From the NCBI GenBank assembly GCA_038200085.1, contig JBBPYG010000050.1, positions 1 through 60,426 of the forward strand: 60,426 nt of DNA, written 5' to 3'. This DNA comes from Candidatus Limnocylindria bacterium (GTDB lineage Bacteria > Chloroflexota > Limnocylindria > P2-11E). How positions within the stretch are numbered: position 1 is the first letter of the stretch; each line of letters starts with the position of its first letter. Under the pieces are notes generated by a model, which saw only the letters and a program-made list of their open reading frames with translations, searched no databases and was not told where the DNA came from. A program made the translations under genes and the position numbers. Positions 1 to 60,426 of the stretch are shown here, in pieces.

Positions 1-1158
1 GCCGGCGGATGCCTCGCGGCTGAACATCTGGTGCGGCGCGATCCGGAACTGGATCGAGATCTCCGTGGACCGCTTGGGGAGGCGCTTGCCGGTGCGAAGG
101 TAGAACGGCGTGCCCTCCCAGCGCCAGTTGTCGACGTAGCATTTGAGCGCGACGAACGTCTCGGTCCCCGAGTGGGCGGGGACCTTGTCCTCCTCGCGGT
201 ACGCGGGCACGCGCGTTCCCTCTATGAACCCGCTCGAGTACTGGCCCCGCACGACGGTGTCGGAGACCTCCTCGGGGCGGATCGGGCGGATCGCCCGCAG
301 GACCTTTATCTTCTCGTCGCGCACCGACCCCGCGTCGAACGCGACCGGCGGCTCCATCGCGACCAGGGCAAGCAGCTGCAGTAGGTGGTTCTGCACGATG
401 TCCCGCATGGCGCCGGTCTGGTCGTAGTACTCGCTGCGCTCCTCCACGCCGATCGATTCGGCCGCAGTGATCTGCACGTGGTCGACGAACTGCCGGTTCC
501 AGAGCGGCTCGAAGATGCTGTTCGCGAAGCGCATGACGACGATGTTCTGCACCGTCTCCTTGCCGAGGTAGTGGTCGATGCGGAAGACCTGCTCCTCGCG
601 GAAGACGTCGTGCACCGTGTCCGTCAGCTCGCGCGCGCTGGCCAAGTCGTGGCCGAACGGTTTCTCGATGACGATGCGCGACCAGCCGCCCTCGCGGATG
701 AGCATGTGCCTTCCTATCGCGCGCACGATCGGCGCGTACGCGGCCGGCGGCGTTGCGAGGTAGAAAAGGCGGTTGCCGTGGGTCCCGAGGTCGTCGTCGA
801 TGCGCTTAAGCGTGCGCGCGAGGGTCTCGTACCCTTCGTCGTCCGGCGTCGCGATATAGCGGACCCGCTCGGAGAACGAGCGCCACACTTCTTCGTTGAT
901 CGGCTTCGTTCGGCTGAACTCCGCCACGGCGTCGTGCAGCTCCTGGCGGTATGCCTCGTCCTGCACCGGCCGGCGCGCGGTGGCAACGACCGCGAACGCC
1001 GCGGGCAGCAGGCGCTGGAGCTCGAGGTTGTACAGCGCCGGAATGAGCTTGCGACCCGCGAGGTCGCCGGCGCCGCCGAAGATGACGAGCGCCGCGGGCT
1101 CGGGGGTGCGCGCAAGACGGGCACCCGCCCGGAGGGGATTGAGGGTGGCGGTGGCCAT
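1..1158 (-). CDS. zwf: Glucose-6-phosphate 1-dehydrogenase, N-terminal 386 codons (C-terminus runs off the window start)
   Basis: My minus-strand translation from the ATG at 1158 reads MATATLNPL...VIFGGAGDLAGRKLIPALYNL (NADP-binding motif) ... EKPFGHDL ... RIDHYLGKE (G6PD signature) ... QNHLLQLL. It is absent from the ORF track because no stop falls inside the window. Confidence 0.9.
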   Translation of the reverse strand, partial: MATATLNPLRAGARLARTPEPAALVIFGGAGDLAGRKLIPALYNLELQRLLPAAFAVVATARRPVQDEAYRQELHDAVAEFSRTKPINEEVWRSFSERVRYIATPDDEGYETLARTLKRIDDDLGTHGNRLFYLATPPAAYAPIVRAIGRHMLIREGGWSRIVIEKPFGHDLASARELTDTVHDVFREEQVFRIDHYLGKETVQNIVVMRFANSIFEPLWNRQFVDHVQITAAESIGVEERSEYYDQTGAMRDIVQNHLLQLLALVAMEPPVAFDAGSVRDEKIKVLRAIRPIRPEEVSDTVVRGQYSSGFIEGTRVPAYREEDKVPAHSGTETFVALKCYVDNWRWEGTPFYLRTGKRLPKRSTEISIQFRIAPHQMFSREASAG

Positions 1159-1168
1159 CAGCGGCGCC

Positions 1169-2068
1169 TCATTCCTTCTTCACCGCGTGGCCTCCGAACT
1201 GGTTGCGCAGCGCGGCGGAGACCTTCATCGCGTACGAGTCGTCTTGGCGCGAGGTGAAGCGCGCGAAGAGCGCGTGCGCGAGCGACGTCATCGGCACGTC
1301 GTGGTCGATGGCCTCCTTGATCGTCCAACGACCCTCGCCCGAGTCCGCGACCCAGCCCTTGATGCCCGCCAGGTCCGTGCCCTCCTCCTCGAAGGCGCGC
1401 TCCGCCAGCTCGAGGAGCCACGACCGCACGACGCTGCCCTGGTTCCATACGGTCGCCACCTGCTTGAGGTCGAGCTCGAACTCCGAAGCGTGCAGCAGCT
1501 CGAAGCCTTCTCCGTAGGCCTGCATCATCCCGTACTCGATCCCGTTGTGGACCATCTTCACGAAGTGGCCGGCGCCGGCCTTGCCGAAGTGCGCCCAGCC
1601 GTTCGGTGGCGCGAGGGTGTCGAGCGCGGGCCGCAGCACGTCGACGGCCTCCTTGGGGCCGCCGACCATCATGCAGTAGCCGACCTTCAGCCCCCAGATC
1701 CCGCCGGACACGCCGATGTCGAGGAAATGGAAACCGCGCTTTGAGTACATGTCCGCGCGACGCATCGAATCCCGGAAGTTCGAGTTGCCGCCGTCGACGA
1801 AGATGTCGCCGGGAGAGGCGTGGTCGGCGAACTCCGCGAGGGTCTGTTCGGTGACCTCGCCCGAGGGCACCATTGACCAGAGCACGCGCGGAGATCGGAG
1901 CTTGCTCACCAGCTCCTCGACGGAGTGCGCGCCGCTGGCACCATCCCGCTCGGCCTCCTCGACAGGTCCCGGACTGCGGTTCCCCGCCACCACGCTGTGC
2001 CCGCCCTGCGCGAGCCGAGTGACCATGTTCCCGCCCATCCGCCCAAGTCCGTAGAGCCCCAGCTGCAC
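1169..2068 (-). CDS. gnd: 6-phosphogluconate dehydrogenase, decarboxylating (short Gnd/YqeC-like form)
   Basis: Lies in track ORF 1169..2143. Family similarity begins at VQLGLYGLGRMGGNM (Rossmann GxGxMG), so I chose the GTG at 2068. It also has GHFVKMVHNGIEYGMMQ and a G-rich SD-like run upstream. Confidence 0.85.
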   Translation of the reverse strand: MQLGLYGLGRMGGNMVTRLAQGGHSVVAGNRSPGPVEEAERDGASGAHSVEELVSKLRSPRVLWSMVPSGEVTEQTLAEFADHASPGDIFVDGGNSNFRDSMRRADMYSKRGFHFLDIGVSGGIWGLKVGYCMMVGGPKEAVDVLRPALDTLAPPNGWAHFGKAGAGHFVKMVHNGIEYGMMQAYGEGFELLHASEFELDLKQVATVWNQGSVVRSWLLELAERAFEEEGTDLAGIKGWVADSGEGRWTIKEAIDHDVPMTSLAHALFARFTSRQDDSYAMKVSAALRNQFGGHAVKKE

Positions 2069-2144
2069 GCCGTCGCCCCCTTCGCGGCCCGCCCCGCCGC
2101 ATTTCGCTTTCGCGTCCCCGCCCTGCCGTCCGGCCGGCCCCATT

Positions 2145-4022
2145 GTGCGATACCGTTGCCCCGTGACGACCGCGCTCGAGAACCCCGCCCAGCTCGAGAC
2201 CTACCGCTCCGTCGCGCGGCAGCTGCGGGCCGACAGCATCCGCTGTTCCAGCGCCGCCGGGTCCGGGCATCCCACCTCGTCGATGTCCGCGGCCGACCTC
2301 ATGGCCGTCCTCTTGACCGGGCACCTGCGCTACGACTTCAAGCACCCCGAGGACGGGGCGAACGACCACCTGATCTTCTCGAAGGGCCACGCGTCGCCGC
2401 TGCTGTATTCGATGTTCCGCGCGGCCGGCGCGATCGACGACGCGGAGCTCATGACCTTCCGCAAGTTCGGCAGCCGCATGGAGGGCCATCCGACGCCGCT
2501 GCTGCCCTGGGTCGACGTCGCGACCGGCTCGCTCGGGCAGGGCCTTCCGATCGGGGTCGGTGTCGCGCTCGCCGGAAAGCGCGTGCTCGCGGCGCCGTAC
2601 CGCGTGTGGGTGCTGGTCGGCGACAGCGAGAGCGCCGAGGGGTCGATCTGGGAGGCGTTCGACCATGCCGGCCACGAGCAGCTGAGCAACCTGGTCGCGA
2701 TCCTCGACATCAACCGTCTCGGTCAGCGCGGCCCGACGGAGCTCGAGTGGAACACGGACGCGTACGCGGCGCGCGCGCAGGCCTTCGGCTGGGACCCGAT
2801 CGTCATCGACGGGCACGACCTCGCCGACATCGAGGACGCGTTCTCGCGCGCCGAGGAGGCCAAGCGCCCCACCGCCGTGATCGCGCGGACGGTGAAGGGC
2901 AAGGGCGTCTCGTTCCTCGAGGACAAGCCCGGCTGGCACGGCAAGACGCTCGACCCCGACCAGACCAAGGCCGCGCTCGCCGAGATCGGTGACGAGCCCT
3001 CGCGCGCGTTCACCGTGGTGCCGCCGCCGAAGTGGACCCCGAAGGCGTGGCCCGCGGCGTCGAAGCCGAAACTCGTCCGCCATGACGAGCCGGTCGCGAC
3101 GCGCAAGGCGTACGGGGACGCACTCGTCGCGCTCGGCGCCGCGCGCGCGAACGTCGTGGTGCTCGACGCCGAGGTGAGCAACTCGACGCACGCCGAGGAC
3201 TTCAAGAAGGCGTACCCGGATCGCTTCTTCGAGATGTACATCGCGGAGCAGCAGCTCGTCGCCGCCGCCGTCGGCATGCAGGTCGTCGGCCTCGTGCCGT
3301 TCGCGTCGACGTTCGCGGCGTTCTTCACGCGCGCGTACGACTTCATCCGGATGGCCGCGATCTCGCGCGCGAACATCCGGCTGTCGGGCTCGCACGCGGG
3401 CGTGTCGATCGGTGAGGACGGTCCATCGCAGATGGCGCTCGAGGACCTGGCGATGATGCGCGCGGTCCATGGCAGCACGGTCCTGTACCCGTGCGACGCG
3501 AACCAAGCGGCGCAGCTGGTAGCGCAGATGGCCGACCGCGAGGGGATCAGCTACATCCGCACGACGCGCGAGAAGACGGCGATCCTCTACGGCCCGGGCG
3601 AGTCCTTCCCGATCGGCGGGAGCAAGACGCTGCGCGGCGGCGGGCCCGGCGACAAGGTCGCGATCGTCGCGGCCGGCATCACGGTGCACGAGGCGCTGAA
3701 GGCCGTCGACGAGCTCGCGGCCAGCGGCGTGAGCGTGCGGCTCATCGACGCGTACAGCGTGAAGCCGATCGACGCGGACGCCCTCGTCGCGGCGGCGCGC
3801 GCGACCGGTGGGCGCCTGGTCGTCGTCGAGGACCACTGGCCCGAGGGCGGGATCGGCGACGCGGCGCTCGCCGCGCTGGCCGAGGCGGGCGCCGAGGCGA
3901 CGCGCGTGCGGCACCTCGCGGTACGCGAGATGCCGACCTCCGGCAAGCCTGCCGAACTGCTCGATGCCGCGGGGATCTCCGCGACGCACATCGTCGCCGC
4001 GGTGCGGGAGCTGCTCGCGTAG
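2145..4022 (+). CDS. tkt: Transketolase
   Basis: 625-aa ORF with SGHPTSSMSAADL (TPP-binding His region), GSLGQGL, GDSESAEGSIWEA and a C-terminal EDGPSQMALEDLA motif. The start may be the GTG at 2163. It is divergent from gnd. Confidence 0.9.
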   Translation: MRYRCPVTTALENPAQLETYRSVARQLRADSIRCSSAAGSGHPTSSMSAADLMAVLLTGHLRYDFKHPEDGANDHLIFSKGHASPLLYSMFRAAGAIDDAELMTFRKFGSRMEGHPTPLLPWVDVATGSLGQGLPIGVGVALAGKRVLAAPYRVWVLVGDSESAEGSIWEAFDHAGHEQLSNLVAILDINRLGQRGPTELEWNTDAYAARAQAFGWDPIVIDGHDLADIEDAFSRAEEAKRPTAVIARTVKGKGVSFLEDKPGWHGKTLDPDQTKAALAEIGDEPSRAFTVVPPPKWTPKAWPAASKPKLVRHDEPVATRKAYGDALVALGAARANVVVLDAEVSNSTHAEDFKKAYPDRFFEMYIAEQQLVAAAVGMQVVGLVPFASTFAAFFTRAYDFIRMAAISRANIRLSGSHAGVSIGEDGPSQMALEDLAMMRAVHGSTVLYPCDANQAAQLVAQMADREGISYIRTTREKTAILYGPGESFPIGGSKTLRGGGPGDKVAIVAAGITVHEALKAVDELAASGVSVRLIDAYSVKPIDADALVAAARATGGRLVVVEDHWPEGGIGDAALAALAEAGAEATRVRHLAVREMPTSGKPAELLDAAGISATHIVAAVRELLA

Positions 4023-4106
4023 CAGACGCGACCGCCGCCTGGTCGCAGGCTTGACGCGCAGGCGGCTATCCTTGCCGCGCCGGCCGCCCCGGTAAGAGGA
4101 GGGCAC

Positions 4107-4670
4107 GTGGAGCTCATCGCCGCCGTGGTCGTCATCGTCGTGCTCGCGCTCTTCCTGATCCTCAGCTACAACCGTCTCGTCACGCTGCGCCAGCGGGTGG
4201 CCGAAGCGTGGGCGGATATCGACGTGCAGCTGAAACGACGCCACGACCTCATCCCGAACCTTGTGGAGACGGTCAAGGGCTACGCGGCCCACGAGCGCGG
4301 CGTGTTCGAGGAGGTGACCCGCGCGCGCGCCGCGGCCGTGAGCGCCGGCGCACAGGGCACGCCCGAGCAGCGCGCCCAGGCCGAGAACCAGCTGACCGGG
4401 GCGCTGCGCTCGCTCTTCGCCGTCGCCGAGAACTACCCGCAGCTTCAGGCGGTGCAGGAGTTCAAGGACCTGTCCGAGAACCTCACGGCGACCGAGGACA
4501 AGATCGCGTTCGCACGGCGCTTCTACAACGGCAACGTGCGCGACTTCAACACCGCGCTCCAGACCTTTCCGACCAACCTCTTCGCGTCCGCGCTCGGTTT
4601 CAAGGCCGCGCAGTACTTCGAGATCGCCGACCAGGCGGAGCGCGACGTCCCGCAGGTGAAGTTCCCGTAA
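4107..4670 (+). CDS. lemA: LemA family membrane protein
   Basis: N-terminal TM helix followed by YNRLVTLRQRVAEAWADIDVQLKRRHDLIPNLVETVKGYAAHE, the typical LemA core. Confidence 0.85.
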   Translation: MELIAAVVVIVVLALFLILSYNRLVTLRQRVAEAWADIDVQLKRRHDLIPNLVETVKGYAAHERGVFEEVTRARAAAVSAGAQGTPEQRAQAENQLTGALRSLFAVAENYPQLQAVQEFKDLSENLTATEDKIAFARRFYNGNVRDFNTALQTFPTNLFASALGFKAAQYFEIADQAERDVPQVKFP

Positions 4671-4758
4671 TGGAGCCGGCCGGACGCCGGCCCGTCCCGA
4701 CCGGCGCCAGCGCGGCCCTGTCCCATAATCGCTGCGGATACCGAACTCGGGTGGGAGG

Positions 4759-6012
4759 GTGACCATGCGCCGGCCATCGCTCACGATCGCGCTGCTCATC
4801 GCCTTCGTCGTCGGAGCCTGCGGCGGCAGCTCGGGGGTCGGCGGCGGTGGCGGCGGGGCGCCCGCCGCGAACATCCCGGACACGATCAAGATCGGCGCGG
4901 TCCTGCCCCTGTCGGGGGCGGACTCGACCCCGGGCAAGTTCATGAACGACGCGTACCTGCTCTACACGAAGCAGGTGAACGACGCGGGGGGCCTCGAGGT
5001 CGCGGGCAAGAAGGCCAAGATCGACCTGCGCATCGAGGACAACAAGAGCGATCCGGCGACGAGCGGGATGCTGTACGAGAAGCTGATCACGCAGGACAAC
5101 GTCGACCTGGTGCTCGGCGGCTACAACACCACGACCGTGACCCAGGAGGTCAAGGTCGTGAACCGGTACAAGATGCCGTACGTCGGCGGCGGCGGCGCCT
5201 CCTCCTCGATCTACACCGACAACACCTGGGCGGTCGGGCTCCTCGCCTCGATCGAGAAGCTCGCGAAAACACAGCTCGAATTCATCAAGTCGCAGCAGGA
5301 CGCGAGCAAGCTTCCCAAGCCGTTGAAGATCGCGGTCGCCTTCGAGAACAGCTCGCACGGCAAGGAGTTCTCAACGGGGATCAAGGATGGCGAGGCCGCG
5401 GCGCCCGACCGCTTCAAGGTCGTCTTCAACGAGCCGTTCGACCTGAACGGCAAGGACTACACGTCGCTCCTGAACAAGGTCAAGGACGCCGGCGCCGACG
5501 CCTTCATGGTCGACGCCCGCGTGCAGGACTACATCACCATGCAGACCCAGTACAAGCAGATCGGCCTGTATCACCAGTACGAGACCTTTGGTCCACGCGG
5601 GCCGGAGAAAGCGGCGCGCGACGCGCTGAAGGCGTCGAGCGACTTCATCGTCGCCGCGACGTGGTTCGACTCCCTGCAACCCGGAGACAACGTGAAGAAG
5701 TGGCTCGACACGTGGAAGAGCACCGGCGACTCGCCCGAGTGGTACGCCGCCTCGGGCTGGGAGTGCGCGCGGATCCTGTACACGGCGATCCAGAAGGCGG
5801 GCACGCTGGACAAGCAGAAGATCCGCGACACGCTCTTCAACACGACCTGGGACAACTCGATCTTCCCGGGCGGGGCGATCAAGTTCGGCAAGACCGGCCA
5901 GTCCGATAACGACTACGTCGTGACGCAGAACACGCCCGACGGCAACCGGATCGTCATCTGGCCGAAGGACCAGGCGACCGGCACGCCGACCATCCCGATC
6001 CCGAAGAAGTAG
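4759..6012 (+). CDS. ABC transporter substrate-binding lipoprotein, Leu/Ile/Val-binding (type 1 PBP) family
   Basis: Lipoprotein signal peptide (LLIAFVVGACGG). The mature part has the KIGAVLPLSG start typical of LivJ/K-like binding proteins. It sits directly upstream of the livHMGF-like genes. Confidence 0.8.
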   Translation: MTMRRPSLTIALLIAFVVGACGGSSGVGGGGGGAPAANIPDTIKIGAVLPLSGADSTPGKFMNDAYLLYTKQVNDAGGLEVAGKKAKIDLRIEDNKSDPATSGMLYEKLITQDNVDLVLGGYNTTTVTQEVKVVNRYKMPYVGGGGASSSIYTDNTWAVGLLASIEKLAKTQLEFIKSQQDASKLPKPLKIAVAFENSSHGKEFSTGIKDGEAAAPDRFKVVFNEPFDLNGKDYTSLLNKVKDAGADAFMVDARVQDYITMQTQYKQIGLYHQYETFGPRGPEKAARDALKASSDFIVAATWFDSLQPGDNVKKWLDTWKSTGDSPEWYAASGWECARILYTAIQKAGTLDKQKIRDTLFNTTWDNSIFPGGAIKFGKTGQSDNDYVVTQNTPDGNRIVIWPKDQATGTPTIPIPKK

Positions 6013-6015
6013 GTC

Positions 6016-6888
6016 ATGCGCCTGGTCGAGGCGCTGATCAGCGCGCTGCTGGTCGCGGGGCTGTACGCGACGATGTCATACGGCCTCGCGCTCATCTACG
6101 GCGTGATGAAGATCATCAACCTGGCGAACGCGGGGACGATGATGCTCGGCGCGTTCACGACCTTCGTCCTCTGGCAGACGTTCGGCGTCGACCCGCTGCT
6201 CTCGGTGCTGATCGTCGCGCCCATCTTCTTCGTCCTCGGGGTGATCATCGAGGCGGCATTCGTGCGGCGGGTCGCCGGATCGGCGCCGATCATCTCGCTG
6301 CTCCTGCTGTTCGGGGTGTGGCTGATCATGCAGTCGGCCGCGAGCCTGCAATTCGGCGGCGACGTGCGCGCGGTGCGACCGGTGTACGTCCAGGACGTCA
6401 TCAGGGTGGGTGAGATCACGATCGCGTACACGCGCCTCGCGGTATTCCTCGCTGGCGCGATCATCCTGGTCGCGCTGGAGCTCTTCCTCCGGAACTCGTT
6501 CCTCGGCCGCGCCATCCGCGCGCTCGCGCAGGACCGCGAGGCCTGCGCCCTGTCGGGCATCGACACGCGGCGCGTCTCCATGGTCGCGTTCGGACTGGGG
6601 ACCGCTCTCGCGGGGATGGCGGGATGCCTGCTCACGCTCGTCTTCCCGTTCGACCCGGACTTCGGGCGGCTCTTCCAGCTGAAGAGCTTCACGATCATCG
6701 TCCTCGGCGGCCTCGAGTCCATACCCGGCATCGCGGTCGCCTCCTTCGTGCTCGCGCTCGCGGAGAACCTCACCGTGACGCTCTCGAAGCCGGCGCTCGA
6801 AAACCTCGTGTCGTTCGTATTGCTCGTCGTCGTTTTGGTGGTGATGCCCGGCGGGCTCGCCGCGCTCGTGCGGCGGCGCCTGGCGTGA
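6016..6888 (+). CDS. livH: Branched-chain amino acid ABC transporter permease (LivH-like)
   Basis: 290-aa polytopic membrane protein starting 4 nt after the binding protein stop. The sequence pattern is LivH-like (AxGLxLIYGVMKIINLAxG). Confidence 0.85.
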   Translation: MRLVEALISALLVAGLYATMSYGLALIYGVMKIINLANAGTMMLGAFTTFVLWQTFGVDPLLSVLIVAPIFFVLGVIIEAAFVRRVAGSAPIISLLLLFGVWLIMQSAASLQFGGDVRAVRPVYVQDVIRVGEITIAYTRLAVFLAGAIILVALELFLRNSFLGRAIRALAQDREACALSGIDTRRVSMVAFGLGTALAGMAGCLLTLVFPFDPDFGRLFQLKSFTIIVLGGLESIPGIAVASFVLALAENLTVTLSKPALENLVSFVLLVVVLVVMPGGLAALVRRRLA

Positions 6889-7901
6889 CCGCGGTCGTCG
6901 CGAGCGCAGAGCGGCTCCCGCGCCGCGCGCGCATCTGGGGACAGGTCGCGATCGTCCTTCTCATCGGCGCCGCCATCGCGCTCATCCCCGTCCTCGACGA
7001 GCGCTCGTTCAACCTTCAGAGGCTGACGTTCTTCCTGCTGTGGTACGCGACGCTCGCCACCGGCTGGAACATCATCGGCGGCTATGCGGGCCAGATCTCG
7101 TTCGGCCACGCCGCCTTCCTCGGCATGGGCGCGTACACCACCGGCGTCATCTGGTTCACGACGAAGACGGACCCGCTGCTCACGGTGCCGATCGCGGGAG
7201 CGGCCGCCGCGCTCTACTCGGTCCTGGTCGGCGCGCCGACGTTGCGGCTGCGCGGCCCGTACTTCGCGATCGCGACGATCGGGATCGGAGAGGCCACGCG
7301 GCTGCTCGCGGTGAACTTCGATGACATCTTCGGCGTCACCCTGACCCACGGCGTCACGGGATTGTCGCTGCCGAACTACGATCCGGTGATCGTCCACTAC
7401 GCGATGGTCGCGCTCTTCGTGATCGCGATGCTCGTGACGATATGGGTCCGCGGCAGCCGGTTCGGCCTCGGACTTTTTTCCATCAACATGGACACCGACG
7501 CCGCCGAGACCGTGGGCGTACCCACGGCGCGGCTCAAGATCACGGCGCTAGCGCTGTCCGCCTTCCTCTGCGGAGCCGCTGGAGCGCTGTACGCCGCCCG
7601 GCAGCAGTTCCTCGATCCGGGATCGATGTTCGGCTTCGACAGGTCGATCGCCCTAGTGCTCATGCCGGTGGTGGGCGGGCTCGGAACGGTCTGGGGACCG
7701 GTCTTCGGCGCCGTCCTGTACTCGGTCGTGCAGGACCAGATCCAGTCGCTCGTCCGCAACCCGTACCTGCCGACGCTCATCTACGGGGTACTGCTCGTGC
7801 TGATCGTGATCTTCGAGCCGCTCGGCATCGCGGGCCTGCTTTCCCGCGCGTCGGATTCGGCGCGTTCGCTCGTGCGTCGAAGGCCGGAGAACGTCACTTG
7901 A
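6885..7901 (+). CDS. livM: Branched-chain amino acid ABC transporter permease (LivM-like)
   Basis: In the frame of track ORF 6624..7901. The GTG at 6885 overlaps the livH stop (GTGA). It has the NIIGGYAGQISFGHAAFLGMGAY motif of LivM. Confidence 0.8.
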   Translation: MTAVVASAERLPRRARIWGQVAIVLLIGAAIALIPVLDERSFNLQRLTFFLLWYATLATGWNIIGGYAGQISFGHAAFLGMGAYTTGVIWFTTKTDPLLTVPIAGAAAALYSVLVGAPTLRLRGPYFAIATIGIGEATRLLAVNFDDIFGVTLTHGVTGLSLPNYDPVIVHYAMVALFVIAMLVTIWVRGSRFGLGLFSINMDTDAAETVGVPTARLKITALALSAFLCGAAGALYAARQQFLDPGSMFGFDRSIALVLMPVVGGLGTVWGPVFGAVLYSVVQDQIQSLVRNPYLPTLIYGVLLVLIVIFEPLGIAGLLSRASDSARSLVRRRPENVT

Positions 7902-7967
7902 GCCAGGAGGCCGGAGAGGGTCACGTGAGCGAGGAGGCCAGAGGGCGTCACGCGAGCGAGGAGGTCA
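7892..7967. repeat. About 27-bp imperfect tandem repeat (2.8 copies) at the livM/livG junction
   Basis: Units are GTCACTTGAGCCAGGAGGCCGGAGAGG, GTCACGTGAGCGAGGAGGCCAGAGGGC and GTCACGCGAGCGAGGAGGTCAT. Each carries an AGGAGG SD-like core. Unit 1 holds the livM stop and unit 2 holds the candidate livG GTG. Confidence 0.7.
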
Positions 7968-8689
7968 TCCTGTCGGGACAGGGCGTCACCCGCCGGTTCG
8001 GCGGCCTGGTCGCGGTGAACGGCGTGGACTTCGAGATCCGCAGGGGCGAGATCTTCGGCCTCATCGGCCCGAACGGCGCCGGGAAGACGACGCTCTTCCG
8101 GCTGCTCTCCGGCGTGTACGCGCCGAGCGCGGGCTCGATCAAGCTTCGCGGCCGCGAGATCGGCGGAAAGAAGCCGCACGAGATCTGCGCGCTCGGCCTC
8201 GTCACGACGCACCAGATCGTGAAGCCGTTCGGCGAGATGTCGTGCCGGCGGAACGTCCTCGTCGGCGTGCAGTACGGCCGTCGCCGGCTGCGTCGCGCGG
8301 CCGCCGAGACCGAGGCCGACCGGCTTCTCGAGCTCACCGAGCTCGCGCCGCACGCCGACACGCTGGGCAAGGCGCTCACCCTCGCGCGTCGCAAGCGCGT
8401 CGAGGTCGCCCGCGCGCTCGCCACGGGCCCGGATGTCCTGCTGCTCGATGAGGTCGCGGCCGGTCTGAATCCCACCGAGAGCGCGCGGATCGTCGAGCTC
8501 ATCCGGCGCATCCGGGACAGCGGTGTGACGATCGTCATGGTGGAGCACGTCATGAAGGCGATCATGTCGCTGTCCGACCGGATCATGGTCATGGACCTCG
8601 GCAAGCGCATCGCACTCGGCACGCCGGAGGAGGTCGCGCGCGATGAGCGCGTCGTGAAGGCGTACTTCGGCGAGCGCGCCGTCGCGTGA
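7925..8689 (+). CDS. livG: Branched-chain amino acid ABC transporter ATP-binding protein (LivG-like)
   Basis: In the frame of track ORF 7442..8689. Walker A GPNGAGKTT, signature LARRKRVEVARAL and Walker B LLLDEVAAG are present. The start at GTG 7925 is uncertain. Confidence 0.85.
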   Translation: MSEEARGRHASEEVILSGQGVTRRFGGLVAVNGVDFEIRRGEIFGLIGPNGAGKTTLFRLLSGVYAPSAGSIKLRGREIGGKKPHEICALGLVTTHQIVKPFGEMSCRRNVLVGVQYGRRRLRRAAAETEADRLLELTELAPHADTLGKALTLARRKRVEVARALATGPDVLLLDEVAAGLNPTESARIVELIRRIRDSGVTIVMVEHVMKAIMSLSDRIMVMDLGKRIALGTPEEVARDERVVKAYFGERAVA

Positions 8690-9441
8690 CCGCGCCGGCG
8701 ACGACCTCGCGGGAGGCGACCACCCAAGCGACGCCGGTCCTCGAGGTACGCGCGGTATCGGCTTCGTACGGCGACGTTCAAGCGCTGTGGGACATCTCGT
8801 TCGCGGTGCCCGAGGGCTCGGTCACCACGCTGCTAGGCAGCAACGGCGCGGGGAAGACGACGACGCTCAAGGTCATCTCGGGGATCCTCCCCCCGCGCGA
8901 GGGCGAGGTGCTGCTGGGTGGCGACCGCATCGACGGGCGCTCGCCCCATAGCGTCGTGGAGCTGGGCGTCATCCAGGTCCCGGAGGGCCGGCATCTCTGG
9001 CCGAACATGAGCGTGGAGGAGAACCTCATGCTCGGCGCGTACGCGAGGCGCGCGCGGCCCGAGCGCGCCCGCTCGCTGCGCGAGGTGTACGAGCTGTTCC
9101 CCCGCTTGCGCGAACGCCGCGCCCAGCTCGCCGGCACGCTCTCCGGCGGCGAGCAGCAGATGGCCGCGATCGGGCGCGGGCTCATGGGCCGTCCGAAGGT
9201 CCTCATGCTGGACGAGCCGTCCCTCGGCCTCGCCCCCATCCTGGTCGACGAGGTCTTCCGCGTCATCAAGGAGATCGTCGCGCTCGGCACGACGGTGCTG
9301 CTCGTCGAGCAGAACGTGCACCGCGCGCTCGAGGCCGCCTCACTGGCCTCGGTGCTGGAGAGCGGCCGCGTCGTGATCTCAGGCAGCGCCGCCGACATCG
9401 CGAACGATCCGAAGGTGAAGAGCGCCTACCTCGGCCTCTGA
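8686..9441 (+). CDS. livF: Branched-chain amino acid ABC transporter ATP-binding protein (LivF-like)
   Basis: Walker A GSNGAGKTT, signature LSGGEQQM and Walker B LMLDEPSLGL are present. The start overlaps the livG stop. Confidence 0.85.
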   Translation: MTAPATTSREATTQATPVLEVRAVSASYGDVQALWDISFAVPEGSVTTLLGSNGAGKTTTLKVISGILPPREGEVLLGGDRIDGRSPHSVVELGVIQVPEGRHLWPNMSVEENLMLGAYARRARPERARSLREVYELFPRLRERRAQLAGTLSGGEQQMAAIGRGLMGRPKVLMLDEPSLGLAPILVDEVFRVIKEIVALGTTVLLVEQNVHRALEAASLASVLESGRVVISGSAADIANDPKVKSAYLGL

Positions 9442-9455
9442 CCCACGGGGGAGTG

Positions 9456-10235
9456 CTAGACGCCCCTCCAGCGAGGCTTTCGCTTCTCGAGGAACGCGGT
9501 TACGCCTTCGCGGAAGTCCTCCGAGAGGTAGGCCATCTCCACAAGGTCCTCGCCCGCACCCAGGGCACTGCGGCGGGCGTCCAGCACCCGGCGCACCGCG
9601 AGCTTCGCGGTTCGGAGCGTAAGCGGAGCGTTCGCGGCGATGCGCTCCGCGAGCGCTGCCACATGCGCCTCGATGCCGGCGAGCGGCACGACTTCGTTGA
9701 AGAAGCCCAGCCGCAGGCCAGCCTCGGCGTCGACCAGATCCGCCGTGAACACGAGCTGCTTCGTGACGGCCGGCCCGAGCGCGTCGACCATCCGCGCGAA
9801 GTTGCGCAGCGACAGCGTGTTGCCGACCGTCCGCGCGATCGGCATGCCGACGCGCGCGTTGTCGGCGCCGATCCGCAGGTCGCACGCCAGCGCCAGCGCG
9901 GCACCGCCTCCGGTGACCACGCCACGCACCAGCGCGATCGCTGGTTTCGAGACGCGCTCCAGCGCGCCGATGGCGCGCTCGACGTGCGCCTCGTACGCGA
10001 GCGCGTCCTCGCGGGTGCGGATCTGACCGACGCTCCCGATGTCGCTCCCCGACACGAACGCCTGGTCGCCGCGCCCCTGCACGACGAGCACGCGCACGGC
10101 GCCGTCGCCCTCGATCTCCGCGCAAAGGTCAGCGAGGCGCGCGTACATGTCGGGCGTGAACGAGTTCCGTGCTTCGGGCCGGTCGAATGTCAGCCACGCC
10201 ACGCCGCCGCGGCGCTCGAGGTCGACCGTGCCCAT
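9456..10235 (-). CDS. Enoyl-CoA hydratase/isomerase (crotonase) family protein
   Basis: The C-terminal 260 aa of track ORF 9456..10595, from MGTVDLERRGGVAWLTFDRPEARNSF to GVVTGGGAALALACDLRIG, which are crotonase fold motifs. The ATG at 10235 lies 7 nt after the upstream gene stop. Confidence 0.85.
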   Translation of the reverse strand: MGTVDLERRGGVAWLTFDRPEARNSFTPDMYARLADLCAEIEGDGAVRVLVVQGRGDQAFVSGSDIGSVGQIRTREDALAYEAHVERAIGALERVSKPAIALVRGVVTGGGAALALACDLRIGADNARVGMPIARTVGNTLSLRNFARMVDALGPAVTKQLVFTADLVDAEAGLRLGFFNEVVPLAGIEAHVAALAERIAANAPLTLRTAKLAVRRVLDARRSALGAGEDLVEMAYLSEDFREGVTAFLEKRKPRWRGV

Positions 10236-10242
10236 GTTCACC

Positions 10243-11430
10243 TCACGCCGCCACGCCGTCGCGGAGCATCGCGTCGATCCGGTCAGCTGAAAGTCCCGCC
10301 TCGGCGAGCACCTCGCGCGTGTGTTCGCCGAGCAGCGGCGCCGCGCGGCGCAGCTCCGGTGGCGTGTCGCGCAGGCCGAGCGGCGAGCCGACCGCGCGGA
10401 CCATGCCTGCGGTCGGGTGGGGAAGGTCCACGAAGAAGCCGCGCTCCCGCAGATGGGGGTCGGCGAACACGTCGGCGAATGTGTTGACGCGCCCGCACGG
10501 CACGCCGGCGTCCTCGAGCACGCGCATCCACTCCGCCGTCGTCCGGGCGACCGTGACCTCCTCGATGATCGCAGCGAGCTCGCGGTACCGCGCACGCCGC
10601 TTCGCGACCGTCGCCCACGCCGGGTCGTCCACCAGAGACGCGAGTCCCGCCGTGCCGCAGAAGGCCTCCCACGTCGCGGGAGTGGTCGCGCCGATCGCGA
10701 CGAAACCGTCGCTGGTCCGGAACGCCTGGTACGGCGCCGCGACGCGATGCGCCGACCCGAGCGGTGCCGGCACCTCGCCCGTCTCGAGGTACACGCCCGA
10801 TTCCCAGATCCCGAGCGACACGCCGCTCTCGAGGAGCGAGATGTCGATGAGCTGGCCGCGCCCCGAGCGCTGCCGCGCGATGACGGCGCAGAGCACGGCG
10901 TACGCGCCGTACATGGCGGACGCGAGGTCCACGATGGGAACGCCTACCTTCACCGGCGGCCGCCCCTCCTCGCCTGTCACGCTCATGAGCCCGCTCTCGG
11001 CCTGCACGATGAGGTCGAGCCCGGCGCGATCGCGGTACGGGCCCGTCAGGCCGAATCCCGTGACCGAGAGGTAGATGAGCTCGGGGTGCGTCGCGGCGAG
11101 CGAGGCGTACCCAAGGCCGAGCGAGTCCATCGTACCGGCGCGCAGGTTCTCGACAACGATGTCCGCGCCCGCCGCGAGCGCGCGGAAGGCGTCGGCGCCG
11201 TCGGCGCGCTTCAGGTCGAGCGCGACGCTGCGCTTGTTGCGGTTAAGGCGGAGGAAGCCCGCGCCGTCGCTGCCGCCAGCCGGAAATGGCCCGAGGGCCC
11301 GGCTGTAGTCGCCGGAGCTGGGCAGCTCGACCTTCACCACGTCGGCGCCCATGTCCGCTAGCAGCGTCCCGGCGTACGGCCCGGCCATGAAGTTGCCGAT
11401 CTCGAGCACGCGCAGGCCTTCGAGCGTCAC
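10243..11430 (-). CDS. CoA-transferase family III (CaiB/BaiF-like)
   Basis: N-terminus LEGLRVLEIGNFMAGPYAGTLLADMGADVVKVE is the hallmark of family III CoA-transferases. The protein is 395 aa. Confidence 0.85.
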   Translation of the reverse strand: MTLEGLRVLEIGNFMAGPYAGTLLADMGADVVKVELPSSGDYSRALGPFPAGGSDGAGFLRLNRNKRSVALDLKRADGADAFRALAAGADIVVENLRAGTMDSLGLGYASLAATHPELIYLSVTGFGLTGPYRDRAGLDLIVQAESGLMSVTGEEGRPPVKVGVPIVDLASAMYGAYAVLCAVIARQRSGRGQLIDISLLESGVSLGIWESGVYLETGEVPAPLGSAHRVAAPYQAFRTSDGFVAIGATTPATWEAFCGTAGLASLVDDPAWATVAKRRARYRELAAIIEEVTVARTTAEWMRVLEDAGVPCGRVNTFADVFADPHLRERGFFVDLPHPTAGMVRAVGSPLGLRDTPPELRRAAPLLGEHTREVLAEAGLSADRIDAMLRDGVAA

Positions 11431-11476
11431 CGTGTCACAGGTGCCGCCCGCTTCGACGTCACCTGTCCGTCGAGCG

Positions 11477-12592
11477 TCACGCCGCGGCCCGTTTCGACAT
11501 CACCTGCCCGTAGAACTCGAGCAGCTGGTCCGTCACGTGCTCCCAGTCGTACAGGGGCGCCCGTCTGGCGCCGGCGTCCCCGAGCCGCGCGCGCAGGTCC
11601 GGCTCGGTGATGAGCCGCTCGAGCGCGCGCGCGATGGCGCGGTGATCCTTCGGCTCGACCAAAAGACCGGTGACGTTGCGCTGCACGACGCGCTTGTAGC
11701 CGTGGATGTCGCTCGCGATGACCGGCAGCCCCGCCGCCATCGCCTCCAGCAGCACGATCCCGAACGACTCCTGTCCTGTCGAAGGCGCGCAGAAGACGTC
11801 GGCGGTTCGATAGAACCGCGCCTTGTCGGGATCCGACACGCGGCCGGTGAAGAGCACGTCCGCGAGCCCCTGGTGGCGCACGAAGCGGCGGAGGTCCCCG
11901 AGCTGCGGGCCGCGTCCGCCGATGACGAGTCGCGTCTCGGGGAACGTGTTCTTGAGCGAGGCGTACGCGCGCAGAAGGTAGCCGGCGCCCTTCCGCTGCT
12001 CGAGGCGCCCCATGAACAGGATGTTCGTCTTGCCGTCGCGGTACTCGGGGAAGGGCTTCGCGGCGCTGAAGAACTTCACGTCCACGCCATTCGGGATGAT
12101 GCGGTAGTCGCCCGGGAAGTAGCGCGACACGAAGTGGCGGGCCGCGCTCGACACTGCGATGCGCCCGTCGAGCTTGCGCATGTAGTGCTCGGCGAGAACG
12201 CGCCCCGTCCAGTACGAGAACGAGAACCCGCCGAAGGCGTGGAAGGTCGCGACGCTCGGGCAGCGGGCGCGGTCGAGGATCTGCGCGGACAGAAACGGCA
12301 CGAGCGGCTCGTGATGGTGGATGATGTCGAACCGTTCGCGTTCGAGCATCCGGTTCACGAGCCATTCGAGGCGCAGCGAGAGCGTCACGCGCCCGATGCT
12401 GCCGTTGTACGGGATCGCCACGGCCTGGCCGATCTGGATCACGTCCTGTGCGGGCGGATCGTCACCCCACGGCGCGGTGATGATGCGCACGTCGTGGCCG
12501 CGCTCGCGCAGCCGCTCGTATGTCTCGCGGATGTGTTCGTTGGCGCCGCCGGGCCGCGGATAGGCGTAGGGGGAGACGATCCCGATCTTCAT
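11477..12592 (-). CDS. pimA: GT4 glycosyltransferase, PimA-like (phosphatidylinositol mannosyltransferase candidate)
   Basis: MKIGIVSPYAYPRPGGANEHIRE... and a C-terminal ESFGIVLLEAMAAGLPVIASD (GT4 E-x7-E region). It is the last gene of an operon containing ino1 and a CDP-alcohol phosphatidyltransferase. The ATG at 12592 overlaps the PHP gene stop. Confidence 0.7.
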   Translation of the reverse strand: MKIGIVSPYAYPRPGGANEHIRETYERLRERGHDVRIITAPWGDDPPAQDVIQIGQAVAIPYNGSIGRVTLSLRLEWLVNRMLERERFDIIHHHEPLVPFLSAQILDRARCPSVATFHAFGGFSFSYWTGRVLAEHYMRKLDGRIAVSSAARHFVSRYFPGDYRIIPNGVDVKFFSAAKPFPEYRDGKTNILFMGRLEQRKGAGYLLRAYASLKNTFPETRLVIGGRGPQLGDLRRFVRHQGLADVLFTGRVSDPDKARFYRTADVFCAPSTGQESFGIVLLEAMAAGLPVIASDIHGYKRVVQRNVTGLLVEPKDHRAIARALERLITEPDLRARLGDAGARRAPLYDWEHVTDQLLEFYGQVMSKRAAA

Positions 12593-13371
12593 CGGGTGCG
12601 CCCCGGCCCGACGCGCCTGCGCAGCCGTTTCGCCGGGTCTCGCACCATCGAGCGCCACTGCTGGCGCGCCGCGCCGTTCAGGTGCTCGCCGAGCGTCCAG
12701 GTCCTGCCGCGCGCGACGGTCGTACGCAGCGCGAGCGCCCTGCGCAGATCCTCAGGCGAGCGCCCGGGGTACTCGGTCCACGCGGTGCCCACGAGATTCG
12801 CGTGGTGGGCGTCGCTCGATCCCGTCTCCGCGATGCGCAGCACGTGCGCGTTCAGCCATCGCGCCCGGACGACGCGGACGCGTCCCGCGTAGGAGGGGTT
12901 GCGCAGCTCGATCCCGTCCGCGAGGCGTTCGGCGTCGCCGCTCTCCGCCATGCGCCGCAGCGCCGTTTCGCCGACCGAGAAGGTCAGGTACGACAGCGGA
13001 TGGGGAACGACCGCGATGCCTCCGGCGCGGTGCACCGCGGTTATCGTCTCGGCCAGGGGCCGGAACATGGGGATGTCGCTCTCCACGAACAACGCGAGCA
13101 GGTGCCCGGATCGCGTCGTCACCTCGATCCCCGGCACCACCGCGACGCGGCTGCCCCGCGTCGCGGCCAGGTCGCGAAGCGCGAATGACGCGCGGATGTC
13201 GTCGTGGTCGGTGATCGCGATGACGTCGAGGCGCGCGTGCTCCGCGGCACCGAGGATCTCCGCCGGCGAGGACAGTCCGTCGCCGACGTCCGAGTGCAGC
13301 TGCAGGTCCGCGCGTCCGACCGGTGCCGCGGAGTCTGTCAATCGGTCCACATCCGCTCGAAGACCGCCCAC
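12589..13371 (-). CDS. PHP-domain metal-dependent phosphoesterase
   Basis: Motifs DLQLHSDVGDG, IAITDHD, VPGIEV, VVPHP and GSSDAHH are in PHP order. The first His of the usual HxH is Gln. The start is uncertain (a TTG at 13341 would overlap the upstream stop). Confidence 0.75.
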   Translation of the reverse strand: MGGLRADVDRLTDSAAPVGRADLQLHSDVGDGLSSPAEILGAAEHARLDVIAITDHDDIRASFALRDLAATRGSRVAVVPGIEVTTRSGHLLALFVESDIPMFRPLAETITAVHRAGGIAVVPHPLSYLTFSVGETALRRMAESGDAERLADGIELRNPSYAGRVRVVRARWLNAHVLRIAETGSSDAHHANLVGTAWTEYPGRSPEDLRRALALRTTVARGRTWTLGEHLNGAARQQWRSMVRDPAKRLRRRVGPGRTR

Positions 13372-14156
13372 TGCTCCGGAGCGCGGCGGACGGCGGTCTC
13401 GAGCACCGCCGCCCAGCGGCGCATGTTCTCGCGCAGGTCGGCGGCGCGGTCGCCCGTGGCCGCGAGCTCCATGGCCGGGTGGAACCGCGCGACCATCTTG
13501 CCCCCTTCGCGTCCCGCGAAGGCAGGGACCAGCGCGGCTCCGGTGCGCATCGCGAGCGTGACGTGCACCGATGGCAGGAGAGCGGGGCGGCCGAAGAAGC
13601 CCACGCGCTCGCCCACGCCGGTCACAGCACGGTCCGCGAGGATCGCGAGGACCTCGCCGCGGCGCAGGACGCGGTGGATGCCGAGCGCCGAGTCGGTCGG
13701 GACAAAGCGCAGCCCCATCCGCGTGCGCGCGCGGTTGATGCGTCGCGCCATCCCGCTCGTTTCCCGCTCCACGGGCAGCGTGACCGGATAGCCCTTGGCG
13801 ACCATGATCTGGCCGACCACCGAGACCGGCCCGAGGTGTCCGCTCGAAAGGACGACACCCTTGCCGCGCGCGAAGGCCCGCGCGAACTCTTCCCAGCCCT
13901 CCTCGCCGACCGAAGCGAGCAGCTGGTCGGGCCGCATTCGCGGGATGCGGAAGATCTCGAGGTAGTTGCGGACCTGCTCGACGAAAGTGCGGCGCACGAG
14001 CAGCTCGCGTCCGCTGCGCCCGGGAACGACCATCGCGAGGTTCGCCCGGACCGCGGCGCGCGTACGCGGCGACGCGAGGTACGCCGCGCTGCCGACGACC
14101 TCGCTCAGGACCCCGTCGAGCGCCGCCGGCAGGGTCGGCAGCGCGCGGTCGGCCAT
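13338..14156 (-). CDS. Lysophospholipid/lipid A (HtrB/LpxL-like) acyltransferase, copy 2
   Basis: Track ORF 13338..14261. It has VLSSGHLGPVS (HX4-like acyltransferase block), ILADRA and the C-terminal APEQWAVFERMW typical of the LpxL/PatA family. The start is ATG 14156 or GTG 14189. Confidence 0.7.
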   Translation of the reverse strand: MADRALPTLPAALDGVLSEVVGSAAYLASPRTRAAVRANLAMVVPGRSGRELLVRRTFVEQVRNYLEIFRIPRMRPDQLLASVGEEGWEEFARAFARGKGVVLSSGHLGPVSVVGQIMVAKGYPVTLPVERETSGMARRINRARTRMGLRFVPTDSALGIHRVLRRGEVLAILADRAVTGVGERVGFFGRPALLPSVHVTLAMRTGAALVPAFAGREGGKMVARFHPAMELAATGDRAADLRENMRRWAAVLETAVRRAPEQWAVFERMWTD

Positions 14157-14181
14157 GTCCGGCAGGAGCCTCGCGAGCTCG

Positions 14182-15078
14182 CTACGCACGCGGGGACGGC
14201 CACATCGGGCGGAAGATGTACCACTGGTCGGGCCACCGGCGGACGAATCCCTCGAGCCCACCTACGATCGCCTGGGTCGCGAGCTGGATGTCTTGCGTCG
14301 TCTCGCGCGTGCGTTTGACGAAGATCGGCGGCAGCGCGATGCCGCGGAATGTGTTGTCGCGCTCCCGCACCACCGCGGCGACGATGATCGGGGCTCCGGA
14401 CACGCGGGCGAGACTCGCAGCGACCGTCGGGAACGAGGCCAGCTCCCCGAAGAAGCGCGCGCTCACGTTGTCGAAAGCCTGCGCTCGCGGGCCCAGGTCC
14501 ATCATCACTCCGACCATCTCGTTCCGCCGCAGCGCGCCCAGGATCTTCTTCGCGGCGCCCTCCGGCGAGTGCAGCGTGATGTTCTTGTGCGCCCGGTTCC
14601 CGATGAGATGGTCCATCAGTCGCTCGTTCTCGAGGTCGTCGGCGATCACGTTGAGCGGGATCTCGTCGGCGATGCGGGCGCCCCCGAGCTCGAAGTTCCC
14701 GAAGTGGATCGAGACGAAGATGACGCCGCGGCCGTGGGCCATCGCGCCGCGCAGGTGCTCCCAGCCATCGACCGCGACGAGACGCTTGAAATCGTCGACC
14801 GTCTGCGCGGGGAACCGCATGATCTCGACGAGGTACTTCGCGAAGTTGCGGAACGAGCGCCGCGACACGCGCGCCACCTCGCGGTCGGTCGGCGGAAGGT
14901 CGAGGACCACGGAGAAGTTGCTCTTGGCGATGCGGCGCTTGGAACCCCACCCAAGGTACGCGAGCTCCCCGGCCGCGACGGCCAGCACATAGCCGACGCG
15001 CGACGGCAGGCGCTGAGCGAGCGCGGACGCCACTCGCCAGAACCAGTACCCAGCGCCGTGGACGGTCCGATCGAGCAT
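14182..15078 (-). CDS. Lysophospholipid/lipid A (HtrB/LpxL-like) acyltransferase, copy 1
   Basis: FVSIHFGNFELGG (HX4D-like block) and the C-terminal WPDQWYIFRPMW. It is a paralog of the neighbouring gene. Confidence 0.75.
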   Translation of the reverse strand: MLDRTVHGAGYWFWRVASALAQRLPSRVGYVLAVAAGELAYLGWGSKRRIAKSNFSVVLDLPPTDREVARVSRRSFRNFAKYLVEIMRFPAQTVDDFKRLVAVDGWEHLRGAMAHGRGVIFVSIHFGNFELGGARIADEIPLNVIADDLENERLMDHLIGNRAHKNITLHSPEGAAKKILGALRRNEMVGVMMDLGPRAQAFDNVSARFFGELASFPTVAASLARVSGAPIIVAAVVRERDNTFRGIALPPIFVKRTRETTQDIQLATQAIVGGLEGFVRRWPDQWYIFRPMWPSPRA

Positions 15079-15080
15079 CG

Positions 15081-16367
15081 CTAGCCGCGCGCCGTCAGAG
15101 TGTCTGCGTTGCGGCCGGCGATGAACGCCTCGACAGCCTCGCGCGCCCGGTCGTCGGGCATCTGCCTGGGCGGCGACTTCATGAAGTACGCGGACGGCGC
15201 GACGAGCGTGCCCGCCAGGCCGCGGTCGAGCGCGAGCCTGCAGCAGCGGATGGCGTCGATGACGACTCCGGCGCTGTTCGGCGAGTCCCAGACCTCGAGC
15301 TTCAGCTCGGCGTTCAGCGGGACGTCACCGAACGTCGTGCCTTCCATCCGGATGTACGCCCACTTACGGTCCTTGAGCCAGGGCACGTAGTCCGACGGGC
15401 CGACGTGGACGTCGCCCGGAGGCAGGTCGTGGTCGAGCATGCTCGTCACGGCGTTCGTCTTGCTGATCTTCTTGGACTCCAACCTCTCGCGCTCGAGCAT
15501 GTTGAGGAAGTCGGTGTTGCCGCCGAAGTTCAGCTGGTACGTGCGGTCGAGCCGGACACCGCGATCCATGAAAAGGCGCGTGAGCACCCGGTGGGTGATC
15601 GTGGCGCCGACCTGTGACTTGATATCGTCACCGACGATCGGAAGCTTCTTCGCGGCGAAGCGCTTCTGCCAGTAGGACTCGCGGCCGATGAACACCGGGA
15701 TGCAGTTGATGAAGGCGCAGCCGGCTTCGAGGATCTGCTCCACGTACCACTTCGTCGCCTCCTCGCTGCCGACCGGCAGGTACGACACGACGACGTCCGT
15801 CCGCGTGTCCTTGAGGATCTGCACGATGTCGGCAGTCGGGCCGCCGGCCTTGCGTACGATCGTCGAGAGGTACTTGCCGATGCCGTCGTGCGTCATGCCT
15901 CGGCTCACTGTCACGCCGCTCCTCGGGACATCCGCGAACCGGTACGTGTTGTTCGGCGGCGCGTAGATCGCGTCCGCGAGGTCCTTCCCGACCTTGTTCA
16001 CGTCGACATCGAATGCGGCGACGAACTCGATGTCTCGAACGTGGTAGCCGGCGAGCGAGACGTGCATGAGGCCCGGCACCTTGTCCTCGGGGCTCGCGTC
16101 GCGGTAGTAGTGGACCCCCTGCACGAGCGAGCTCGCGCAGTTCCCGACGCCGATGATCGCGACGCGGATGCGGCGCCGAACGGCAGACGCGGCGGCTCCG
16201 GCCCGGGACGTGGCCGTTCGCGCGCGCTTCCTGGTGCGTGCGTCACGCGGCGCGCTTCCCGCGTCGGCCGGGGCGCGGGTGCGCGTCCCGGCGGGCTGCC
16301 TGGTGGGCGCCCTGTCGCTGGATGCCTTTGGGCGGACCCGGGGGCCAGCGCTGCGCCGTGGACTCAC
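15081..16367 (-). CDS. ino1: myo-Inositol-1-phosphate synthase with a 60-aa Arg/Ala-rich N-terminal extension
   Basis: [22 protein letters not shown], then [14 protein letters not shown] ... [12 protein letters not shown] ... [11 protein letters not shown] found no in-frame ATG, GTG or TTG between the GTG at 16367 and the NAD-binding motif. Confidence 0.85.
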
Positions 16368-16419
16368 CTCGCGGCCCCCGCGCCCGCCCGCGCGGGTGTC
16401 GCGGTCGTCGCGGGCGCGC

Positions 16420-17040
16420 TCACCTGACCGCCTCGCTGGCCGCGCGGGCCACGTGGACGACGCGCTGGATCACTGTGACCGTCGCGAGGATCGCCGTACC
16501 GAGGACCGCCGCGACGAACAGCGGCTCGAAACCCGTGAGCCCCCACACGCCCGCGCCCACGAGCAGGATCGTCAGGCGCGCCTCACGCGGCGCGAGCCCG
16601 ACATCGGCGGTGAGGCCGAGCGACTCCGCCTTGGCGCGCGTGTAGCTGACGACGAAGGAGGCCACGAGGGCAAGGAGGGCCGACCAGAAGAGGAGCCGAT
16701 CGGCGTGGGCCGCTCCGATCGATGCGGCCGCTCCAAGCAGGGCGGCGTCGGCGAGGCGATCGACGGTCGAGTCGAGGAACGCGCCGAACCGCGTCCCGCC
16801 CCCGGCGAGCCTCGCGAGTTGCCCATCGAGGGAATCGGCGAGGGTCCCGATCAGGAGCACGATGGCGGCGGCCAGCGGCCGGTCCGCGGCGAGGAGCGCG
16901 CAGCCGACGAAGGTGATGGCGAAGCCGAGCAGCGTGACTGAATTCGGCGTGACGCCCACGGCGTGCAGCCGCCGCGCGAGCGGGGCAATGCCCATGCGGG
17001 TGCCATCGGCGACCTCCTTCGGGAGGACACCGTGGCTCAC
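16420..17040 (-). CDS. CDP-alcohol phosphatidyltransferase (phosphatidylinositol-phosphate synthase-like)
   Basis: Multi-TM protein with [30 protein letters not shown], matching the D-x2-D-G-x2-A-R...G-x3-D-x3-D motif. It sits next to ino1. The GTG start overlaps the arsR stop (GTGA). Confidence 0.8.
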
Positions 17041-17363
17041 CCGCTCGCCTCTGACGGCGCGAGAAGGCCGCGAACGCTATGGTCCTGGAGCGTCGCGAAA
17101 CGCTCGCGGTCGAACGAGCAGCGCACTTCGCGGCCCACACGCTTGGTCCGGACGATCCCCGCGCGGCGCAGCCGGTGGAGGTGCCACGACAACAGCGGCT
17201 GGCTGACCCCGAGCCGGCGTACGAGCTGAGACGCCGAGTGCTCGCCTTCGGTGGCGAGGATCCGCACGATGCGCAGGCGGTTGCTGTCGCCGAGCGCGCG
17301 ATGGAACGTCCTCAGGTCGTGGAGCGACGTCTGGGCCGGCATCTTCCCCCTGGTCGGCGACAT
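17037..17363 (-). CDS. ArsR/SmtB family transcriptional regulator
   Basis: ALGDSNRLRIVRILATEGEHSASQLVRRLGVSQPLLSWHLHRLRRAGIV is a winged-HTH of ArsR type. Confidence 0.8.
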   Translation of the reverse strand: MSPTRGKMPAQTSLHDLRTFHRALGDSNRLRIVRILATEGEHSASQLVRRLGVSQPLLSWHLHRLRRAGIVRTKRVGREVRCSFDRERFATLQDHSVRGLLAPSEASG

Positions 17364-17432
17364 TTCAATGTTTCTTTATGGGTCTGGGTCCGACAGTAGG
17401 GAGGCGGTCGGGCGGCGTCAAGGCCGCGCGAG

Positions 17433-17708
17433 CTACTTGCGGGAGGTCGCGAAGATCTCCGCGAGCTCCTTCACCGTCTTCTCCGAGCGTCCCTCGCGGA
17501 ATGCGTCGGCGACGCAGGTCTCGAGGTGGCTCTCGAGAATCAGGGCGTCGACGCGCTCGAGCGCCTTCTCGACGGCCATCGTCTGCCGCAGGACGTCCAC
17601 GCAGTAAACGTCCTCGTCGACCATGCGCTCGACCGCGCGAAGGTGCCCCGCGATCGACCGCAGGCGCGCGGACACGTCCTTCTTCGTCTCCGGTGTCACT
17701 CCGAGCAT
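17433..17708 (-). CDS. csoR: CsoR/RcnR family metal-sensing transcriptional repressor (DUF156)
   Basis: The 91-aa sequence LRSIAGHLRAVERMVDEDVYCVDVLRQTMAVEKALERV...HLETCV carries the conserved C-H-C ligand pattern. Confidence 0.85.
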   Translation of the reverse strand: MLGVTPETKKDVSARLRSIAGHLRAVERMVDEDVYCVDVLRQTMAVEKALERVDALILESHLETCVADAFREGRSEKTVKELAEIFATSRK

Positions 17709-17751
17709 CCTACCCCCGGGGGAGGGGGGTGCCGGCGGTCATACTCGGAAC

Positions 17752-19182
17752 GTGCCCCGCAACCGCCCCGCGCCACAACGCCCCGCCGGCCGCAAGCTGT
17801 TCGACGCCGCGGCCGACCCGGACAGCGACGCGGTGCGCGCCGGCCGTCCGCTCGCGGCGCGCGTCCGGCCGCGCGACCTCGACGAGTTCGTCGGGCAGGA
17901 GCACCTCGTCGGCCAGGGCCGCGTGCTGCGCAAGGCGATCGACGCGGGGCAGCTCCCCTCGATGATCCTCTGGGGACCCCCTGGCACGGGCAAGACGACG
18001 CTCGCGGGGATCGCGGCGCGGCGCGCCAACGCGCGGTTCGTCGGCCTGTCCGCCGTCTCGAGCGGGGTCGCGGACCTGCGCCGCGCGATCGAGGACGCGC
18101 GTGACCTTCTCGCGACGACCGGGCAGCGGACGGCGCTCTTCATCGACGAGATCCACCGTTTCAACAAGGCGCAGCAGGATGCGGTGCTGCCGTTCGTCGA
18201 GCGGGGCGACATCATCCTCATCGGCGCTACGACCGAGAACCCGTCGTTCGAGGTGATCTCCGCGCTGCTCTCGCGGTCCCGCGTCTACGTGCTCCATCCG
18301 CTGGCCGAGGAGTCCGTCGCGACGATCGTGCGCCGCGCTCTGGCCGACGAGCGCGGCCTCCGCGGGGAGGTCGTTCTCGAGGGCGATGCGCTCACGGCGC
18401 TCGTGGGGGTCAGCAACGGCGACGCGCGCATCGCGCTGAACGCGCTCGAACTCGCAGCCGACGCCGCCACTCCGGGAGAGGACGGACAACGCCACGTCGA
18501 CCTCGCCGCGGTGAAGGAGGCGCTGCAGCGGCGCTCGCTTCTGTACGACCGGCTCGGCGACATGCACTACGACACGATCTCTGCCTTCATCAAGAGCATC
18601 CGCGGCTCCGACCCCGACGCCGGCCTGTACTGGCTCGTGCGCATGATCGACGCGGGCGAGGATCCGATCTTCATCGCGCGCCGCCTGGTCATCCTCGCGT
18701 GCGAGGACGTGGGCCTGGCGGATCCGCAGGCGCTCGTGGTCGCCTCAGCCGCCCAGCAGGCCGTGCACCTCATCGGACTGCCCGAGGGCTACTTCCCGCT
18801 CGCGGAGGCGACCGTGTACCTCTCGCTCGCGCCGAAGTCCGATTCCATCAAACGCGCCCTGGGCGCGCTCGACCACGACCTCGTCGAAACGCGCGCGCAG
18901 CCCGTGCCGCTGCACCTGCGCAACGCCGTCACCGGGCTCATGGCGGGGATGGGCTACGGCCGCGGCTACAAGTACGCCCACGACCGGCCCGATCACTTCG
19001 CCGCGGACGAGACGTTCCTGCCCGAGAATCTGCTCGGCCGCCGGTACTACGAGCCGACCGACCTCGGCGCGGAAGCGCAGCTGAAGGCGCGCGTCGAGAC
19101 GCTGCGCCGTCGCGCCGCTGAGGCGAAGGGCGCGGCGGAAGCGAAGGGCTCGCCGGTGAAGGGCGCCGCCGGCGCCCAGTAG
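17752..19182 (+). CDS. rarA: Replication-associated recombination protein A (AAA+ ATPase)
   Basis: In track ORF 17623..19182. It has MILWGPPGTGKTTLA, LFIDEIHRFNKAQQD and a MgsA C-terminal region (YDTISAFIKSIRGSDPDA, YLSLAPKS, YKYAHD). The start is taken as the GTG at 17752. Confidence 0.85.
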   Translation: MPRNRPAPQRPAGRKLFDAAADPDSDAVRAGRPLAARVRPRDLDEFVGQEHLVGQGRVLRKAIDAGQLPSMILWGPPGTGKTTLAGIAARRANARFVGLSAVSSGVADLRRAIEDARDLLATTGQRTALFIDEIHRFNKAQQDAVLPFVERGDIILIGATTENPSFEVISALLSRSRVYVLHPLAEESVATIVRRALADERGLRGEVVLEGDALTALVGVSNGDARIALNALELAADAATPGEDGQRHVDLAAVKEALQRRSLLYDRLGDMHYDTISAFIKSIRGSDPDAGLYWLVRMIDAGEDPIFIARRLVILACEDVGLADPQALVVASAAQQAVHLIGLPEGYFPLAEATVYLSLAPKSDSIKRALGALDHDLVETRAQPVPLHLRNAVTGLMAGMGYGRGYKYAHDRPDHFAADETFLPENLLGRRYYEPTDLGAEAQLKARVETLRRRAAEAKGAAEAKGSPVKGAAGAQ

Positions 19183-19204
19183 AATCGTCGTCCACGGCAT
19201 CCAC

Positions 19205-19276
19205 GCCCCCGTAGCTCAGTGGATAGAGCGCAGGCCTCCGGAGCCTGAAGCAGGCGTTCGAGTCGCCTCGGGGGTA
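19205..19276 (+). tRNA. tRNA-Arg (anticodon CCG)
   Basis: Hand-folded cloverleaf. Acceptor GCCCCCG/CGGGGGT, D-arm GCTC-AGTGGATA-GAGC, anticodon arm CAGGC-CTCCGGA-GCCTG (CCG), T-arm AGGCG-TTCGAGT-CGCCT, discriminator A. No encoded CCA. Confidence 0.85.
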
Positions 19277-19382
19277 CCGGCGTGCCGATGCGGCGTCGCC
19301 GCCTCGGGACGCTCACTTAAGGGGACTCAGTTCCCGCGGGCGCGGTCAGTGGATCGCGTGCGTGGACCCGGGTCTTGTCGGC

Positions 19383-19580
19383 TCAGTGGACCGGTAATGG
19401 TCCATTCGCCGGACGCAGGCGCGAGTAGTGGATCCAGAAACGGCCGAACTTGTTCTTGACGAGCCAGTCCTCTCCGTTGGGAGATTGGCGGACGAGCTCG
19501 CCCTCGCCCCACACGTCGGTGTGCACGGGCAGGTAGCGCACCTTCGCGCCTGGCCGCAGGACGAGCGCTCGATCCATCAT
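19383..19580 (-). CDS. Small hypothetical protein (65 aa)
   Basis: ORF with a 4-nt overlap to the upstream ATPase gene (translational coupling). No recognisable motif. Confidence 0.4.
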   Translation of the reverse strand: MMDRALVLRPGAKVRYLPVHTDVWGEGELVRQSPNGEDWLVKNKFGRFWIHYSRLRPANGPLPVH

Positions 19581-20815
19581 CCCTGGGTCACGATACCGGC
19601 GAACGGTCCTTCGTCCAGCCGGCGGACGTACTCGGCGAACATCGGCTCGACGAAGTCGTACTTGCCCCGGCCGAGGCGGGTCACGAGTCCGCGCGCGCGC
19701 AGCGCCTCCAGCGCGCGCAGTACCTCGGGCCGGGGGATCGCGTTGCCGTCCGGCTGGGTCGCGTAAAGCACGGCGCCGTGCGCGATCCGCTTCGCGACCT
19801 GCTGGAGGTACTTCTGACGGCCGAGCTCAGACCAGTGCAGGGCGAACGGCCGCTCCAGCTCGCGCAGCGACTGCTCGTAGGCGATCGCGACGAGGTCCCC
19901 GGTCACCGAGCGCTGCCCCGCGTCGCGCATGAGGTAGTACAGGGCGGCGCAGACCTGCATCGTGTCCTGGGGGTGCCCGCCGGTCAGGTCCAGGAGGCGG
20001 TCGATCTCGGCCTCACCGAGAACGATCCGCTTCTCCGCGAATTTTCCCTGAAGGTATTCGAGCCAGTCGTCGGGATCGATCCCGAACCGGTGCCCCGCCG
20101 CGTCGGCGAGGTCGAGCGGCACGGCGAAGCGGTAGAACGCGTGCCCTTTCTGGCTGAACAGCTCCTCGAGGATCCCCTCCTCCGAGCCGAGGAAGGCGTA
20201 CGCCAAGCCCTGGTGCGATTGAAAGTGCGTGCGCATGACGTCGAAGACCCGCGGTCCGAGCCTACCCGCGGCCTGGAACTCATCCATCGCGACGACGACG
20301 CGCTTTCCGGTGCGCGCGGCGAGCTCGCGCGACAGGTCGAGAGTCCCGTCGAAGAAGCGCTGCGCGTTGGTCTCGCGAGCGAGCTCCAGCGCGAGCTCGA
20401 GGTGCTCGTACCGCAGCTTGACGCTGGGCCGCAGCCCGGCGGCCGCGGCCTTCACCTGCTCGAACGTTCGCTCGACGCCGGACACGTTCTCAAGCACGGC
20501 GTCGGCGATCCGCTCGCCGAGCCCGCGCACGTCGGTCGCGCCGAGGCAGTCGACGTATGCCGTCAGGATCCCTTTGCGACGGAGCCTGCGCAGCGACTCG
20601 AGGATGATCGAGGTCTTCCCGATGCGGCGCGGCCCAGCGACCAGCACGTGGTTTCCGTCACCCAGTCGGGCGACCGCGCGGCGCACGTATTCTTCGCGGC
20701 CCACGAGGTCGCCGGACGCGACGGGACCGCCGACGGGGAAATGCGGCGACGGCGCGACCGATCGCGAGAACGGCTGCGGCATCCGCTGAGTATACATCTC
20801 ATGCATCCACTTCAT
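19577..20815 (-). CDS. ATP-binding protein (Arch_ATPase/ATPase_2-like AAA with C-terminal winged helix)
   Basis: GREEYVRRAVARLGDGNHVLVAGPRRIGKTSII (Walker A), VVVAMDEFQ (Walker B) and a C-terminal LRALEALRARGLVTRLGRGKYDFVEP wHTH-like segment. Which of several N-terminal Met codons is the start is unclear. Confidence 0.65.
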   Translation of the reverse strand: MKWMHEMYTQRMPQPFSRSVAPSPHFPVGGPVASGDLVGREEYVRRAVARLGDGNHVLVAGPRRIGKTSIILESLRRLRRKGILTAYVDCLGATDVRGLGERIADAVLENVSGVERTFEQVKAAAAGLRPSVKLRYEHLELALELARETNAQRFFDGTLDLSRELAARTGKRVVVAMDEFQAAGRLGPRVFDVMRTHFQSHQGLAYAFLGSEEGILEELFSQKGHAFYRFAVPLDLADAAGHRFGIDPDDWLEYLQGKFAEKRIVLGEAEIDRLLDLTGGHPQDTMQVCAALYYLMRDAGQRSVTGDLVAIAYEQSLRELERPFALHWSELGRQKYLQQVAKRIAHGAVLYATQPDGNAIPRPEVLRALEALRARGLVTRLGRGKYDFVEPMFAEYVRRLDEGPFAGIVTQG

Positions 20816-20822
20816 TCGGCCG

Positions 20823-21431
20823 ATGCATACAAGCGGCCATGTCAGCTCCCTCTACCATGAGATCGTGCCTCGTTCGGCGTTCCTCCTCGGTGGCCTCGCC
20901 CTTGGCGCGGGCCTCGGCTATGCGCTGCTCGGCCGCGCACCTCGGCGCGACCCCGAAGCGCAGGCAGCGCTCGCGCGCGCCGTGGCCGCGATCGACCGAG
21001 AGCTCGCCGGGAACCTCGAGATGACCACGATGTTCGACCAGACGCGGCAGGCGGTGATCCTCGAGAACGGCGAGTTCGCGCGCAACAGCGCGCTGATCGA
21101 ACGCGAGCTGCCGGAGGAGCATCGCGAGCTCGCGGACCTCTACGCGGCGCTCCCGGAGGCCGAGTCGGCGATGGAGCGGCGGGGACCCGCGGGATCGGTC
21201 ACGCCGGCCGACCGCGCGATCGTCGAGACATGGGAGGGCGACGCCCGGGAGGCGCAGCGCGGGCTCCGCGCGGCTCTGACGGCGCCGACCCCGACGGCAT
21301 GGCGCCGTGCCGCCAGCGCACTCGCCGCGAGGCTGCGCCGGACACCGGCGCGCGGCGCGGATATCCGCGCGCGCGCGGCGTCACGCCATGTGGCGTCGAG
21401 CGCGGACGGTGCGCGGGCGCTTCGCCCATGA
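20823..21431 (+). CDS. Hypothetical membrane-anchored protein
   Basis: One N-terminal TM helix (AFLLGGLALGAGLGYALL). The stop overlaps the PBP start (ATGA). The start could be the GTG near 20865. Confidence 0.45.
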   Translation: MHTSGHVSSLYHEIVPRSAFLLGGLALGAGLGYALLGRAPRRDPEAQAALARAVAAIDRELAGNLEMTTMFDQTRQAVILENGEFARNSALIERELPEEHRELADLYAALPEAESAMERRGPAGSVTPADRAIVETWEGDAREAQRGLRAALTAPTPTAWRRAASALAARLRRTPARGADIRARAASRHVASSADGARALRP

Positions 21432-23818
21432 GCGCGGCGAACGGCCGCATCAGCCCCGGCCGCGCGTACCGCGCTTACCGCTACCCGCACCGCAAGGGCG
21501 GCCGCCTGTCGCGCCGCGTGAGCCACATGCGCGTCGGCAAGCTGGCGGGGGCGCTCACGGCGTTCCTCATCGCCCTCGGTCTGGCCGGCGGAACGGCCGC
21601 CGCGGCGGCCGTCAGCTACTTCGCCGCGGACTTGCCGACCGCGCACGATCTCGCCAGCGCGCCAGTCCCCCTCTCCACCTATATCTATGACCGGTCCGGC
21701 GAGCACCTCCTGTACACGCTGGAGGACGAGCGCCGGGAGCTCATCACACTCGGCGCTGTCCCACTGCGCATGCGGCAGGCGACGATCGCGATCGAGGACA
21801 AGACCTTCTACAGCAACCCGGGCATCGACGTCAGCGGCATCGTCCGGGCCCTCACCACGAACCTGCGGAGCGGCGGCATCGCGCAGGGCGCCTCGACGAT
21901 CACCCAGCAGCTCATCAAGACGCGGCTGCTCGGTGACGAGCCAACGCTGGCCCGCAAGATCAAGGAAGCGATGCTCGCGCTCGAGGTCGCGCGCACGTAC
22001 ACGAAGGACCAGGTCCTCGAGATGTACTTCAATCAGATCTATTACGGCGAACAGGCCTACGGGCTGCGCGCCGCGGTGAAGACGTACTTCGGGCTCGGCG
22101 ACCAGAGCGAGCTGACGCTCGGGCAGATGGCGCTGCTCGCGGGACTCCCCCAGGCGCCTTCGGACTACGACCCGGTGCAGGCTCCGGCCGCCGCCAAGGC
22201 GCGCCGGGCTCAGGTCCTCGACGCGATGGTGGAGCAGAGCTACATCACGCAGGCGGAGGCCGACGCGGCCAACGCCGAGCCGATCGCGGTCCACCAGAGC
22301 GCGACCCCGCTCTACGCGCCGCACTTCACCTTCCGGGTCCGCGAGCAGCTGGTCCAGCTCCTCGGGGAGAAGGCGGCCTATCGCGGCGGCTACCGCGTGT
22401 TCACCAGCCTCGACTGGAACATGCAGCAGCTCGCCGAGAAGGAAGTGCGCGACCACGTCAACAACCTGAAGTCATCGAACGTGAACAACGCGTCGCTCAT
22501 CACGATGGACCCGCACACCGGCGAGGTGCTCGCGTACGTCGGCAGCAAGGACTACTACGACCTCTCGCCGCAAGTGCAGGGCGACTACGACGCCGCCGGC
22601 ATCGCCCTTCGCCAGCCGGGTTCCACCTTCAAGCTCTTCACGTACCTCACCGGGATGCTGAAGGCGGGCGTGACACCGGCGACCGTGTTGAACGACATCG
22701 AGTTCACGCTGCCGAGCGGAGACGGCAAGGAGTACAAGCCGAAGGACGCGCCGCAGGGCGACGGCAAGTCGCAGCAGCACGGACCGGTGACGGTGCGCCA
22801 GGCGCTCCGCGAATCGCTGAACCTCCCGGCGCTGACGGTGACGCGGATGGTCGGCGTGGACGCGATCATCGACACGATCCACCAGCTCGGCATCAACCGC
22901 GACTGGGACCGCTCGCAGATCGGCCTGTCGTTCGGCATCGGAGCGGGCGAGATGCGCCTCATCGACATGGCGAGCGGATACCAGGTGATCGCGAACAAGG
23001 GCGTGCGCGTCGACCCGACGTTCATCCTCAAGATCGTCGACTCAGAAGGCAAGGTCGTGAAGGACTTCTCGGTGCCGCAGGGACGCAAGGTCATCGACGA
23101 GCGGATCGCCTGGGAGATGACCGACATCCTGAAGGACAACACCGACCCCGTGAACGGCTCGTTCGTCTTCGGCCCCTTCACGAACATCGGCAGGCCCGCC
23201 GCGCTCAAGACGGGGACGACCGACGACCTCCAGGACGTGCTCGCCATCGGATTCGTCCCGCAGCGCCTGACGGCTGTGTGGATGGGCAACTCGAACAACG
23301 AGGAGATGAAGGGCATCTCGTCGGCGCTCGGACCCGGCATCCTCTGGCGGGACTACATGAAGTCCGTCGTGAGCAGTCTCCCCGTGGAGCAGTTCGCGCG
23401 GCCCGCGGGCATCGTCGACAAGGTCGTATGCGTCAACCCGTCGCTGACCGGCGGCAATGGCTCGGGCAAGCTGCCGGGGCCATGGTGCCCGAGCAACTTC
23501 CGCTTCACCGAGCACTTCGTCCAGGGCACGGAGCCCACCACGGACGACCGCGACATCTACACCTCGTGCGGCCTGCGCATCAAGGCGCAGTTCCCGGACT
23601 GGCAGAAGGACGCCGACCGGTGGGCCTCGGAGGCCGCCCGCGGCCAGCATTCGTACGGGCGCTTCTTCTGGTCGCTCTGCGGGTTCGCGCCCATCGCCAC
23701 GTTCCGTCCGGCGCCCCCGCCCGCGGCGACGCAGGCGCCGACGCCCCGGAGCCCGGCACCGCCGACGGCGCCTCCGGCCACGCCGGCGCCGACGCCCGGT
23801 CCCACGAAGAAGCCATAA
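21428..23818 (+). CDS. Class A penicillin-binding protein (glycosyltransferase GT51 + transpeptidase), Pro-rich C-terminal tail
   Basis: In track ORF 21230..23818. It has a TM anchor, the GT51 motifs IAIEDKTFYSNPGID, GASTITQQLIK and RKIKEA, the transpeptidase motifs GSTFK, SLN and KTGTT, and a tail PAPPPAATQAPTPRSPAPPTAPPATPAPTPGP. Confidence 0.9.
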   Translation: MSAANGRISPGRAYRAYRYPHRKGGRLSRRVSHMRVGKLAGALTAFLIALGLAGGTAAAAAVSYFAADLPTAHDLASAPVPLSTYIYDRSGEHLLYTLEDERRELITLGAVPLRMRQATIAIEDKTFYSNPGIDVSGIVRALTTNLRSGGIAQGASTITQQLIKTRLLGDEPTLARKIKEAMLALEVARTYTKDQVLEMYFNQIYYGEQAYGLRAAVKTYFGLGDQSELTLGQMALLAGLPQAPSDYDPVQAPAAAKARRAQVLDAMVEQSYITQAEADAANAEPIAVHQSATPLYAPHFTFRVREQLVQLLGEKAAYRGGYRVFTSLDWNMQQLAEKEVRDHVNNLKSSNVNNASLITMDPHTGEVLAYVGSKDYYDLSPQVQGDYDAAGIALRQPGSTFKLFTYLTGMLKAGVTPATVLNDIEFTLPSGDGKEYKPKDAPQGDGKSQQHGPVTVRQALRESLNLPALTVTRMVGVDAIIDTIHQLGINRDWDRSQIGLSFGIGAGEMRLIDMASGYQVIANKGVRVDPTFILKIVDSEGKVVKDFSVPQGRKVIDERIAWEMTDILKDNTDPVNGSFVFGPFTNIGRPAALKTGTTDDLQDVLAIGFVPQRLTAVWMGNSNNEEMKGISSALGPGILWRDYMKSVVSSLPVEQFARPAGIVDKVVCVNPSLTGGNGSGKLPGPWCPSNFRFTEHFVQGTEPTTDDRDIYTSCGLRIKAQFPDWQKDADRWASEAARGQHSYGRFFWSLCGFAPIATFRPAPPPAATQAPTPRSPAPPTAPPATPAPTPGPTKKP

Positions 23819-23841
23819 CGGCGCTCAATAGACTCGGCGGC

Positions 23842-24834
23842 GTGACCGAGCCGCGGACCCTCGCCGATAGGGTGACGTTCTACGCGCCGGTCGATGCCGA
23901 TCTGCGGGAGCTCGAGCGGCGCCTCGCCGCGGTCGGCCGGGGGGCCCATCCGACCTTCGGTGCCGCCGCGGCGCATCTCTTCGGTTCGCCCGGAAAGCTG
24001 CTCCGCCCGACGCTCGTGTTCCTGTCAGCGCGCTTCGGCAGCAGGCCCGATCCCGACGTCGTGCTGAACCTCGCCGAGTCGCTCGAGCTCGTCCACACCG
24101 CGTCGCTCGTGCACGACGACATCGTCGACGCCGCGTCGCTACGCCGCAACCGACCGACGGTCAATGCGATGTGGGGCGACGAGACCGCGATCATCGTCGG
24201 CGACTACCTCTTCGCGAAGGCGTACGCGCTCGCGGCCGTCCTGCCGAAGCCGGAGGTGATCGCGATCGTCGCGCAGACGGTCTTCGCGTTGTGCGATGGC
24301 GAGCTGAGCGAGGTGACCTCGGCGCGCTCGGTCCCCACCGAGGCCGCGTACATCGAACGAATCGAGCTCAAGACCGCATCGCTGTACGCCGCGTGCTGCC
24401 AGGGCGCCGCGCTCCTCACGGAGGCGGACCCCGAGCACGTCGCCGCCCTTGGAGCGTTCGGAACTAACGTCGGATTGGCGTTCCAGATCACGGACGACGT
24501 GCTCGACGTCATCGGCGACGAGGCCGATTTCGGCAAGACCGTCGGCCGCGACCTCGCCGAAGGGATGCCCACCCTGCCGCTGATCTACGCGCTCGAGGAG
24601 CTGGACGGCGGCGGCGCCGCGTTCGCCGAGCGCATCGTCGCCCGCGGCAAGGACGACGCCGAGCTGCGCGACCTGTTGCGGATCATCCGCGCGAGCGGCG
24701 CGCCGTCCCGCGCCCGCGACCGCGCGCTCGGTTTCCACGCGGCGGCGCGTGCGGCGCTCGATGGACTGCCGGCGGGTCTGGAGCGGGACGCGCTCGCGGA
24801 GCTCGCCGACTTTGTCGTCAGCAGGGTCCGCTGA
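23842..24834 (+). CDS. Polyprenyl diphosphate synthase (trans-isoprenyl, hepta/octaprenyl-like)
   Basis: In track ORF 23278..24834. First DDxxD is LVHDDIVD with RRNRPT, second is QITDDVLD. The start is taken as the GTG at 23842. Confidence 0.85.
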   Translation: MTEPRTLADRVTFYAPVDADLRELERRLAAVGRGAHPTFGAAAAHLFGSPGKLLRPTLVFLSARFGSRPDPDVVLNLAESLELVHTASLVHDDIVDAASLRRNRPTVNAMWGDETAIIVGDYLFAKAYALAAVLPKPEVIAIVAQTVFALCDGELSEVTSARSVPTEAAYIERIELKTASLYAACCQGAALLTEADPEHVAALGAFGTNVGLAFQITDDVLDVIGDEADFGKTVGRDLAEGMPTLPLIYALEELDGGGAAFAERIVARGKDDAELRDLLRIIRASGAPSRARDRALGFHAAARAALDGLPAGLERDALAELADFVVSRVR

Positions 24835-24935
24835 TCTAGCTCCTTCTCGGAGGGCTCATCCTGCAGAACCCAGGTAGCGCGCCAGCGCGCCGATCGTGCC
24901 TGCGCAGCGCCTCTCCGCCGCGCGCGCTCTGCCGT

Positions 24936-25967
24936 CTAAGGTGCGGCCGGACCTTCAGCCCCCGGGTCTCTGGGACCGGAGGGCCCCTCATTCGTCCTCC
25001 GGCCCCGGCGACGGCCGCCACGGCGCCTGCGGCGCGGACCTGCCGCGGCCGTGGGCACCGGCGTGGGGCGCTCCTGCCGCGGGATCTCGTCGCTGCCGTA
25101 GACGCCGACCCCCTTCGTGTTCGCGGGCACGGCGTCGAACCGCACGCCCAGCTCCTCCGCGGTGAGCTCCTGGCGGCCGCCCTCGTAGATGCCGACGACG
25201 ATCGACTCCTTCACGGCCGAGACGCTCTGCGTCATCGCACACGCGCTCGTGCCGCACTGCCCGCCGACACATGAGGGGATGTGGAACGTCTCGCCGATCT
25301 TGGGAAGCTTTCCCTTGATCTCCTGGTACGTCTCGAGCTCGTAGATGAGGCAACACTTCAGGCGGCCGCAGACGCCGGTGAGCTTGCTCTGGTTCAGCGG
25401 TAGGTCCTGGTCCTTCGCCATGCGGATCGAGATGTTCGAGAACTTGTCGAGCCAGGACGCGCAGCACAGCTCCCGACCGCACGTCCCGACGCCGCCGGCG
25501 ACCTTCGTCTCGTCACGTCCCGCCATCCGCTGAAGGTCGATGCGAGTCCCGAAGTGCGCCGAAAGGTCGGACGAGAGCCCCGCCAGGTCGAGGCGCTCGT
25601 CCGTCGCGTAAAAGACGGTCAGGTTGCCTCCGTCGAAGCGCCAGTCCGCGCCGAGGATGCGCACCGGCAGGCCGCGTGCCCGGGCGATCTCCGCCGCGGT
25701 CCGGGTCGCCTCCTCCTCCGTCCGCTTGTGGCGCGCCATCTCGAACCGGTCGCTCGCGGTCGCCTTGCGCACGACCCGGCCGAGCGGGGGATCGACCTGC
25801 ACGAGCGGGGAATCGGTCGGCAGGATCCGCACGTGCGCGGCGTCCTGACCGAGCTGCGTCTCGACGATCACCCAGTCGCCCATGGCGTAATCGGTGACGG
25901 GGCCCGGGTCGAAGAAGTACATGCGCCCCGCCTCCATGAACCGCGCGCCGACCACGGTGCGCGTCAT
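24936..25967 (-). CDS. ricT: PSP1-domain protein (RicT/YaaT-like) with Arg-rich tail
   Basis: From MTRTVVGARFMEAGRMYFFD. It has the cysteine cluster GTCGRELCCASWL...GVCGRLKCCLIYE typical of PSP1/YaaT. The start overlaps the holB stop. Confidence 0.8.
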   Translation of the reverse strand: MTRTVVGARFMEAGRMYFFDPGPVTDYAMGDWVIVETQLGQDAAHVRILPTDSPLVQVDPPLGRVVRKATASDRFEMARHKRTEEEATRTAAEIARARGLPVRILGADWRFDGGNLTVFYATDERLDLAGLSSDLSAHFGTRIDLQRMAGRDETKVAGGVGTCGRELCCASWLDKFSNISIRMAKDQDLPLNQSKLTGVCGRLKCCLIYELETYQEIKGKLPKIGETFHIPSCVGGQCGTSACAMTQSVSAVKESIVVGIYEGGRQELTAEELGVRFDAVPANTKGVGVYGSDEIPRQERPTPVPTAAAGPRRRRRGGRRRGRRTNEGPSGPRDPGAEGPAAP

Positions 25968-26977
25968 GCCGCCTTGTCCAGGCCCGCGACGAACGGGAGG
26001 CGGAGCACGAAGAGTTCGAGCATCGACCGGGCGTTCGCGTTCCACGCGAGGTCCCGGCGCAGGCGCTGGACGAGGAGGGCGGTGTCCACGAGGTCCCGCG
26101 GGGGCACGCTCGCGCCGAGCCGGCGGGACTGGTCGCCGCGGTCCGGGCGCAGGAGGCGCTCATGCGCGGCCTGGCCCGCCACGACGGCGTCGCGCAGCAG
26201 CTCGCCCCACTCGTCCAGGCGCAACCCGATCGCCGCGCTGCGCCGGCGCGCGTCGCCGTCGTCGGCGAGGTCGGCGGCCCATGCGAAGCGGTCGGTCAGG
26301 CCGCTCGCGACCAGGCGGTACAGCTCCGCCTCGACCGCCGTGCGCGCGCTCCGGGCCCGGGCGTCGGTGGCGAGCGTCATCGCGACGCCGGGGCGTCCTC
26401 CGGCGGCGGCCGCGTGGCTGCCCGCCGCCGCGCCGAAGCGCTCCGCCAGGCCCGCCGTCATCTCCCTGTCTGGGACGAGCCGGAACGGGATCGGCTGGGC
26501 GCGTGAGCGGATCGTGTCGTGGATCATCTCCGGCCGGGCGGTGATCAGGACGAGGACGGCGTGCGCCGGCGGCTCCTCGAGCGTCTTGAGCAGCGCGTCC
26601 TGGCCGAACTCGTTCAGGTCCGCCGCGTCGTCGATGAGCACGACGCGCCTCCGGCCCTCGAGTGGCCGCAGCGCGAGGTCCTGCTGCATCGCGCGCACCT
26701 GCTCTATCCCGATGTCGCGGAGGTCGGCCAACTTCTCGACGGCGCGGACGTCGGGATGCGTCCCTCGCTCGATCTTGCGGCACGCGACGCACGAGCCGCA
26801 GCCCCCGGCGACGCGGCCGGCTGCGGTGCAGTTGAGCGTCTGCGCCAGCCGTACGGCCGCGGTGCGCTTGCCGATCGATCGTGGGCCGCTGAAGAGGTAC
26901 GCGTGGGCGACATCCTCGCGCAGAGCGTTCTCGCCGAGCCGCTCCGCCACGCGGCGCTGCCCGATGAATCCTCTCAT
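25964..26977 (-). CDS. holB: DNA polymerase III delta-prime subunit
   Basis: From MRGFIGQRRV in track ORF 25964..27460. It has HAYLFSGPRSIGKRTAA, the zinc module CGSCVACRKIERGTHPD, and NALLKTLEEPP-like (DALLKTLEEPP) plus SRAQ motifs. Confidence 0.85.
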   Translation of the reverse strand: MRGFIGQRRVAERLGENALREDVAHAYLFSGPRSIGKRTAAVRLAQTLNCTAAGRVAGGCGSCVACRKIERGTHPDVRAVEKLADLRDIGIEQVRAMQQDLALRPLEGRRRVVLIDDAADLNEFGQDALLKTLEEPPAHAVLVLITARPEMIHDTIRSRAQPIPFRLVPDREMTAGLAERFGAAAGSHAAAAGGRPGVAMTLATDARARSARTAVEAELYRLVASGLTDRFAWAADLADDGDARRRSAAIGLRLDEWGELLRDAVVAGQAAHERLLRPDRGDQSRRLGASVPPRDLVDTALLVQRLRRDLAWNANARSMLELFVLRLPFVAGLDKAA

Positions 26978-26991
26978 CGAGTGAGGCGAGT

Positions 26992-28125
26992 CTAGAGGAA
27001 GCGGCGGCGCCGGGAGAAAGCGGTCTCGTACGCCCGCTCGGTCCGTTCGGCGACGTGCGGCCAGGTCCAGCGCTCGGCGACGCGCGCCCGGCCGGCCTCC
27101 CCCATGGCTCGCGCGCGGTCGGGATCGGAGAGCAGCGCGAGGATCGCGCGGGCCACCGCCCGCGGCTCGTTCGCCGCGTGCAGGCCGTCGATCCCCTCGC
27201 TTACCACCTCGCGCAGCGGCGGGATGTCGCCGGCGATCACGGGCCTGCCCGCGCACCACGCCTCGAGGTAGGTGTGCCCGAAGGTCTCGTGGCTGGATGG
27301 CATCGCGAACAGCGTGCAGCGTGAGTACGCTTCCGCCTTCTCCTCCTCGCTCACCACGCCGCGCTCCTCCCACCGCGGATCGTCGTGCCGCGGGCGCAAC
27401 CGCGCCCAGGCGGAGGGCTGCCCGATCGCGACGAAGCGGGTGTCCGGAGAGCGGCGCCACACGAGCGGAGCGGCCGCGCGAAGCGCGTCGTATCCCTTGT
27501 ACCGTTCCTTGCGCCCCACGAACAGGACCGTCGCCGGCAGCGCCGGAGCACGGTCACGCAGCGGCGCGATGATCGGGCCGACGCCCGTGACGTGGACGCT
27601 GGACGCTCCACGCGCGCGGTACCAGCCCGCCTCCCATTCGGTCAGCGCGATCGTCGCGTCGTCGCGCCGGTAGCGCGCGGCATCGCGGGCGCCGCCTCCC
27701 GCCAGGAGCTGGCCGGGATGCACCAGCGGCGTCTCGACGAACGCGGCGCGCGCGCGAGCCGCCGCGCGCTCCGCGGCGCCGGCCCACTCGCGGGCGATGT
27801 TGTGCACGACGTCGGCGCCCGCGACGGCAGCGTCCAGCGTCGCGCCGCGCACGAGGGACGTCGGGAGCACGCCGTCGGCGAGCGCGCCGGCGCGTCCGAA
27901 GCGCACCGGGACGAAGCGGTACGTGATCCCGCCCTGGCCCAGGACGACCTCGCCGGGCGGCGCGTCGTAGAGCGCCTCGGGGATCCCGGCTCGCCGGCGT
28001 GCCGGCCGCAGGCCGACGAGCGTCACCGCGTGCCCGCGCGCGACAAGGGCCGCCGCCAGCGCGCGCGCCTGCGCCTCCGAGCCTCCGACCGGGGAGATGA
28101 GCTTCTTCACGATGGCGACGCGCAT
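26992..28125 (-). CDS. GT4 family glycosyltransferase
   Basis: MRVAIVKKLISPVGGSE... with a C-terminal ETFGHTYLEAWCAGRPVIAGD (E-x7-E region). Confidence 0.75.
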   Translation of the reverse strand: MRVAIVKKLISPVGGSEAQARALAAALVARGHAVTLVGLRPARRRAGIPEALYDAPPGEVVLGQGGITYRFVPVRFGRAGALADGVLPTSLVRGATLDAAVAGADVVHNIAREWAGAAERAAARARAAFVETPLVHPGQLLAGGGARDAARYRRDDATIALTEWEAGWYRARGASSVHVTGVGPIIAPLRDRAPALPATVLFVGRKERYKGYDALRAAAPLVWRRSPDTRFVAIGQPSAWARLRPRHDDPRWEERGVVSEEEKAEAYSRCTLFAMPSSHETFGHTYLEAWCAGRPVIAGDIPPLREVVSEGIDGLHAANEPRAVARAILALLSDPDRARAMGEAGRARVAERWTWPHVAERTERAYETAFSRRRRFL

Positions 28126-28137
28126 CAGCGGGGGACC

Positions 28138-29337
28138 CTACGCGAGGGCGGCGAGGTCCTCGACCGGCTCCGCAAGATCGGCGGCGACCTTGTGCGCCAT
28201 CTCGACGCGGTCGATCACGCGCTCCCAGTCCCAGCGCTCCTCGACCTTCGCCCGGCCCGCGCGGCCCATCGCCTCGCGCAGCGCGGGGTCGGCCAGAAGG
28301 CGCAGCAGCGCCGCCGCGACCTCGGCAGGGCGCTGGCGGACCAGCAGCCCGTCGACGCCGTCGGTGATCACCTCGCGCAGCGGGGGGATGTCGCCGCCGA
28401 TGACCGGGCGCTCGTGGAGCCACGCCTCGATGTAGCCGAGGCCGAAGGTCTCGTGCAGCGAGGGCATCGCGAACACGTCGCACGCGTCGAGCGCCGCGGA
28501 CTTCGTCGCGCCCGGGGCGTTCTCGATGTCGATGATCCGCTCGTCGGCGTAGCGCGCGAAGTCGTCGATGAATGTCGAGTAGAAGCCCTGGATGCCGATG
28601 AACACGAAGCGCGTCTCGGGGTGCTCCCGCCACACCAGCTCGGCCGCGTCGAGCAGCTGGATGTAGCCCTTGTACCGCTCCTTGCGCCCGATGTAGAGGA
28701 TCACCGGGGCGTCCGACGGAATCCCCCACACCGAACGGAAGGCGGCCCCATCGTGCGACCGCACGGCGTTCGGACCCATTCCCGTGACTACGATGCGAGA
28801 GGGCTCGATCCCGCGGTCGGCGTACCACCGGCGCTCCCACTCCGTCATGGTCGTGATCGCCGCGGCGTGCCGGTAGCGCGCCGTGTCGGCTGGGCTGTCG
28901 CCGCCGTGGAACTGCCCGGGGTGCGCGAGGGGCGTCAGCACGAGCGGGATGTCGAGCTCTTCCGCGACGTCGACGGAACTGTCGAGGTACTCGCGTCCGA
29001 CGTTGTGCACGATGTCCCGGTCCTGCGCGTACCGCTCCAGGATGTCCCCGCGCATGAGATCGACGAGCGTTGTCGCATCCGCCGCGAGGCCGAGGATCCC
29101 GCCGCGCGGGCGCACCTGCACCACCTCCACGCCGCGTTCGACGAAGACCCTGTGGTCCTCGAACACACGCGGACTGGATCGCTCGATGCGGCGCCGCGTG
29201 CGCTCTGTCTCGGACGGCCAGGCGCACACCACGCGCACGTCGTGGCCGCGCGCGGCGAGTCGCGTGGCGAACTGGTACGCGAGGCTCTCCGACCCCCCGA
29301 CCGGCGCGTAGCCGCGCTTGACGAACAGGATGTTCAT
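28138..29337 (-). CDS. GT4 family glycosyltransferase
   Basis: MNILFVKRGYAPVGGSE... with ETFGLGYIEAWLHERPVIGGD. It is a paralog of the adjacent gene. Confidence 0.75.
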   Translation of the reverse strand: MNILFVKRGYAPVGGSESLAYQFATRLAARGHDVRVVCAWPSETERTRRRIERSSPRVFEDHRVFVERGVEVVQVRPRGGILGLAADATTLVDLMRGDILERYAQDRDIVHNVGREYLDSSVDVAEELDIPLVLTPLAHPGQFHGGDSPADTARYRHAAAITTMTEWERRWYADRGIEPSRIVVTGMGPNAVRSHDGAAFRSVWGIPSDAPVILYIGRKERYKGYIQLLDAAELVWREHPETRFVFIGIQGFYSTFIDDFARYADERIIDIENAPGATKSAALDACDVFAMPSLHETFGLGYIEAWLHERPVIGGDIPPLREVITDGVDGLLVRQRPAEVAAALLRLLADPALREAMGRAGRAKVEERWDWERVIDRVEMAHKVAADLAEPVEDLAALA

Positions 29338-29377
29338 GCGCCGCGGCGCCAGGGCACGCGGGGTGCCAACGCGCGCT

Positions 29378-29911
29378 TCAGGAAGCGGCGGCGGAGTCTT
29401 CGACGCCGAGGAACTTGAACCACGTCCGTTCCCCGGCGCGGATGTACGAGGAAAAGAGGTAGCTCGGGATCGACGGCGGCCGGAACGGCGCCCGGAGCGG
29501 CGTCATGTGCGCCTCCGCGATCGTCCTGCCGCCTTTGCGGTGGTTGCACGACCGGCACGCGGCGACGACGTTCTCCCACGTGTGCTGGCCGCCCCGGTGA
29601 CGGGGGATCACGTGGTCGAGCGTCAGGTCGTGCCCGCGCCTGCCGCAGTACTGGCAGGTGTGGTCGTCGCGCAGCAGGACCTCCTTGCGCGACATCTTCA
29701 CCACGGGCCGCGGCCGCTTGATGTGATAGGCGAGCCGGATCACCGACGGCGAGGGGAATGAGGCACGCTCGCTGGTCACGACGTGCCCGTTCTGCTCGAG
29801 CACGACCGCTTTCTGCTTGGAGAGGAGCACGACGGCCCGCCGGACGTTGCAGACGTTCAGCGGCTGGTAATCGAGGTTGAGCACCAGCACATTCGCGTCG
29901 ACCACTCCCAT
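29378..29911 (-). CDS. HNH endonuclease family protein
   Basis: From MGVVDANVLVLNLDYQPL in track ORF 29378..30340. HNH core CQYCGRRGHDLTLDHVIPRHRGGQHTWENVVAACRSCNHRKG. Confidence 0.8.
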   Translation of the reverse strand: MGVVDANVLVLNLDYQPLNVCNVRRAVVLLSKQKAVVLEQNGHVVTSERASFPSPSVIRLAYHIKRPRPVVKMSRKEVLLRDDHTCQYCGRRGHDLTLDHVIPRHRGGQHTWENVVAACRSCNHRKGGRTIAEAHMTPLRAPFRPPSIPSYLFSSYIRAGERTWFKFLGVEDSAAAS

Positions 29912-30104
29912 GCCACGATTGTAGTGACGGACACCCCGCCCTTCGGAGCCCGGCTCGCGCGCGGACCGCGTGGAGGGACCAGTGGTCCCGGGCTGACGTC
30001 TTGTTCCCTGCCTCGATCGGTCAGTGGCCGCGCTGGCGCCGATGCGGAATACCACGCCGGCCAGGAACAAAGGCGCTAAGGCAAAGAGGTACGATTGCCG
30101 TGAA

Positions 30105-30989
30105 ATGGCCGCCACGGGCACGCTCACGCTGAAGTCGGGCCTCGCCCAGATGCTCAAGGGCGGGGTCATCATGGACGTCGTCACCGCCGACCAGGCGAAG
30201 ATCGCCGAAGAGGCCGGCGCCGTCGCGGTCATGGCCCTCGAGCGCGTACCGTCCGACATCCGCGCCGCGGGCGGCGTGGCTCGCATGAGCGACCCCGAGG
30301 TGATCCTCGGGATCATCGAGGCGGTCAGCATCCCGGTCATGGCGAAGTGCCGGATCGGCCACTTCGTCGAGGCGCAGGTGCTCCAGGCGCTGGGCGTCGA
30401 CTACATCGACGAGAGCGAGGTACTGACCCCGGCCGACGAGGCCCACCACGTCGACAAGCACGGGTTCACCGTGCCGTTCGTCTGCGGCGCGCGCGACCTC
30501 GGCGAGGCGCTGCGGCGCCTGAGCGAGGGCGCGGCGATGATCCGCACCAAGGGCGAGGCCGGCACGGGGAACATCGTGGAGGCCGTCCGCCACATGCGCG
30601 CGATGCGGTCCGAGATCCGCAAGCTGTCGTCGATGAGCGAGGACGAGCTCTATTCCGAGGCGAAGACGCTGGGCGCGCCCGTCGAGCTGGTGAAGGAGAT
30701 CGCGCGGAGCGGGCGCCTCCCGGTGGTGAACTTCTCGGCCGGAGGGATCGCCACGCCGGCGGACGCGGCGCTGATGATGCAGCTCGGCGCCGACGGCAAC
30801 TTCGTCGGCTCGGGGATCTTCAAGTCGGAGGATCCGGCGCGGCGCGCGAAGGCGATCGTCGAGGCGACGACGCACTACACCGACGCGAAGCTCATCGCGC
30901 AGGTGTCGCGCGGGCTCGGCGAGGCGATGCGGGGCCTCACGCTCGAGGCGATCCCGGCAGGCGAACGACTTGCCGTCCGCGGTTGGTGA
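30105..30989 (+). CDS. pdxS: Pyridoxal 5'-phosphate synthase lyase subunit
   Basis: [15 protein letters not shown]...[24 protein letters not shown]...[11 protein letters not shown]...[27 protein letters not shown], ending ...ERLAVRGW. Confidence 0.92.
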
Positions 30990-31578
30990 CGCTCCTGCGC
31001 TGACCGTACGCGCGGGCGTTCTCGGCCTCCAGGGCGACTTCCGCGAGCACCTCGAGACGTTCCGCGGGCTCGGCATCGACGCCCTCGACGTGCGGCGCCC
31101 CGAGCAGCTCGATGAGGTCGAGGCGCTCGTCATCCCCGGCGGAGAGAGCACGACCATCGGAAAGCTCGCCGAGCACTACGGGTTCATCCCGAAGCTCCGC
31201 CAGCGCGTCGACGAGGGAATGTCCGTCTGGGGCACGTGCGCGGGCGCGATCTTCCTCGCGAAGGACGTTCCGGGTCACCCGCACCCGCTCGCCGGCCTCA
31301 TGGACATGACAGTCGAGCGGAACGCGTTCGGCCGGCAGGTCGACTCTTTCGAGGCGGACCTCGCGGTGCCCCGGCTCGGGGCGGTCCCGTTCCACGCCGT
31401 GTTCATCCGCGCGCCGCGCATCTCCGCGGTGGCCGGCGGGGTCGAGGTGCTCTCGCGCCTCGATGACGGCACGATCGTCGCGGCCGCGCAGCGGCGTCTG
31501 CTCGCCACGTCGTTCCATCCCGAGCTGACCGGCGATCGCCGCTTCCACGAGTTCTTCCTTCGACTGGGGCGTACGTGA
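30970..31578 (+). CDS. pdxT: Pyridoxal 5'-phosphate synthase glutaminase subunit
   Basis: [30 protein letters not shown] (catalytic Cys) and FHPEL are present. It has a TTG start and overlaps the pdxS end. Confidence 0.88.
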
Positions 31579-31756
31579 TCGGCAGGGGAAGAGCCTTGCC
31601 GTTTCATCGGTTCAGCACCGCCCATCGCTGCGGCGGCTTCGTGCACGCGCCCGGTCTTGCATCCCGGTGGATGCACTACCTCACGTTCTCCTCGCCCTCG
31701 TGGCTTGGGCGGCCTGAGCCGCGGATCGGCGACCGCATTTCCGGGACACGCCGCTG

Positions 31757-32752
31757 ATGTCCGGCGTACGGGCGGCCACGCCGATCGACATCCGCCGCGT
31801 CGGCGGCTTCCTCGACGAGGCGCTGCGCTCGCGTGACGCGATCATCGGCTCGACGCTGCCGACCCCCCTCGCCGCGGGGGCGATCGCCGGGCCGCTGCAC
31901 CTCGTGCCGGGGCTGCTCGGCCTGCGGCGCCGCCTGCGCGTGTACGTCGAGGAGCAGGCGGACCGCGTCCGCAGCGCCGCGCTCGTCTACGAGGGGCGGC
32001 GCGCCGAGTGGGTCGTGATCGTGCTCGCGGCGCACGACGAGCCAGGCGGGCCCGACGGCGCGTTCAGGCTGCTGTCGTCGCTGGCGGCGGCCGCCGCGCG
32101 CCGCGGCATGCATCGCCTGTACGCGACGGTCCCCGACGGCGAGTCCGGCGCGTCGCGCACGCGCGAGACGTTCTTCCAGGCGGGCTTCTACTCGTACACG
32201 CGCGAGACCTGGTACATCGGTGCGCGGCTCGACGGTGACGCCGCGCCGTCATCGGCCCGTCCGGCGACCGGGAGCGACGCGCACGACCTCTTCCGCTTCT
32301 ACGCCGGAACGACGCCGCACGCGGTGCAGCGCGCCGAGCAGCTCGCGGTCGAGGACTTCGACGTCCGCCGGCGCGCGGGGGCGTTCGACCCGCCGCACCT
32401 CGTCGGGGGAAATCCGCTCGCGATGCGCCGCCACATGACCATGATCGATGGCGACGAGCTGCGGACGCGGGCGTTCGCGGTGAGCTTCCGCGGAAGCGAT
32501 CACCACCCGCACGTGTGCAAGGTGCGCACGGAAGCCGGCGACGTCGACCTCGCGCGGCACCTCGTCCGCGCGACCACGCACGGTCTCCCGCCGAACCGTC
32601 CCGTCGCCGCGCCGGTGCGGTCATACGAGGAGCACGTCGCGCGGGCGCTGCTCGCCGAGGGTTTCGAGGAGGCGGCGACGGCTATGCTCTTCGTCAAAGA
32701 GCTCGCCGTCCGGATCGAGGAGCCCATGCTCGCTCCGGCGGTGGTGAGATGA
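31757..32752 (+). CDS. Hypothetical protein, possibly a tandem GNAT-like acetyltransferase fold
   Basis: 331-aa ORF. RLLSSLAAAAARRGMHRLYATVP...FFQAGFYSY resembles a GNAT beta4-alpha3 region. The assignment is weak. Confidence 0.35.
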   Translation: MSGVRAATPIDIRRVGGFLDEALRSRDAIIGSTLPTPLAAGAIAGPLHLVPGLLGLRRRLRVYVEEQADRVRSAALVYEGRRAEWVVIVLAAHDEPGGPDGAFRLLSSLAAAAARRGMHRLYATVPDGESGASRTRETFFQAGFYSYTRETWYIGARLDGDAAPSSARPATGSDAHDLFRFYAGTTPHAVQRAEQLAVEDFDVRRRAGAFDPPHLVGGNPLAMRRHMTMIDGDELRTRAFAVSFRGSDHHPHVCKVRTEAGDVDLARHLVRATTHGLPPNRPVAAPVRSYEEHVARALLAEGFEEAATAMLFVKELAVRIEEPMLAPAVVR

Positions 32753-34278
32753 CCGTGGATCAGACGTACGATCAGACCGACGACCTCGACGCGCTGCTCG
32801 GCGCCCTTCCTCCGGACATCGTCCAGCGCGTGCGCGCGCTCGACGGCCTCGATGGACTGCTCGAGATCGTGATGGACCTCGGTCGCCAGCCCGAGGCGCG
32901 GTTCGCCGGGCGCGAGGAGCTGCTCGCACGCCGCGAGGTGAGCGCCGAGGACCTCGCCTACGTCATAGCGCACATCGGCCAGTTCGGCGGCGACAACCGG
33001 GCCGGCATCGAGCGGACGCTGCACCGCATCAGCGCCCTGCGGAACCGCGCGGGGAAGGTCGTCGGAGTGACGCTGCGCGTCGGCCGCGCGGTCTACGGGA
33101 CGATGGAGATCATCCGCGACGTCGTCGAGGCGGGGAAGAGCATCCTGCTCCTCGGGCGCCCCGGCGTAGGGAAGACCACGCTGCTGCGCGAGGTCGCGCG
33201 CGTCCTCGCCGACGACCTCGGCAAGCGCGTCGTCATCGTCGACACCTCGAACGAGATCGCCGGCGACGGCGACATCCCGCATCCCGGCATCGGCCGCGCG
33301 CGGCGGATGCAGGTGGCAACGCCGTCGCTGCAGCACGCGGTCATGATCGAGGCCGTCGAGAACCACATGCCCGAGGTCGTGGTGATCGACGAGATCGGCA
33401 CCGAGCAGGAGGCCGCGGCCGCGCGCACCATCGCCGAGCGCGGCGTGCAGCTGGTCGCGACGGCGCACGGCAACACGCTCGAGAACCTCATGCTCAACCC
33501 CACGCTTTCAGACCTCGTCGGCGGCATCCAGACGGTCACGCTCTCCGACGAGGAGGCGCGCCGCCGCGGGACACAGAAGTCGGTGCTCGAGCGGAAGGCG
33601 CCGCCGACGTTCCATGTCCTGGTCGAGATCCAGGCCTACCAGCGGGTCGCGATCTACCACGACGTCGCGCAGACGGTCGACGCGGTCCTGCTCGGCAGGC
33701 CCGTCTCGCCGCAGATCCGCGAGCGCGTGCCGTCGGGCCAGGTCGAGGTCAGCGCCGCGGCGCAGACGGTCGAGACCGTCGAGCGCCGCGCGCCGTCGCG
33801 CCTCGCCGCGGTGCCGACGGAGCGGGAGTACGTGCGCGTCTATCCGTTCGGCCTCTCTTGGAGCCGTGTGGAGGAGGCCTCGCGGGGCCTCGGGCTGCCG
33901 GTCGCGATCGTGCGCGAGCCGGAGCAGGCGGACGTGGTGCTCACGCTGAAGAACTACTACCGCCGCAAGACGCCGCGGCTGCGCAACGCCGAGTCGGCCG
34001 GGATCCCGATCTACGTCGCGCGCAGCAACTCGTCGTCGCAGATCGCGACGGCGCTGTCGAGCGTGTTCGAGCTGCGGCGCCCGCCCGAGGACCAGGCGCT
34101 CGACGAGGCGCGCGAGGCGATCGACGCCGTCGCCGGAGGACAGAGCGACGAGGTGGAGCTGGCGCCGCAGAACGCGTACGTCCGGCGCATGCAGCACGAG
34201 CTCGTGGAGGACGCGAGCCTCTCGTCGCGCAGCTTCGGCCAGGAGCCGTACCGGCGCGTGCATATCTCCCGCACTTGA
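32749..34278 (+). CDS. AAA-type ATPase with C-terminal R3H domain (SpoIIIAA/Ycf45-like)
   Basis: From MTVDQTYDQ in track ORF 32515..34278. Walker A LLGRPGVGKTTLL, Walker B VVVIDEIG, and a C-terminal YVRRMQHELV...PYRRVHI (R-x3-H). The ATGA overlaps the upstream stop. Confidence 0.75.
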   Translation: MTVDQTYDQTDDLDALLGALPPDIVQRVRALDGLDGLLEIVMDLGRQPEARFAGREELLARREVSAEDLAYVIAHIGQFGGDNRAGIERTLHRISALRNRAGKVVGVTLRVGRAVYGTMEIIRDVVEAGKSILLLGRPGVGKTTLLREVARVLADDLGKRVVIVDTSNEIAGDGDIPHPGIGRARRMQVATPSLQHAVMIEAVENHMPEVVVIDEIGTEQEAAAARTIAERGVQLVATAHGNTLENLMLNPTLSDLVGGIQTVTLSDEEARRRGTQKSVLERKAPPTFHVLVEIQAYQRVAIYHDVAQTVDAVLLGRPVSPQIRERVPSGQVEVSAAAQTVETVERRAPSRLAAVPTEREYVRVYPFGLSWSRVEEASRGLGLPVAIVREPEQADVVLTLKNYYRRKTPRLRNAESAGIPIYVARSNSSSQIATALSSVFELRRPPEDQALDEAREAIDAVAGGQSDEVELAPQNAYVRRMQHELVEDASLSSRSFGQEPYRRVHISRT

Positions 34279-34937
34279 CGAGAGGGCTCTTCGTCTCGCT
34301 CGAAGGCGGAGAGGCGTCCGGAAAATCGCTGCAGGCGCGGGCGCTCGAGCGCTCCCTCCGCGACGCGGGCCACGACGTCGTCATCACGCGCGAGCCCGGC
34401 GGAACCCCGACCGGCGAGCGCGTGCGCGAGATCGTGCTCCACGCGGGTGAGCTGCGGCTGCACCCCCTCGCGCAGGTCCTCCTTTTCAGCGCGGCCCGCG
34501 CGCAGCTCGTGCGCGAGGTCATCGACCCCGCTCTCGCGCGCGGCGCGGCCGTCATCACCGACCGGTTCTACGACTCCACCACCGTGTACCAGGGCCACGG
34601 ACACGGCGTCGACCTCGCCGGCATCGACGCGGTGACGCGCTTCGCCGTCGGCGGCACCCGGCCGGACCGCACGTTCCTGCTCGACATCCCGGTCGAGGTC
34701 GGGCTGCGGCGATCCGCCGAGCGCGCCGCCGGAAGGCGGTGGGACCGCTTCGAGACCGACGACGCCGGCTTCCACCAGCGGCTGCGCGACGGCTACCTGC
34801 GGCTGGCGGCCGCCGAGCCGGGGCGGTTCGTCGTCATCGACGGGGACCGGCCGGCGGACGAGATCGCCGGCCTGATCAGCGGCGAGGTCCTGGCCGTCCT
34901 CGCGCGGCAGCGCGCGTACACTCCCGGCCCGACATGA
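34275..34937 (+). CDS. tmk: Thymidylate kinase
   Basis: LFVSLEGGEASGKS (P-loop), TREPGGT and DRFYDSTTVYQG are present. The TTG start overlaps the upstream stop. Confidence 0.85.
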   Translation: MTRGLFVSLEGGEASGKSLQARALERSLRDAGHDVVITREPGGTPTGERVREIVLHAGELRLHPLAQVLLFSAARAQLVREVIDPALARGAAVITDRFYDSTTVYQGHGHGVDLAGIDAVTRFAVGGTRPDRTFLLDIPVEVGLRRSAERAAGRRWDRFETDDAGFHQRLRDGYLRLAAAEPGRFVVIDGDRPADEIAGLISGEVLAVLARQRAYTPGPT

Positions 34938-35263
34938 AGCTGGTGTTCGCGATCGTCCACTCGGAGGACGCCGGCTCGCTCGTGGACGCCCTCACCGACA
35001 AGGAGTACCGCGTGACGCGCCTTCACTCCACGGGCGGGTTCCTGAAGCAGAACCACGCGACCGTGCTCGTGGGAGTGGAAGAGTCCCAGGTCGACGAGGT
35101 GCTCGGCGTCATCCGCGACACGTGCCATTCCCGAAGCCAGTACATCAACCCGATGCCGCCGATAATGGAGCCGGGGGAGTTCTACATGCCCTACCCGGTG
35201 GAGGTGACCTTCGGCGGCGCGACGGTCTTCGTCCTCGACGTGGACCGCTACGAGCGGCTCTAG
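34934..35263 (+). CDS. darA: Cyclic-di-AMP receptor, PII-like (DarA/YaaQ, DUF970)
   Basis: MKLVFAIVHSEDAGSLVDALTDKEYRVTRLHSTGGFLKQNHATVLVGVEESQVDEVLGVI matches the YaaQ family. It sits directly after tmk, as in Bacillus. Confidence 0.8.
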   Translation: MKLVFAIVHSEDAGSLVDALTDKEYRVTRLHSTGGFLKQNHATVLVGVEESQVDEVLGVIRDTCHSRSQYINPMPPIMEPGEFYMPYPVEVTFGGATVFVLDVDRYERL

Positions 35264-35426
35264 CCGCCCCGCAGCGCTCCTTTTTGGTCCTTTGCCCGGC
35301 CGCGCTGCGGACGTCCTGCCCCCGGCTTGACATGTACGTTTCGTGACACACACACTTGCCGTCAAGGGCGGGGAGCGCAGGCAGGCCCGGCGATCCGTGC
35401 AAAGTGTGGGAAGGAACCGTACAAAC

Positions 35427-36818
35427 GTGTCGCAGAAGACGATCATCGTCGCCGACGACGATTCCTCGATCCGCTCGCTGCTCCGGCAGCTGCTGTCGGA
35501 CGAGGGCTTCAGCGTGCTGGAAGCGTCCACCGGCGTCGAGGTCGTCGAGAAGGTGAAGGCGTCGAGCCCCAACCTGGTGATCATGGACGTGCGGATGCCC
35601 GAGCTCGACGGCATCGAGGCGCTGTCGCGCCTGAAGGCGAGCTCCCCCGCGACGGCCGTGCTGATCATGACGGCCTTCGGCAGCTCGAACGCCGCGATCC
35701 GGGCGATGGAGCTCGGGGCATTCGACTACATCACCAAGCCGTTCGAGCTCGACAAGATCTCGCACACCGTTCGCCGGGTGCTCCAGTACCAGGACCTGAC
35801 CGCCGAGGTCGAGGTGCTGCGCGACGAGATCAGCTCGCTCGTGCAGACGGAGCGGATCGTCGGCAACTCGCCCGCGATGCAGGAGGTCTACAAGACCATC
35901 GGCAAGGTCGCGAAGGCCGACGCGACGGTCCTGATCACCGGTGAGAGCGGCACGGGCAAGGAGCTCGTCGCCGAGGCGCTCCACTACAACTCGAACCGCA
36001 GGTCAGGCCCGATGGTGAAGGTGTCCTGCGCGGCGCTCCCCGAGACCCTCCTCGAGGCGGAGCTGTTCGGCCACGAGAAGGGGTCGTTCACCGGGGCGAT
36101 GACGCAGCGCCGCGGGCGCTTCGAGCTGGCTGACAAGGGGACGATCTTCCTCGACGAGATCGCCGAGATGAGCGTCGCGACGCAGACCAAGCTGCTGCGC
36201 GTGCTCCAGGAGCGCAAGATCGAGCGCATCGGCTCGTCGCTCGCGATCAAGGTCGACATCCGCATCGTGTGCGCGACGAACAAGGAGCTCGGCAAGCTCG
36301 TCGAGCAGCACAAGTTCCGCGACGACCTCTTCTACCGGCTCAACGTGATCAACATCCACATGCCGCCGCTGCGCGAGCGCAAAGAGGACATCCCCGCGCT
36401 GGTGGAGCACTTCCTCGCGAAGCACCGCTACAGCGCGACCGCGCAACCCGCGGCGATCAGCGAGGAGGCGCTCCGCCGCCTGATGGAGTACGACTGGCCC
36501 GGCAACGTCCGCGAGCTCGAGAACGTGGTCGAGCGCGCCGTCGTCCTGTCGCGGGGCCAGATCATCACGAGCCGCGAGCTGCCGTTCGGGGACCACGAGG
36601 GCGCCGACCACGAGGACGAGGGCGAGGACGTCGGCGGAGACCGGTCGTTCTTCAAGAAGTCGGTCGCGCAGTTCGAGAAGGACCTCATCATGAAGGCGCT
36701 TTGGGATGCCGGCGGCAACCGGTCGAAGGCAGCGGAAATGCTGGGGATCTACCGGCGCCTCCTGTACGCCAAGATCAAGGAGTACGGACTCGAGGGGTAC
36801 CCTCCCAAGGGCCGTTAG
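35427..36818 (+). CDS. Sigma-54-dependent response regulator (REC + AAA+ + Fis-type HTH, NtrC family)
   Basis: In track ORF 35343..36818. REC domain (IIVADDDSSIR ... VIMDVRMPELDG), Walker A ITGESGTGKE, sigma-54 contact loop GSFTGA, IFLDEI, and a C-terminal NRSKAAEMLGIYRRLLYAKIKEYGL. Confidence 0.88.
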   Translation: MSQKTIIVADDDSSIRSLLRQLLSDEGFSVLEASTGVEVVEKVKASSPNLVIMDVRMPELDGIEALSRLKASSPATAVLIMTAFGSSNAAIRAMELGAFDYITKPFELDKISHTVRRVLQYQDLTAEVEVLRDEISSLVQTERIVGNSPAMQEVYKTIGKVAKADATVLITGESGTGKELVAEALHYNSNRRSGPMVKVSCAALPETLLEAELFGHEKGSFTGAMTQRRGRFELADKGTIFLDEIAEMSVATQTKLLRVLQERKIERIGSSLAIKVDIRIVCATNKELGKLVEQHKFRDDLFYRLNVINIHMPPLRERKEDIPALVEHFLAKHRYSATAQPAAISEEALRRLMEYDWPGNVRELENVVERAVVLSRGQIITSRELPFGDHEGADHEDEGEDVGGDRSFFKKSVAQFEKDLIMKALWDAGGNRSKAAEMLGIYRRLLYAKIKEYGLEGYPPKGR

Positions 36819-36858
36819 GCTCGCGGTCTCATTATTTCTGCCACGGAGGTCAGGCTCG

Positions 36859-37110
36859 ATGTTCGGACACATCAACACCGCGCTCCGGTTCTTCCTCATC
36901 GGTCTCGCCGCGGGCGTGCTTGTCGCGCCGCGCGCGGGCCTCGACACACGGGCGATGATCCGGAGGCGCCTGGAGTCCATCGCGAACGACGTGCTCGGCA
37001 TCGCCGGAATGTCGCCGATCCAGACCGGCGGCGCCGCTGCCGGCGGGGAGCGTCGCCGCGGCCGCGGCCGGCGCAGCGGGGATGCGGGTGCCGACAGCGC
37101 CGCGACGTAG
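36859..37110 (+). CDS. YtxH-like small membrane/stress protein
   Basis: The ATG is preceded by GGAGG. FFLIGLAAGVLVAPRAGLDTRAMIRRRL is the YtxH signature pattern. Confidence 0.55.
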   Translation: MFGHINTALRFFLIGLAAGVLVAPRAGLDTRAMIRRRLESIANDVLGIAGMSPIQTGGAAAGGERRRGRGRRSGDAGADSAAT

Positions 37111-37348
37111 GGCAGGGCCAGCTGGCGTCGTCCGCCTGCTCGAGGCGACCGGCTCGTCGCCGCGCGGTTGGGAGGCCGCCGTCGCCGTGGCGGTCAGGTC
37201 GGTCCGGGAGGAGGCACCCGCGCCGCTCGGGGTCGAGGTCTCGCGCCTCTGGGCCGACCTCGACGGCGCGAAGCTCGCCCGCTTCCACGCATCGGTGAAG
37301 ATCGCCTACCGGCAGCAGCTCGGGAAAGTGCGCGCCTCTGCGAAGTAG
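37082..37348 (+). CDS. Dodecin-like small protein
   Basis: VVRLLEATGSSPRGWEAAVAVAVRSVREE...ARFHASVKIAY resembles the dodecin core (ELxGxS...W..A...A). The start is uncertain. Confidence 0.45.
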   Translation: MRVPTAPRRRAGPAGVVRLLEATGSSPRGWEAAVAVAVRSVREEAPAPLGVEVSRLWADLDGAKLARFHASVKIAYRQQLGKVRASAK

Positions 37349-37386
37349 GGCGGTCTTGGCACGCCGTCCGTCACCTGTTCGGCTTG

Positions 37387-37416
37387 TTGACACGCGCGCC
37401 GACCAGCACGGACAAT
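37387..37416 (+). promoter_or_regulatory. Candidate sigma-70 type promoter for the merR-like gene
   Basis: TTGACA (37387-37392), an 18-nt spacer, then GACAAT (37411-37416), about 45 nt upstream of the ATG at 37459. Confidence 0.3.
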
Positions 37417-37424
37417 CGCGGCTC

Positions 37425-37458
37425 ACGCGGAGCCTGGGGAGACGCGGAGCCTGGGGAG
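37425..37458. repeat. Perfect 17-bp tandem duplication (ACGCGGAGCCTGGGGAG x2) abutting the merR-like start codon
   Basis: Read directly from the sequence: 37425-37441 and 37442-37458 are identical. Each copy carries the GGGGAG SD-like element. Confidence 0.9.
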
Positions 37459-38055
37459 ATGCATGTGATGGCGGAGCTCGAAGGTCGCGACGCGCTCGCT
37501 CAAGTCCTGGTCGCTAATGACGGAGAGGTCATCGCGCGCCTGCGCCTGTCGGCCGCGGAGGCCGCCCGCGTCTGCAACGTGACGCCGCGCCAGCTCATCT
37601 ACTGGACGAGGAAGGGCCTGGTGAAGCCGTCGAACGACGGCGATCACGACTACGACGTCTTCGCGCTGGAAAGGGTGATCCGGATCCGCCAGGCGCTCGA
37701 AAAGGGCTACTCGCTCGAGCGCGCGCACCAGGTGGTGCAGCGCGACCTCGAGTCGATCTCGAGCGAGATCGGCCGCCTCGACGGCCTCGACGGCGACCGC
37801 CTCGAGGAGGAGCTGCGCGCGCGGCTCGAGCGGCTCGAGGAGCGCGTGGGGCGCCTCCGGCGAACGCTCCCCGCGGTGCTGAGCCTCGCGCGGCTGCGTC
37901 GCGCGGTCGCCCGCCTGGCGCGCCTCGAATCGCAGGGCGCGCTCGAGCCGCCGGCCACGGACGTCGAGGCCGCGAAGGCGGTCGCGCTGCGCCTCGGACG
38001 CGCGGTCGAAGAGCTCGAGTCGCTCGTGGGAGAGGTCCAGGCCGCCAGGGCCTAA
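37459..38055 (+). CDS. MerR family transcriptional regulator with long coiled-coil C-terminus
   Basis: In track ORF 37168..38055. LSAAEAARVCNVTPRQLIYWTRKGLV is a MerR HTH. It is followed by heptad-like ELRARLERLEERVGRLRR. Confidence 0.7.
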   Translation: MHVMAELEGRDALAQVLVANDGEVIARLRLSAAEAARVCNVTPRQLIYWTRKGLVKPSNDGDHDYDVFALERVIRIRQALEKGYSLERAHQVVQRDLESISSEIGRLDGLDGDRLEEELRARLERLEERVGRLRRTLPAVLSLARLRRAVARLARLESQGALEPPATDVEAAKAVALRLGRAVEELESLVGEVQAARA

Positions 38056-38085
38056 CAAGCGCGTTCGGTCGATACGCTTCGCCCG

Positions 38086-39675
38086 ATGCCGGCCGTGCGC
38101 GCCGCCGCGGCCATCGCGAGCGGCAAGATCGCGCGCTCCCTCCTGCGCGCGTCGGGGCGCGGCGCCACCGCCCTGCCTGGCCTGGTGGCCCTCGCCGTCG
38201 ATCCCCGTCTCGTCGCGCGGCTCGCCGATGCCCTGCCTCACGGCGCAGTCTGCGTCAGCGGCACCAACGGCAAGACCACGTGCGCGCGGATGATCGCGGA
38301 CATCGCGCGCGGGGCGGGATGGAGCCCGGTGCACAACCGCTCGGGATCGAACCTGGACCGGGGGGTCGCCGCCGCGCTGCTCGCGGACGCGACCTGGCGC
38401 GCGACGCCGCGCGGCGACGTCGGCATCTTCGAGGTCGACGAGGCTTCCCTCCCGCGCGTGCTCCGGCGCCTGTCGCCGCGCGTCGTGCTCGTGACGAACC
38501 TGTTCCGCGACCAGCTCGACCGCTACCACGAGATCGACGCGCTCGCGCGCCGGATCGGCGTCGCGCTCCGGGCGCTGCCCGACGACACCGTCGTCGTGCT
38601 GAACGCCGACGACCCGATCGTCGCCTCGCTCGCGCTCGGGAGAAAAGGCCCCGTGATCACCTTCGGGGTCGACGACCCAGCGGTCGGCGGGACGGTGCCG
38701 CAGGCGATCAGCGACGCGACGCGGTGCCCGCGCTGCGGCGAGCCGCTCGTCTACCGGCGCATCGTGCTGGCCCACGTCGGCGACTGGGCGTGCCCGGGGT
38801 GCGGCCTCGCGCGTCCGCCGCGCGACGTCGCGGCGGCGCGCGTCGCCCTCGGTCCCGACGGCAGCGAGATGCGGCTCGTCGGCGCAACCCGCGCCGATGC
38901 GGCGAGCATCACCCAGGACCCAGAGGGCGGCGAGATGAGTGCCTCCGGGGCGTCCGGATCGGACGACGAGACGGCGACTTCCGGTCCAGAGGGGAGTGGG
39001 ATCCCATCGTCGGGTCGGTCGCGCCCGCGGGCCGCGATCGCGCCCCGCGGGCCGGAGGGTGCGCAGCTGCGCGCCCGGGCGGCCGCCGGTGGTGACGGGG
39101 AGATCGTGCGCGTGCCACTGCCCGGTCTGTACAACGCGTACAACGCACTCGCGGCGATCGCCGTCGCGCGCGTCCTCGAGATCCCGCTGCGCACCGCGAC
39201 CGCGGCGCTCGCAGCGTTCCGTCCCGCCTTCGGGCGGCTCGAGGTCGTCAGCGCCGAGGGCCGCACGCTGCGGCTGGTGCTGGTGAAGAACCCCGCCGGC
39301 TTCAACGCCGCGATCGCCGCGCTGCTCGAGACGGGCCGCCGTCCGCGGCTGCTCGCCGCGCTGAACGACCGCGACGCGGACGGGCGCGACGTCTCGTGGA
39401 TCTGGGACGCCGACTTCGAATCGCTCGCGCCGGCGGTCGAGACCGCCGTCGTGACGGGGCTGCGCGGCCCCGACCTCGCGCTGCGGCTGAAGTACGCCGG
39501 CGTACCGCGCGACCGCGTCAGCGTGGTCGACCGGTGGCGCGACGCGATCGCTCGTGCGCTGGCGGACGCGCCGGCGGGGTCCGAGATCGTGGTCCTCGCG
39601 ACGTACACCGCGATGCTCGCGCTGCGCGACGCGCTCGCGGACATGGGCCACGTCGGTCGCTTCTGGGAGGACTGA
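38086..39675 (+). CDS. murT: Mur ligase family protein MurT (lipid II isoglutaminyl synthase subunit) with an internal low-complexity insertion
   Basis: GTNGKTT P-loop, LVTNLFRDQLDRYHE, Cys4 ribbon CPRCG...CPGCG, PGLYNAYNALAA, and a DUF1727-like C-terminus (DGRDVSWIWDADFE). It is followed by gatD. Confidence 0.85.
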   Translation: MPAVRAAAAIASGKIARSLLRASGRGATALPGLVALAVDPRLVARLADALPHGAVCVSGTNGKTTCARMIADIARGAGWSPVHNRSGSNLDRGVAAALLADATWRATPRGDVGIFEVDEASLPRVLRRLSPRVVLVTNLFRDQLDRYHEIDALARRIGVALRALPDDTVVVLNADDPIVASLALGRKGPVITFGVDDPAVGGTVPQAISDATRCPRCGEPLVYRRIVLAHVGDWACPGCGLARPPRDVAAARVALGPDGSEMRLVGATRADAASITQDPEGGEMSASGASGSDDETATSGPEGSGIPSSGRSRPRAAIAPRGPEGAQLRARAAAGGDGEIVRVPLPGLYNAYNALAAIAVARVLEIPLRTATAALAAFRPAFGRLEVVSAEGRTLRLVLVKNPAGFNAAIAALLETGRRPRLLAALNDRDADGRDVSWIWDADFESLAPAVETAVVTGLRGPDLALRLKYAGVPRDRVSVVDRWRDAIARALADAPAGSEIVVLATYTAMLALRDALADMGHVGRFWED

Positions 39676-39677
39676 GC

Positions 39678-40415
39678 ATGGCCGCCGTGCCGGACCTGCG
39701 CATCGGCCACCTCTACCCGGACCTGATGTCGATCTACGGAGACCTCGGGAACGTGCTCACGCTCGCGCGCCGCGCGCGCTGGCGCGGGTTCGATGCGGAG
39801 GTGCGCGCGTTCACCGCGGGAGAGCGCTTCGACGCCGAGTGGCCCGACGTGTGGTTCTTCGGGGGCGGGCAGGACCAAGGGCAGGACGTGGTGAGCCGCG
39901 ACCTCGCCGGACCGAACGGCGAGTCGCTGCGGCGCTCGCTCGACGGCGGAGCCGCGGTCCTCTCGGTGTGCGGCGGATACCAGCTGCTCGGGCGCGAGTA
40001 CGTCCCCGAGGAAGGTCCGGCGATCCGAGGGCTCGGGGTGATCGACGCGACGACGCGCGCGGGCCGGCGCCGATTCGTCGGCAACCTCCTCGTCGACACT
40101 CCCGACGGCGAGCTCATCGGCTTCGAGAACCATTCGGGCCGCACGTACCTCGGCCCCGCGGCGCGCCCGCTCGGCCGCGTCGTCGTCGGTCACGGCAACA
40201 ACGGCGAGGACCGGACCGAGGGCGCGGTCCAGGGAAAGGCCATCGGCTGCTATCTCCACGGGTCGGTACTGCCGAAGAACCCGTGGCTGGCGGACCGTCT
40301 GATCGGCTGGGGCCTCGCGCGCCGGCACGGCCCGGTCGAGCTCGAGCCGCTCGACGACCGCGAGGAGCGGTCCGCGCACGAGAGCGCCGTGGAGGTCGCC
40401 CGCTCGCGGCGCTGA
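39678..40415 (+). CDS. gatD: Glutamine amidotransferase GatD (CobQ/CobB-type GATase partner of MurT)
   Basis: IGHLYPDLMSIYGDLGNV, SVCGGYQLLG (catalytic Cys), FENHSGRT and CYLHGSVLPKNP are present. Confidence 0.85.
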   Translation: MAAVPDLRIGHLYPDLMSIYGDLGNVLTLARRARWRGFDAEVRAFTAGERFDAEWPDVWFFGGGQDQGQDVVSRDLAGPNGESLRRSLDGGAAVLSVCGGYQLLGREYVPEEGPAIRGLGVIDATTRAGRRRFVGNLLVDTPDGELIGFENHSGRTYLGPAARPLGRVVVGHGNNGEDRTEGAVQGKAIGCYLHGSVLPKNPWLADRLIGWGLARRHGPVELEPLDDREERSAHESAVEVARSRR

Positions 40416-40516
40416 CCGCACGCCACCGTTCCCTTTAAGGGGCGCCTACCAGCGATCACTCGGTGACGCCTGCGTGCGCGAACGCTGGCCGAGCTGATCC
40501 TCGGACGACGCGCTCT

Positions 40517-40530
40517 GGTACGCGCGTACC
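40517..40530. promoter_or_regulatory. Perfect 14-bp palindrome GGTACGCGCGTACC upstream of the hydrolase/tad genes (possible operator)
   Basis: Seen directly in the sequence. It lies about 50 nt upstream of the ATG at 40582 in a 166-nt intergenic region. Confidence 0.25.
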
Positions 40531-40581
40531 GTCCGGGCGTCCTGTTCCCGCGCCCGCGACACGCGACGACAGTGCGCCGCG

Positions 40582-41781
40582 ATGGTCACTCGCACGAGGC
40601 GCCTCCTGCTCGCCGTGGTAATCGCTCTCGTGCTGCTTCCGGCGGCAGGGGCTGGGACAGCGTCCGCGAAGGACCGCCCGGCCCGCACGGTGCTGCGGCC
40701 CGTCGACGTCGGCGCGGACGTCGCGGTCCGGCCGGCGTCCGACCCCACGCGCGAGCTGATCCTTTTCGTGGGCGGCATCGGTTCGCGAACGAGCGACACG
40801 ACGTTCGACGACCTCATGGACACGTACTTCGGCGATCCGCGCTACGAAGTGCGCCGCCTGGGCAGCCTCCCTGACTACACGTATGACAGCCACGGAAGCC
40901 TCGACGCGGCGGCGACGGCGCTGGTGACCGAGATCCGCGAACTCGGCCGGGCCTACGCCGGCGTCCACCTCATCGCGCATTCCATGGGCGGCGCGGTCGT
41001 CGACCGGGCGTTCGCGCTGGGGCTTTCGCACGACGATGGCGTCCTGACGTATGTCGCGCTCGCCTCGCCCCACAACGGGTCCCTCGCGTCGCAGCTCGGC
41101 CAGGGTTTGATCGCCCTCGAGGGCGATGGCTTCACGCTCTTCCGCGAGACGCTCGGCCCGGTCCAGGATCCCGGCAGCGTCGCCGCCGGCGACCTCGCCG
41201 CGACGCGGCCCGTTGCGCCTCCGCGCGGGGTCGCCCGGCTGGACGTGCGCATGAGCTCCGATGCCGTCGTACTTCGTCGCGACGCCTACGACCCCGGGGT
41301 CGACTCGCGCGTGCTGAGCCCGGTCGACCGCGGCTTCCTCGCCGGGCACGGCGGCATCACCGCCGATCCGCAGGCGGTCGCTCTCGTGCGGGCGACGATC
41401 GAGCAGCACAGCGTTCCACCGGACGAGCGCAGCGCGCTGCTTCGACTCGCGGCGGACTCGGAGGATCTTCAGAACGGCATGCTGGTGGGAGCGTGCCTCT
41501 TCGCCTTCACCGGTGTATGCGCGCTGGTGGCGCTCGAGCTTCGCAGGCGTCGCCTCGTGCGCCGCGCCGAGGCGTGGGTCGATCGCGGGGTCGCGGATGG
41601 CGCGAGGGAGGTCGCCCGCGCCACCGGGTCCGTCGCCCCACCTATCTGCAAGGGCGTCGCGGATGCCGCGACGACGATCGCTCGAGCGACCGCAGCGGGC
41701 GCATCGCGGGTGTGGTCCGCCGTTACCGATGGAACTTGGAGGGGCGTGATCCATCGCGGACCGGCGGGCCCGCTCTGGTGA
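40582..41781 (+). CDS. Secreted/membrane-anchored alpha/beta hydrolase (lipase/esterase-like)
   Basis: Signal peptide, VGGIGS, the nucleophile elbow AHSMGG, and a C-terminal TM helix (GACLFAFTGVCALVALEL). The stop overlaps the tadE-like start. Confidence 0.7.
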   Translation: MVTRTRRLLLAVVIALVLLPAAGAGTASAKDRPARTVLRPVDVGADVAVRPASDPTRELILFVGGIGSRTSDTTFDDLMDTYFGDPRYEVRRLGSLPDYTYDSHGSLDAAATALVTEIRELGRAYAGVHLIAHSMGGAVVDRAFALGLSHDDGVLTYVALASPHNGSLASQLGQGLIALEGDGFTLFRETLGPVQDPGSVAAGDLAATRPVAPPRGVARLDVRMSSDAVVLRRDAYDPGVDSRVLSPVDRGFLAGHGGITADPQAVALVRATIEQHSVPPDERSALLRLAADSEDLQNGMLVGACLFAFTGVCALVALELRRRRLVRRAEAWVDRGVADGAREVARATGSVAPPICKGVADAATTIARATAAGASRVWSAVTDGTWRGVIHRGPAGPLW

Positions 41782-42206
41782 TGCGTCGCGCGCTGACCCG
41801 CGGCCTCGGTCCACGCGGACAGGCAGGTCAGGCGCTGGTCGAGTTCGCGCTGGTAGTTCCGATCCTCCTCGTCTTCTCGTTCGCGATCGTGGAGATCGCC
41901 CAGCTCGGCGTCGCGCGCCTCGCGCTTCAGCACGCGGCCTCCGAGGGCGCCCGCGCAGGCGCGCTGACCAACGACGACGCCGCGATCCACTCCAGCGTGG
42001 CTCTGGCCGCGTCTCCTCTCGACGCGGGCCGGATCGACGTGGAGATCGAGCCGACCGCATCCGAAGCTCCGCGGACGAGCGACCCGCGCGGATCGTTGCT
42101 CGCGGTCCGCCTCCGGTACGCGATGCCGCTCCGGCTCGGCTTCATGGTGCTTCCCACGTTGACCATCAGCGGTTCCGCCGCGCGCCGCGTCGAGTGGACA
42201 CCGTGA
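41781..42206 (+). CDS. TadE-like pilus assembly protein
   Basis: GQALVEFALVVPILLVFSFAIVEIAQL is the TadE N-terminal motif (G/xxxE-F). Confidence 0.75.
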   Translation: MRRALTRGLGPRGQAGQALVEFALVVPILLVFSFAIVEIAQLGVARLALQHAASEGARAGALTNDDAAIHSSVALAASPLDAGRIDVEIEPTASEAPRTSDPRGSLLAVRLRYAMPLRLGFMVLPTLTISGSAARRVEWTP

Positions 42207-42652
42207 TCGGCGTCCAGCGCCCGGAGCGTCGTCGCGCTCAAGGCGGCTCAGCCGGCGCTGATGACGAACAAGGGCAGGCGCTGATCATCGCGGTATTCGC
42301 GCTCGCGATCGCCGCGACGGCCGTGATCGGGCTGCGCGCCGCTCAGGCGCGTCTGCTCACCGGTGCGGGCGACGAAAGCGCCGGAGAAGCGGCCGTCGAA
42401 GCAGCCGCGTCGGTGTATGCCGATGCGGCGTTCGCGCGCCATCGCGGCGGTCCGTCGCGAGATCCGGGTCTCGCCGACCCGGCCGTCGTCGACGCCGCCC
42501 GAGCCGCCGCGATGGACGCCGCGCGCGCGAACGGCCGGGACGCTCCGGTCGAGCCTCACGCGACCGTTGGCGCAGGCGTGATCGACGTCGAGCTCAGGCT
42601 CGCAGGACGCAGGTACAGGGCGGACGTGCCGGTAACATGCTGCCCTCGCTGA
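42194..42652 (+). CDS. TadE/TadG-like pseudopilin-type protein
   Basis: EQGQALIIAVFALAIAATAVIGL is a hydrophobic N-terminus typical of the Tad-G-like family. Tad genes lie on both sides. Confidence 0.55.
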   Translation: MDTVIGVQRPERRRAQGGSAGADDEQGQALIIAVFALAIAATAVIGLRAAQARLLTGAGDESAGEAAVEAAASVYADAAFARHRGGPSRDPGLADPAVVDAARAAAMDAARANGRDAPVEPHATVGAGVIDVELRLAGRRYRADVPVTCCPR

Positions 42653-43056
42653 CTTCGCGCGCGTTGCGCCGCCCGCCGCGCCGCGTGGTGCACGGGGCGA
42701 TCCTCACGCTGCTGCTGTCGGCCGCGGCGGTCTTCTCGCTTGGGTCCGAGCCCGAGGAGACCCAGCAGCCGGCGGCGCTCGCTGATCGCCTGGCGCCTTC
42801 GAGTTGGGCGGTGACGATCCCCGCGGGATGGCTCGCCGCTCCGATCGCGGGATTACGGCCGGGCGACCGGATCGACGTGCTGGCCGTGCGTCCGGGCGAG
42901 CGGCCATCGGCATCCGCGATCGCGTTCGACCTCGAGGTGATGAGCAGCGACGACCGTGCCCTGGTCCTCGACGCCCGTGCCGAGGACGCGACGGCGCTGG
43001 CGGTCGCGCGCGCCGGGGGTCTCCTGATCATCCCGCTTCTCCGCTCGACGCGATGA
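42637..43056 (+). CDS. CpaB/RcpC-like Flp pilus assembly protein (short)
   Basis: N-terminal TM helix, then GLRPGDRIDVLAV... and ALAVARAGGLLIIPLL, resembling the CpaB C-terminal domain. The assignment rests mainly on position in the tad block. Confidence 0.45.
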   Translation: MLPSLTSRALRRPPRRVVHGAILTLLLSAAAVFSLGSEPEETQQPAALADRLAPSSWAVTIPAGWLAAPIAGLRPGDRIDVLAVRPGERPSASAIAFDLEVMSSDDRALVLDARAEDATALAVARAGGLLIIPLLRSTR

Positions 43057-43991
43057 CGACCGCGCTCGTGTGCGGCGGGCCCCGCCTCGCCGAAGCGGCG
43101 CGCGTTCTCGGATTGGAGGAGCCGCGTGGGGACCCCGACATCGTGCTCCTCGAACTCGCTGACGGCGCGGCGGTCGAGCGCGCGTCGCTGCTGCCAGCCG
43201 GGATCCCGCGCGTCGTCGTCGCCGACCCGAAGCACCGCGAGCTGCTGCGCGCCCTCGGCCTCGCCGCGGGCGCCGTCGCGGACGCCTCCGAGGCAGCGTC
43301 CATCGGGCCCCTGATCGCGGCCCTGGTGCCGGCAGCCCGTCGCGCCGCGCGCGTCGTTCTCTGCACCGCCGCTCGCGGCGGGGTCGGACGCACGCTGCTG
43401 GCGGCCAATCTCGCGCGCCGGATAGCCGGCGGCGGCGCGTCGGTGCTCGCGCTCGACACGACCGGCACGGGGCTGCTGGCGTGGTGGTTGAGGGTGGACG
43501 GGCGGCCGTGGTCCGATTTGCACGGCCTTGCCCAGGAGCTGTCCGGCGAACACCTCGGGCTCGTCGCAAGCGATGTCGCGAAGGACCTGCGGTCATTCGG
43601 CGCCGGACCGCTCGCTCCGGTGGCGGACATCGCGGTCGCGGCGACGAAGGCCGCGCTCGACCTCGCGGACGTCGTCATCATCGACGCCGCGCCGTTGGCG
43701 GATCCGTGCACCCGGGCGCTGCAGGGCGCAGCCGACCGCACGATGGTGCTGACCTACGCCGACCCGGCATCGGTCGCGGCGCTGTCGGCCGCGGAGAGCC
43801 CAGAGGACGCGTGGCTCATCGTCTCGCAGGCGGGGACCCGGGCGATCCAGGGCCGGCCCGTGCTGCGGTCGCTCCCGCGCGATGACCGCGGGGTGGGCCG
43901 CGCGCTCACGGCCCGCGACGCGGTGACCGGCGCCCTGGGGCGCGCATACGACGCGATCGCGGAGCTCGTTCTCCTCGATGTCTCGCCGTGA
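43053..43991 (+). CDS. TadZ/CpaE-like ParA/MinD-fold protein with a degenerate Walker A
   Basis: In track ORF 42804..43991. VVLCTAARGGVGRTLLAANLA resembles KGGxGKT with both Lys replaced by Arg. VIIDAAP is present. It sits directly upstream of cpaF. Confidence 0.6.
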   Translation: MTTALVCGGPRLAEAARVLGLEEPRGDPDIVLLELADGAAVERASLLPAGIPRVVVADPKHRELLRALGLAAGAVADASEAASIGPLIAALVPAARRAARVVLCTAARGGVGRTLLAANLARRIAGGGASVLALDTTGTGLLAWWLRVDGRPWSDLHGLAQELSGEHLGLVASDVAKDLRSFGAGPLAPVADIAVAATKAALDLADVVIIDAAPLADPCTRALQGAADRTMVLTYADPASVAALSAAESPEDAWLIVSQAGTRAIQGRPVLRSLPRDDRGVGRALTARDAVTGALGRAYDAIAELVLLDVSP

Positions 43992-44265
43992 ACGCCGCGA
44001 CCCGCGCGCGTCTCGAGCAGATCGTCGTCGCACGTCTGCGTGAGGCTCCTGATGGCCGTCCCCGCCACGACCAGCTCGCCGGTGCTCTTCGCGACGGCCT
44101 GGCCGCGGAACGCGTCGTCGTTCCCTCAGGTGAGCTGCGCCAGCTCGAGCGGTGGCTTGACGATCGGCTCTTCGGACTCGGCGACCTCGCGCCGCTCCTG
44201 CGCGACGACCGCGTCAGCGAGGTGATGGTGAACGGCATGCGCGGGGTGTGGGTCGAGCGCGACGG
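43988..44265 (+). pseudogene. cpaF: cpaF/tadA (Tad secretion ATPase) 5' fragment, interrupted after codon 92 by the casposon
   Basis: Reads ...LGDLAPLLRDDRVSEVMVNGMRGVWVERDG, then runs into the TIR and a TAA at 44270-44272. The same frame resumes at 60286 ([21 protein letters not shown]...). Confidence 0.85.
44252..44265. repeat. Left copy of the 14-bp target-site duplication GTCGAGCGCGACGG
   Basis: Identical to 60286-60299. The flanking bases differ on both sides (g/c before, g/t after), so the duplication is exactly 14 bp. Confidence 0.9.
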
Positions 44266-44315
44266 GGGATAACTACTGGGCCGTCGCGAAACGCGGCAAA
44301 GTCGGACAGCGTGAA
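44266..44315. repeat. Left terminal inverted repeat
   Basis: GGGATAACTACTGGGCCGTCGCGAAACGCGGCAAAGTCGGACAGCGTGAA, compared with the reverse complement of 60235-60285. By my manual alignment about 40 of 51 columns are identical with one 1-nt gap, and the terminal 12 nt are perfect. Confidence 0.85.
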
Positions 44316-44406
44316 CGGCACGGCACGGCGCACTCCCGGGTGCAAGCCATCCATCGGGAATACTTGGCGGGCTAGACCGTCAAGTCTTCACGCTACGGAG
44401 GAAACC

Positions 44407-44616
44407 GTGCACTGGCTAAGAGAGTTCTTGAATCGGCGTCGTGTCAGTTCCGAAAGGATTGGGCTGGAAGCGACTGTTAAGACCGAGGAGCGCCTCGTGG
44501 CGGAGAGAGTTCCAACGCCGAAACAAGTCCAATTCAGAGACTCATTTACGTTCAACGAGCGAGGCGCCGCGAATCGAAGGACGACGGTCGGCGATCGACG
44601 ACCGCATATCGCATAG
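44407..44616 (+). CDS. Small hypothetical protein (69 aa)
   Basis: GTG at 44407 preceded by GGAGG (44396-44400) with a 6-nt spacer. It lies in the frame of track ORF 44248..44616, whose upstream part crosses the TIR and is not credible. Confidence 0.35.
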   Translation: MHWLREFLNRRRVSSERIGLEATVKTEERLVAERVPTPKQVQFRDSFTFNERGAANRRTTVGDRRPHIA

Positions 44617-44627
44617 CCGATTCTCAA

Positions 44628-45164
44628 GTGCCCTATTCGTCGGGTGCTGATCTGGACGCTGAGGACCGCATCACGTTCCGCCTTGAGGGCACCCCGATAC
44701 GCGGCGAGAAGGGGGCGGCCCTCGCGGCGTCGCATGTGGTCGAGCGGCTCAATGCGGAAGGTGGCCAGTGGAGTCAAATGGAGGTGACCGGGCGTGATGC
44801 AAGGCACGAGAAGGGGATCGACGTCACGTTCCAGGGTGTCGACGGAACTACGCTTGAAATACAAGTCACGGCAGCAGAGCGGGGACTATGGAAGCAGCTT
44901 CAGAACGATAACGTGGTCGAAGGTGCGATATCTATCGACTCCGCAGTCGAGGCGCTTTGGCAGGCTACTACTGAGAAGCGCACGAGATCTGATCCGCGGG
45001 TGGTCCTGGTTCTCGACGCTGCCAACATGGGACAGTTCATATTCGATCCGGTTATCCGCAGGTTTCACGAGCTGCACGGGGGCGACGCTGGAAGGGTTGG
45101 ATTCAGCCAGATCTGGCTTGCCGGTCCGACGGCGGAGCGGACCCTTCGGTTGGATGTGGAATAG
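44628..45164 (+). CDS. Hypothetical protein (178 aa)
   Basis: Protein-like composition in the less GC-rich left arm. I recognise no motif. The antisense ORF 44388..44864 was judged spurious. Confidence 0.5.
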   Translation: MPYSSGADLDAEDRITFRLEGTPIRGEKGAALAASHVVERLNAEGGQWSQMEVTGRDARHEKGIDVTFQGVDGTTLEIQVTAAERGLWKQLQNDNVVEGAISIDSAVEALWQATTEKRTRSDPRVVLVLDAANMGQFIFDPVIRRFHELHGGDAGRVGFSQIWLAGPTAERTLRLDVE

Positions 45165-45319
45165 CTTGGCTCCGCAGGCACGAACTCGCGGCAAAGTGAT
45201 CCCGGCCCTTCGGCTGGCCGTTCCGATGCTGACAGGAGCCATCGCGGGCCAAGGGCGAGCCCTCACAAAGACACGCTCCGGCTCTTAGGCGGCATGTTGA
45301 CTCCATCCTTAATGCTCCA

Positions 45320-46102
45320 TTGCTCATGACGAGCACCGTTCTCGCCAGCAGTTGGCACAAGTTCCATTGGGCGCAGATACACATGCGGGCTCTTGATGCC
45401 GCTTTAGGCCGGATCTTCGAACTGGGCGAAGACACCATCGCCATCGATACGGAGGTCAAGATTCAGGGCGACGATGCAACGGCCCTCGTGCGCATCGCCA
45501 CGCTCCCGCTGATTTCGTCCGACTGCGCGCTCATCCTCGGTGACACACTCCAGAACTTCCGCGCGGCGCTCGATCACCTTGCGTGGGATTTGGTCAAGAT
45601 CGGGACGCAACCCAACCCATTTAACCCGCAGCAGATCTACTTTCCGATGACCAAGAGCGGTAAGAGTTTCGGGCGGCTCATCAACCAGAGACTGCCGGGC
45701 GTCAACCGCGAATATCGCGCAATCGTCCGCCGGTACCAGCCGTATGGCCGCGGCAAGGCGGCGAAAGCGATTCGCTGGCTCCGGAATCTCTCGGACGCTG
45801 ACAAGCACCGCGTCATGACCCCGATGGTCGTCAACGCTTCTCATATCAACCTGACAGTCAGCAGTAATTGGACCCTCGCTGGCTTCGAGTACATCGTCAC
45901 GCGACCCCGCGCGCTTGATGTCGGCACAGAAGTCGCGCGCGCGAAATTCATTCGTAGCGGTGCCGAAGGCTGTGCCGTGAAGATGTACGGCCACCTGCCC
46001 ATCTATCCAGCGTTGACCTATGGACGCTCGCTCGACACGGTCTTGGTTTCGATTTCCGAGACGGTGCGGGAAATTCTTGTGGTCTTTGACGAAGTCCTTT
46101 AG
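45320..46102 (+). CDS. Hypothetical protein (260 aa) with an R-x4-H motif (possible HEPN-like fold)
   Basis: LQNFRAALDHLAWDL contains RAALDH (R-x4-H), and a second RN-containing stretch is WLRNLSDADKHRV. I have no firm family assignment. Confidence 0.5.
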   Translation: MLMTSTVLASSWHKFHWAQIHMRALDAALGRIFELGEDTIAIDTEVKIQGDDATALVRIATLPLISSDCALILGDTLQNFRAALDHLAWDLVKIGTQPNPFNPQQIYFPMTKSGKSFGRLINQRLPGVNREYRAIVRRYQPYGRGKAAKAIRWLRNLSDADKHRVMTPMVVNASHINLTVSSNWTLAGFEYIVTRPRALDVGTEVARAKFIRSGAEGCAVKMYGHLPIYPALTYGRSLDTVLVSISETVREILVVFDEVL

Positions 46103-46392
46103 GCCAGCGTCTCGTTGAACGCTCCGCACTTTGAGCACTTGAACACGAGTTCGACGACGTGCGAGGTCTTGATTCCTACGAGCAGGGGCGACCCGCACTT
46201 GCCGCACTCCATCGTCACGTTGCCCTGGCTGCGCATGGCCACGGTTCCCGGTCCCTCGTAGACGAGCACCGAGCGGGTCCCTGGTGCGGGTTCGGGAATC
46301 ACGGCCATCCTAACGTGACGGGTCTTGTTCATTTGCGCGGTCTTTTTCGGCACGCTTCCTCCACGGCCGTTTGCCATCGGTAACGTACTCAC
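46099..46392 (-). CDS. Small zinc-ribbon protein (97 aa)
   Basis: CGKCGSPLL...KCSKCGAFN (two CxxC pairs). It is the last gene of the minus-strand polB operon and convergent with the 260-aa gene. Confidence 0.5.
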   Translation of the reverse strand: MSTLPMANGRGGSVPKKTAQMNKTRHVRMAVIPEPAPGTRSVLVYEGPGTVAMRSQGNVTMECGKCGSPLLVGIKTSHVVELVFKCSKCGAFNETLA

Positions 46393-46568
46393 CGGGCGGT
46401 AGCCGAAGCCGAACGCCGTACGGACACGCTGCCCGAAGGAGTGCGGCGGGCCGGACGCTGATCGCCCGTCCTCGCGGGAGTGTACCGCCGTCGAACGGCA
46501 GAGTCGCCGAGGTTTAGTGTTCCGAAGGCTCGCTCCGGTGACGCTGCGCGAGCGGTAGTCGATTAGCG

Positions 46569-54994: not shown

Positions 54995-56098
54995 ATGGGA
55001 CTGCGCTTCTTTCGACGCGTCCGTGTGCTACCCGGGATGACGATCAATCTCAGCAAGTCCGGCGCGTCAATGTCCTTCGGCGTCCGTGGCGCCCACTACA
55101 CGGTTGGCCCGCGCGGCCGGCGCGTCACCGTTGGCCTCCCTGGCACAGGCTTGTACTACACACAGTCAAAGGGCAGCGGGCGAGCGGGATCACGCGCTGT
55201 GGCTTCGGGGCCAGTGATCCGACGGCAGGCGCCAGCTCCGGTGCCGATAACTCCGCCGCCCAATTCTCCGAAAATTCGACCAGAGGGTCGTCTCACCCCG
55301 GGCTTCTTCCAGCGCCTTGTCACGCCGCCGGAAGAGCAGGAGCTTGTGGCAGCATTGCGCGACCTGACTGCAGGTGACGAGGTTCACGCACTGACGCACC
55401 TTCGCGCCGCAGCCCACCTAGCGGATGGAGCATTCCTAGCTGGATTGCTCGCGCTCAAGACGGGCTCGCTGGACGAGGCCCTGGCCGACTTGCAGTTCGC
55501 GCTCGATCACGTCGACAGGCTGGGCCGTGGATTGGAGCGCTATGGGGTCAAGGCGACAGTAAGCCTGCGAATCGCCGAGGGGCTCACGGCGCATTTGCCG
55601 CCCAGCGAAGAAGGTGTACTGCTCGGCCTCGTGGAGGTTTATGAACGCCTGCAACGCTCAGCGGATGCGCGCGACTGCCTGACGAAGCTGCAAACGCGAT
55701 GGCCGGATGATCCGGTCGTGTTGGCCTCCCGGGCGGAGCTGCGACTAGAGGCGGGTGATCGAACGGCTGCTCAGGAGGTCGTAACTATGACCAACGGCGT
55801 TTCGAACTCCACGCCTGTGCATACGGTCGTCTTGCTTTACCGCGCGCGGGCCTTGCGTCTGCTCGGTTTGCCCGATGCCTGCGTCGAAACCACGTCAAAG
55901 GCACTAACGCAGCCCAAGGACAGATCGGACGAACTCCAGCGCGAGCTTCGCTATGAGCGTGCGCTCGCCTATGGCGAGATGGGCGATGCGCGCCGAGCGC
56001 GGACCGAGCTCGAGCGGATTTACGCGGACGACTCGACCTTCGCTGACGTGGCGCGCCGCCTTGGCGTCCCGTCGGGTCAGACAGCGTCCAGCAGCTAG
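54995..56098 (+). CDS. DUF4236-domain protein with TPR-like C-terminal region
   Basis: N-terminus MGLRFFRRVRVLPGMTINLSKSGASMSFGVRGAHYTVGPRGRRVTVGLPGTGLYY matches the DUF4236 pattern. The C-terminal half is helical-repeat-like. Confidence 0.65.
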   Translation: MGLRFFRRVRVLPGMTINLSKSGASMSFGVRGAHYTVGPRGRRVTVGLPGTGLYYTQSKGSGRAGSRAVASGPVIRRQAPAPVPITPPPNSPKIRPEGRLTPGFFQRLVTPPEEQELVAALRDLTAGDEVHALTHLRAAAHLADGAFLAGLLALKTGSLDEALADLQFALDHVDRLGRGLERYGVKATVSLRIAEGLTAHLPPSEEGVLLGLVEVYERLQRSADARDCLTKLQTRWPDDPVVLASRAELRLEAGDRTAAQEVVTMTNGVSNSTPVHTVVLLYRARALRLLGLPDACVETTSKALTQPKDRSDELQRELRYERALAYGEMGDARRARTELERIYADDSTFADVARRLGVPSGQTASSS

Positions 56099-56101
56099 TG
56101 A

Positions 56102-57190
<1,089 letters not shown>

Positions 57191-57241
57191 CTCGAACCAA
57201 TAACGTCACGAGAACGCCGAGCGTTACTTCGGTATTTTCAC

Positions 57242-58054
57242 CTACGAACCGCCACGCTGATGGGCCCACATATCAATTCGCTCCTCCAATCGCTCCAGCC
57301 GTTCGAGGACGGCGTCAAGCCGCTCACTTGACGGATCAACATGACGTTGAGCACGAACGAAGATGGACGCGACCGCGGCAGTGATCAGCGAAAGAAAGGC
57401 GAGTCCGCACAGGGCCACGATCAGCTCAAGGGCGTGCGCCTCCGCAGTGCGGAGCGCCACGCCGCCGTCCCCCATGGCCGTCGCTCGTGCGGTCGCCCAC
57501 CAAAGTGCCGCGCCTGCACTCGGCACCGACTCCGGCTCGATTGCGCGCACGGCCGCGGCTGCTGCGACGACGATGACCGTCATGACGATGCCCGCAGGTC
57601 CGACGATCGAGGCCCGCTTGAACGCTCTGGCCTGGCGGTGCAAGCGTCGTCCCGCGAGGGCCAGTCGGAGGATTCGAAGCGTTCGCAGAACCCGGAGGGC
57701 CTGCCACGCCGCCGGGGCCATCGGCGGCGTCGCGACAACGAGCAAGATGTCGAAGGCGTAGTCGCGAAAGAAACTCCGTCGCGGCCGGAGCGCGAAAATT
57801 CCGATGAGACAAAAGGCGAATCCCAACCAAATGAACCAGTCGAGATATTCAGTCAGCGAGAGCAATGGCGAGTCATCGGCGAGTGCCTCTTCCAGCACGA
57901 TCGTTGGCACAACGAGCAGGGCGAGGGCGGTCATCGCAACGTCAAAACGGGCAATGCCACGAGCATGTTCACCTCCGCTCATTTCGTCGGTTGAATCGGT
58001 CCGCCGCGCAGTGCGCCTGCCCGATGTGATGCGAGCGTCGTCGCCGGCGGTCAT
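57242..58054 (-). CDS. Voltage-gated-type cation channel homolog with a non-canonical pore signature
   Basis: S4-like RVLRTLRILRLALAGRR. The pore region is ALWWATARATAMGDGGV, where K+ channels have TxGYGD. A C-terminal coiled-coil LERLERLEERI is present. Confidence 0.65.
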   Translation of the reverse strand: MTAGDDARITSGRRTARRTDSTDEMSGGEHARGIARFDVAMTALALLVVPTIVLEEALADDSPLLSLTEYLDWFIWLGFAFCLIGIFALRPRRSFFRDYAFDILLVVATPPMAPAAWQALRVLRTLRILRLALAGRRLHRQARAFKRASIVGPAGIVMTVIVVAAAAAVRAIEPESVPSAGAALWWATARATAMGDGGVALRTAEAHALELIVALCGLAFLSLITAAVASIFVRAQRHVDPSSERLDAVLERLERLEERIDMWAHQRGGS

Positions 58055-58294
58055 GCGTCGTTCACCCGGCTGGAAACACGGGCGCCATGGTGTTCGAAAA
58101 CCGCAGCGCGATCATCTCGGACCTCAGGCACTGCTGCGAGCGGCCGCGAGTACAGGCGTACAACGGACGGAACCGCTCCGGACACCTCTAGTGCCGCTCT
58201 TCTGGCGTCCGTGCCAAAGAAACAGCGACGGACCGTGGGTCACTGCTGAGTTCCGAAGCGGCGCCCTTGTGTGCCGAGATCACTCGATCGCGGA

Positions 58295-59734
58295 CTAATG
58301 GGCGTAGAGGGGCCGAAAGACGCCAGCGTGGTAGGAGCAGGCTCCACTTCGTCCGCCCGATAGGCTAAATGCTGTGTCCTGGCACTCTACTACGTAGCCA
58401 ACTCCGTTCCCGAAGCTCGGGATGCAGTTGAAGTAGGAGCAGAAGCCTAATGGCGGGGCGTAGATCAATGTCCCCGCGCAGAAGTTGTATCCCCAAGGGT
58501 TCGCCGGTGCCGTCTGGCAATCGTTCGTCACCGGCGGAGCCGGAGGCGGCGGAGGAGCGGGCGGAGGTGGAAGAGCAGCGGCCGGTGGCGGGATCGGTGG
58601 TGCTGTCCCGTCCGGATTGAGGACCGTGACGAGCCAGAAGACGCCGTAGTCCTCGAGCCACTGCGCTCCCTCGATCAAGGGACGGATGTAGAGGCGGTAG
58701 TAGCCGGGTACGGAGGGCGCCTGGACGGTGAACTGGAACCAGGCGATCTGTCCGGGTCCCACGTAGAAGGTGGGCTGTATCGCGACCCGGTTGTAGCGGG
58801 GCCACCCAGTGTTCGGCGACCCGAGCGCCCCGTCGCCGCCGAGCAGGCTAGGCCGGTCCTGTCCAGGGCTGGGGTTCCATGTGCCGAGGTAGGCGACCTC
58901 CCCGATGCGGCCGTTCACCCAGCCGAACGACCCGGAGTTGTAGTACGCGACCACGGCTCCGGACTGCGCGCCGGGACAGAGCGTCGGATACCCGGACTGG
59001 CCGTACCAAGCGGCGTGGAAGCCCGGAATGCCGGCGAGCGGCTGGGCCGGAGGCGGAATGCCCGGGCCGACACTACCGGTACACGTCGCGGCGGGAGCTG
59101 TTCCGAAAGCGATGTCGAGCAGCGGATGGAGCTCGATTCCGTTCGGCGCCACGCCGGTCTGGCCGTGAAGGAAGTCGAAGAAGCCGACGCCGCGGACGGT
59201 CACTTGCATGTTCGCGCTCTGGAAGGTCGTCGTCGCGCGCAGGACCGCGTCGAACTCGCGCCGGGCGTTGGCGATTCCGGCCAGCAGCGGATCGGTGGAC
59301 GGTACGCACGCCGGGTTGGCGATCTCGGTGATCATCGTCCGGCCAACGGAGTCGGCGATTACGAGGTGGTAGTCGGAATCGTCTTCGAGCTTGTACAGCG
59401 TCAGCGTCGCCGTGATCGAGTAGACGGTCGTTTCGGTCGGGGCGATCCGGTTGTTCGACGGCAGGAACGCTGGCTTGGGGAGACTCGTGAGATAACCGAT
59501 CGTCGTCGGCGTGGTGCTGGAGAGGTTGACTAGACCAACGTCCGCGTCGGTGCCGATCTTCACCGCCTCGCGCTCGATGCCGCAGGTGACCGCAGCGGCC
59601 GGGCTGTTAGCGCCGAAACCTGTGTACGACGCGAGCAGCCCTATAACCATCAGGAACGTCATGGCCGCTCGTAACCCGCGTCGCGTTGTGGGCTGGAGAT
59701 CCACCAATAGATCCTCCTCGCTAGCTCGTCTCAC
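58295..59734 (-). CDS. Secreted multi-domain protein with Pro-rich linker and DUF3761-like Cys-rich C-terminus
   Basis: N-terminal TM/signal (AAMTFLMVIGLLAS), a PPIPPPAAALPPPPAPPPPPAPP linker, and a C-terminal GYVVECQDTAFSLSGGRSGACSYHAGV resembling the DUF3761 pattern. Confidence 0.55.
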   Translation of the reverse strand: MRRASEEDLLVDLQPTTRRGLRAAMTFLMVIGLLASYTGFGANSPAAAVTCGIEREAVKIGTDADVGLVNLSSTTPTTIGYLTSLPKPAFLPSNNRIAPTETTVYSITATLTLYKLEDDSDYHLVIADSVGRTMITEIANPACVPSTDPLLAGIANARREFDAVLRATTTFQSANMQVTVRGVGFFDFLHGQTGVAPNGIELHPLLDIAFGTAPAATCTGSVGPGIPPPAQPLAGIPGFHAAWYGQSGYPTLCPGAQSGAVVAYYNSGSFGWVNGRIGEVAYLGTWNPSPGQDRPSLLGGDGALGSPNTGWPRYNRVAIQPTFYVGPGQIAWFQFTVQAPSVPGYYRLYIRPLIEGAQWLEDYGVFWLVTVLNPDGTAPPIPPPAAALPPPPAPPPPPAPPVTNDCQTAPANPWGYNFCAGTLIYAPPLGFCSYFNCIPSFGNGVGYVVECQDTAFSLSGGRSGACSYHAGVFRPLYAH

Positions 59735-59980
59735 GCGCTGACGACTTCGCCTCGCACTAAATGTGCCCCGGCCCGCTTCAGCGCTTGGGCGTCAGTGCCG
59801 CGATGGGGCTTGGGCGACCGAAGCAACATATCGTCATCTCGCTTGTCGCGGTCAGGCCCGCGAGAACGAAGCGACGGCAAACCCAAGCCTCGCTCGGTGA
59901 GGGCCATACCGAGGTAGGGTGAGCGACTTCGCAGCGGAGGCCAGCCGGGACCCCTGTTGACAGAAATGCGAGCCCCCACC

Positions 59981-60195
59981 GTCGAGCGGGACAGTCGCCT
60001 CGAAGAGACCGGCATCCGGTTCACCGATCCGGAACAGATCCTCGTCCTCATCGAGCGGCTCGCCGCTCGGCCGGCGCATCGACCTCGCAACGCCGATCGT
60101 CGACGCGCGCCTCCCCGACGGCTCCCGCGTCCACGCGGTCATCCCGCCGATCTCGCTGCTCGGGCCGGTCCTCACGATCCGCCGCTTCGCGGGCC
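59981..60195 (+). pseudogene. Internal cpaF-like fragment (codons equivalent to about 89-160), frameshifted, just inside the right TIR
   Basis: Starts with GTCGAGCGGGACAG (12/14 identical to the TSD) and reads [28 protein letters not shown] 5-nt deletion relative to the host copy falls near 60061. In the shifted frame it continues [45 protein letters not shown]. By my count it has 11 mismatches in 136 nt against 60286-60426. Confidence 0.8.
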
Positions 60196-60234
60196 CGATG
60201 GAGGCGTCAGCGCCAGTTCGCCGCGCCGCGTCGC

Positions 60235-60285
60235 TTTCACGGTGTCCGACCTCTTGGCGTTTGCCGACGGCTTAGTAGTTATCCC
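60235..60285. repeat. Right terminal inverted repeat
   Basis: ...TTCACGGGTGTCCGACCTCTTGGCGTTTGCCGACGGCTTAGTAGTTATCCC is the inverted match of 44266-44315. Confidence 0.85.
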
Positions 60286-60299
60286 GTCGAGCGCGACGG
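60286..60299. repeat. Right copy of the 14-bp target-site duplication GTCGAGCGCGACGG
   Basis: Identical to 44252-44265 and directly abuts the TIR terminus. Confidence 0.9.
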
Positions 60300-60426
60300 T
60301 CGCCTGGAAGAGACGGGCATCCGGTTCACCGATCCGGAACAGATACTCGTGCTCATCGAGCGACTCGTCGCGCCGCTCGGCCGGCGCATCGACCTCGCGA
60401 CGCCGCTCGTCGATGCGCGCCTTCCC
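60286..60426 (+). pseudogene. cpaF: cpaF/tadA 3' portion resuming after the casposon (runs off the window end)
   Basis: [47 protein letters not shown] is open to the window end. It is in frame with 43988-44265 once the element and one TSD copy are removed. Confidence 0.8.

Follow-up and report, generated by a model that had tools for sequence, protein, structure and literature searches.

The DNA analysed here, hereafter the window (60,426 nucleotides), comes from Candidatus Limnocylindria (Chloroflexota), a soil bacterium. Within it, the host cpaF gene, which encodes the Tad pilus ATPase, is split by a 16,020-bp element (44266-60285 of the window) that carries a cas1 gene, family B polymerase (PolB) genes and cargo between terminal inverted repeats (TIRs) and target-site duplications (TSDs):

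43988-44265, plus strand: 5′ part of host cpaF (Tad pilus ATPase), codons 1-93, ending ...VWVERDG
44252-44265, no strand assigned: left TSD copy, 14 bp, GTCGAGCGCGACGG
44266-44322, plus strand: left TIR; 12/12 terminal match, 57 nt at 77%
44628-45164, plus strand: 178-aa ORF, cargo, in the low-GC left arm
45320-46102, plus strand: 260-aa ORF, cargo; no family match
46099-46392, minus strand: 97-aa zinc-ribbon protein (CGKCG...CSKCG), from its sequence and a weak PHROG match
46569-48788, minus strand: PolB polymerase subunit, 739 aa
48781-49770, minus strand: PolB N-terminal/3′-5′ exonuclease subunit, 329 aa
49767-50291, minus strand: HNH nuclease, 174 aa (CxxCG ... HH ... CxNCH)
50224-50913, minus strand: conserved casposon protein, 229-aa ORF; no family match
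50794-51600, plus strand: 268-aa ORF directly upstream of cas1
51680-53212, plus strand: casposase, 510 aa (Pfam PF01867, 2e-34)
53985-54881, plus strand: two small proteins of 142 aa and 131 aa, predicted from their sequences to be lipoproteins or secreted; cargo
54995-56098, plus strand: DUF4236 and TPR protein, cargo (Pfam PF14020, 1.9e-21; TPR repeats)
56102-57190, minus strand: secreted protein of 362 aa, Pro/Thr-rich and membrane-anchored at its C-terminus, cargo, from its sequence; no family match
57242-58054, minus strand: ion-transport (voltage-gated-channel-like) protein, cargo (Pfam PF00520, 3.8e-10)
58295-59734, minus strand: 479-aa secreted protein, cargo
59981-60190, plus strand: internal cpaF fossil (nt 265-479), 210 bp
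60229-60285, minus strand: right TIR, with gapped similarity from ~60193
60286-60299, no strand assigned: right TSD copy, 14 bp, GTCGAGCGCGACGG
60286-60426, plus strand: host cpaF from codon 89 onward, including the duplicated 14 bp and running off the window end

The termini of the element form a perfect inverted match of 12/12 nt, with GGGATAACTACT beginning at 44266 and its reverse complement finishing at 60285, and the window has one occurrence of this sequence on each strand. Past these 12 nt, TIR identity is only 77%; the ungapped pair (44266-44322 and 60229-60285) aligns at 77% over 57 nt, and a gapped alignment of ~93 nt reaches ~44358 on the left. The left TIR also holds a subterminal motif, GCGAAACGCGGCAAAGTCGGAC, common to the related element L012. 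When the window was scanned for elements of 4-40 kb with 9-nt inverted termini and at most 3 TSD mismatches, 14 candidates were returned, and this element alone combined 0 TSD mismatches with 40/50 TIR matches, the other 13 having 18-26/50. GC content is ~75% outside the element and 60-71% inside it.

In a sister genome, L096 (Candidatus Limnocylindria, flanks ~96% identical), cpaF is uninterrupted. L096 1-10278 aligns with window 33974-44265 at 96.0% identity and L096 10265-10405 with window 60286-60426 at 97.2%. As these alignments overlap by exactly the 14 TSD bp, the L096 site is a true empty site; the TSD sequence is present there as a single copy, while in the window GTCGAGCGCGACGG occurs only as the two perfect copies at 44252-44265 and 60286-60299. 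The uninterrupted L096 locus proves the insertion, and a perfect TSD together with an empty site in a ~96% identical genome indicates that it is young. The element inserted precisely, with a 14-bp duplication, splitting cpaF. An earlier note on this DNA had described a cpaF frame broken at 44266 and resuming at 60286, TIRs of about 50 bp and a perfect 14-bp direct repeat, and had proposed looking for an empty site in related genomes; the joined flanks do read in frame, the repeats have the lengths given above, and the uninterrupted gene exists in L096. Further copies of the element's TIR were found neither in GTDB species genomes nor in JGI metagenome contigs.

Casposons are self-synthesizing (self-replicating) DNA transposons that use a Cas1 integrase. 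The element encodes an intact Cas1-family integrase, a two-subunit family B polymerase and an HNH nuclease, and the Cas1 and PolB are presumably active. The 510-aa casposase consists of a Cas1 domain (~residues 14-310), a Zn-binding motif (CRSCG...CPDC) and a C-terminal HTH, the last with a weak HTH_3 match. It scores above the cutoff of TIGR00287, and none of the CRISPR-subtype models tested passes. In the PDB the M. mazei casposase 6OPM ranks first (3.8e-21), the top-scoring CRISPR Cas1 reaching 2e-13. Across 40 homologs, residues E167, H250, D262 and E265 do not vary, which, with the PF01867 match, upholds the earlier identification of a Cas1 with intact catalytic motifs.

The two PolB genes were likewise correctly recognized, as structure prediction and fold search resolve them into exonuclease and polymerase halves. 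The polymerase subunit has motifs A (LDIRSTYPT), B (KTFGSSAGYG), C (YRDTDS) and KxY (K375, Y377), and ends in a helical/HTH region and a Zn ribbon. Its AlphaFold model (pLDDT 90.6) gave 164 Foldseek PDB matches at E<=1e-3, and 50/50 among the matches listed are family B polymerases. The exonuclease subunit has ExoI (FDTET), ExoII (NAPFD) and ExoIII (YCRAD), and Foldseek pairs its predicted model (pLDDT 88.3) with Pol epsilon, E. coli Pol II and ASFV PolB, in each case at the N-terminal/exonuclease domain. The two genes overlap by 8 nt (GTGGATAG). PolB is split at the identical point in the related elements L011 and L012 and fused in L002 and L010; having PolB in two ORFs is a natural arrangement that recurs and does not reflect damage. 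Fused homologs score above the Pfam PF03175 threshold. For the 174-aa ORF, a 15-member family profile matches the HNH domain of E. coli McrA (6GHC, E=1.2e-4), C53, C56, H96, C111 and H115 are invariant, and there is a weak PHROG HNH match, in line with the HNH nuclease first proposed. Among the scanned ORFs of the element there was no match to Cas2 or another cas family, nor to a tyrosine, serine or DDE recombinase; no capsid or terminase was found in profile scans of the element and no CRISPR-like repeat array in the window, and the earlier view that cas2, other cas genes and CRISPR repeats are missing holds.

Around this core, the 229-aa ORF, whose true start is probably further in, has tblastn homologs at the same position in 44/88 related loci. 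The gene at the position of the 268-aa ORF varies among relatives: one homolog was found (L008), with positional analogues in L001, L011, L012 and L093. Two cargo genes have counterparts in the Limnocylindria element L001, where the 131-aa protein is 71% identical to one gene and the 479-aa protein 64% identical to a cas1-adjacent gene. The 178-aa ORF is without a match in Pfam, PHROGs, PADLOC and NCBIfam, and the strand of the 260-aa ORF is favoured over an overlapping minus-strand ORF because of its GC3 of 0.75.

Bacterial casposons of this kind form a very large group. Cas1 relatives occupy at least 554 loci in GTDB species genomes, and the family comprises 850 clusters at 50% identity (E<=1e-30). 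PolB adjoins Cas1 in 72/88 fetched loci, and a 14-bp TSD flanks 27 complete elements among the related loci, perfectly in 26/27. Common to the group are PolB-HNH-conserved protein/Cas1 synteny, GGG(A/G/T)TA termini and, usually, 14-bp TSDs. No description of such a group was found in the searchable literature. The "small bacterial family" of the earlier note is a fair account of what is published but not of the data.

The insertion point lies in cpaF codons 89-93 (VERDG). The 5′ part and nt 1-278 of the uninterrupted L096 cpaF (370 aa) share 99.3% identity, and the ORF of the 5′ part continues into the TIR to a TAA stop (..DGG*); cpaF homologs match Pfam T2SSE and are labelled at their source as, for example, 'CpaF family protein'. 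In other Chloroflexota the same cpaF nucleotide is occupied by at least three further, divergent casposons, namely L093 (TIR GGGGTCCTGC; Cas1 50% identical), L094 (TIR GGGATAAGAGAT) and L170 (TIR GGGGTATGGGG), each joined to cpaF after ...GAGCGCGA(C/T)GG. Truncation also shows in the CpaF proteins P0272, P0276 and P0282, whose last residues are ..DGG or ..EGG. The usual target of related elements is promoter-like (TTGAC-N17/18-TAnACT), and the cpaF site matches this bipartite target in the TSD part only, with a PWM rank of 343 out of 88,684 overall, and of 30 when the TSD block is scored. The earlier note was right to set the target apart from tRNA and aEF-2 3′ ends, and the case is stronger than claimed, as several divergent casposons use the same cpaF codon position. 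Excision of the casposon leaving the TSD would add 14 bp and shift the cpaF frame. Separately, a large-serine-recombinase element lies near codon 235 of cpaF, the casposons being at codon 93.

The right end of the element is composite, because a captured cpaF fragment is carried there. This fossil, which the earlier note did not mention, opens exactly at the target site with the TSD-like GTCGAGCGGGACAG, and a 5-nt deletion shifts its frame. It is 89% identical to the host flank, 85% to L092 and 91% to L096; besides that deletion it shows 11 mismatches, against 4 in the true flank. The sequence preceding it has no clear TIR similarity, and the element may therefore be a rearranged composite. 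The fossil may record an earlier stay in cpaF of a different Limnocylindria lineage, and a later mobilisation with a right end further downstream would have carried the flanking host DNA along. That the final 305 bp (cpaF fragment and TIR) instead result from misassembly of two strains' casposon reads, with the true end at 59980, is improbable. In its favour, the DNA evidently stems from a metagenome assembly, this site holds different casposons in several strains, and the fragment is further diverged from L096 than the true flank is. However, no TIR matching the left end lies left of 59981, whereas 60229-60285 does match, 12/12 at the terminus; the junction of the cpaF fragment with the inner TIR lacks a shared repeat able to mislead an assembler, and direct-repeat family D1 is cleanly offset by 305 bp.

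The right end, with its pseudogene fragment, also bears on whether the element is a casposon-derived relic, inserted as described and no longer self-mobile, in which case a frameshift would have broken PolB, the TIRs would have decayed and the right end would be rearranged. Divergent TIRs, a PolB in two overlapping frames and the lack of a second TIR copy in the genomes and metagenomes searched could be read as decay. We consider this unlikely, as the PolB split recurs in L011 and L012, both halves retain all catalytic motifs and are modelled confidently (pLDDT 88-91), the Cas1 catalytic residues are intact, and the insertion is young. Hardly credible is another PolB-carrying integrative element (pipolin, prophage or linear plasmid) that was integrated by a different enzyme and carries Cas1 as cargo or as a CRISPR-adaptation remnant. 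PolB homologs do match PF03175, which covers protein-primed and organellar polymerases, and one Cas1 relative sits on an IMG/VR contig. Against this stand the recombinase, capsid, terminase and array searches reported above, the Cas1-PolB linkage across related loci, TIRs with a 14-bp TSD, which are a casposase signature rather than an att-site crossover, and the KxY motif, unlike piPolB.

The 16,020-bp segment is very probably an intact-looking casposon integrated into cpaF codons 89-93 of a Candidatus Limnocylindria bacterium. The earlier reading is supported by the full set of defining casposon features: a Cas1 nearest the solved casposase, PolB, HNH, TIRs, a 14-bp TSD and, in the scans described, no other recombinase, cas2 or CRISPR array. 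By analogy with the archaeal casposases that have been characterised, Cas1 would bind the TIR ends and join their 3′-OH groups to target strands 14 bp apart, with gap filling then giving rise to the TSD; PolB would copy the element, and the HNH nuclease may help in excision or end processing.

The element, judged by its sequence, stands nearest to family 3 (AceAut-C1-like), and its gene-disrupting target is unusual. The exemplars of that family are AceAut-C1 of Candidatus 'Acetothermum autotrophicum' and NitAL212-C1 of Nitrosomonas sp. AL212 (Krupovic et al. 2014, PMC4046053; 2016, PMC4779613), and it shares a bacterial host, the Cas1, PolB and HNH core, a size of 14-20 kb and variable cargo. 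The AceAut-C1 Cas1 has a Cas1-ZBD-HTH architecture (PMC4046053), and, like the Cas1 described here, ends in a Zn-binding domain and HTH (521 aa vs 510 aa); the two are ~39% identical over 186 aligned residues, with the AceAut-C1 sequence taken from machine-read text. NitAL212-C1 has a 14-bp TSD and the TIR GGGGTATG... (PMC4046053 supplement), resembling the 14-bp TSD and GGGGTA-type TIR start found here. In contrast, the described family 3 elements are all intergenic (PMC4779613), whereas here a coding sequence is broken at a site that several casposons reuse; PolB is split into two genes, and its homologs match PF03175, a protein-primed Pfam family, whereas family 3 is described as RNA-primed-like.

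Family 2 (Euryarchaeota; AciBoo-C1, MetMaz-C1) includes the casposase 6OPM, the best solved-structure match, and shares the Cas1 C-terminal HTH, an HTH-like PolB C-terminus, the HNH gene, TSDs of 14-16 bp, site-specific integration and tandem arrays in relatives. Its TIR starts, GGGGTAGTAGTTATC or GGGTAATAGTTATCCC (PMC4046053 supplement), resemble GGGATAACTACT and its complement AGTAGTTATCCC. It differs in its archaeal hosts, in targets that are tRNA 3′ ends or intergenic and leave genes intact, and in a single-gene PolB of the archaeal PolB3 type. Family 1 (Thaumarchaeota; NitSJ-C1 and others) likewise has a target in a protein-coding gene (aEF-2) and a polymerase with protein-primed-type affinities, but its insertion is 3′-distal and leaves aEF-2 unaltered, its Cas1 is without extra domains, it has no HNH gene, its TIRs are other and its TSDs are 19 bp. 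The skin element of B. subtilis (sigK) and Listeria phage phi10403S (comK), gene-interrupting elements that act as switches, excise precisely with serine or tyrosine recombinases. Like them, the cpaF casposon is a mobile element lodged precisely inside a non-essential gene, and, as with gene-switch elements, independent elements reuse one gene, here cpaF.

The 16,020-bp segment at window positions 44266-60285 is, with little room for doubt, a casposon that transposed into the host gene cpaF. It begins with GGGATAACTACT at 44266 and ends at 60285 with the reverse complement of GGGATAACTACT, and its terminal inverted repeats (TIRs) match at 12/12 terminal positions, at 77% over 57 nt without gaps, and over ~93 nt if a few gaps are allowed. 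Directly outside both ends lies a perfect 14-bp target-site duplication (TSD), GTCGAGCGCGACGG, which occurs nowhere else in the window; in context, the cpaF target reads GGTGAACGGCATGCGCGGGGTGTGG-GTCGAGCGCGACGG-TCGCC. The flanks are in frame once one TSD copy is taken out, and GC content changes from ~75% outside the element to 60-71% inside. In a scan of the window, we looked for pairs of inverted 9-mers separated by 4-40 kb and flanked by 14-nt direct repeats with up to three mismatches. Among the 14 resulting candidates, only the element's pair combined zero TSD mismatches with 40/50 TIR matches, while the remaining 13 reached 18-26/50 TIR matches, which we took as chance level. The sole Rfam match in the window, a tRNA gene at 19205-19276, is unrelated to the element.

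When the interrupted protein was searched against GTDB species genomes, most hits lay in MAGs of Candidatus Limnocylindria and other Chloroflexota. The Candidatus Limnocylindria MAG contig JBHEML010000007.1 (L096) is collinear with the window and provides the empty site. Positions 1-10278 of L096 align with window 33974-44265 at 96.0% identity and positions 10265-10405 with window 60286-60426 at 97.2%. The overlap between these alignments is exactly the 14-bp TSD, of which L096 has a single copy. In L096, cpaF is intact and encodes a 370-aa T2SSE/CpaF-type ATPase, preceded as in the window by TadE-like and ParA/CpaE-like genes. The host of the element is bacterial, as its flanks are 96-97% identical to this MAG. 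This pair of filled and empty sites shows that the insertion is real and evolutionarily recent, and the insertion was precise, with a 14-bp duplication. A TIR-bounded 16-kb insert with a perfect 14-bp TSD in cpaF had been described in the earlier note, and the ends, the TSD, the in-frame flanks and the uninterrupted cpaF of L096, found through the empty-site search it proposed, all bear this out. The further TIR copies it also proposed to seek did not emerge: a TIR 21-mer gave only three chance Firmicutes matches in GTDB species genomes and no match in JGI metagenome contigs. A junction 20-mer gave 10 matches in JGI metagenomes, all chance ones in unrelated genes.

The gene content of the insert agrees with a casposon. 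The 510-aa protein called as Cas1 in the earlier note matches the Cas1 profile PF01867 (2e-34) and has a weak C-terminal HTH, with a CxxC...CxxC motif between the Cas1 domain and the HTH. Among NCBIfam models it passes the generic TIGR00287 (93.8 bits vs a cutoff of 71.7) and no CRISPR-subtype model. Its best PDB match is the Methanosarcina mazei casposase 6OPM at 3.8e-21, compared with 2e-13 for the best CRISPR Cas1, and E167, H250, D262 and E265 are invariant across 40 homologs. Profile matches and residue conservation together show a predicted intact casposase. By analogy with characterised archaeal casposases, Cas1 would bind the TIR ends and carry out two strand transfers 14 bp apart, subsequent repair would generate the TSD, and the HNH protein together with the HTH and Zn domains may help end processing and DNA recognition. 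On the same analogy, the family B polymerase (PolB) would replicate the element.

Recognition of this polymerase depended on structure. The 329-aa and 739-aa ORFs, proposed earlier to be its exonuclease and polymerase halves, gave no significant match by Pfam, PHROGs or PDB phmmer; small sequence profiles reached only E=0.16, with a weak preference for archaeal PolB. Exo I-III, motifs A, B and C, and KxY all fall at positions invariant across homologs. AlphaFold models of the 739-aa and 329-aa halves had pLDDT values of 90.6 and 88.3, and for the polymerase half Foldseek returned 164 matches at E<=0.001, with all 50 matches listed being family B polymerases, including KOD, 9°N, phi29, Pol II, RB69 and Pol epsilon. 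Archaeal PolB and phi29 were ranked equally. The exonuclease half matched the N-terminal/exonuclease domains of Pol epsilon, Pol II and ASFV PolB. The sequence-only searches being null, the PolB assignment was settled by structure prediction and Foldseek. In most relatives PolB is a single gene of ~1,000-1,100 aa, and some of these fused homologs pass the threshold of Pfam PF03175, the protein-primed type. The PolB of the window element is instead split, its halves joined by the start/stop overlap GTGGATAG, and the models show a predicted two-subunit enzyme. As the split lies at the same point in two loci with related casposons (L011 and L012), it is a recurrent natural arrangement and not random damage; a relic reading, in which the inserted casposon is no longer autonomous, seems to us unlikely.

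The 174-aa protein carries the pattern CxxCG...HH...CxNCH, and a 15-member family profile has a match at 1.2e-4 to the HNH domain of McrA from E. coli, which agrees with the earlier annotation of the protein as an HNH nuclease. Between HNH and cas1 lies a 229-aa ORF that is conserved in 44/88 related loci. The absence of cas2, other cas genes and CRISPR repeats, also stated earlier, held for what we scanned: no Cas2, other Cas, transposase or recombinase match was obtained for ~20 element ORFs against Pfam, 10 against NCBIfam and 9 against PHROGs, and no CRISPR array-like repeats were present in the window. Overall, the original reading of the segment as a casposon was correct.

The arms of the element carry genes without a link to DNA metabolism, as follows.
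Two small lipoproteins, cargo
A DUF4236-TPR protein, cargo
A Pro/Thr-rich anchored protein, cargo
An ion-transport protein, cargo
A 479-aa secreted protein, cargo

PADLOC matched no defence system in this cargo. The cargo at 54486-54881 and 58295-59734 is 71% and 64% identical to genes at 11403-13068 of L001, a locus with a Limnocylindria casposon, and the Cas1 proteins of the two elements are 53% identical. Because cargo identity exceeds Cas1 identity, these comparisons suggest that cargo has been exchanged between casposons. Varied cargo is also seen in related casposons at L093 (520-3297), L011 (11643-16791) and L012 (1363-2091 and 6390-7103), comprising an AAA_23/SMC_N ATPase, a NERD protein and RHS/YD-repeat toxin, a Hypoth_Ymh protein and ParB_N; some of it may be related to defence or conflict.

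The insertion lies within codons 89-93 of cpaF and truncates the gene after codon 93, so that the target does differ, as had been noted, from the aEF-2 and tRNA targets of archaeal elements. In other organisms, further casposons are joined to cpaF at exactly this nucleotide, and the site is therefore not accidental. The L093 casposon shares the TSD GTCGAGCGCGACGG and has the TIR GGGGTCCTGCTACGG, with Cas1 50% and PolB ~31% identical to those of the window; that of L094 has the TIR GGGATAAGAGATAAGG; and that of L170, whose host CpaF is only 60% identical, has the TSD ATCGAGCGCGATGG and the TIR GGGGTATGGGG. In addition, three truncated CpaF proteins from other assemblies end in ...(D/E)GG, the reading expected from GG|GGGATAA, and the L168 contig stops exactly at the TSD. 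These sequence comparisons show recurrent use of one cpaF site. Within the N-terminal region of CpaF, conservation is highest in the stretch encoded by the site, SEVMVNGxRGVWVERDG, and this would offer a sequence-specific integrase a target that stays stable between species. At least 51/80 fetched cpaF loci are uninterrupted at the casposon position.

Two further cpaF loci are interrupted differently. In a Limnocylindria MAG (L092, identical to L097; 3742-5589, protein P0255), cpaF is intact at the casposon site and cut near codon 235 (...AELRLP) by a large serine recombinase gene (Pfam Resolvase and Recombinase); cpaF is thus used by a second type of mobile element that is unrelated to casposons. 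In L095, a cpaF fragment at 415-470 is broken at the casposon nucleotide, with an inserted sequence CGCGTTGTGGCTCGCGG... whose start is not GGG; such a start may represent another kind of element end or a degenerate one. The word GGCTCGC is common to the L095 insert and the sequence left of window position 59981 (reverse complement GGTGGGGGCTCGC).

The right end of the element holds an anomaly. Positions 59981-60190 are a copy of cpaF nt 265-479 whose first 14 nt form a TSD-like sequence, GTCGAGCGGGACAG, and which extends up to the start of the right TIR region. Compared with L096 over 141 nt, this internal copy has 11 mismatches and a 5-nt deletion, whereas the true flank has four mismatches. 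Its left boundary corresponds to a casposon/target junction to the nucleotide, and we therefore read it as a former right flank; that the arrangement is instead an assembly chimera is unlikely. A degenerate TIR left of 59981 was considered and rejected, as the sequence there gave no convincing TIR alignment. Tandem-array and nested-insertion models for the fragment were also rejected: they predict a TIR outer end abutting cpaF or a right flank that restarts elsewhere in cpaF, neither of which is seen. Under the former-flank reading, the fragment would be a fossil from a time when the element resided in another Limnocylindria lineage's cpaF, and a later mobilisation using an end further right would have carried the old flank along.

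The element belongs, as judged from homology and gene order, to a large syntenic family. Its Cas1 has 681 matching relatives in a protein database search, 850 clusters at 50% identity in an exhaustive search (E<=1e-30), and at least 554 loci in GTDB species genomes, in hosts from the Acidobacteriota, Chloroflexota, Actinomycetota (Thermoleophilia, Gaiellales, Solirubrobacterales), Gemmatimonadota, Eremiobacterota and Dormibacterota. The earlier mention of a small bacterial family thus holds for described casposons and fails for the Cas1 relatives in these data. The arrangement seen in the window, with PolB ~3 kb upstream of cas1 and divergently oriented, recurs in 72/88 fetched loci. A partial Cas1 relative (43% identity) also occurs at 1145-1855 of IMGVR_UViG_3300048818_000271 (L176), a contig classed as viral by IMG/VR.

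Complete elements of 11-19 kb could be defined in 27 related loci, with 14-bp TSDs (26/27 perfect) and TIRs beginning GGG(A/G/T)TA or similar. For most complete elements in the fetched loci the target is bipartite and resembles a sigma-70 promoter, with TTGAC(C), 17-18 nt and TAnACT; examples among L023-L088 are L044 (2141-2154), L055, L068 and L077. The usual TSD consists of 9 nt followed by TTGAC, so one TSD copy keeps the target motif intact. The target in L081 lies ~60 nt upstream of a tRNA-Gln gene; a tRNA was near the target in only 3/27 related elements, and Rfam gave no match at the targets of six loci. Many relatives stand in tandem arrays with a common TSD, the next GGG..TA terminus starting the flank beyond the TSD, as in L038 and L066 (both OY969555.1) and the right flanks of L039, L071, L073, L075, L077, L078, L084 and L087. 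Several contigs have a terminus that coincides exactly with an element end or with the cpaF TSD (L002 and L015 at position 1, L168 at its last base, L074 at both ends); L074 is 11.8 kb long and bounded on both sides by 145-bp inverted repeats. Such termini could reflect free linear copies, or breaks in the assembly where insertions are polymorphic.

The cpaF site departs from this usual target. Its TSD part, with TCGAC replacing TTGAC and a GC-rich upstream 9 nt, ranks 30 of 88,684 positions in the reconstructed host DNA, while the site overall ranks 343/88,684 with a -10-like block score of -6.7. We therefore rejected cpaF as a mimic of the promoter-like target, since the TSD block alone fits and the -10-like block fails. 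As a general target of the family cpaF was also rejected, as it lies near 0/88 Cas1 loci and casposon genes occur at 0/80 GTDB cpaF loci.

The CRISPR adaptation module is proposed to descend from casposons. The filled and empty sites, with flanks ~96% identical, give direct evidence of recent bacterial casposon mobility, and the internal cpaF copy, read as a fossil of an earlier target site, would document transfer between lineages. Tentatively, and with some reserve, we propose that a casposon lineage now active in soil Chloroflexota has acquired site-specific, cpaF-disrupting integration, moves between species, and carries a piece of a previous host's cpaF through flank transduction via a downstream end. 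If true, flank capture is a concrete route for casposon cargo gain, and the repeated cpaF insertions by casposons and a serine-recombinase element mean that Tad pilus loss or switching is tolerated or useful. The defined 14-bp target in a conserved gene, reused by divergent elements, makes an integration assay easy to design. Like the naturally split PolB, the filled and empty sites and the internal fossil, it had been missing for bacterial casposons. With at least 554 GTDB loci, this very large group, of which we found none described in the literature searched, changes the view of casposon frequency in bacteria and gives testable target-choice rules for Cas1-family integrases.

Among other PolB-bearing elements, pipolins encode a primer-independent PolB without KxY as well as a tyrosine recombinase, and their att sites are direct repeats beside a tRNA gene. 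Assignment as a pipolin was rejected, as the element has KxY, no tyrosine recombinase among its scanned ORFs, and TIRs with a TSD in place of att repeats. Within casposons, the PolB of family 3 is related to the RNA-primed archaeal PolB3 and nested within family 2. In the literature searched, known casposons amount to a few dozen elements, almost all archaeal (PMC4779613, PMC9966878), with 54 casposon Cas1 sequences counted in 2023 (PMC9966878). Only a handful of bacterial elements are described there, every one of them intergenic (PMC4779613), and this literature yielded no described casposon in Chloroflexota or Acidobacteriota. In NitAL212-C1, a family 3 element, the TSD is 14 bp long and the TIR starts GGGGTATG; family 2 TIRs start GGGGTAGTAGTTATC or GGGTAATAGTTATCCC (PMC4046053), both of which resemble the termini of our element. 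A family 3 reference Cas1 sought in plasmids returned only CRISPR-associated Cas1 (E 1e-7 to 1e-11). Against reference sequences from machine-read supplement text, Cas1 is ~39% identical to that of AceAut-C1 over 186 residues, with lower alignment scores for the StrAlb, NitAL212 and HenMar fragments. AceAut-C1 Cas1 also has the same Cas1-ZBD-HTH architecture (PMC4046053), and family 3 shares with the element a bacterial host and an HNH endonuclease gene. All described family 3 members are intergenic, whereas our element lies inside cpaF, a trait that is descriptive and not defining. On these comparisons, the element appears closest to the AceAut-like part of family 3, in which we place it provisionally.

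Follow-up and report, generated by a model that had tools for sequence, protein, structure and literature searches.

Why a mobile element should carry, just inside one of its ends, a diverged piece of the very gene that it interrupts is the question raised by this locus. The window (the whole stretch of DNA that was analysed, 60,426 nt, which is also the whole contig) contains a cpaF gene that is split by an element bounded by terminal inverted repeats (TIR-L and TIR-R) and by two copies of a target-site duplication (TSD):

43988..44265, + strand: codons 1-93 of the host cpaF (tad pilus ATPase), its 5' part, with the left TSD at the end (identity to P0242)
44252..44265, + strand: left TSD copy, GTCGAGCGCGACGG, 14 bp (identical to 60286-60299; single-copy in L217)
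44266..44358, + strand: TIR-L, which begins GGGATAACTACT (inverted-repeat alignment)
60194..60285, + strand: TIR-R, which ends AGTAGTTATCCC (inverted-repeat alignment)
60286..60299, + strand: right TSD copy, GTCGAGCGCGACGG (alignment to the L217 empty site)
60286..60426, + strand: host cpaF restarting at codon 89 and cut by the contig end (L217 alignment)

An empty site is found in L217, a near-identical genome that holds a single copy of GTCGAGCGCGACGG at L217 10265-10278. It was reached by clustering the cut-off 94-aa N-terminal ORF of the host, which led to the 370-aa CpaF P0242. The window and L217 are 96.0% identical over 10.3 kb, with the alignment breaking at 44265 and restarting at 60286. 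No difference from L217 occurs in the final 200 nt of the left flank (100% identity), and the right flank (60286-60426), the 141 nt that remain from the start of the right TSD to the end of the contig, is 97.2% identical to L217 10265-10405. This empty site proves that 16,020 bp (44266-60285) were inserted with a 14-bp TSD. Because both flanks are host-type up to the junctions, the element came by transposition and not by homologous import, and import of the whole locus from a donor is ruled out. The insertion point lies after codon 93 of the 370-aa CpaF (L217 cpaF at 10001-11113) in the tad locus; the host 94-aa ORF ends in ...VWVERDGG*, its initial 93 aa are those of L217 P0242, and its stop falls in TIR-L. 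CpaF relatives match PF00437 (T2SSE) and the source annotation names CpaF.

Some further features of this region are worth recording. The contig stops inside a segment that is repeated at 59981-60116, which is typical of an assembler break at a repeat or at coexisting filled and empty sites. A 465-aa CpaF paralog lies in a second tad locus of L217 (19541-20938), 8.5 kb downstream, and might compensate for the loss. In L011 (4440-5589; GCA_038211425.1), cpaF homology is lost after about codon 234 and is followed by a serine recombinase (PF00239/PF07508), so that a different mobile element seems to interrupt the same gene elsewhere.

From its Cas1, its putative homologue of family B DNA polymerases (PolB), its TIRs and its 14-bp TSD, the element at 44266-60285 is a casposon. 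Its annotated genes are the following:

46569..49770, - strand: putative family B DNA polymerase gene (polB) in two ORFs, 48781-49770 and 46569-48788 (tblastn)
51680..53212, + strand: casposase, a Cas1 homologue of 510 aa (PF01867, E = 2e-34)
54995-56098: DUF4236-TPR protein, casposon cargo
56102-57190: Pro/Thr-rich secreted protein, casposon cargo
57242-58054: ion-transport family membrane protein, casposon cargo
58295-59734: 479-aa secreted protein, casposon cargo

The best solved structure for the casposase is 6OPM (E = 4e-21), the structure of the Methanosarcina mazei casposase (PMC6977970). Cysteines C371, C374, C386 and C389 are invariant across 39 relatives, and a helix-turn-helix (HTH) at the C-terminus gives a weak HTH_3 match (residues 466-505, E = 0.005). 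This layout of Cas1 with four cysteines and an HTH agrees with the description of the Family 3 element NitAL212-C1, whose Cas1 is joined to a zinc-binding module and an HTH (PMC4046053). Relatives of the casposase were found in metagenome-assembled genomes (MAGs) of Chloroflexota, Acidobacteriota, Actinomycetota and Gemmatimonadota. The element resembles known casposons (Family 3, M. mazei and A. boonei; PMC4046053, PMC4779613, PMC6977970) in combining a Cas1 casposase with a putative PolB homologue, and differs from them in that its polB is split. Single ORFs of 1020-1069 aa from L010 and L013, which adjoin Cas1 there, align with the window over ~950 aa and cover both polB ORFs in frames -1 and -2 (E 1e-88 to 1e-155), and the L013 homologue is barely over the PF03175 (DNA_pol_B_2) threshold, at 26.8 vs 25.8 bits; the window polB ORFs themselves gave no Pfam or PDB match. 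These ORFs, of 329 aa and 739 aa, overlap by 8 nt with a frame switch near 48785-48810, and the split reflects either a frameshift that inactivates the gene or an error in sequencing. The HNH endonuclease gene typical of Family 3 was not confirmed: the 174-aa ORF beside polB (49767-50291) shows Cys/His motifs by eye and no Pfam HNH match even at E = 1. The cargo of the right arm (54995-59734) is not related to transposition and has a GC content of 61-69%, compared with 72-77% in the host.

TIRs with a TSD of about 14-15 bp are a casposon hallmark and are present here, with the TSD verified against L217. TIR-L and TIR-R are perfect over the outermost 12 nt (GGGATAACTACT) and 77% identical over 57 nt without gaps. 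The TIRs extend beyond these 57 nt: once small indels are allowed, similarity of ~75% reaches ~92-93 nt (44266-44358 and 60194-60285). As in the M. mazei casposon, the TIRs are imperfect and end in ...TATCCC-3', and the 14-bp TSD is quasi-palindromic. The terminus (44266-44273 and 60278-60285) equals the M. mazei casposon end in 6OPM (5'-TATATCCC), and the TSD core GTCGAGCGCGAC (44252-44263) is a palindrome at 10/12 positions, the M. mazei target likewise being palindromic.

Between the casposon interior and TIR-R lies the piece of cpaF, hereafter cpaF':

59981..60191, + strand: cpaF' fragment of 211 nt, equivalent to codons 89-160, gene nt 265-480 (alignments to the host flank, L217, L011 and L218)
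59981..59994, + strand: diverged internal TSD copy GTCGAGCGGGACAG, the opening 14 nt of cpaF' (12/14 vs GTCGAGCGCGACGG)
60192..60193, + strand: orphan bases GG between cpaF' and TIR-R (outside both the cpaF homology and the TIR similarity)

Local alignment of 59979-60116 with 60284-60426 covers 138 positions with 11 mismatches and one 5-nt deletion (blastn E 2e-45), the deletion sitting in the internal copy near 60060/60061. Since the host right flank is only 141 nt long, the full extent of cpaF' was measured on the uninterrupted cpaF of L217, in which 59981-60191 aligns with L217 10265-10480 (216 gene nt, 15 mismatches, 1 gap). Sequence specific to cpaF' is exemplified by the 31-mer GTCGAGCGGGACAGTCGCCTCGAAGAGACCG. 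The homology rests on this long alignment because the TSD-like 14-mer is not significant by itself: the window holds 20 matches to it at ≤2 mismatches vs ~10 expected.

These data agree with most of what had been read from the letters alone. The 12/14 match of the start at 59981 to the TSD (GTCGAGCGGGACAG vs GTCGAGCGCGACGG) was recovered, as was the identity of ~92% over 136 nt with 11 mismatches, which becomes 125/136 or 91.9% when two shared CC bases are left out. Alignment and translation confirmed that the 5-nt deletion breaks the frame, the 216 gene nt aligned in L217 bear out the claim of at least 215 nt of host-like sequence, and the blastn E value together with the L217 alignment makes the fragment more cpaF-like than random GC-rich sequence. 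What had to be revised is the right edge, which had been placed ~40 nt before the right TIR and is actually 2 nt from it (GG, 60192-60193), because the TIR is ~92 nt long.

Both edges of the fragment are sharp. On the left, cpaF' begins at the exact first base of the TSD with the polarity of a right junction, and there is no similarity to the host upstream flank at positions -1 to -6 from 59981. That nothing TIR-like or cpaF-like lies left of 59981 had also been claimed, and local alignment against shuffled sequences upholds it: the scores of this DNA against either TIR were equalled by 26/500 and 105/500 shuffles, so that no degenerate TIR was detected there. The window holds no third copy of the TIR terminus, and no inverted partner for the DNA left of 59981 was found anywhere in it. 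On the right, cpaF' adjoins the inner end of TIR-R.

The differences between cpaF' and its relatives tell where the fragment may have come from. Over the same 136 columns, cpaF' matches the host at 91.9% of positions and L217 at 91.2%, the host and L217 themselves being 97.2% identical to one another; identity is 86-88% to L011 and L218 (87.5% each over 136 columns) and 71% to the paralog. In the comparison with the host, nine changes are synonymous and two non-synonymous, and 9/11 affect the third base of a codon (P = 3e-4 to 1e-3). Chance substitutions here are expected to be synonymous in 28% of cases, for which 9/11 gives P = 3e-4. Of its 29 differences from L011, 26 are third-position changes. 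No more than two amino-acid replacements, G to S and L to I, are unique to cpaF', and at CTC, ACC and CGG codons it has states common to L011 and L218 that are absent from the host and L217. Because synonymous differences dominate, cpaF' diverged under purifying selection within a working gene. Neutral decay since capture has been slight, amounting to roughly one deletion plus, perhaps, two or three substitutions. By its alignments, cpaF' thus represents a separate, unsampled lineage near the host species; it lies outside the host/L217 pair, with that pair rather than L011 or L218 as its nearest neighbour.

The sequence-only reading had proposed an earlier integration into a related cpaF, and this is supported by the TSD-exact start, the polarity, the 9:2 synonymous bias and the identities. 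It had further suggested that the donor lineage might be recognised by alignment to related cpaF genes. The donor allele was not found among L011, L218 and L217, all of which are further from cpaF' than the host is, or about as far. A protein search with the frame-corrected cpaF' gave short, distant fragments only and no CpaF with both S and I.

Site-specific targeting of cpaF, likewise proposed, is borne out by the empty site and by three more diverged casposons at the same nucleotide. The three truncated CpaF N-termini found besides that of the window end at the same residue, ...VW[VI]ER[DE]GG. At the left junctions of the window, L129, L130 and L012, cpaF reads ...GAGCG(C)GA(C/G)GG and is followed by a TIR starting with GGG, the start being GGGATA in 3/4 of the cpaF-inserted elements, the window included. 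The L012/L013 element comes with a PolB and with a Cas1 that shares only ~51% identity with that of the window. Four diverged casposons in four hosts are hereby shown to use the same cpaF nucleotide, and the cpaF' relic implies a fifth integration event at it. More distant family members, with a Cas1 of 36-46% identity, are not in cpaF.

Sibling copies of the element were not found in the searched collections, the nearest Cas1 among 5.8 billion proteins being 58% identical, and exact look-ups of two window proteins and a 29-nt exact scan of genome contigs gave no match. We also looked for right junctions of other cpaF-targeting casposons. Two degenerate patterns gave 0 and 86 chance matches in genome contigs, none of the 86 with CpaF or Cas1; a metagenome scan gave a single chance match, and viral contigs nothing relevant. 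L013 and L014 do not extend to the right end in cpaF.

A family survey was carried out in which the TIR pairs of 27 other elements were located and 300 nt of each flank were compared with the element's own interior. An internal flank copy was present in 0/27, which makes the window the sole positive among 28. In 3/27 surveyed elements an extra TIR lies just outside, indicating tandem insertion. Tandem casposons or decayed remnants, with TSD copies of 12-14 nt between them, occur in distant family members, as in Methanosarcina, and L027 has a third TIR copy 2.7 kb past its right end. The sites are the following:

L032, 500-600, 3443-3500 and 16440-16500: decayed remnant between TSD copies
L085, 16752-16841: family tandem or remnant site
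L074, 14024-14072: family tandem or remnant site
L053, 13745-13830: family tandem or remnant site

We also noticed a set of 75-110-aa ORFs (P0244-P0250 and P0221) that contain CpaF codons ~90-165 only or lose homology after TIR(R/K)F. They sit on 16-466 kb contigs of other taxa, in a match list that over-represents short proteins, and may represent pseudogenes, further cases of interrupted cpaF or counterparts of the relic.

The reading that we favour, and regard as probable, is that cpaF' is a passenger relic, left by a previous integration at this nucleotide in a related host and later carried along with the element; cpaF' itself is most likely a functionless passenger. An ancestor casposon would have sat at the same cpaF nucleotide in a different but related bacterium, where a rearrangement would have put ~216 bp of the right flank, from the TSD on, between the interior and a right TIR. 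Thus enlarged, the element (TIR-L, interior, flank piece, TIR-R) would then have entered the present cpaF by ordinary casposase integration, with the new 14-bp TSD formed at this step, and the captured piece would have gained the 5-nt frameshift deletion and perhaps two amino-acid-changing substitutions afterwards. This scenario, which rests on a single instance, starts from what is observed, namely the insertion with its TSD, the use of the site by four casposons, the foreign and selection-shaped copy and its exact boundaries, and adds an order of events and a rearrangement that we infer.

The two joints of cpaF' constrain the route of its capture. The joint 59980|59981 has the geometry of a casposase right junction, with a 3' end joined directly 5' of the TSD, while the DNA left of 59981 has only the terminal CC in common with the real element end. 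At 60191-60194 the flank is fused to the inner edge of TIR-R, and no transposition reaction gives such a product. The use of an alternative right end or recombination between copies, which the sequence-only reading had offered as sources, is reasonable as a general idea and unproven; their simple versions fail, since they predict a TIR left of 59981. This applies alike to simple read-through to an alternative end, to tandem duplication of the right junction and to aberrant circle formation from the TSD to a downstream motif, each of which predicts TIR-R left of the internal TSD, where there is none. With no TIR left of 59981, two or more non-standard steps are needed for the capture. Also rejected was a complete second insertion at the +215 motif described below, because it would put an outer TIR end and a second TSD beside cpaF', where the inner edge of TIR-R lies. 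Regeneration of TIR-R by fold-back from TIR-L does not fit either, the ~25% divergence of the TIRs being far above the decay of cpaF': TIR-R is 75-77% identical to TIR-L and cpaF' is barely decayed, so TIR-R was not copied from TIR-L after capture. Judged by sequence, TIR-R is an old right TIR, ~25% diverged from TIR-L.

A possible clue to the second joint is a short motif. GTCGA[GC]CGC, the initial 9 nt of the TSD, occurs in L217 cpaF only at nt 265 and nt 480 (L217 10480), with a background frequency of 2-3e-4 per nt. The captured piece spans gene nt 265-480, precisely from motif to motif, the second lying 215 nt downstream; this coincidence is post hoc and holds for the L217 allele only, L011 and L218 being without the motif. 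Its presence at both ends of cpaF' suggests that a right TIR may have been joined 5' of a second target-like site in the donor while the original TIR was lost. As a low-confidence guess, the original TIR-R would have been cut out or lost and a right TIR re-joined 5' of the second motif GTCGACCGC, either through half-site integration of a TIR fragment by the casposase or through illegitimate recombination involving another copy. A stricter version, which we think unlikely, is that the casposase made both joints, a TIR-R of ~92-95 nt being excised and re-integrated by a half-site reaction 5' of GTCGACCGC, which would explain why the captured piece runs precisely from motif to motif. If this were true, three direct 14-bp target copies (44252, 59981 and 60286) would be separated by inserts, and the locus would hold a natural in vivo trace of a casposase inserting short DNA at a repeat-like site, the kind of event proposed as a link between casposon transposition and CRISPR spacer acquisition.

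Other origins of cpaF' were weighed against the passenger relic. It might be a functional internal target copy, for instance a decoy or immunity site for the casposase, a place for tandem copies to land or a homology arm with cpaF, which we consider very unlikely. Its TSD-exact start, its position directly against a casposase-binding TIR and its good preservation but for one deletion would suit such a role, as would the common tandem insertion at regenerated targets in this family and the recognition by casposases of the TSD together with adjacent sequence (PMC9939771). Yet the copy is frameshifted and unique among 28 elements with recognisable TIR pairs, the internal site carries no insertion and no extra TIR, and no promoter, terminator or Rfam family was detected in 59000-60426. 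The A. boonei and M. mazei casposases require an upstream leader-like sequence for site-specific integration (PMC9939771; PMC6977970), and cpaF' lacks the cpaF sequence upstream of the TSD that the studied archaeal systems would need (PMC6977970), although the determinant flank of this family may differ. A 211-nt direct repeat of 92% identity around TIR-R would moreover favour deletion of the TIR, a cost to the element, whereas recent capture explains the preservation and past life in a gene the synonymous bias. The functional target mimic that the sequence-only reading had kept in view thus found no support and stays a formal possibility of low probability.

An assembly artefact, in which reads of two strains (the host allele and a 92% allele) were stitched into a false duplication, is highly improbable in our view. 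The contig is of the MAG type from a metagenome and ends 141 nt into the repeated segment, and related lineages with different cpaF alleles do occur in public data. Against this, two false joints would be required (59980|59981 and 60191|60194), with at most 2 nt in common at the first and no shared k-mer at the second; a collapsed duplicate would be identical and would show neither the 8% divergence nor the indel. The left joint coincides exactly with the TSD boundary, for which a graph error would need real junction reads, and a real strain junction would show TIR-R before the TSD, where it is absent. The least probable reading is that cpaF' arose by in-situ duplication or by gene conversion from a cpaF paralog of the same genome and then decayed, with no earlier host involved. 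Related genomes do carry a second tad locus with a CpaF paralog (L217 19541-20938), but this paralog is only 71% identical to cpaF', neutral drift expects ~28% synonymous changes against the 9/11 seen (P = 3e-4), and the states common with L011/L218 and absent in the host and L217 put cpaF' on its own branch. We therefore rejected both the in-situ duplicate of the host gene and paralog conversion.

TSDs of 14-15 bp, site specificity, tandem arrays and solo TIRs have already been described for casposons (PMC4046053, PMC4779613). cpaF' is set in a lineage that resembles site-specific casposons in having strictly one target and relatives with tandem arrays and TIR remnants. Described casposons are found in intergenic DNA or at the 3' end of a tRNA or aEF-2 gene, and the target gene is spared (PMC4046053); in contrast, the window element inserts within the protein-coding cpaF at codon 93/370 and destroys the gene. 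The solo TIRs and arrays of Methanosarcina (PMC4779613) are similar in their repeated use of a target and in later rearrangements that separate TIRs, the remnant in L032 being comparable; unlike here, the TSD alone lies between copies in those arrays, with no target flank between interior and TIR. In the full-text literature, we found no described casposon with a piece of a former target inside its TIR and no paper tying casposons to cpaF or to pili.

Outside the casposons, flanking DNA is transduced through an alternative downstream end by ISEcp1, by one-ended transposition of the IS91 type and in L1 3' transduction. In these systems the captured DNA is preceded by the retained original end, and the new end resembles it by chance. 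Such flank transduction via an alternative end would be the nearest analogy for cpaF': DNA of the former right junction is carried inside, from the exact old junction to the end in use. In contrast to those systems, the window has no original right TIR, and the end in use is the genuine, diverged TIR-R. In some integrative elements, attP holds the 3' end of the target gene and restores the gene at integration. cpaF' is like these in being a partial copy of the target gene bounded by a recombination site and unlike them in lying on the wrong side to stand in for the displaced 3' part, in comprising only codons 89-160 with a frameshift, in having no fusion to the 5' part, and in that cpaF is not restored.

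To our knowledge, bacterial casposons have hardly been characterised, and casposase biochemistry is based entirely on three enzymes from archaea. The present data describe one bacterial casposon lineage with a nucleotide-exact target, an empty-site control and four independent insertions at one position, and they point to a well-defined target for a bacterial casposase. This cpaF-targeting lineage disrupts a pilus ATPase gene, unlike described casposons. The data also attest directly to movement of the lineage between hosts with cpaF alleles ~8% apart, always into the same site. cpaF' is probably functionless. It is a rare fossil trace of a previous hop and of irregular end processing, and its value lies not in a new mechanism but in its record of casposon mobility between hosts.
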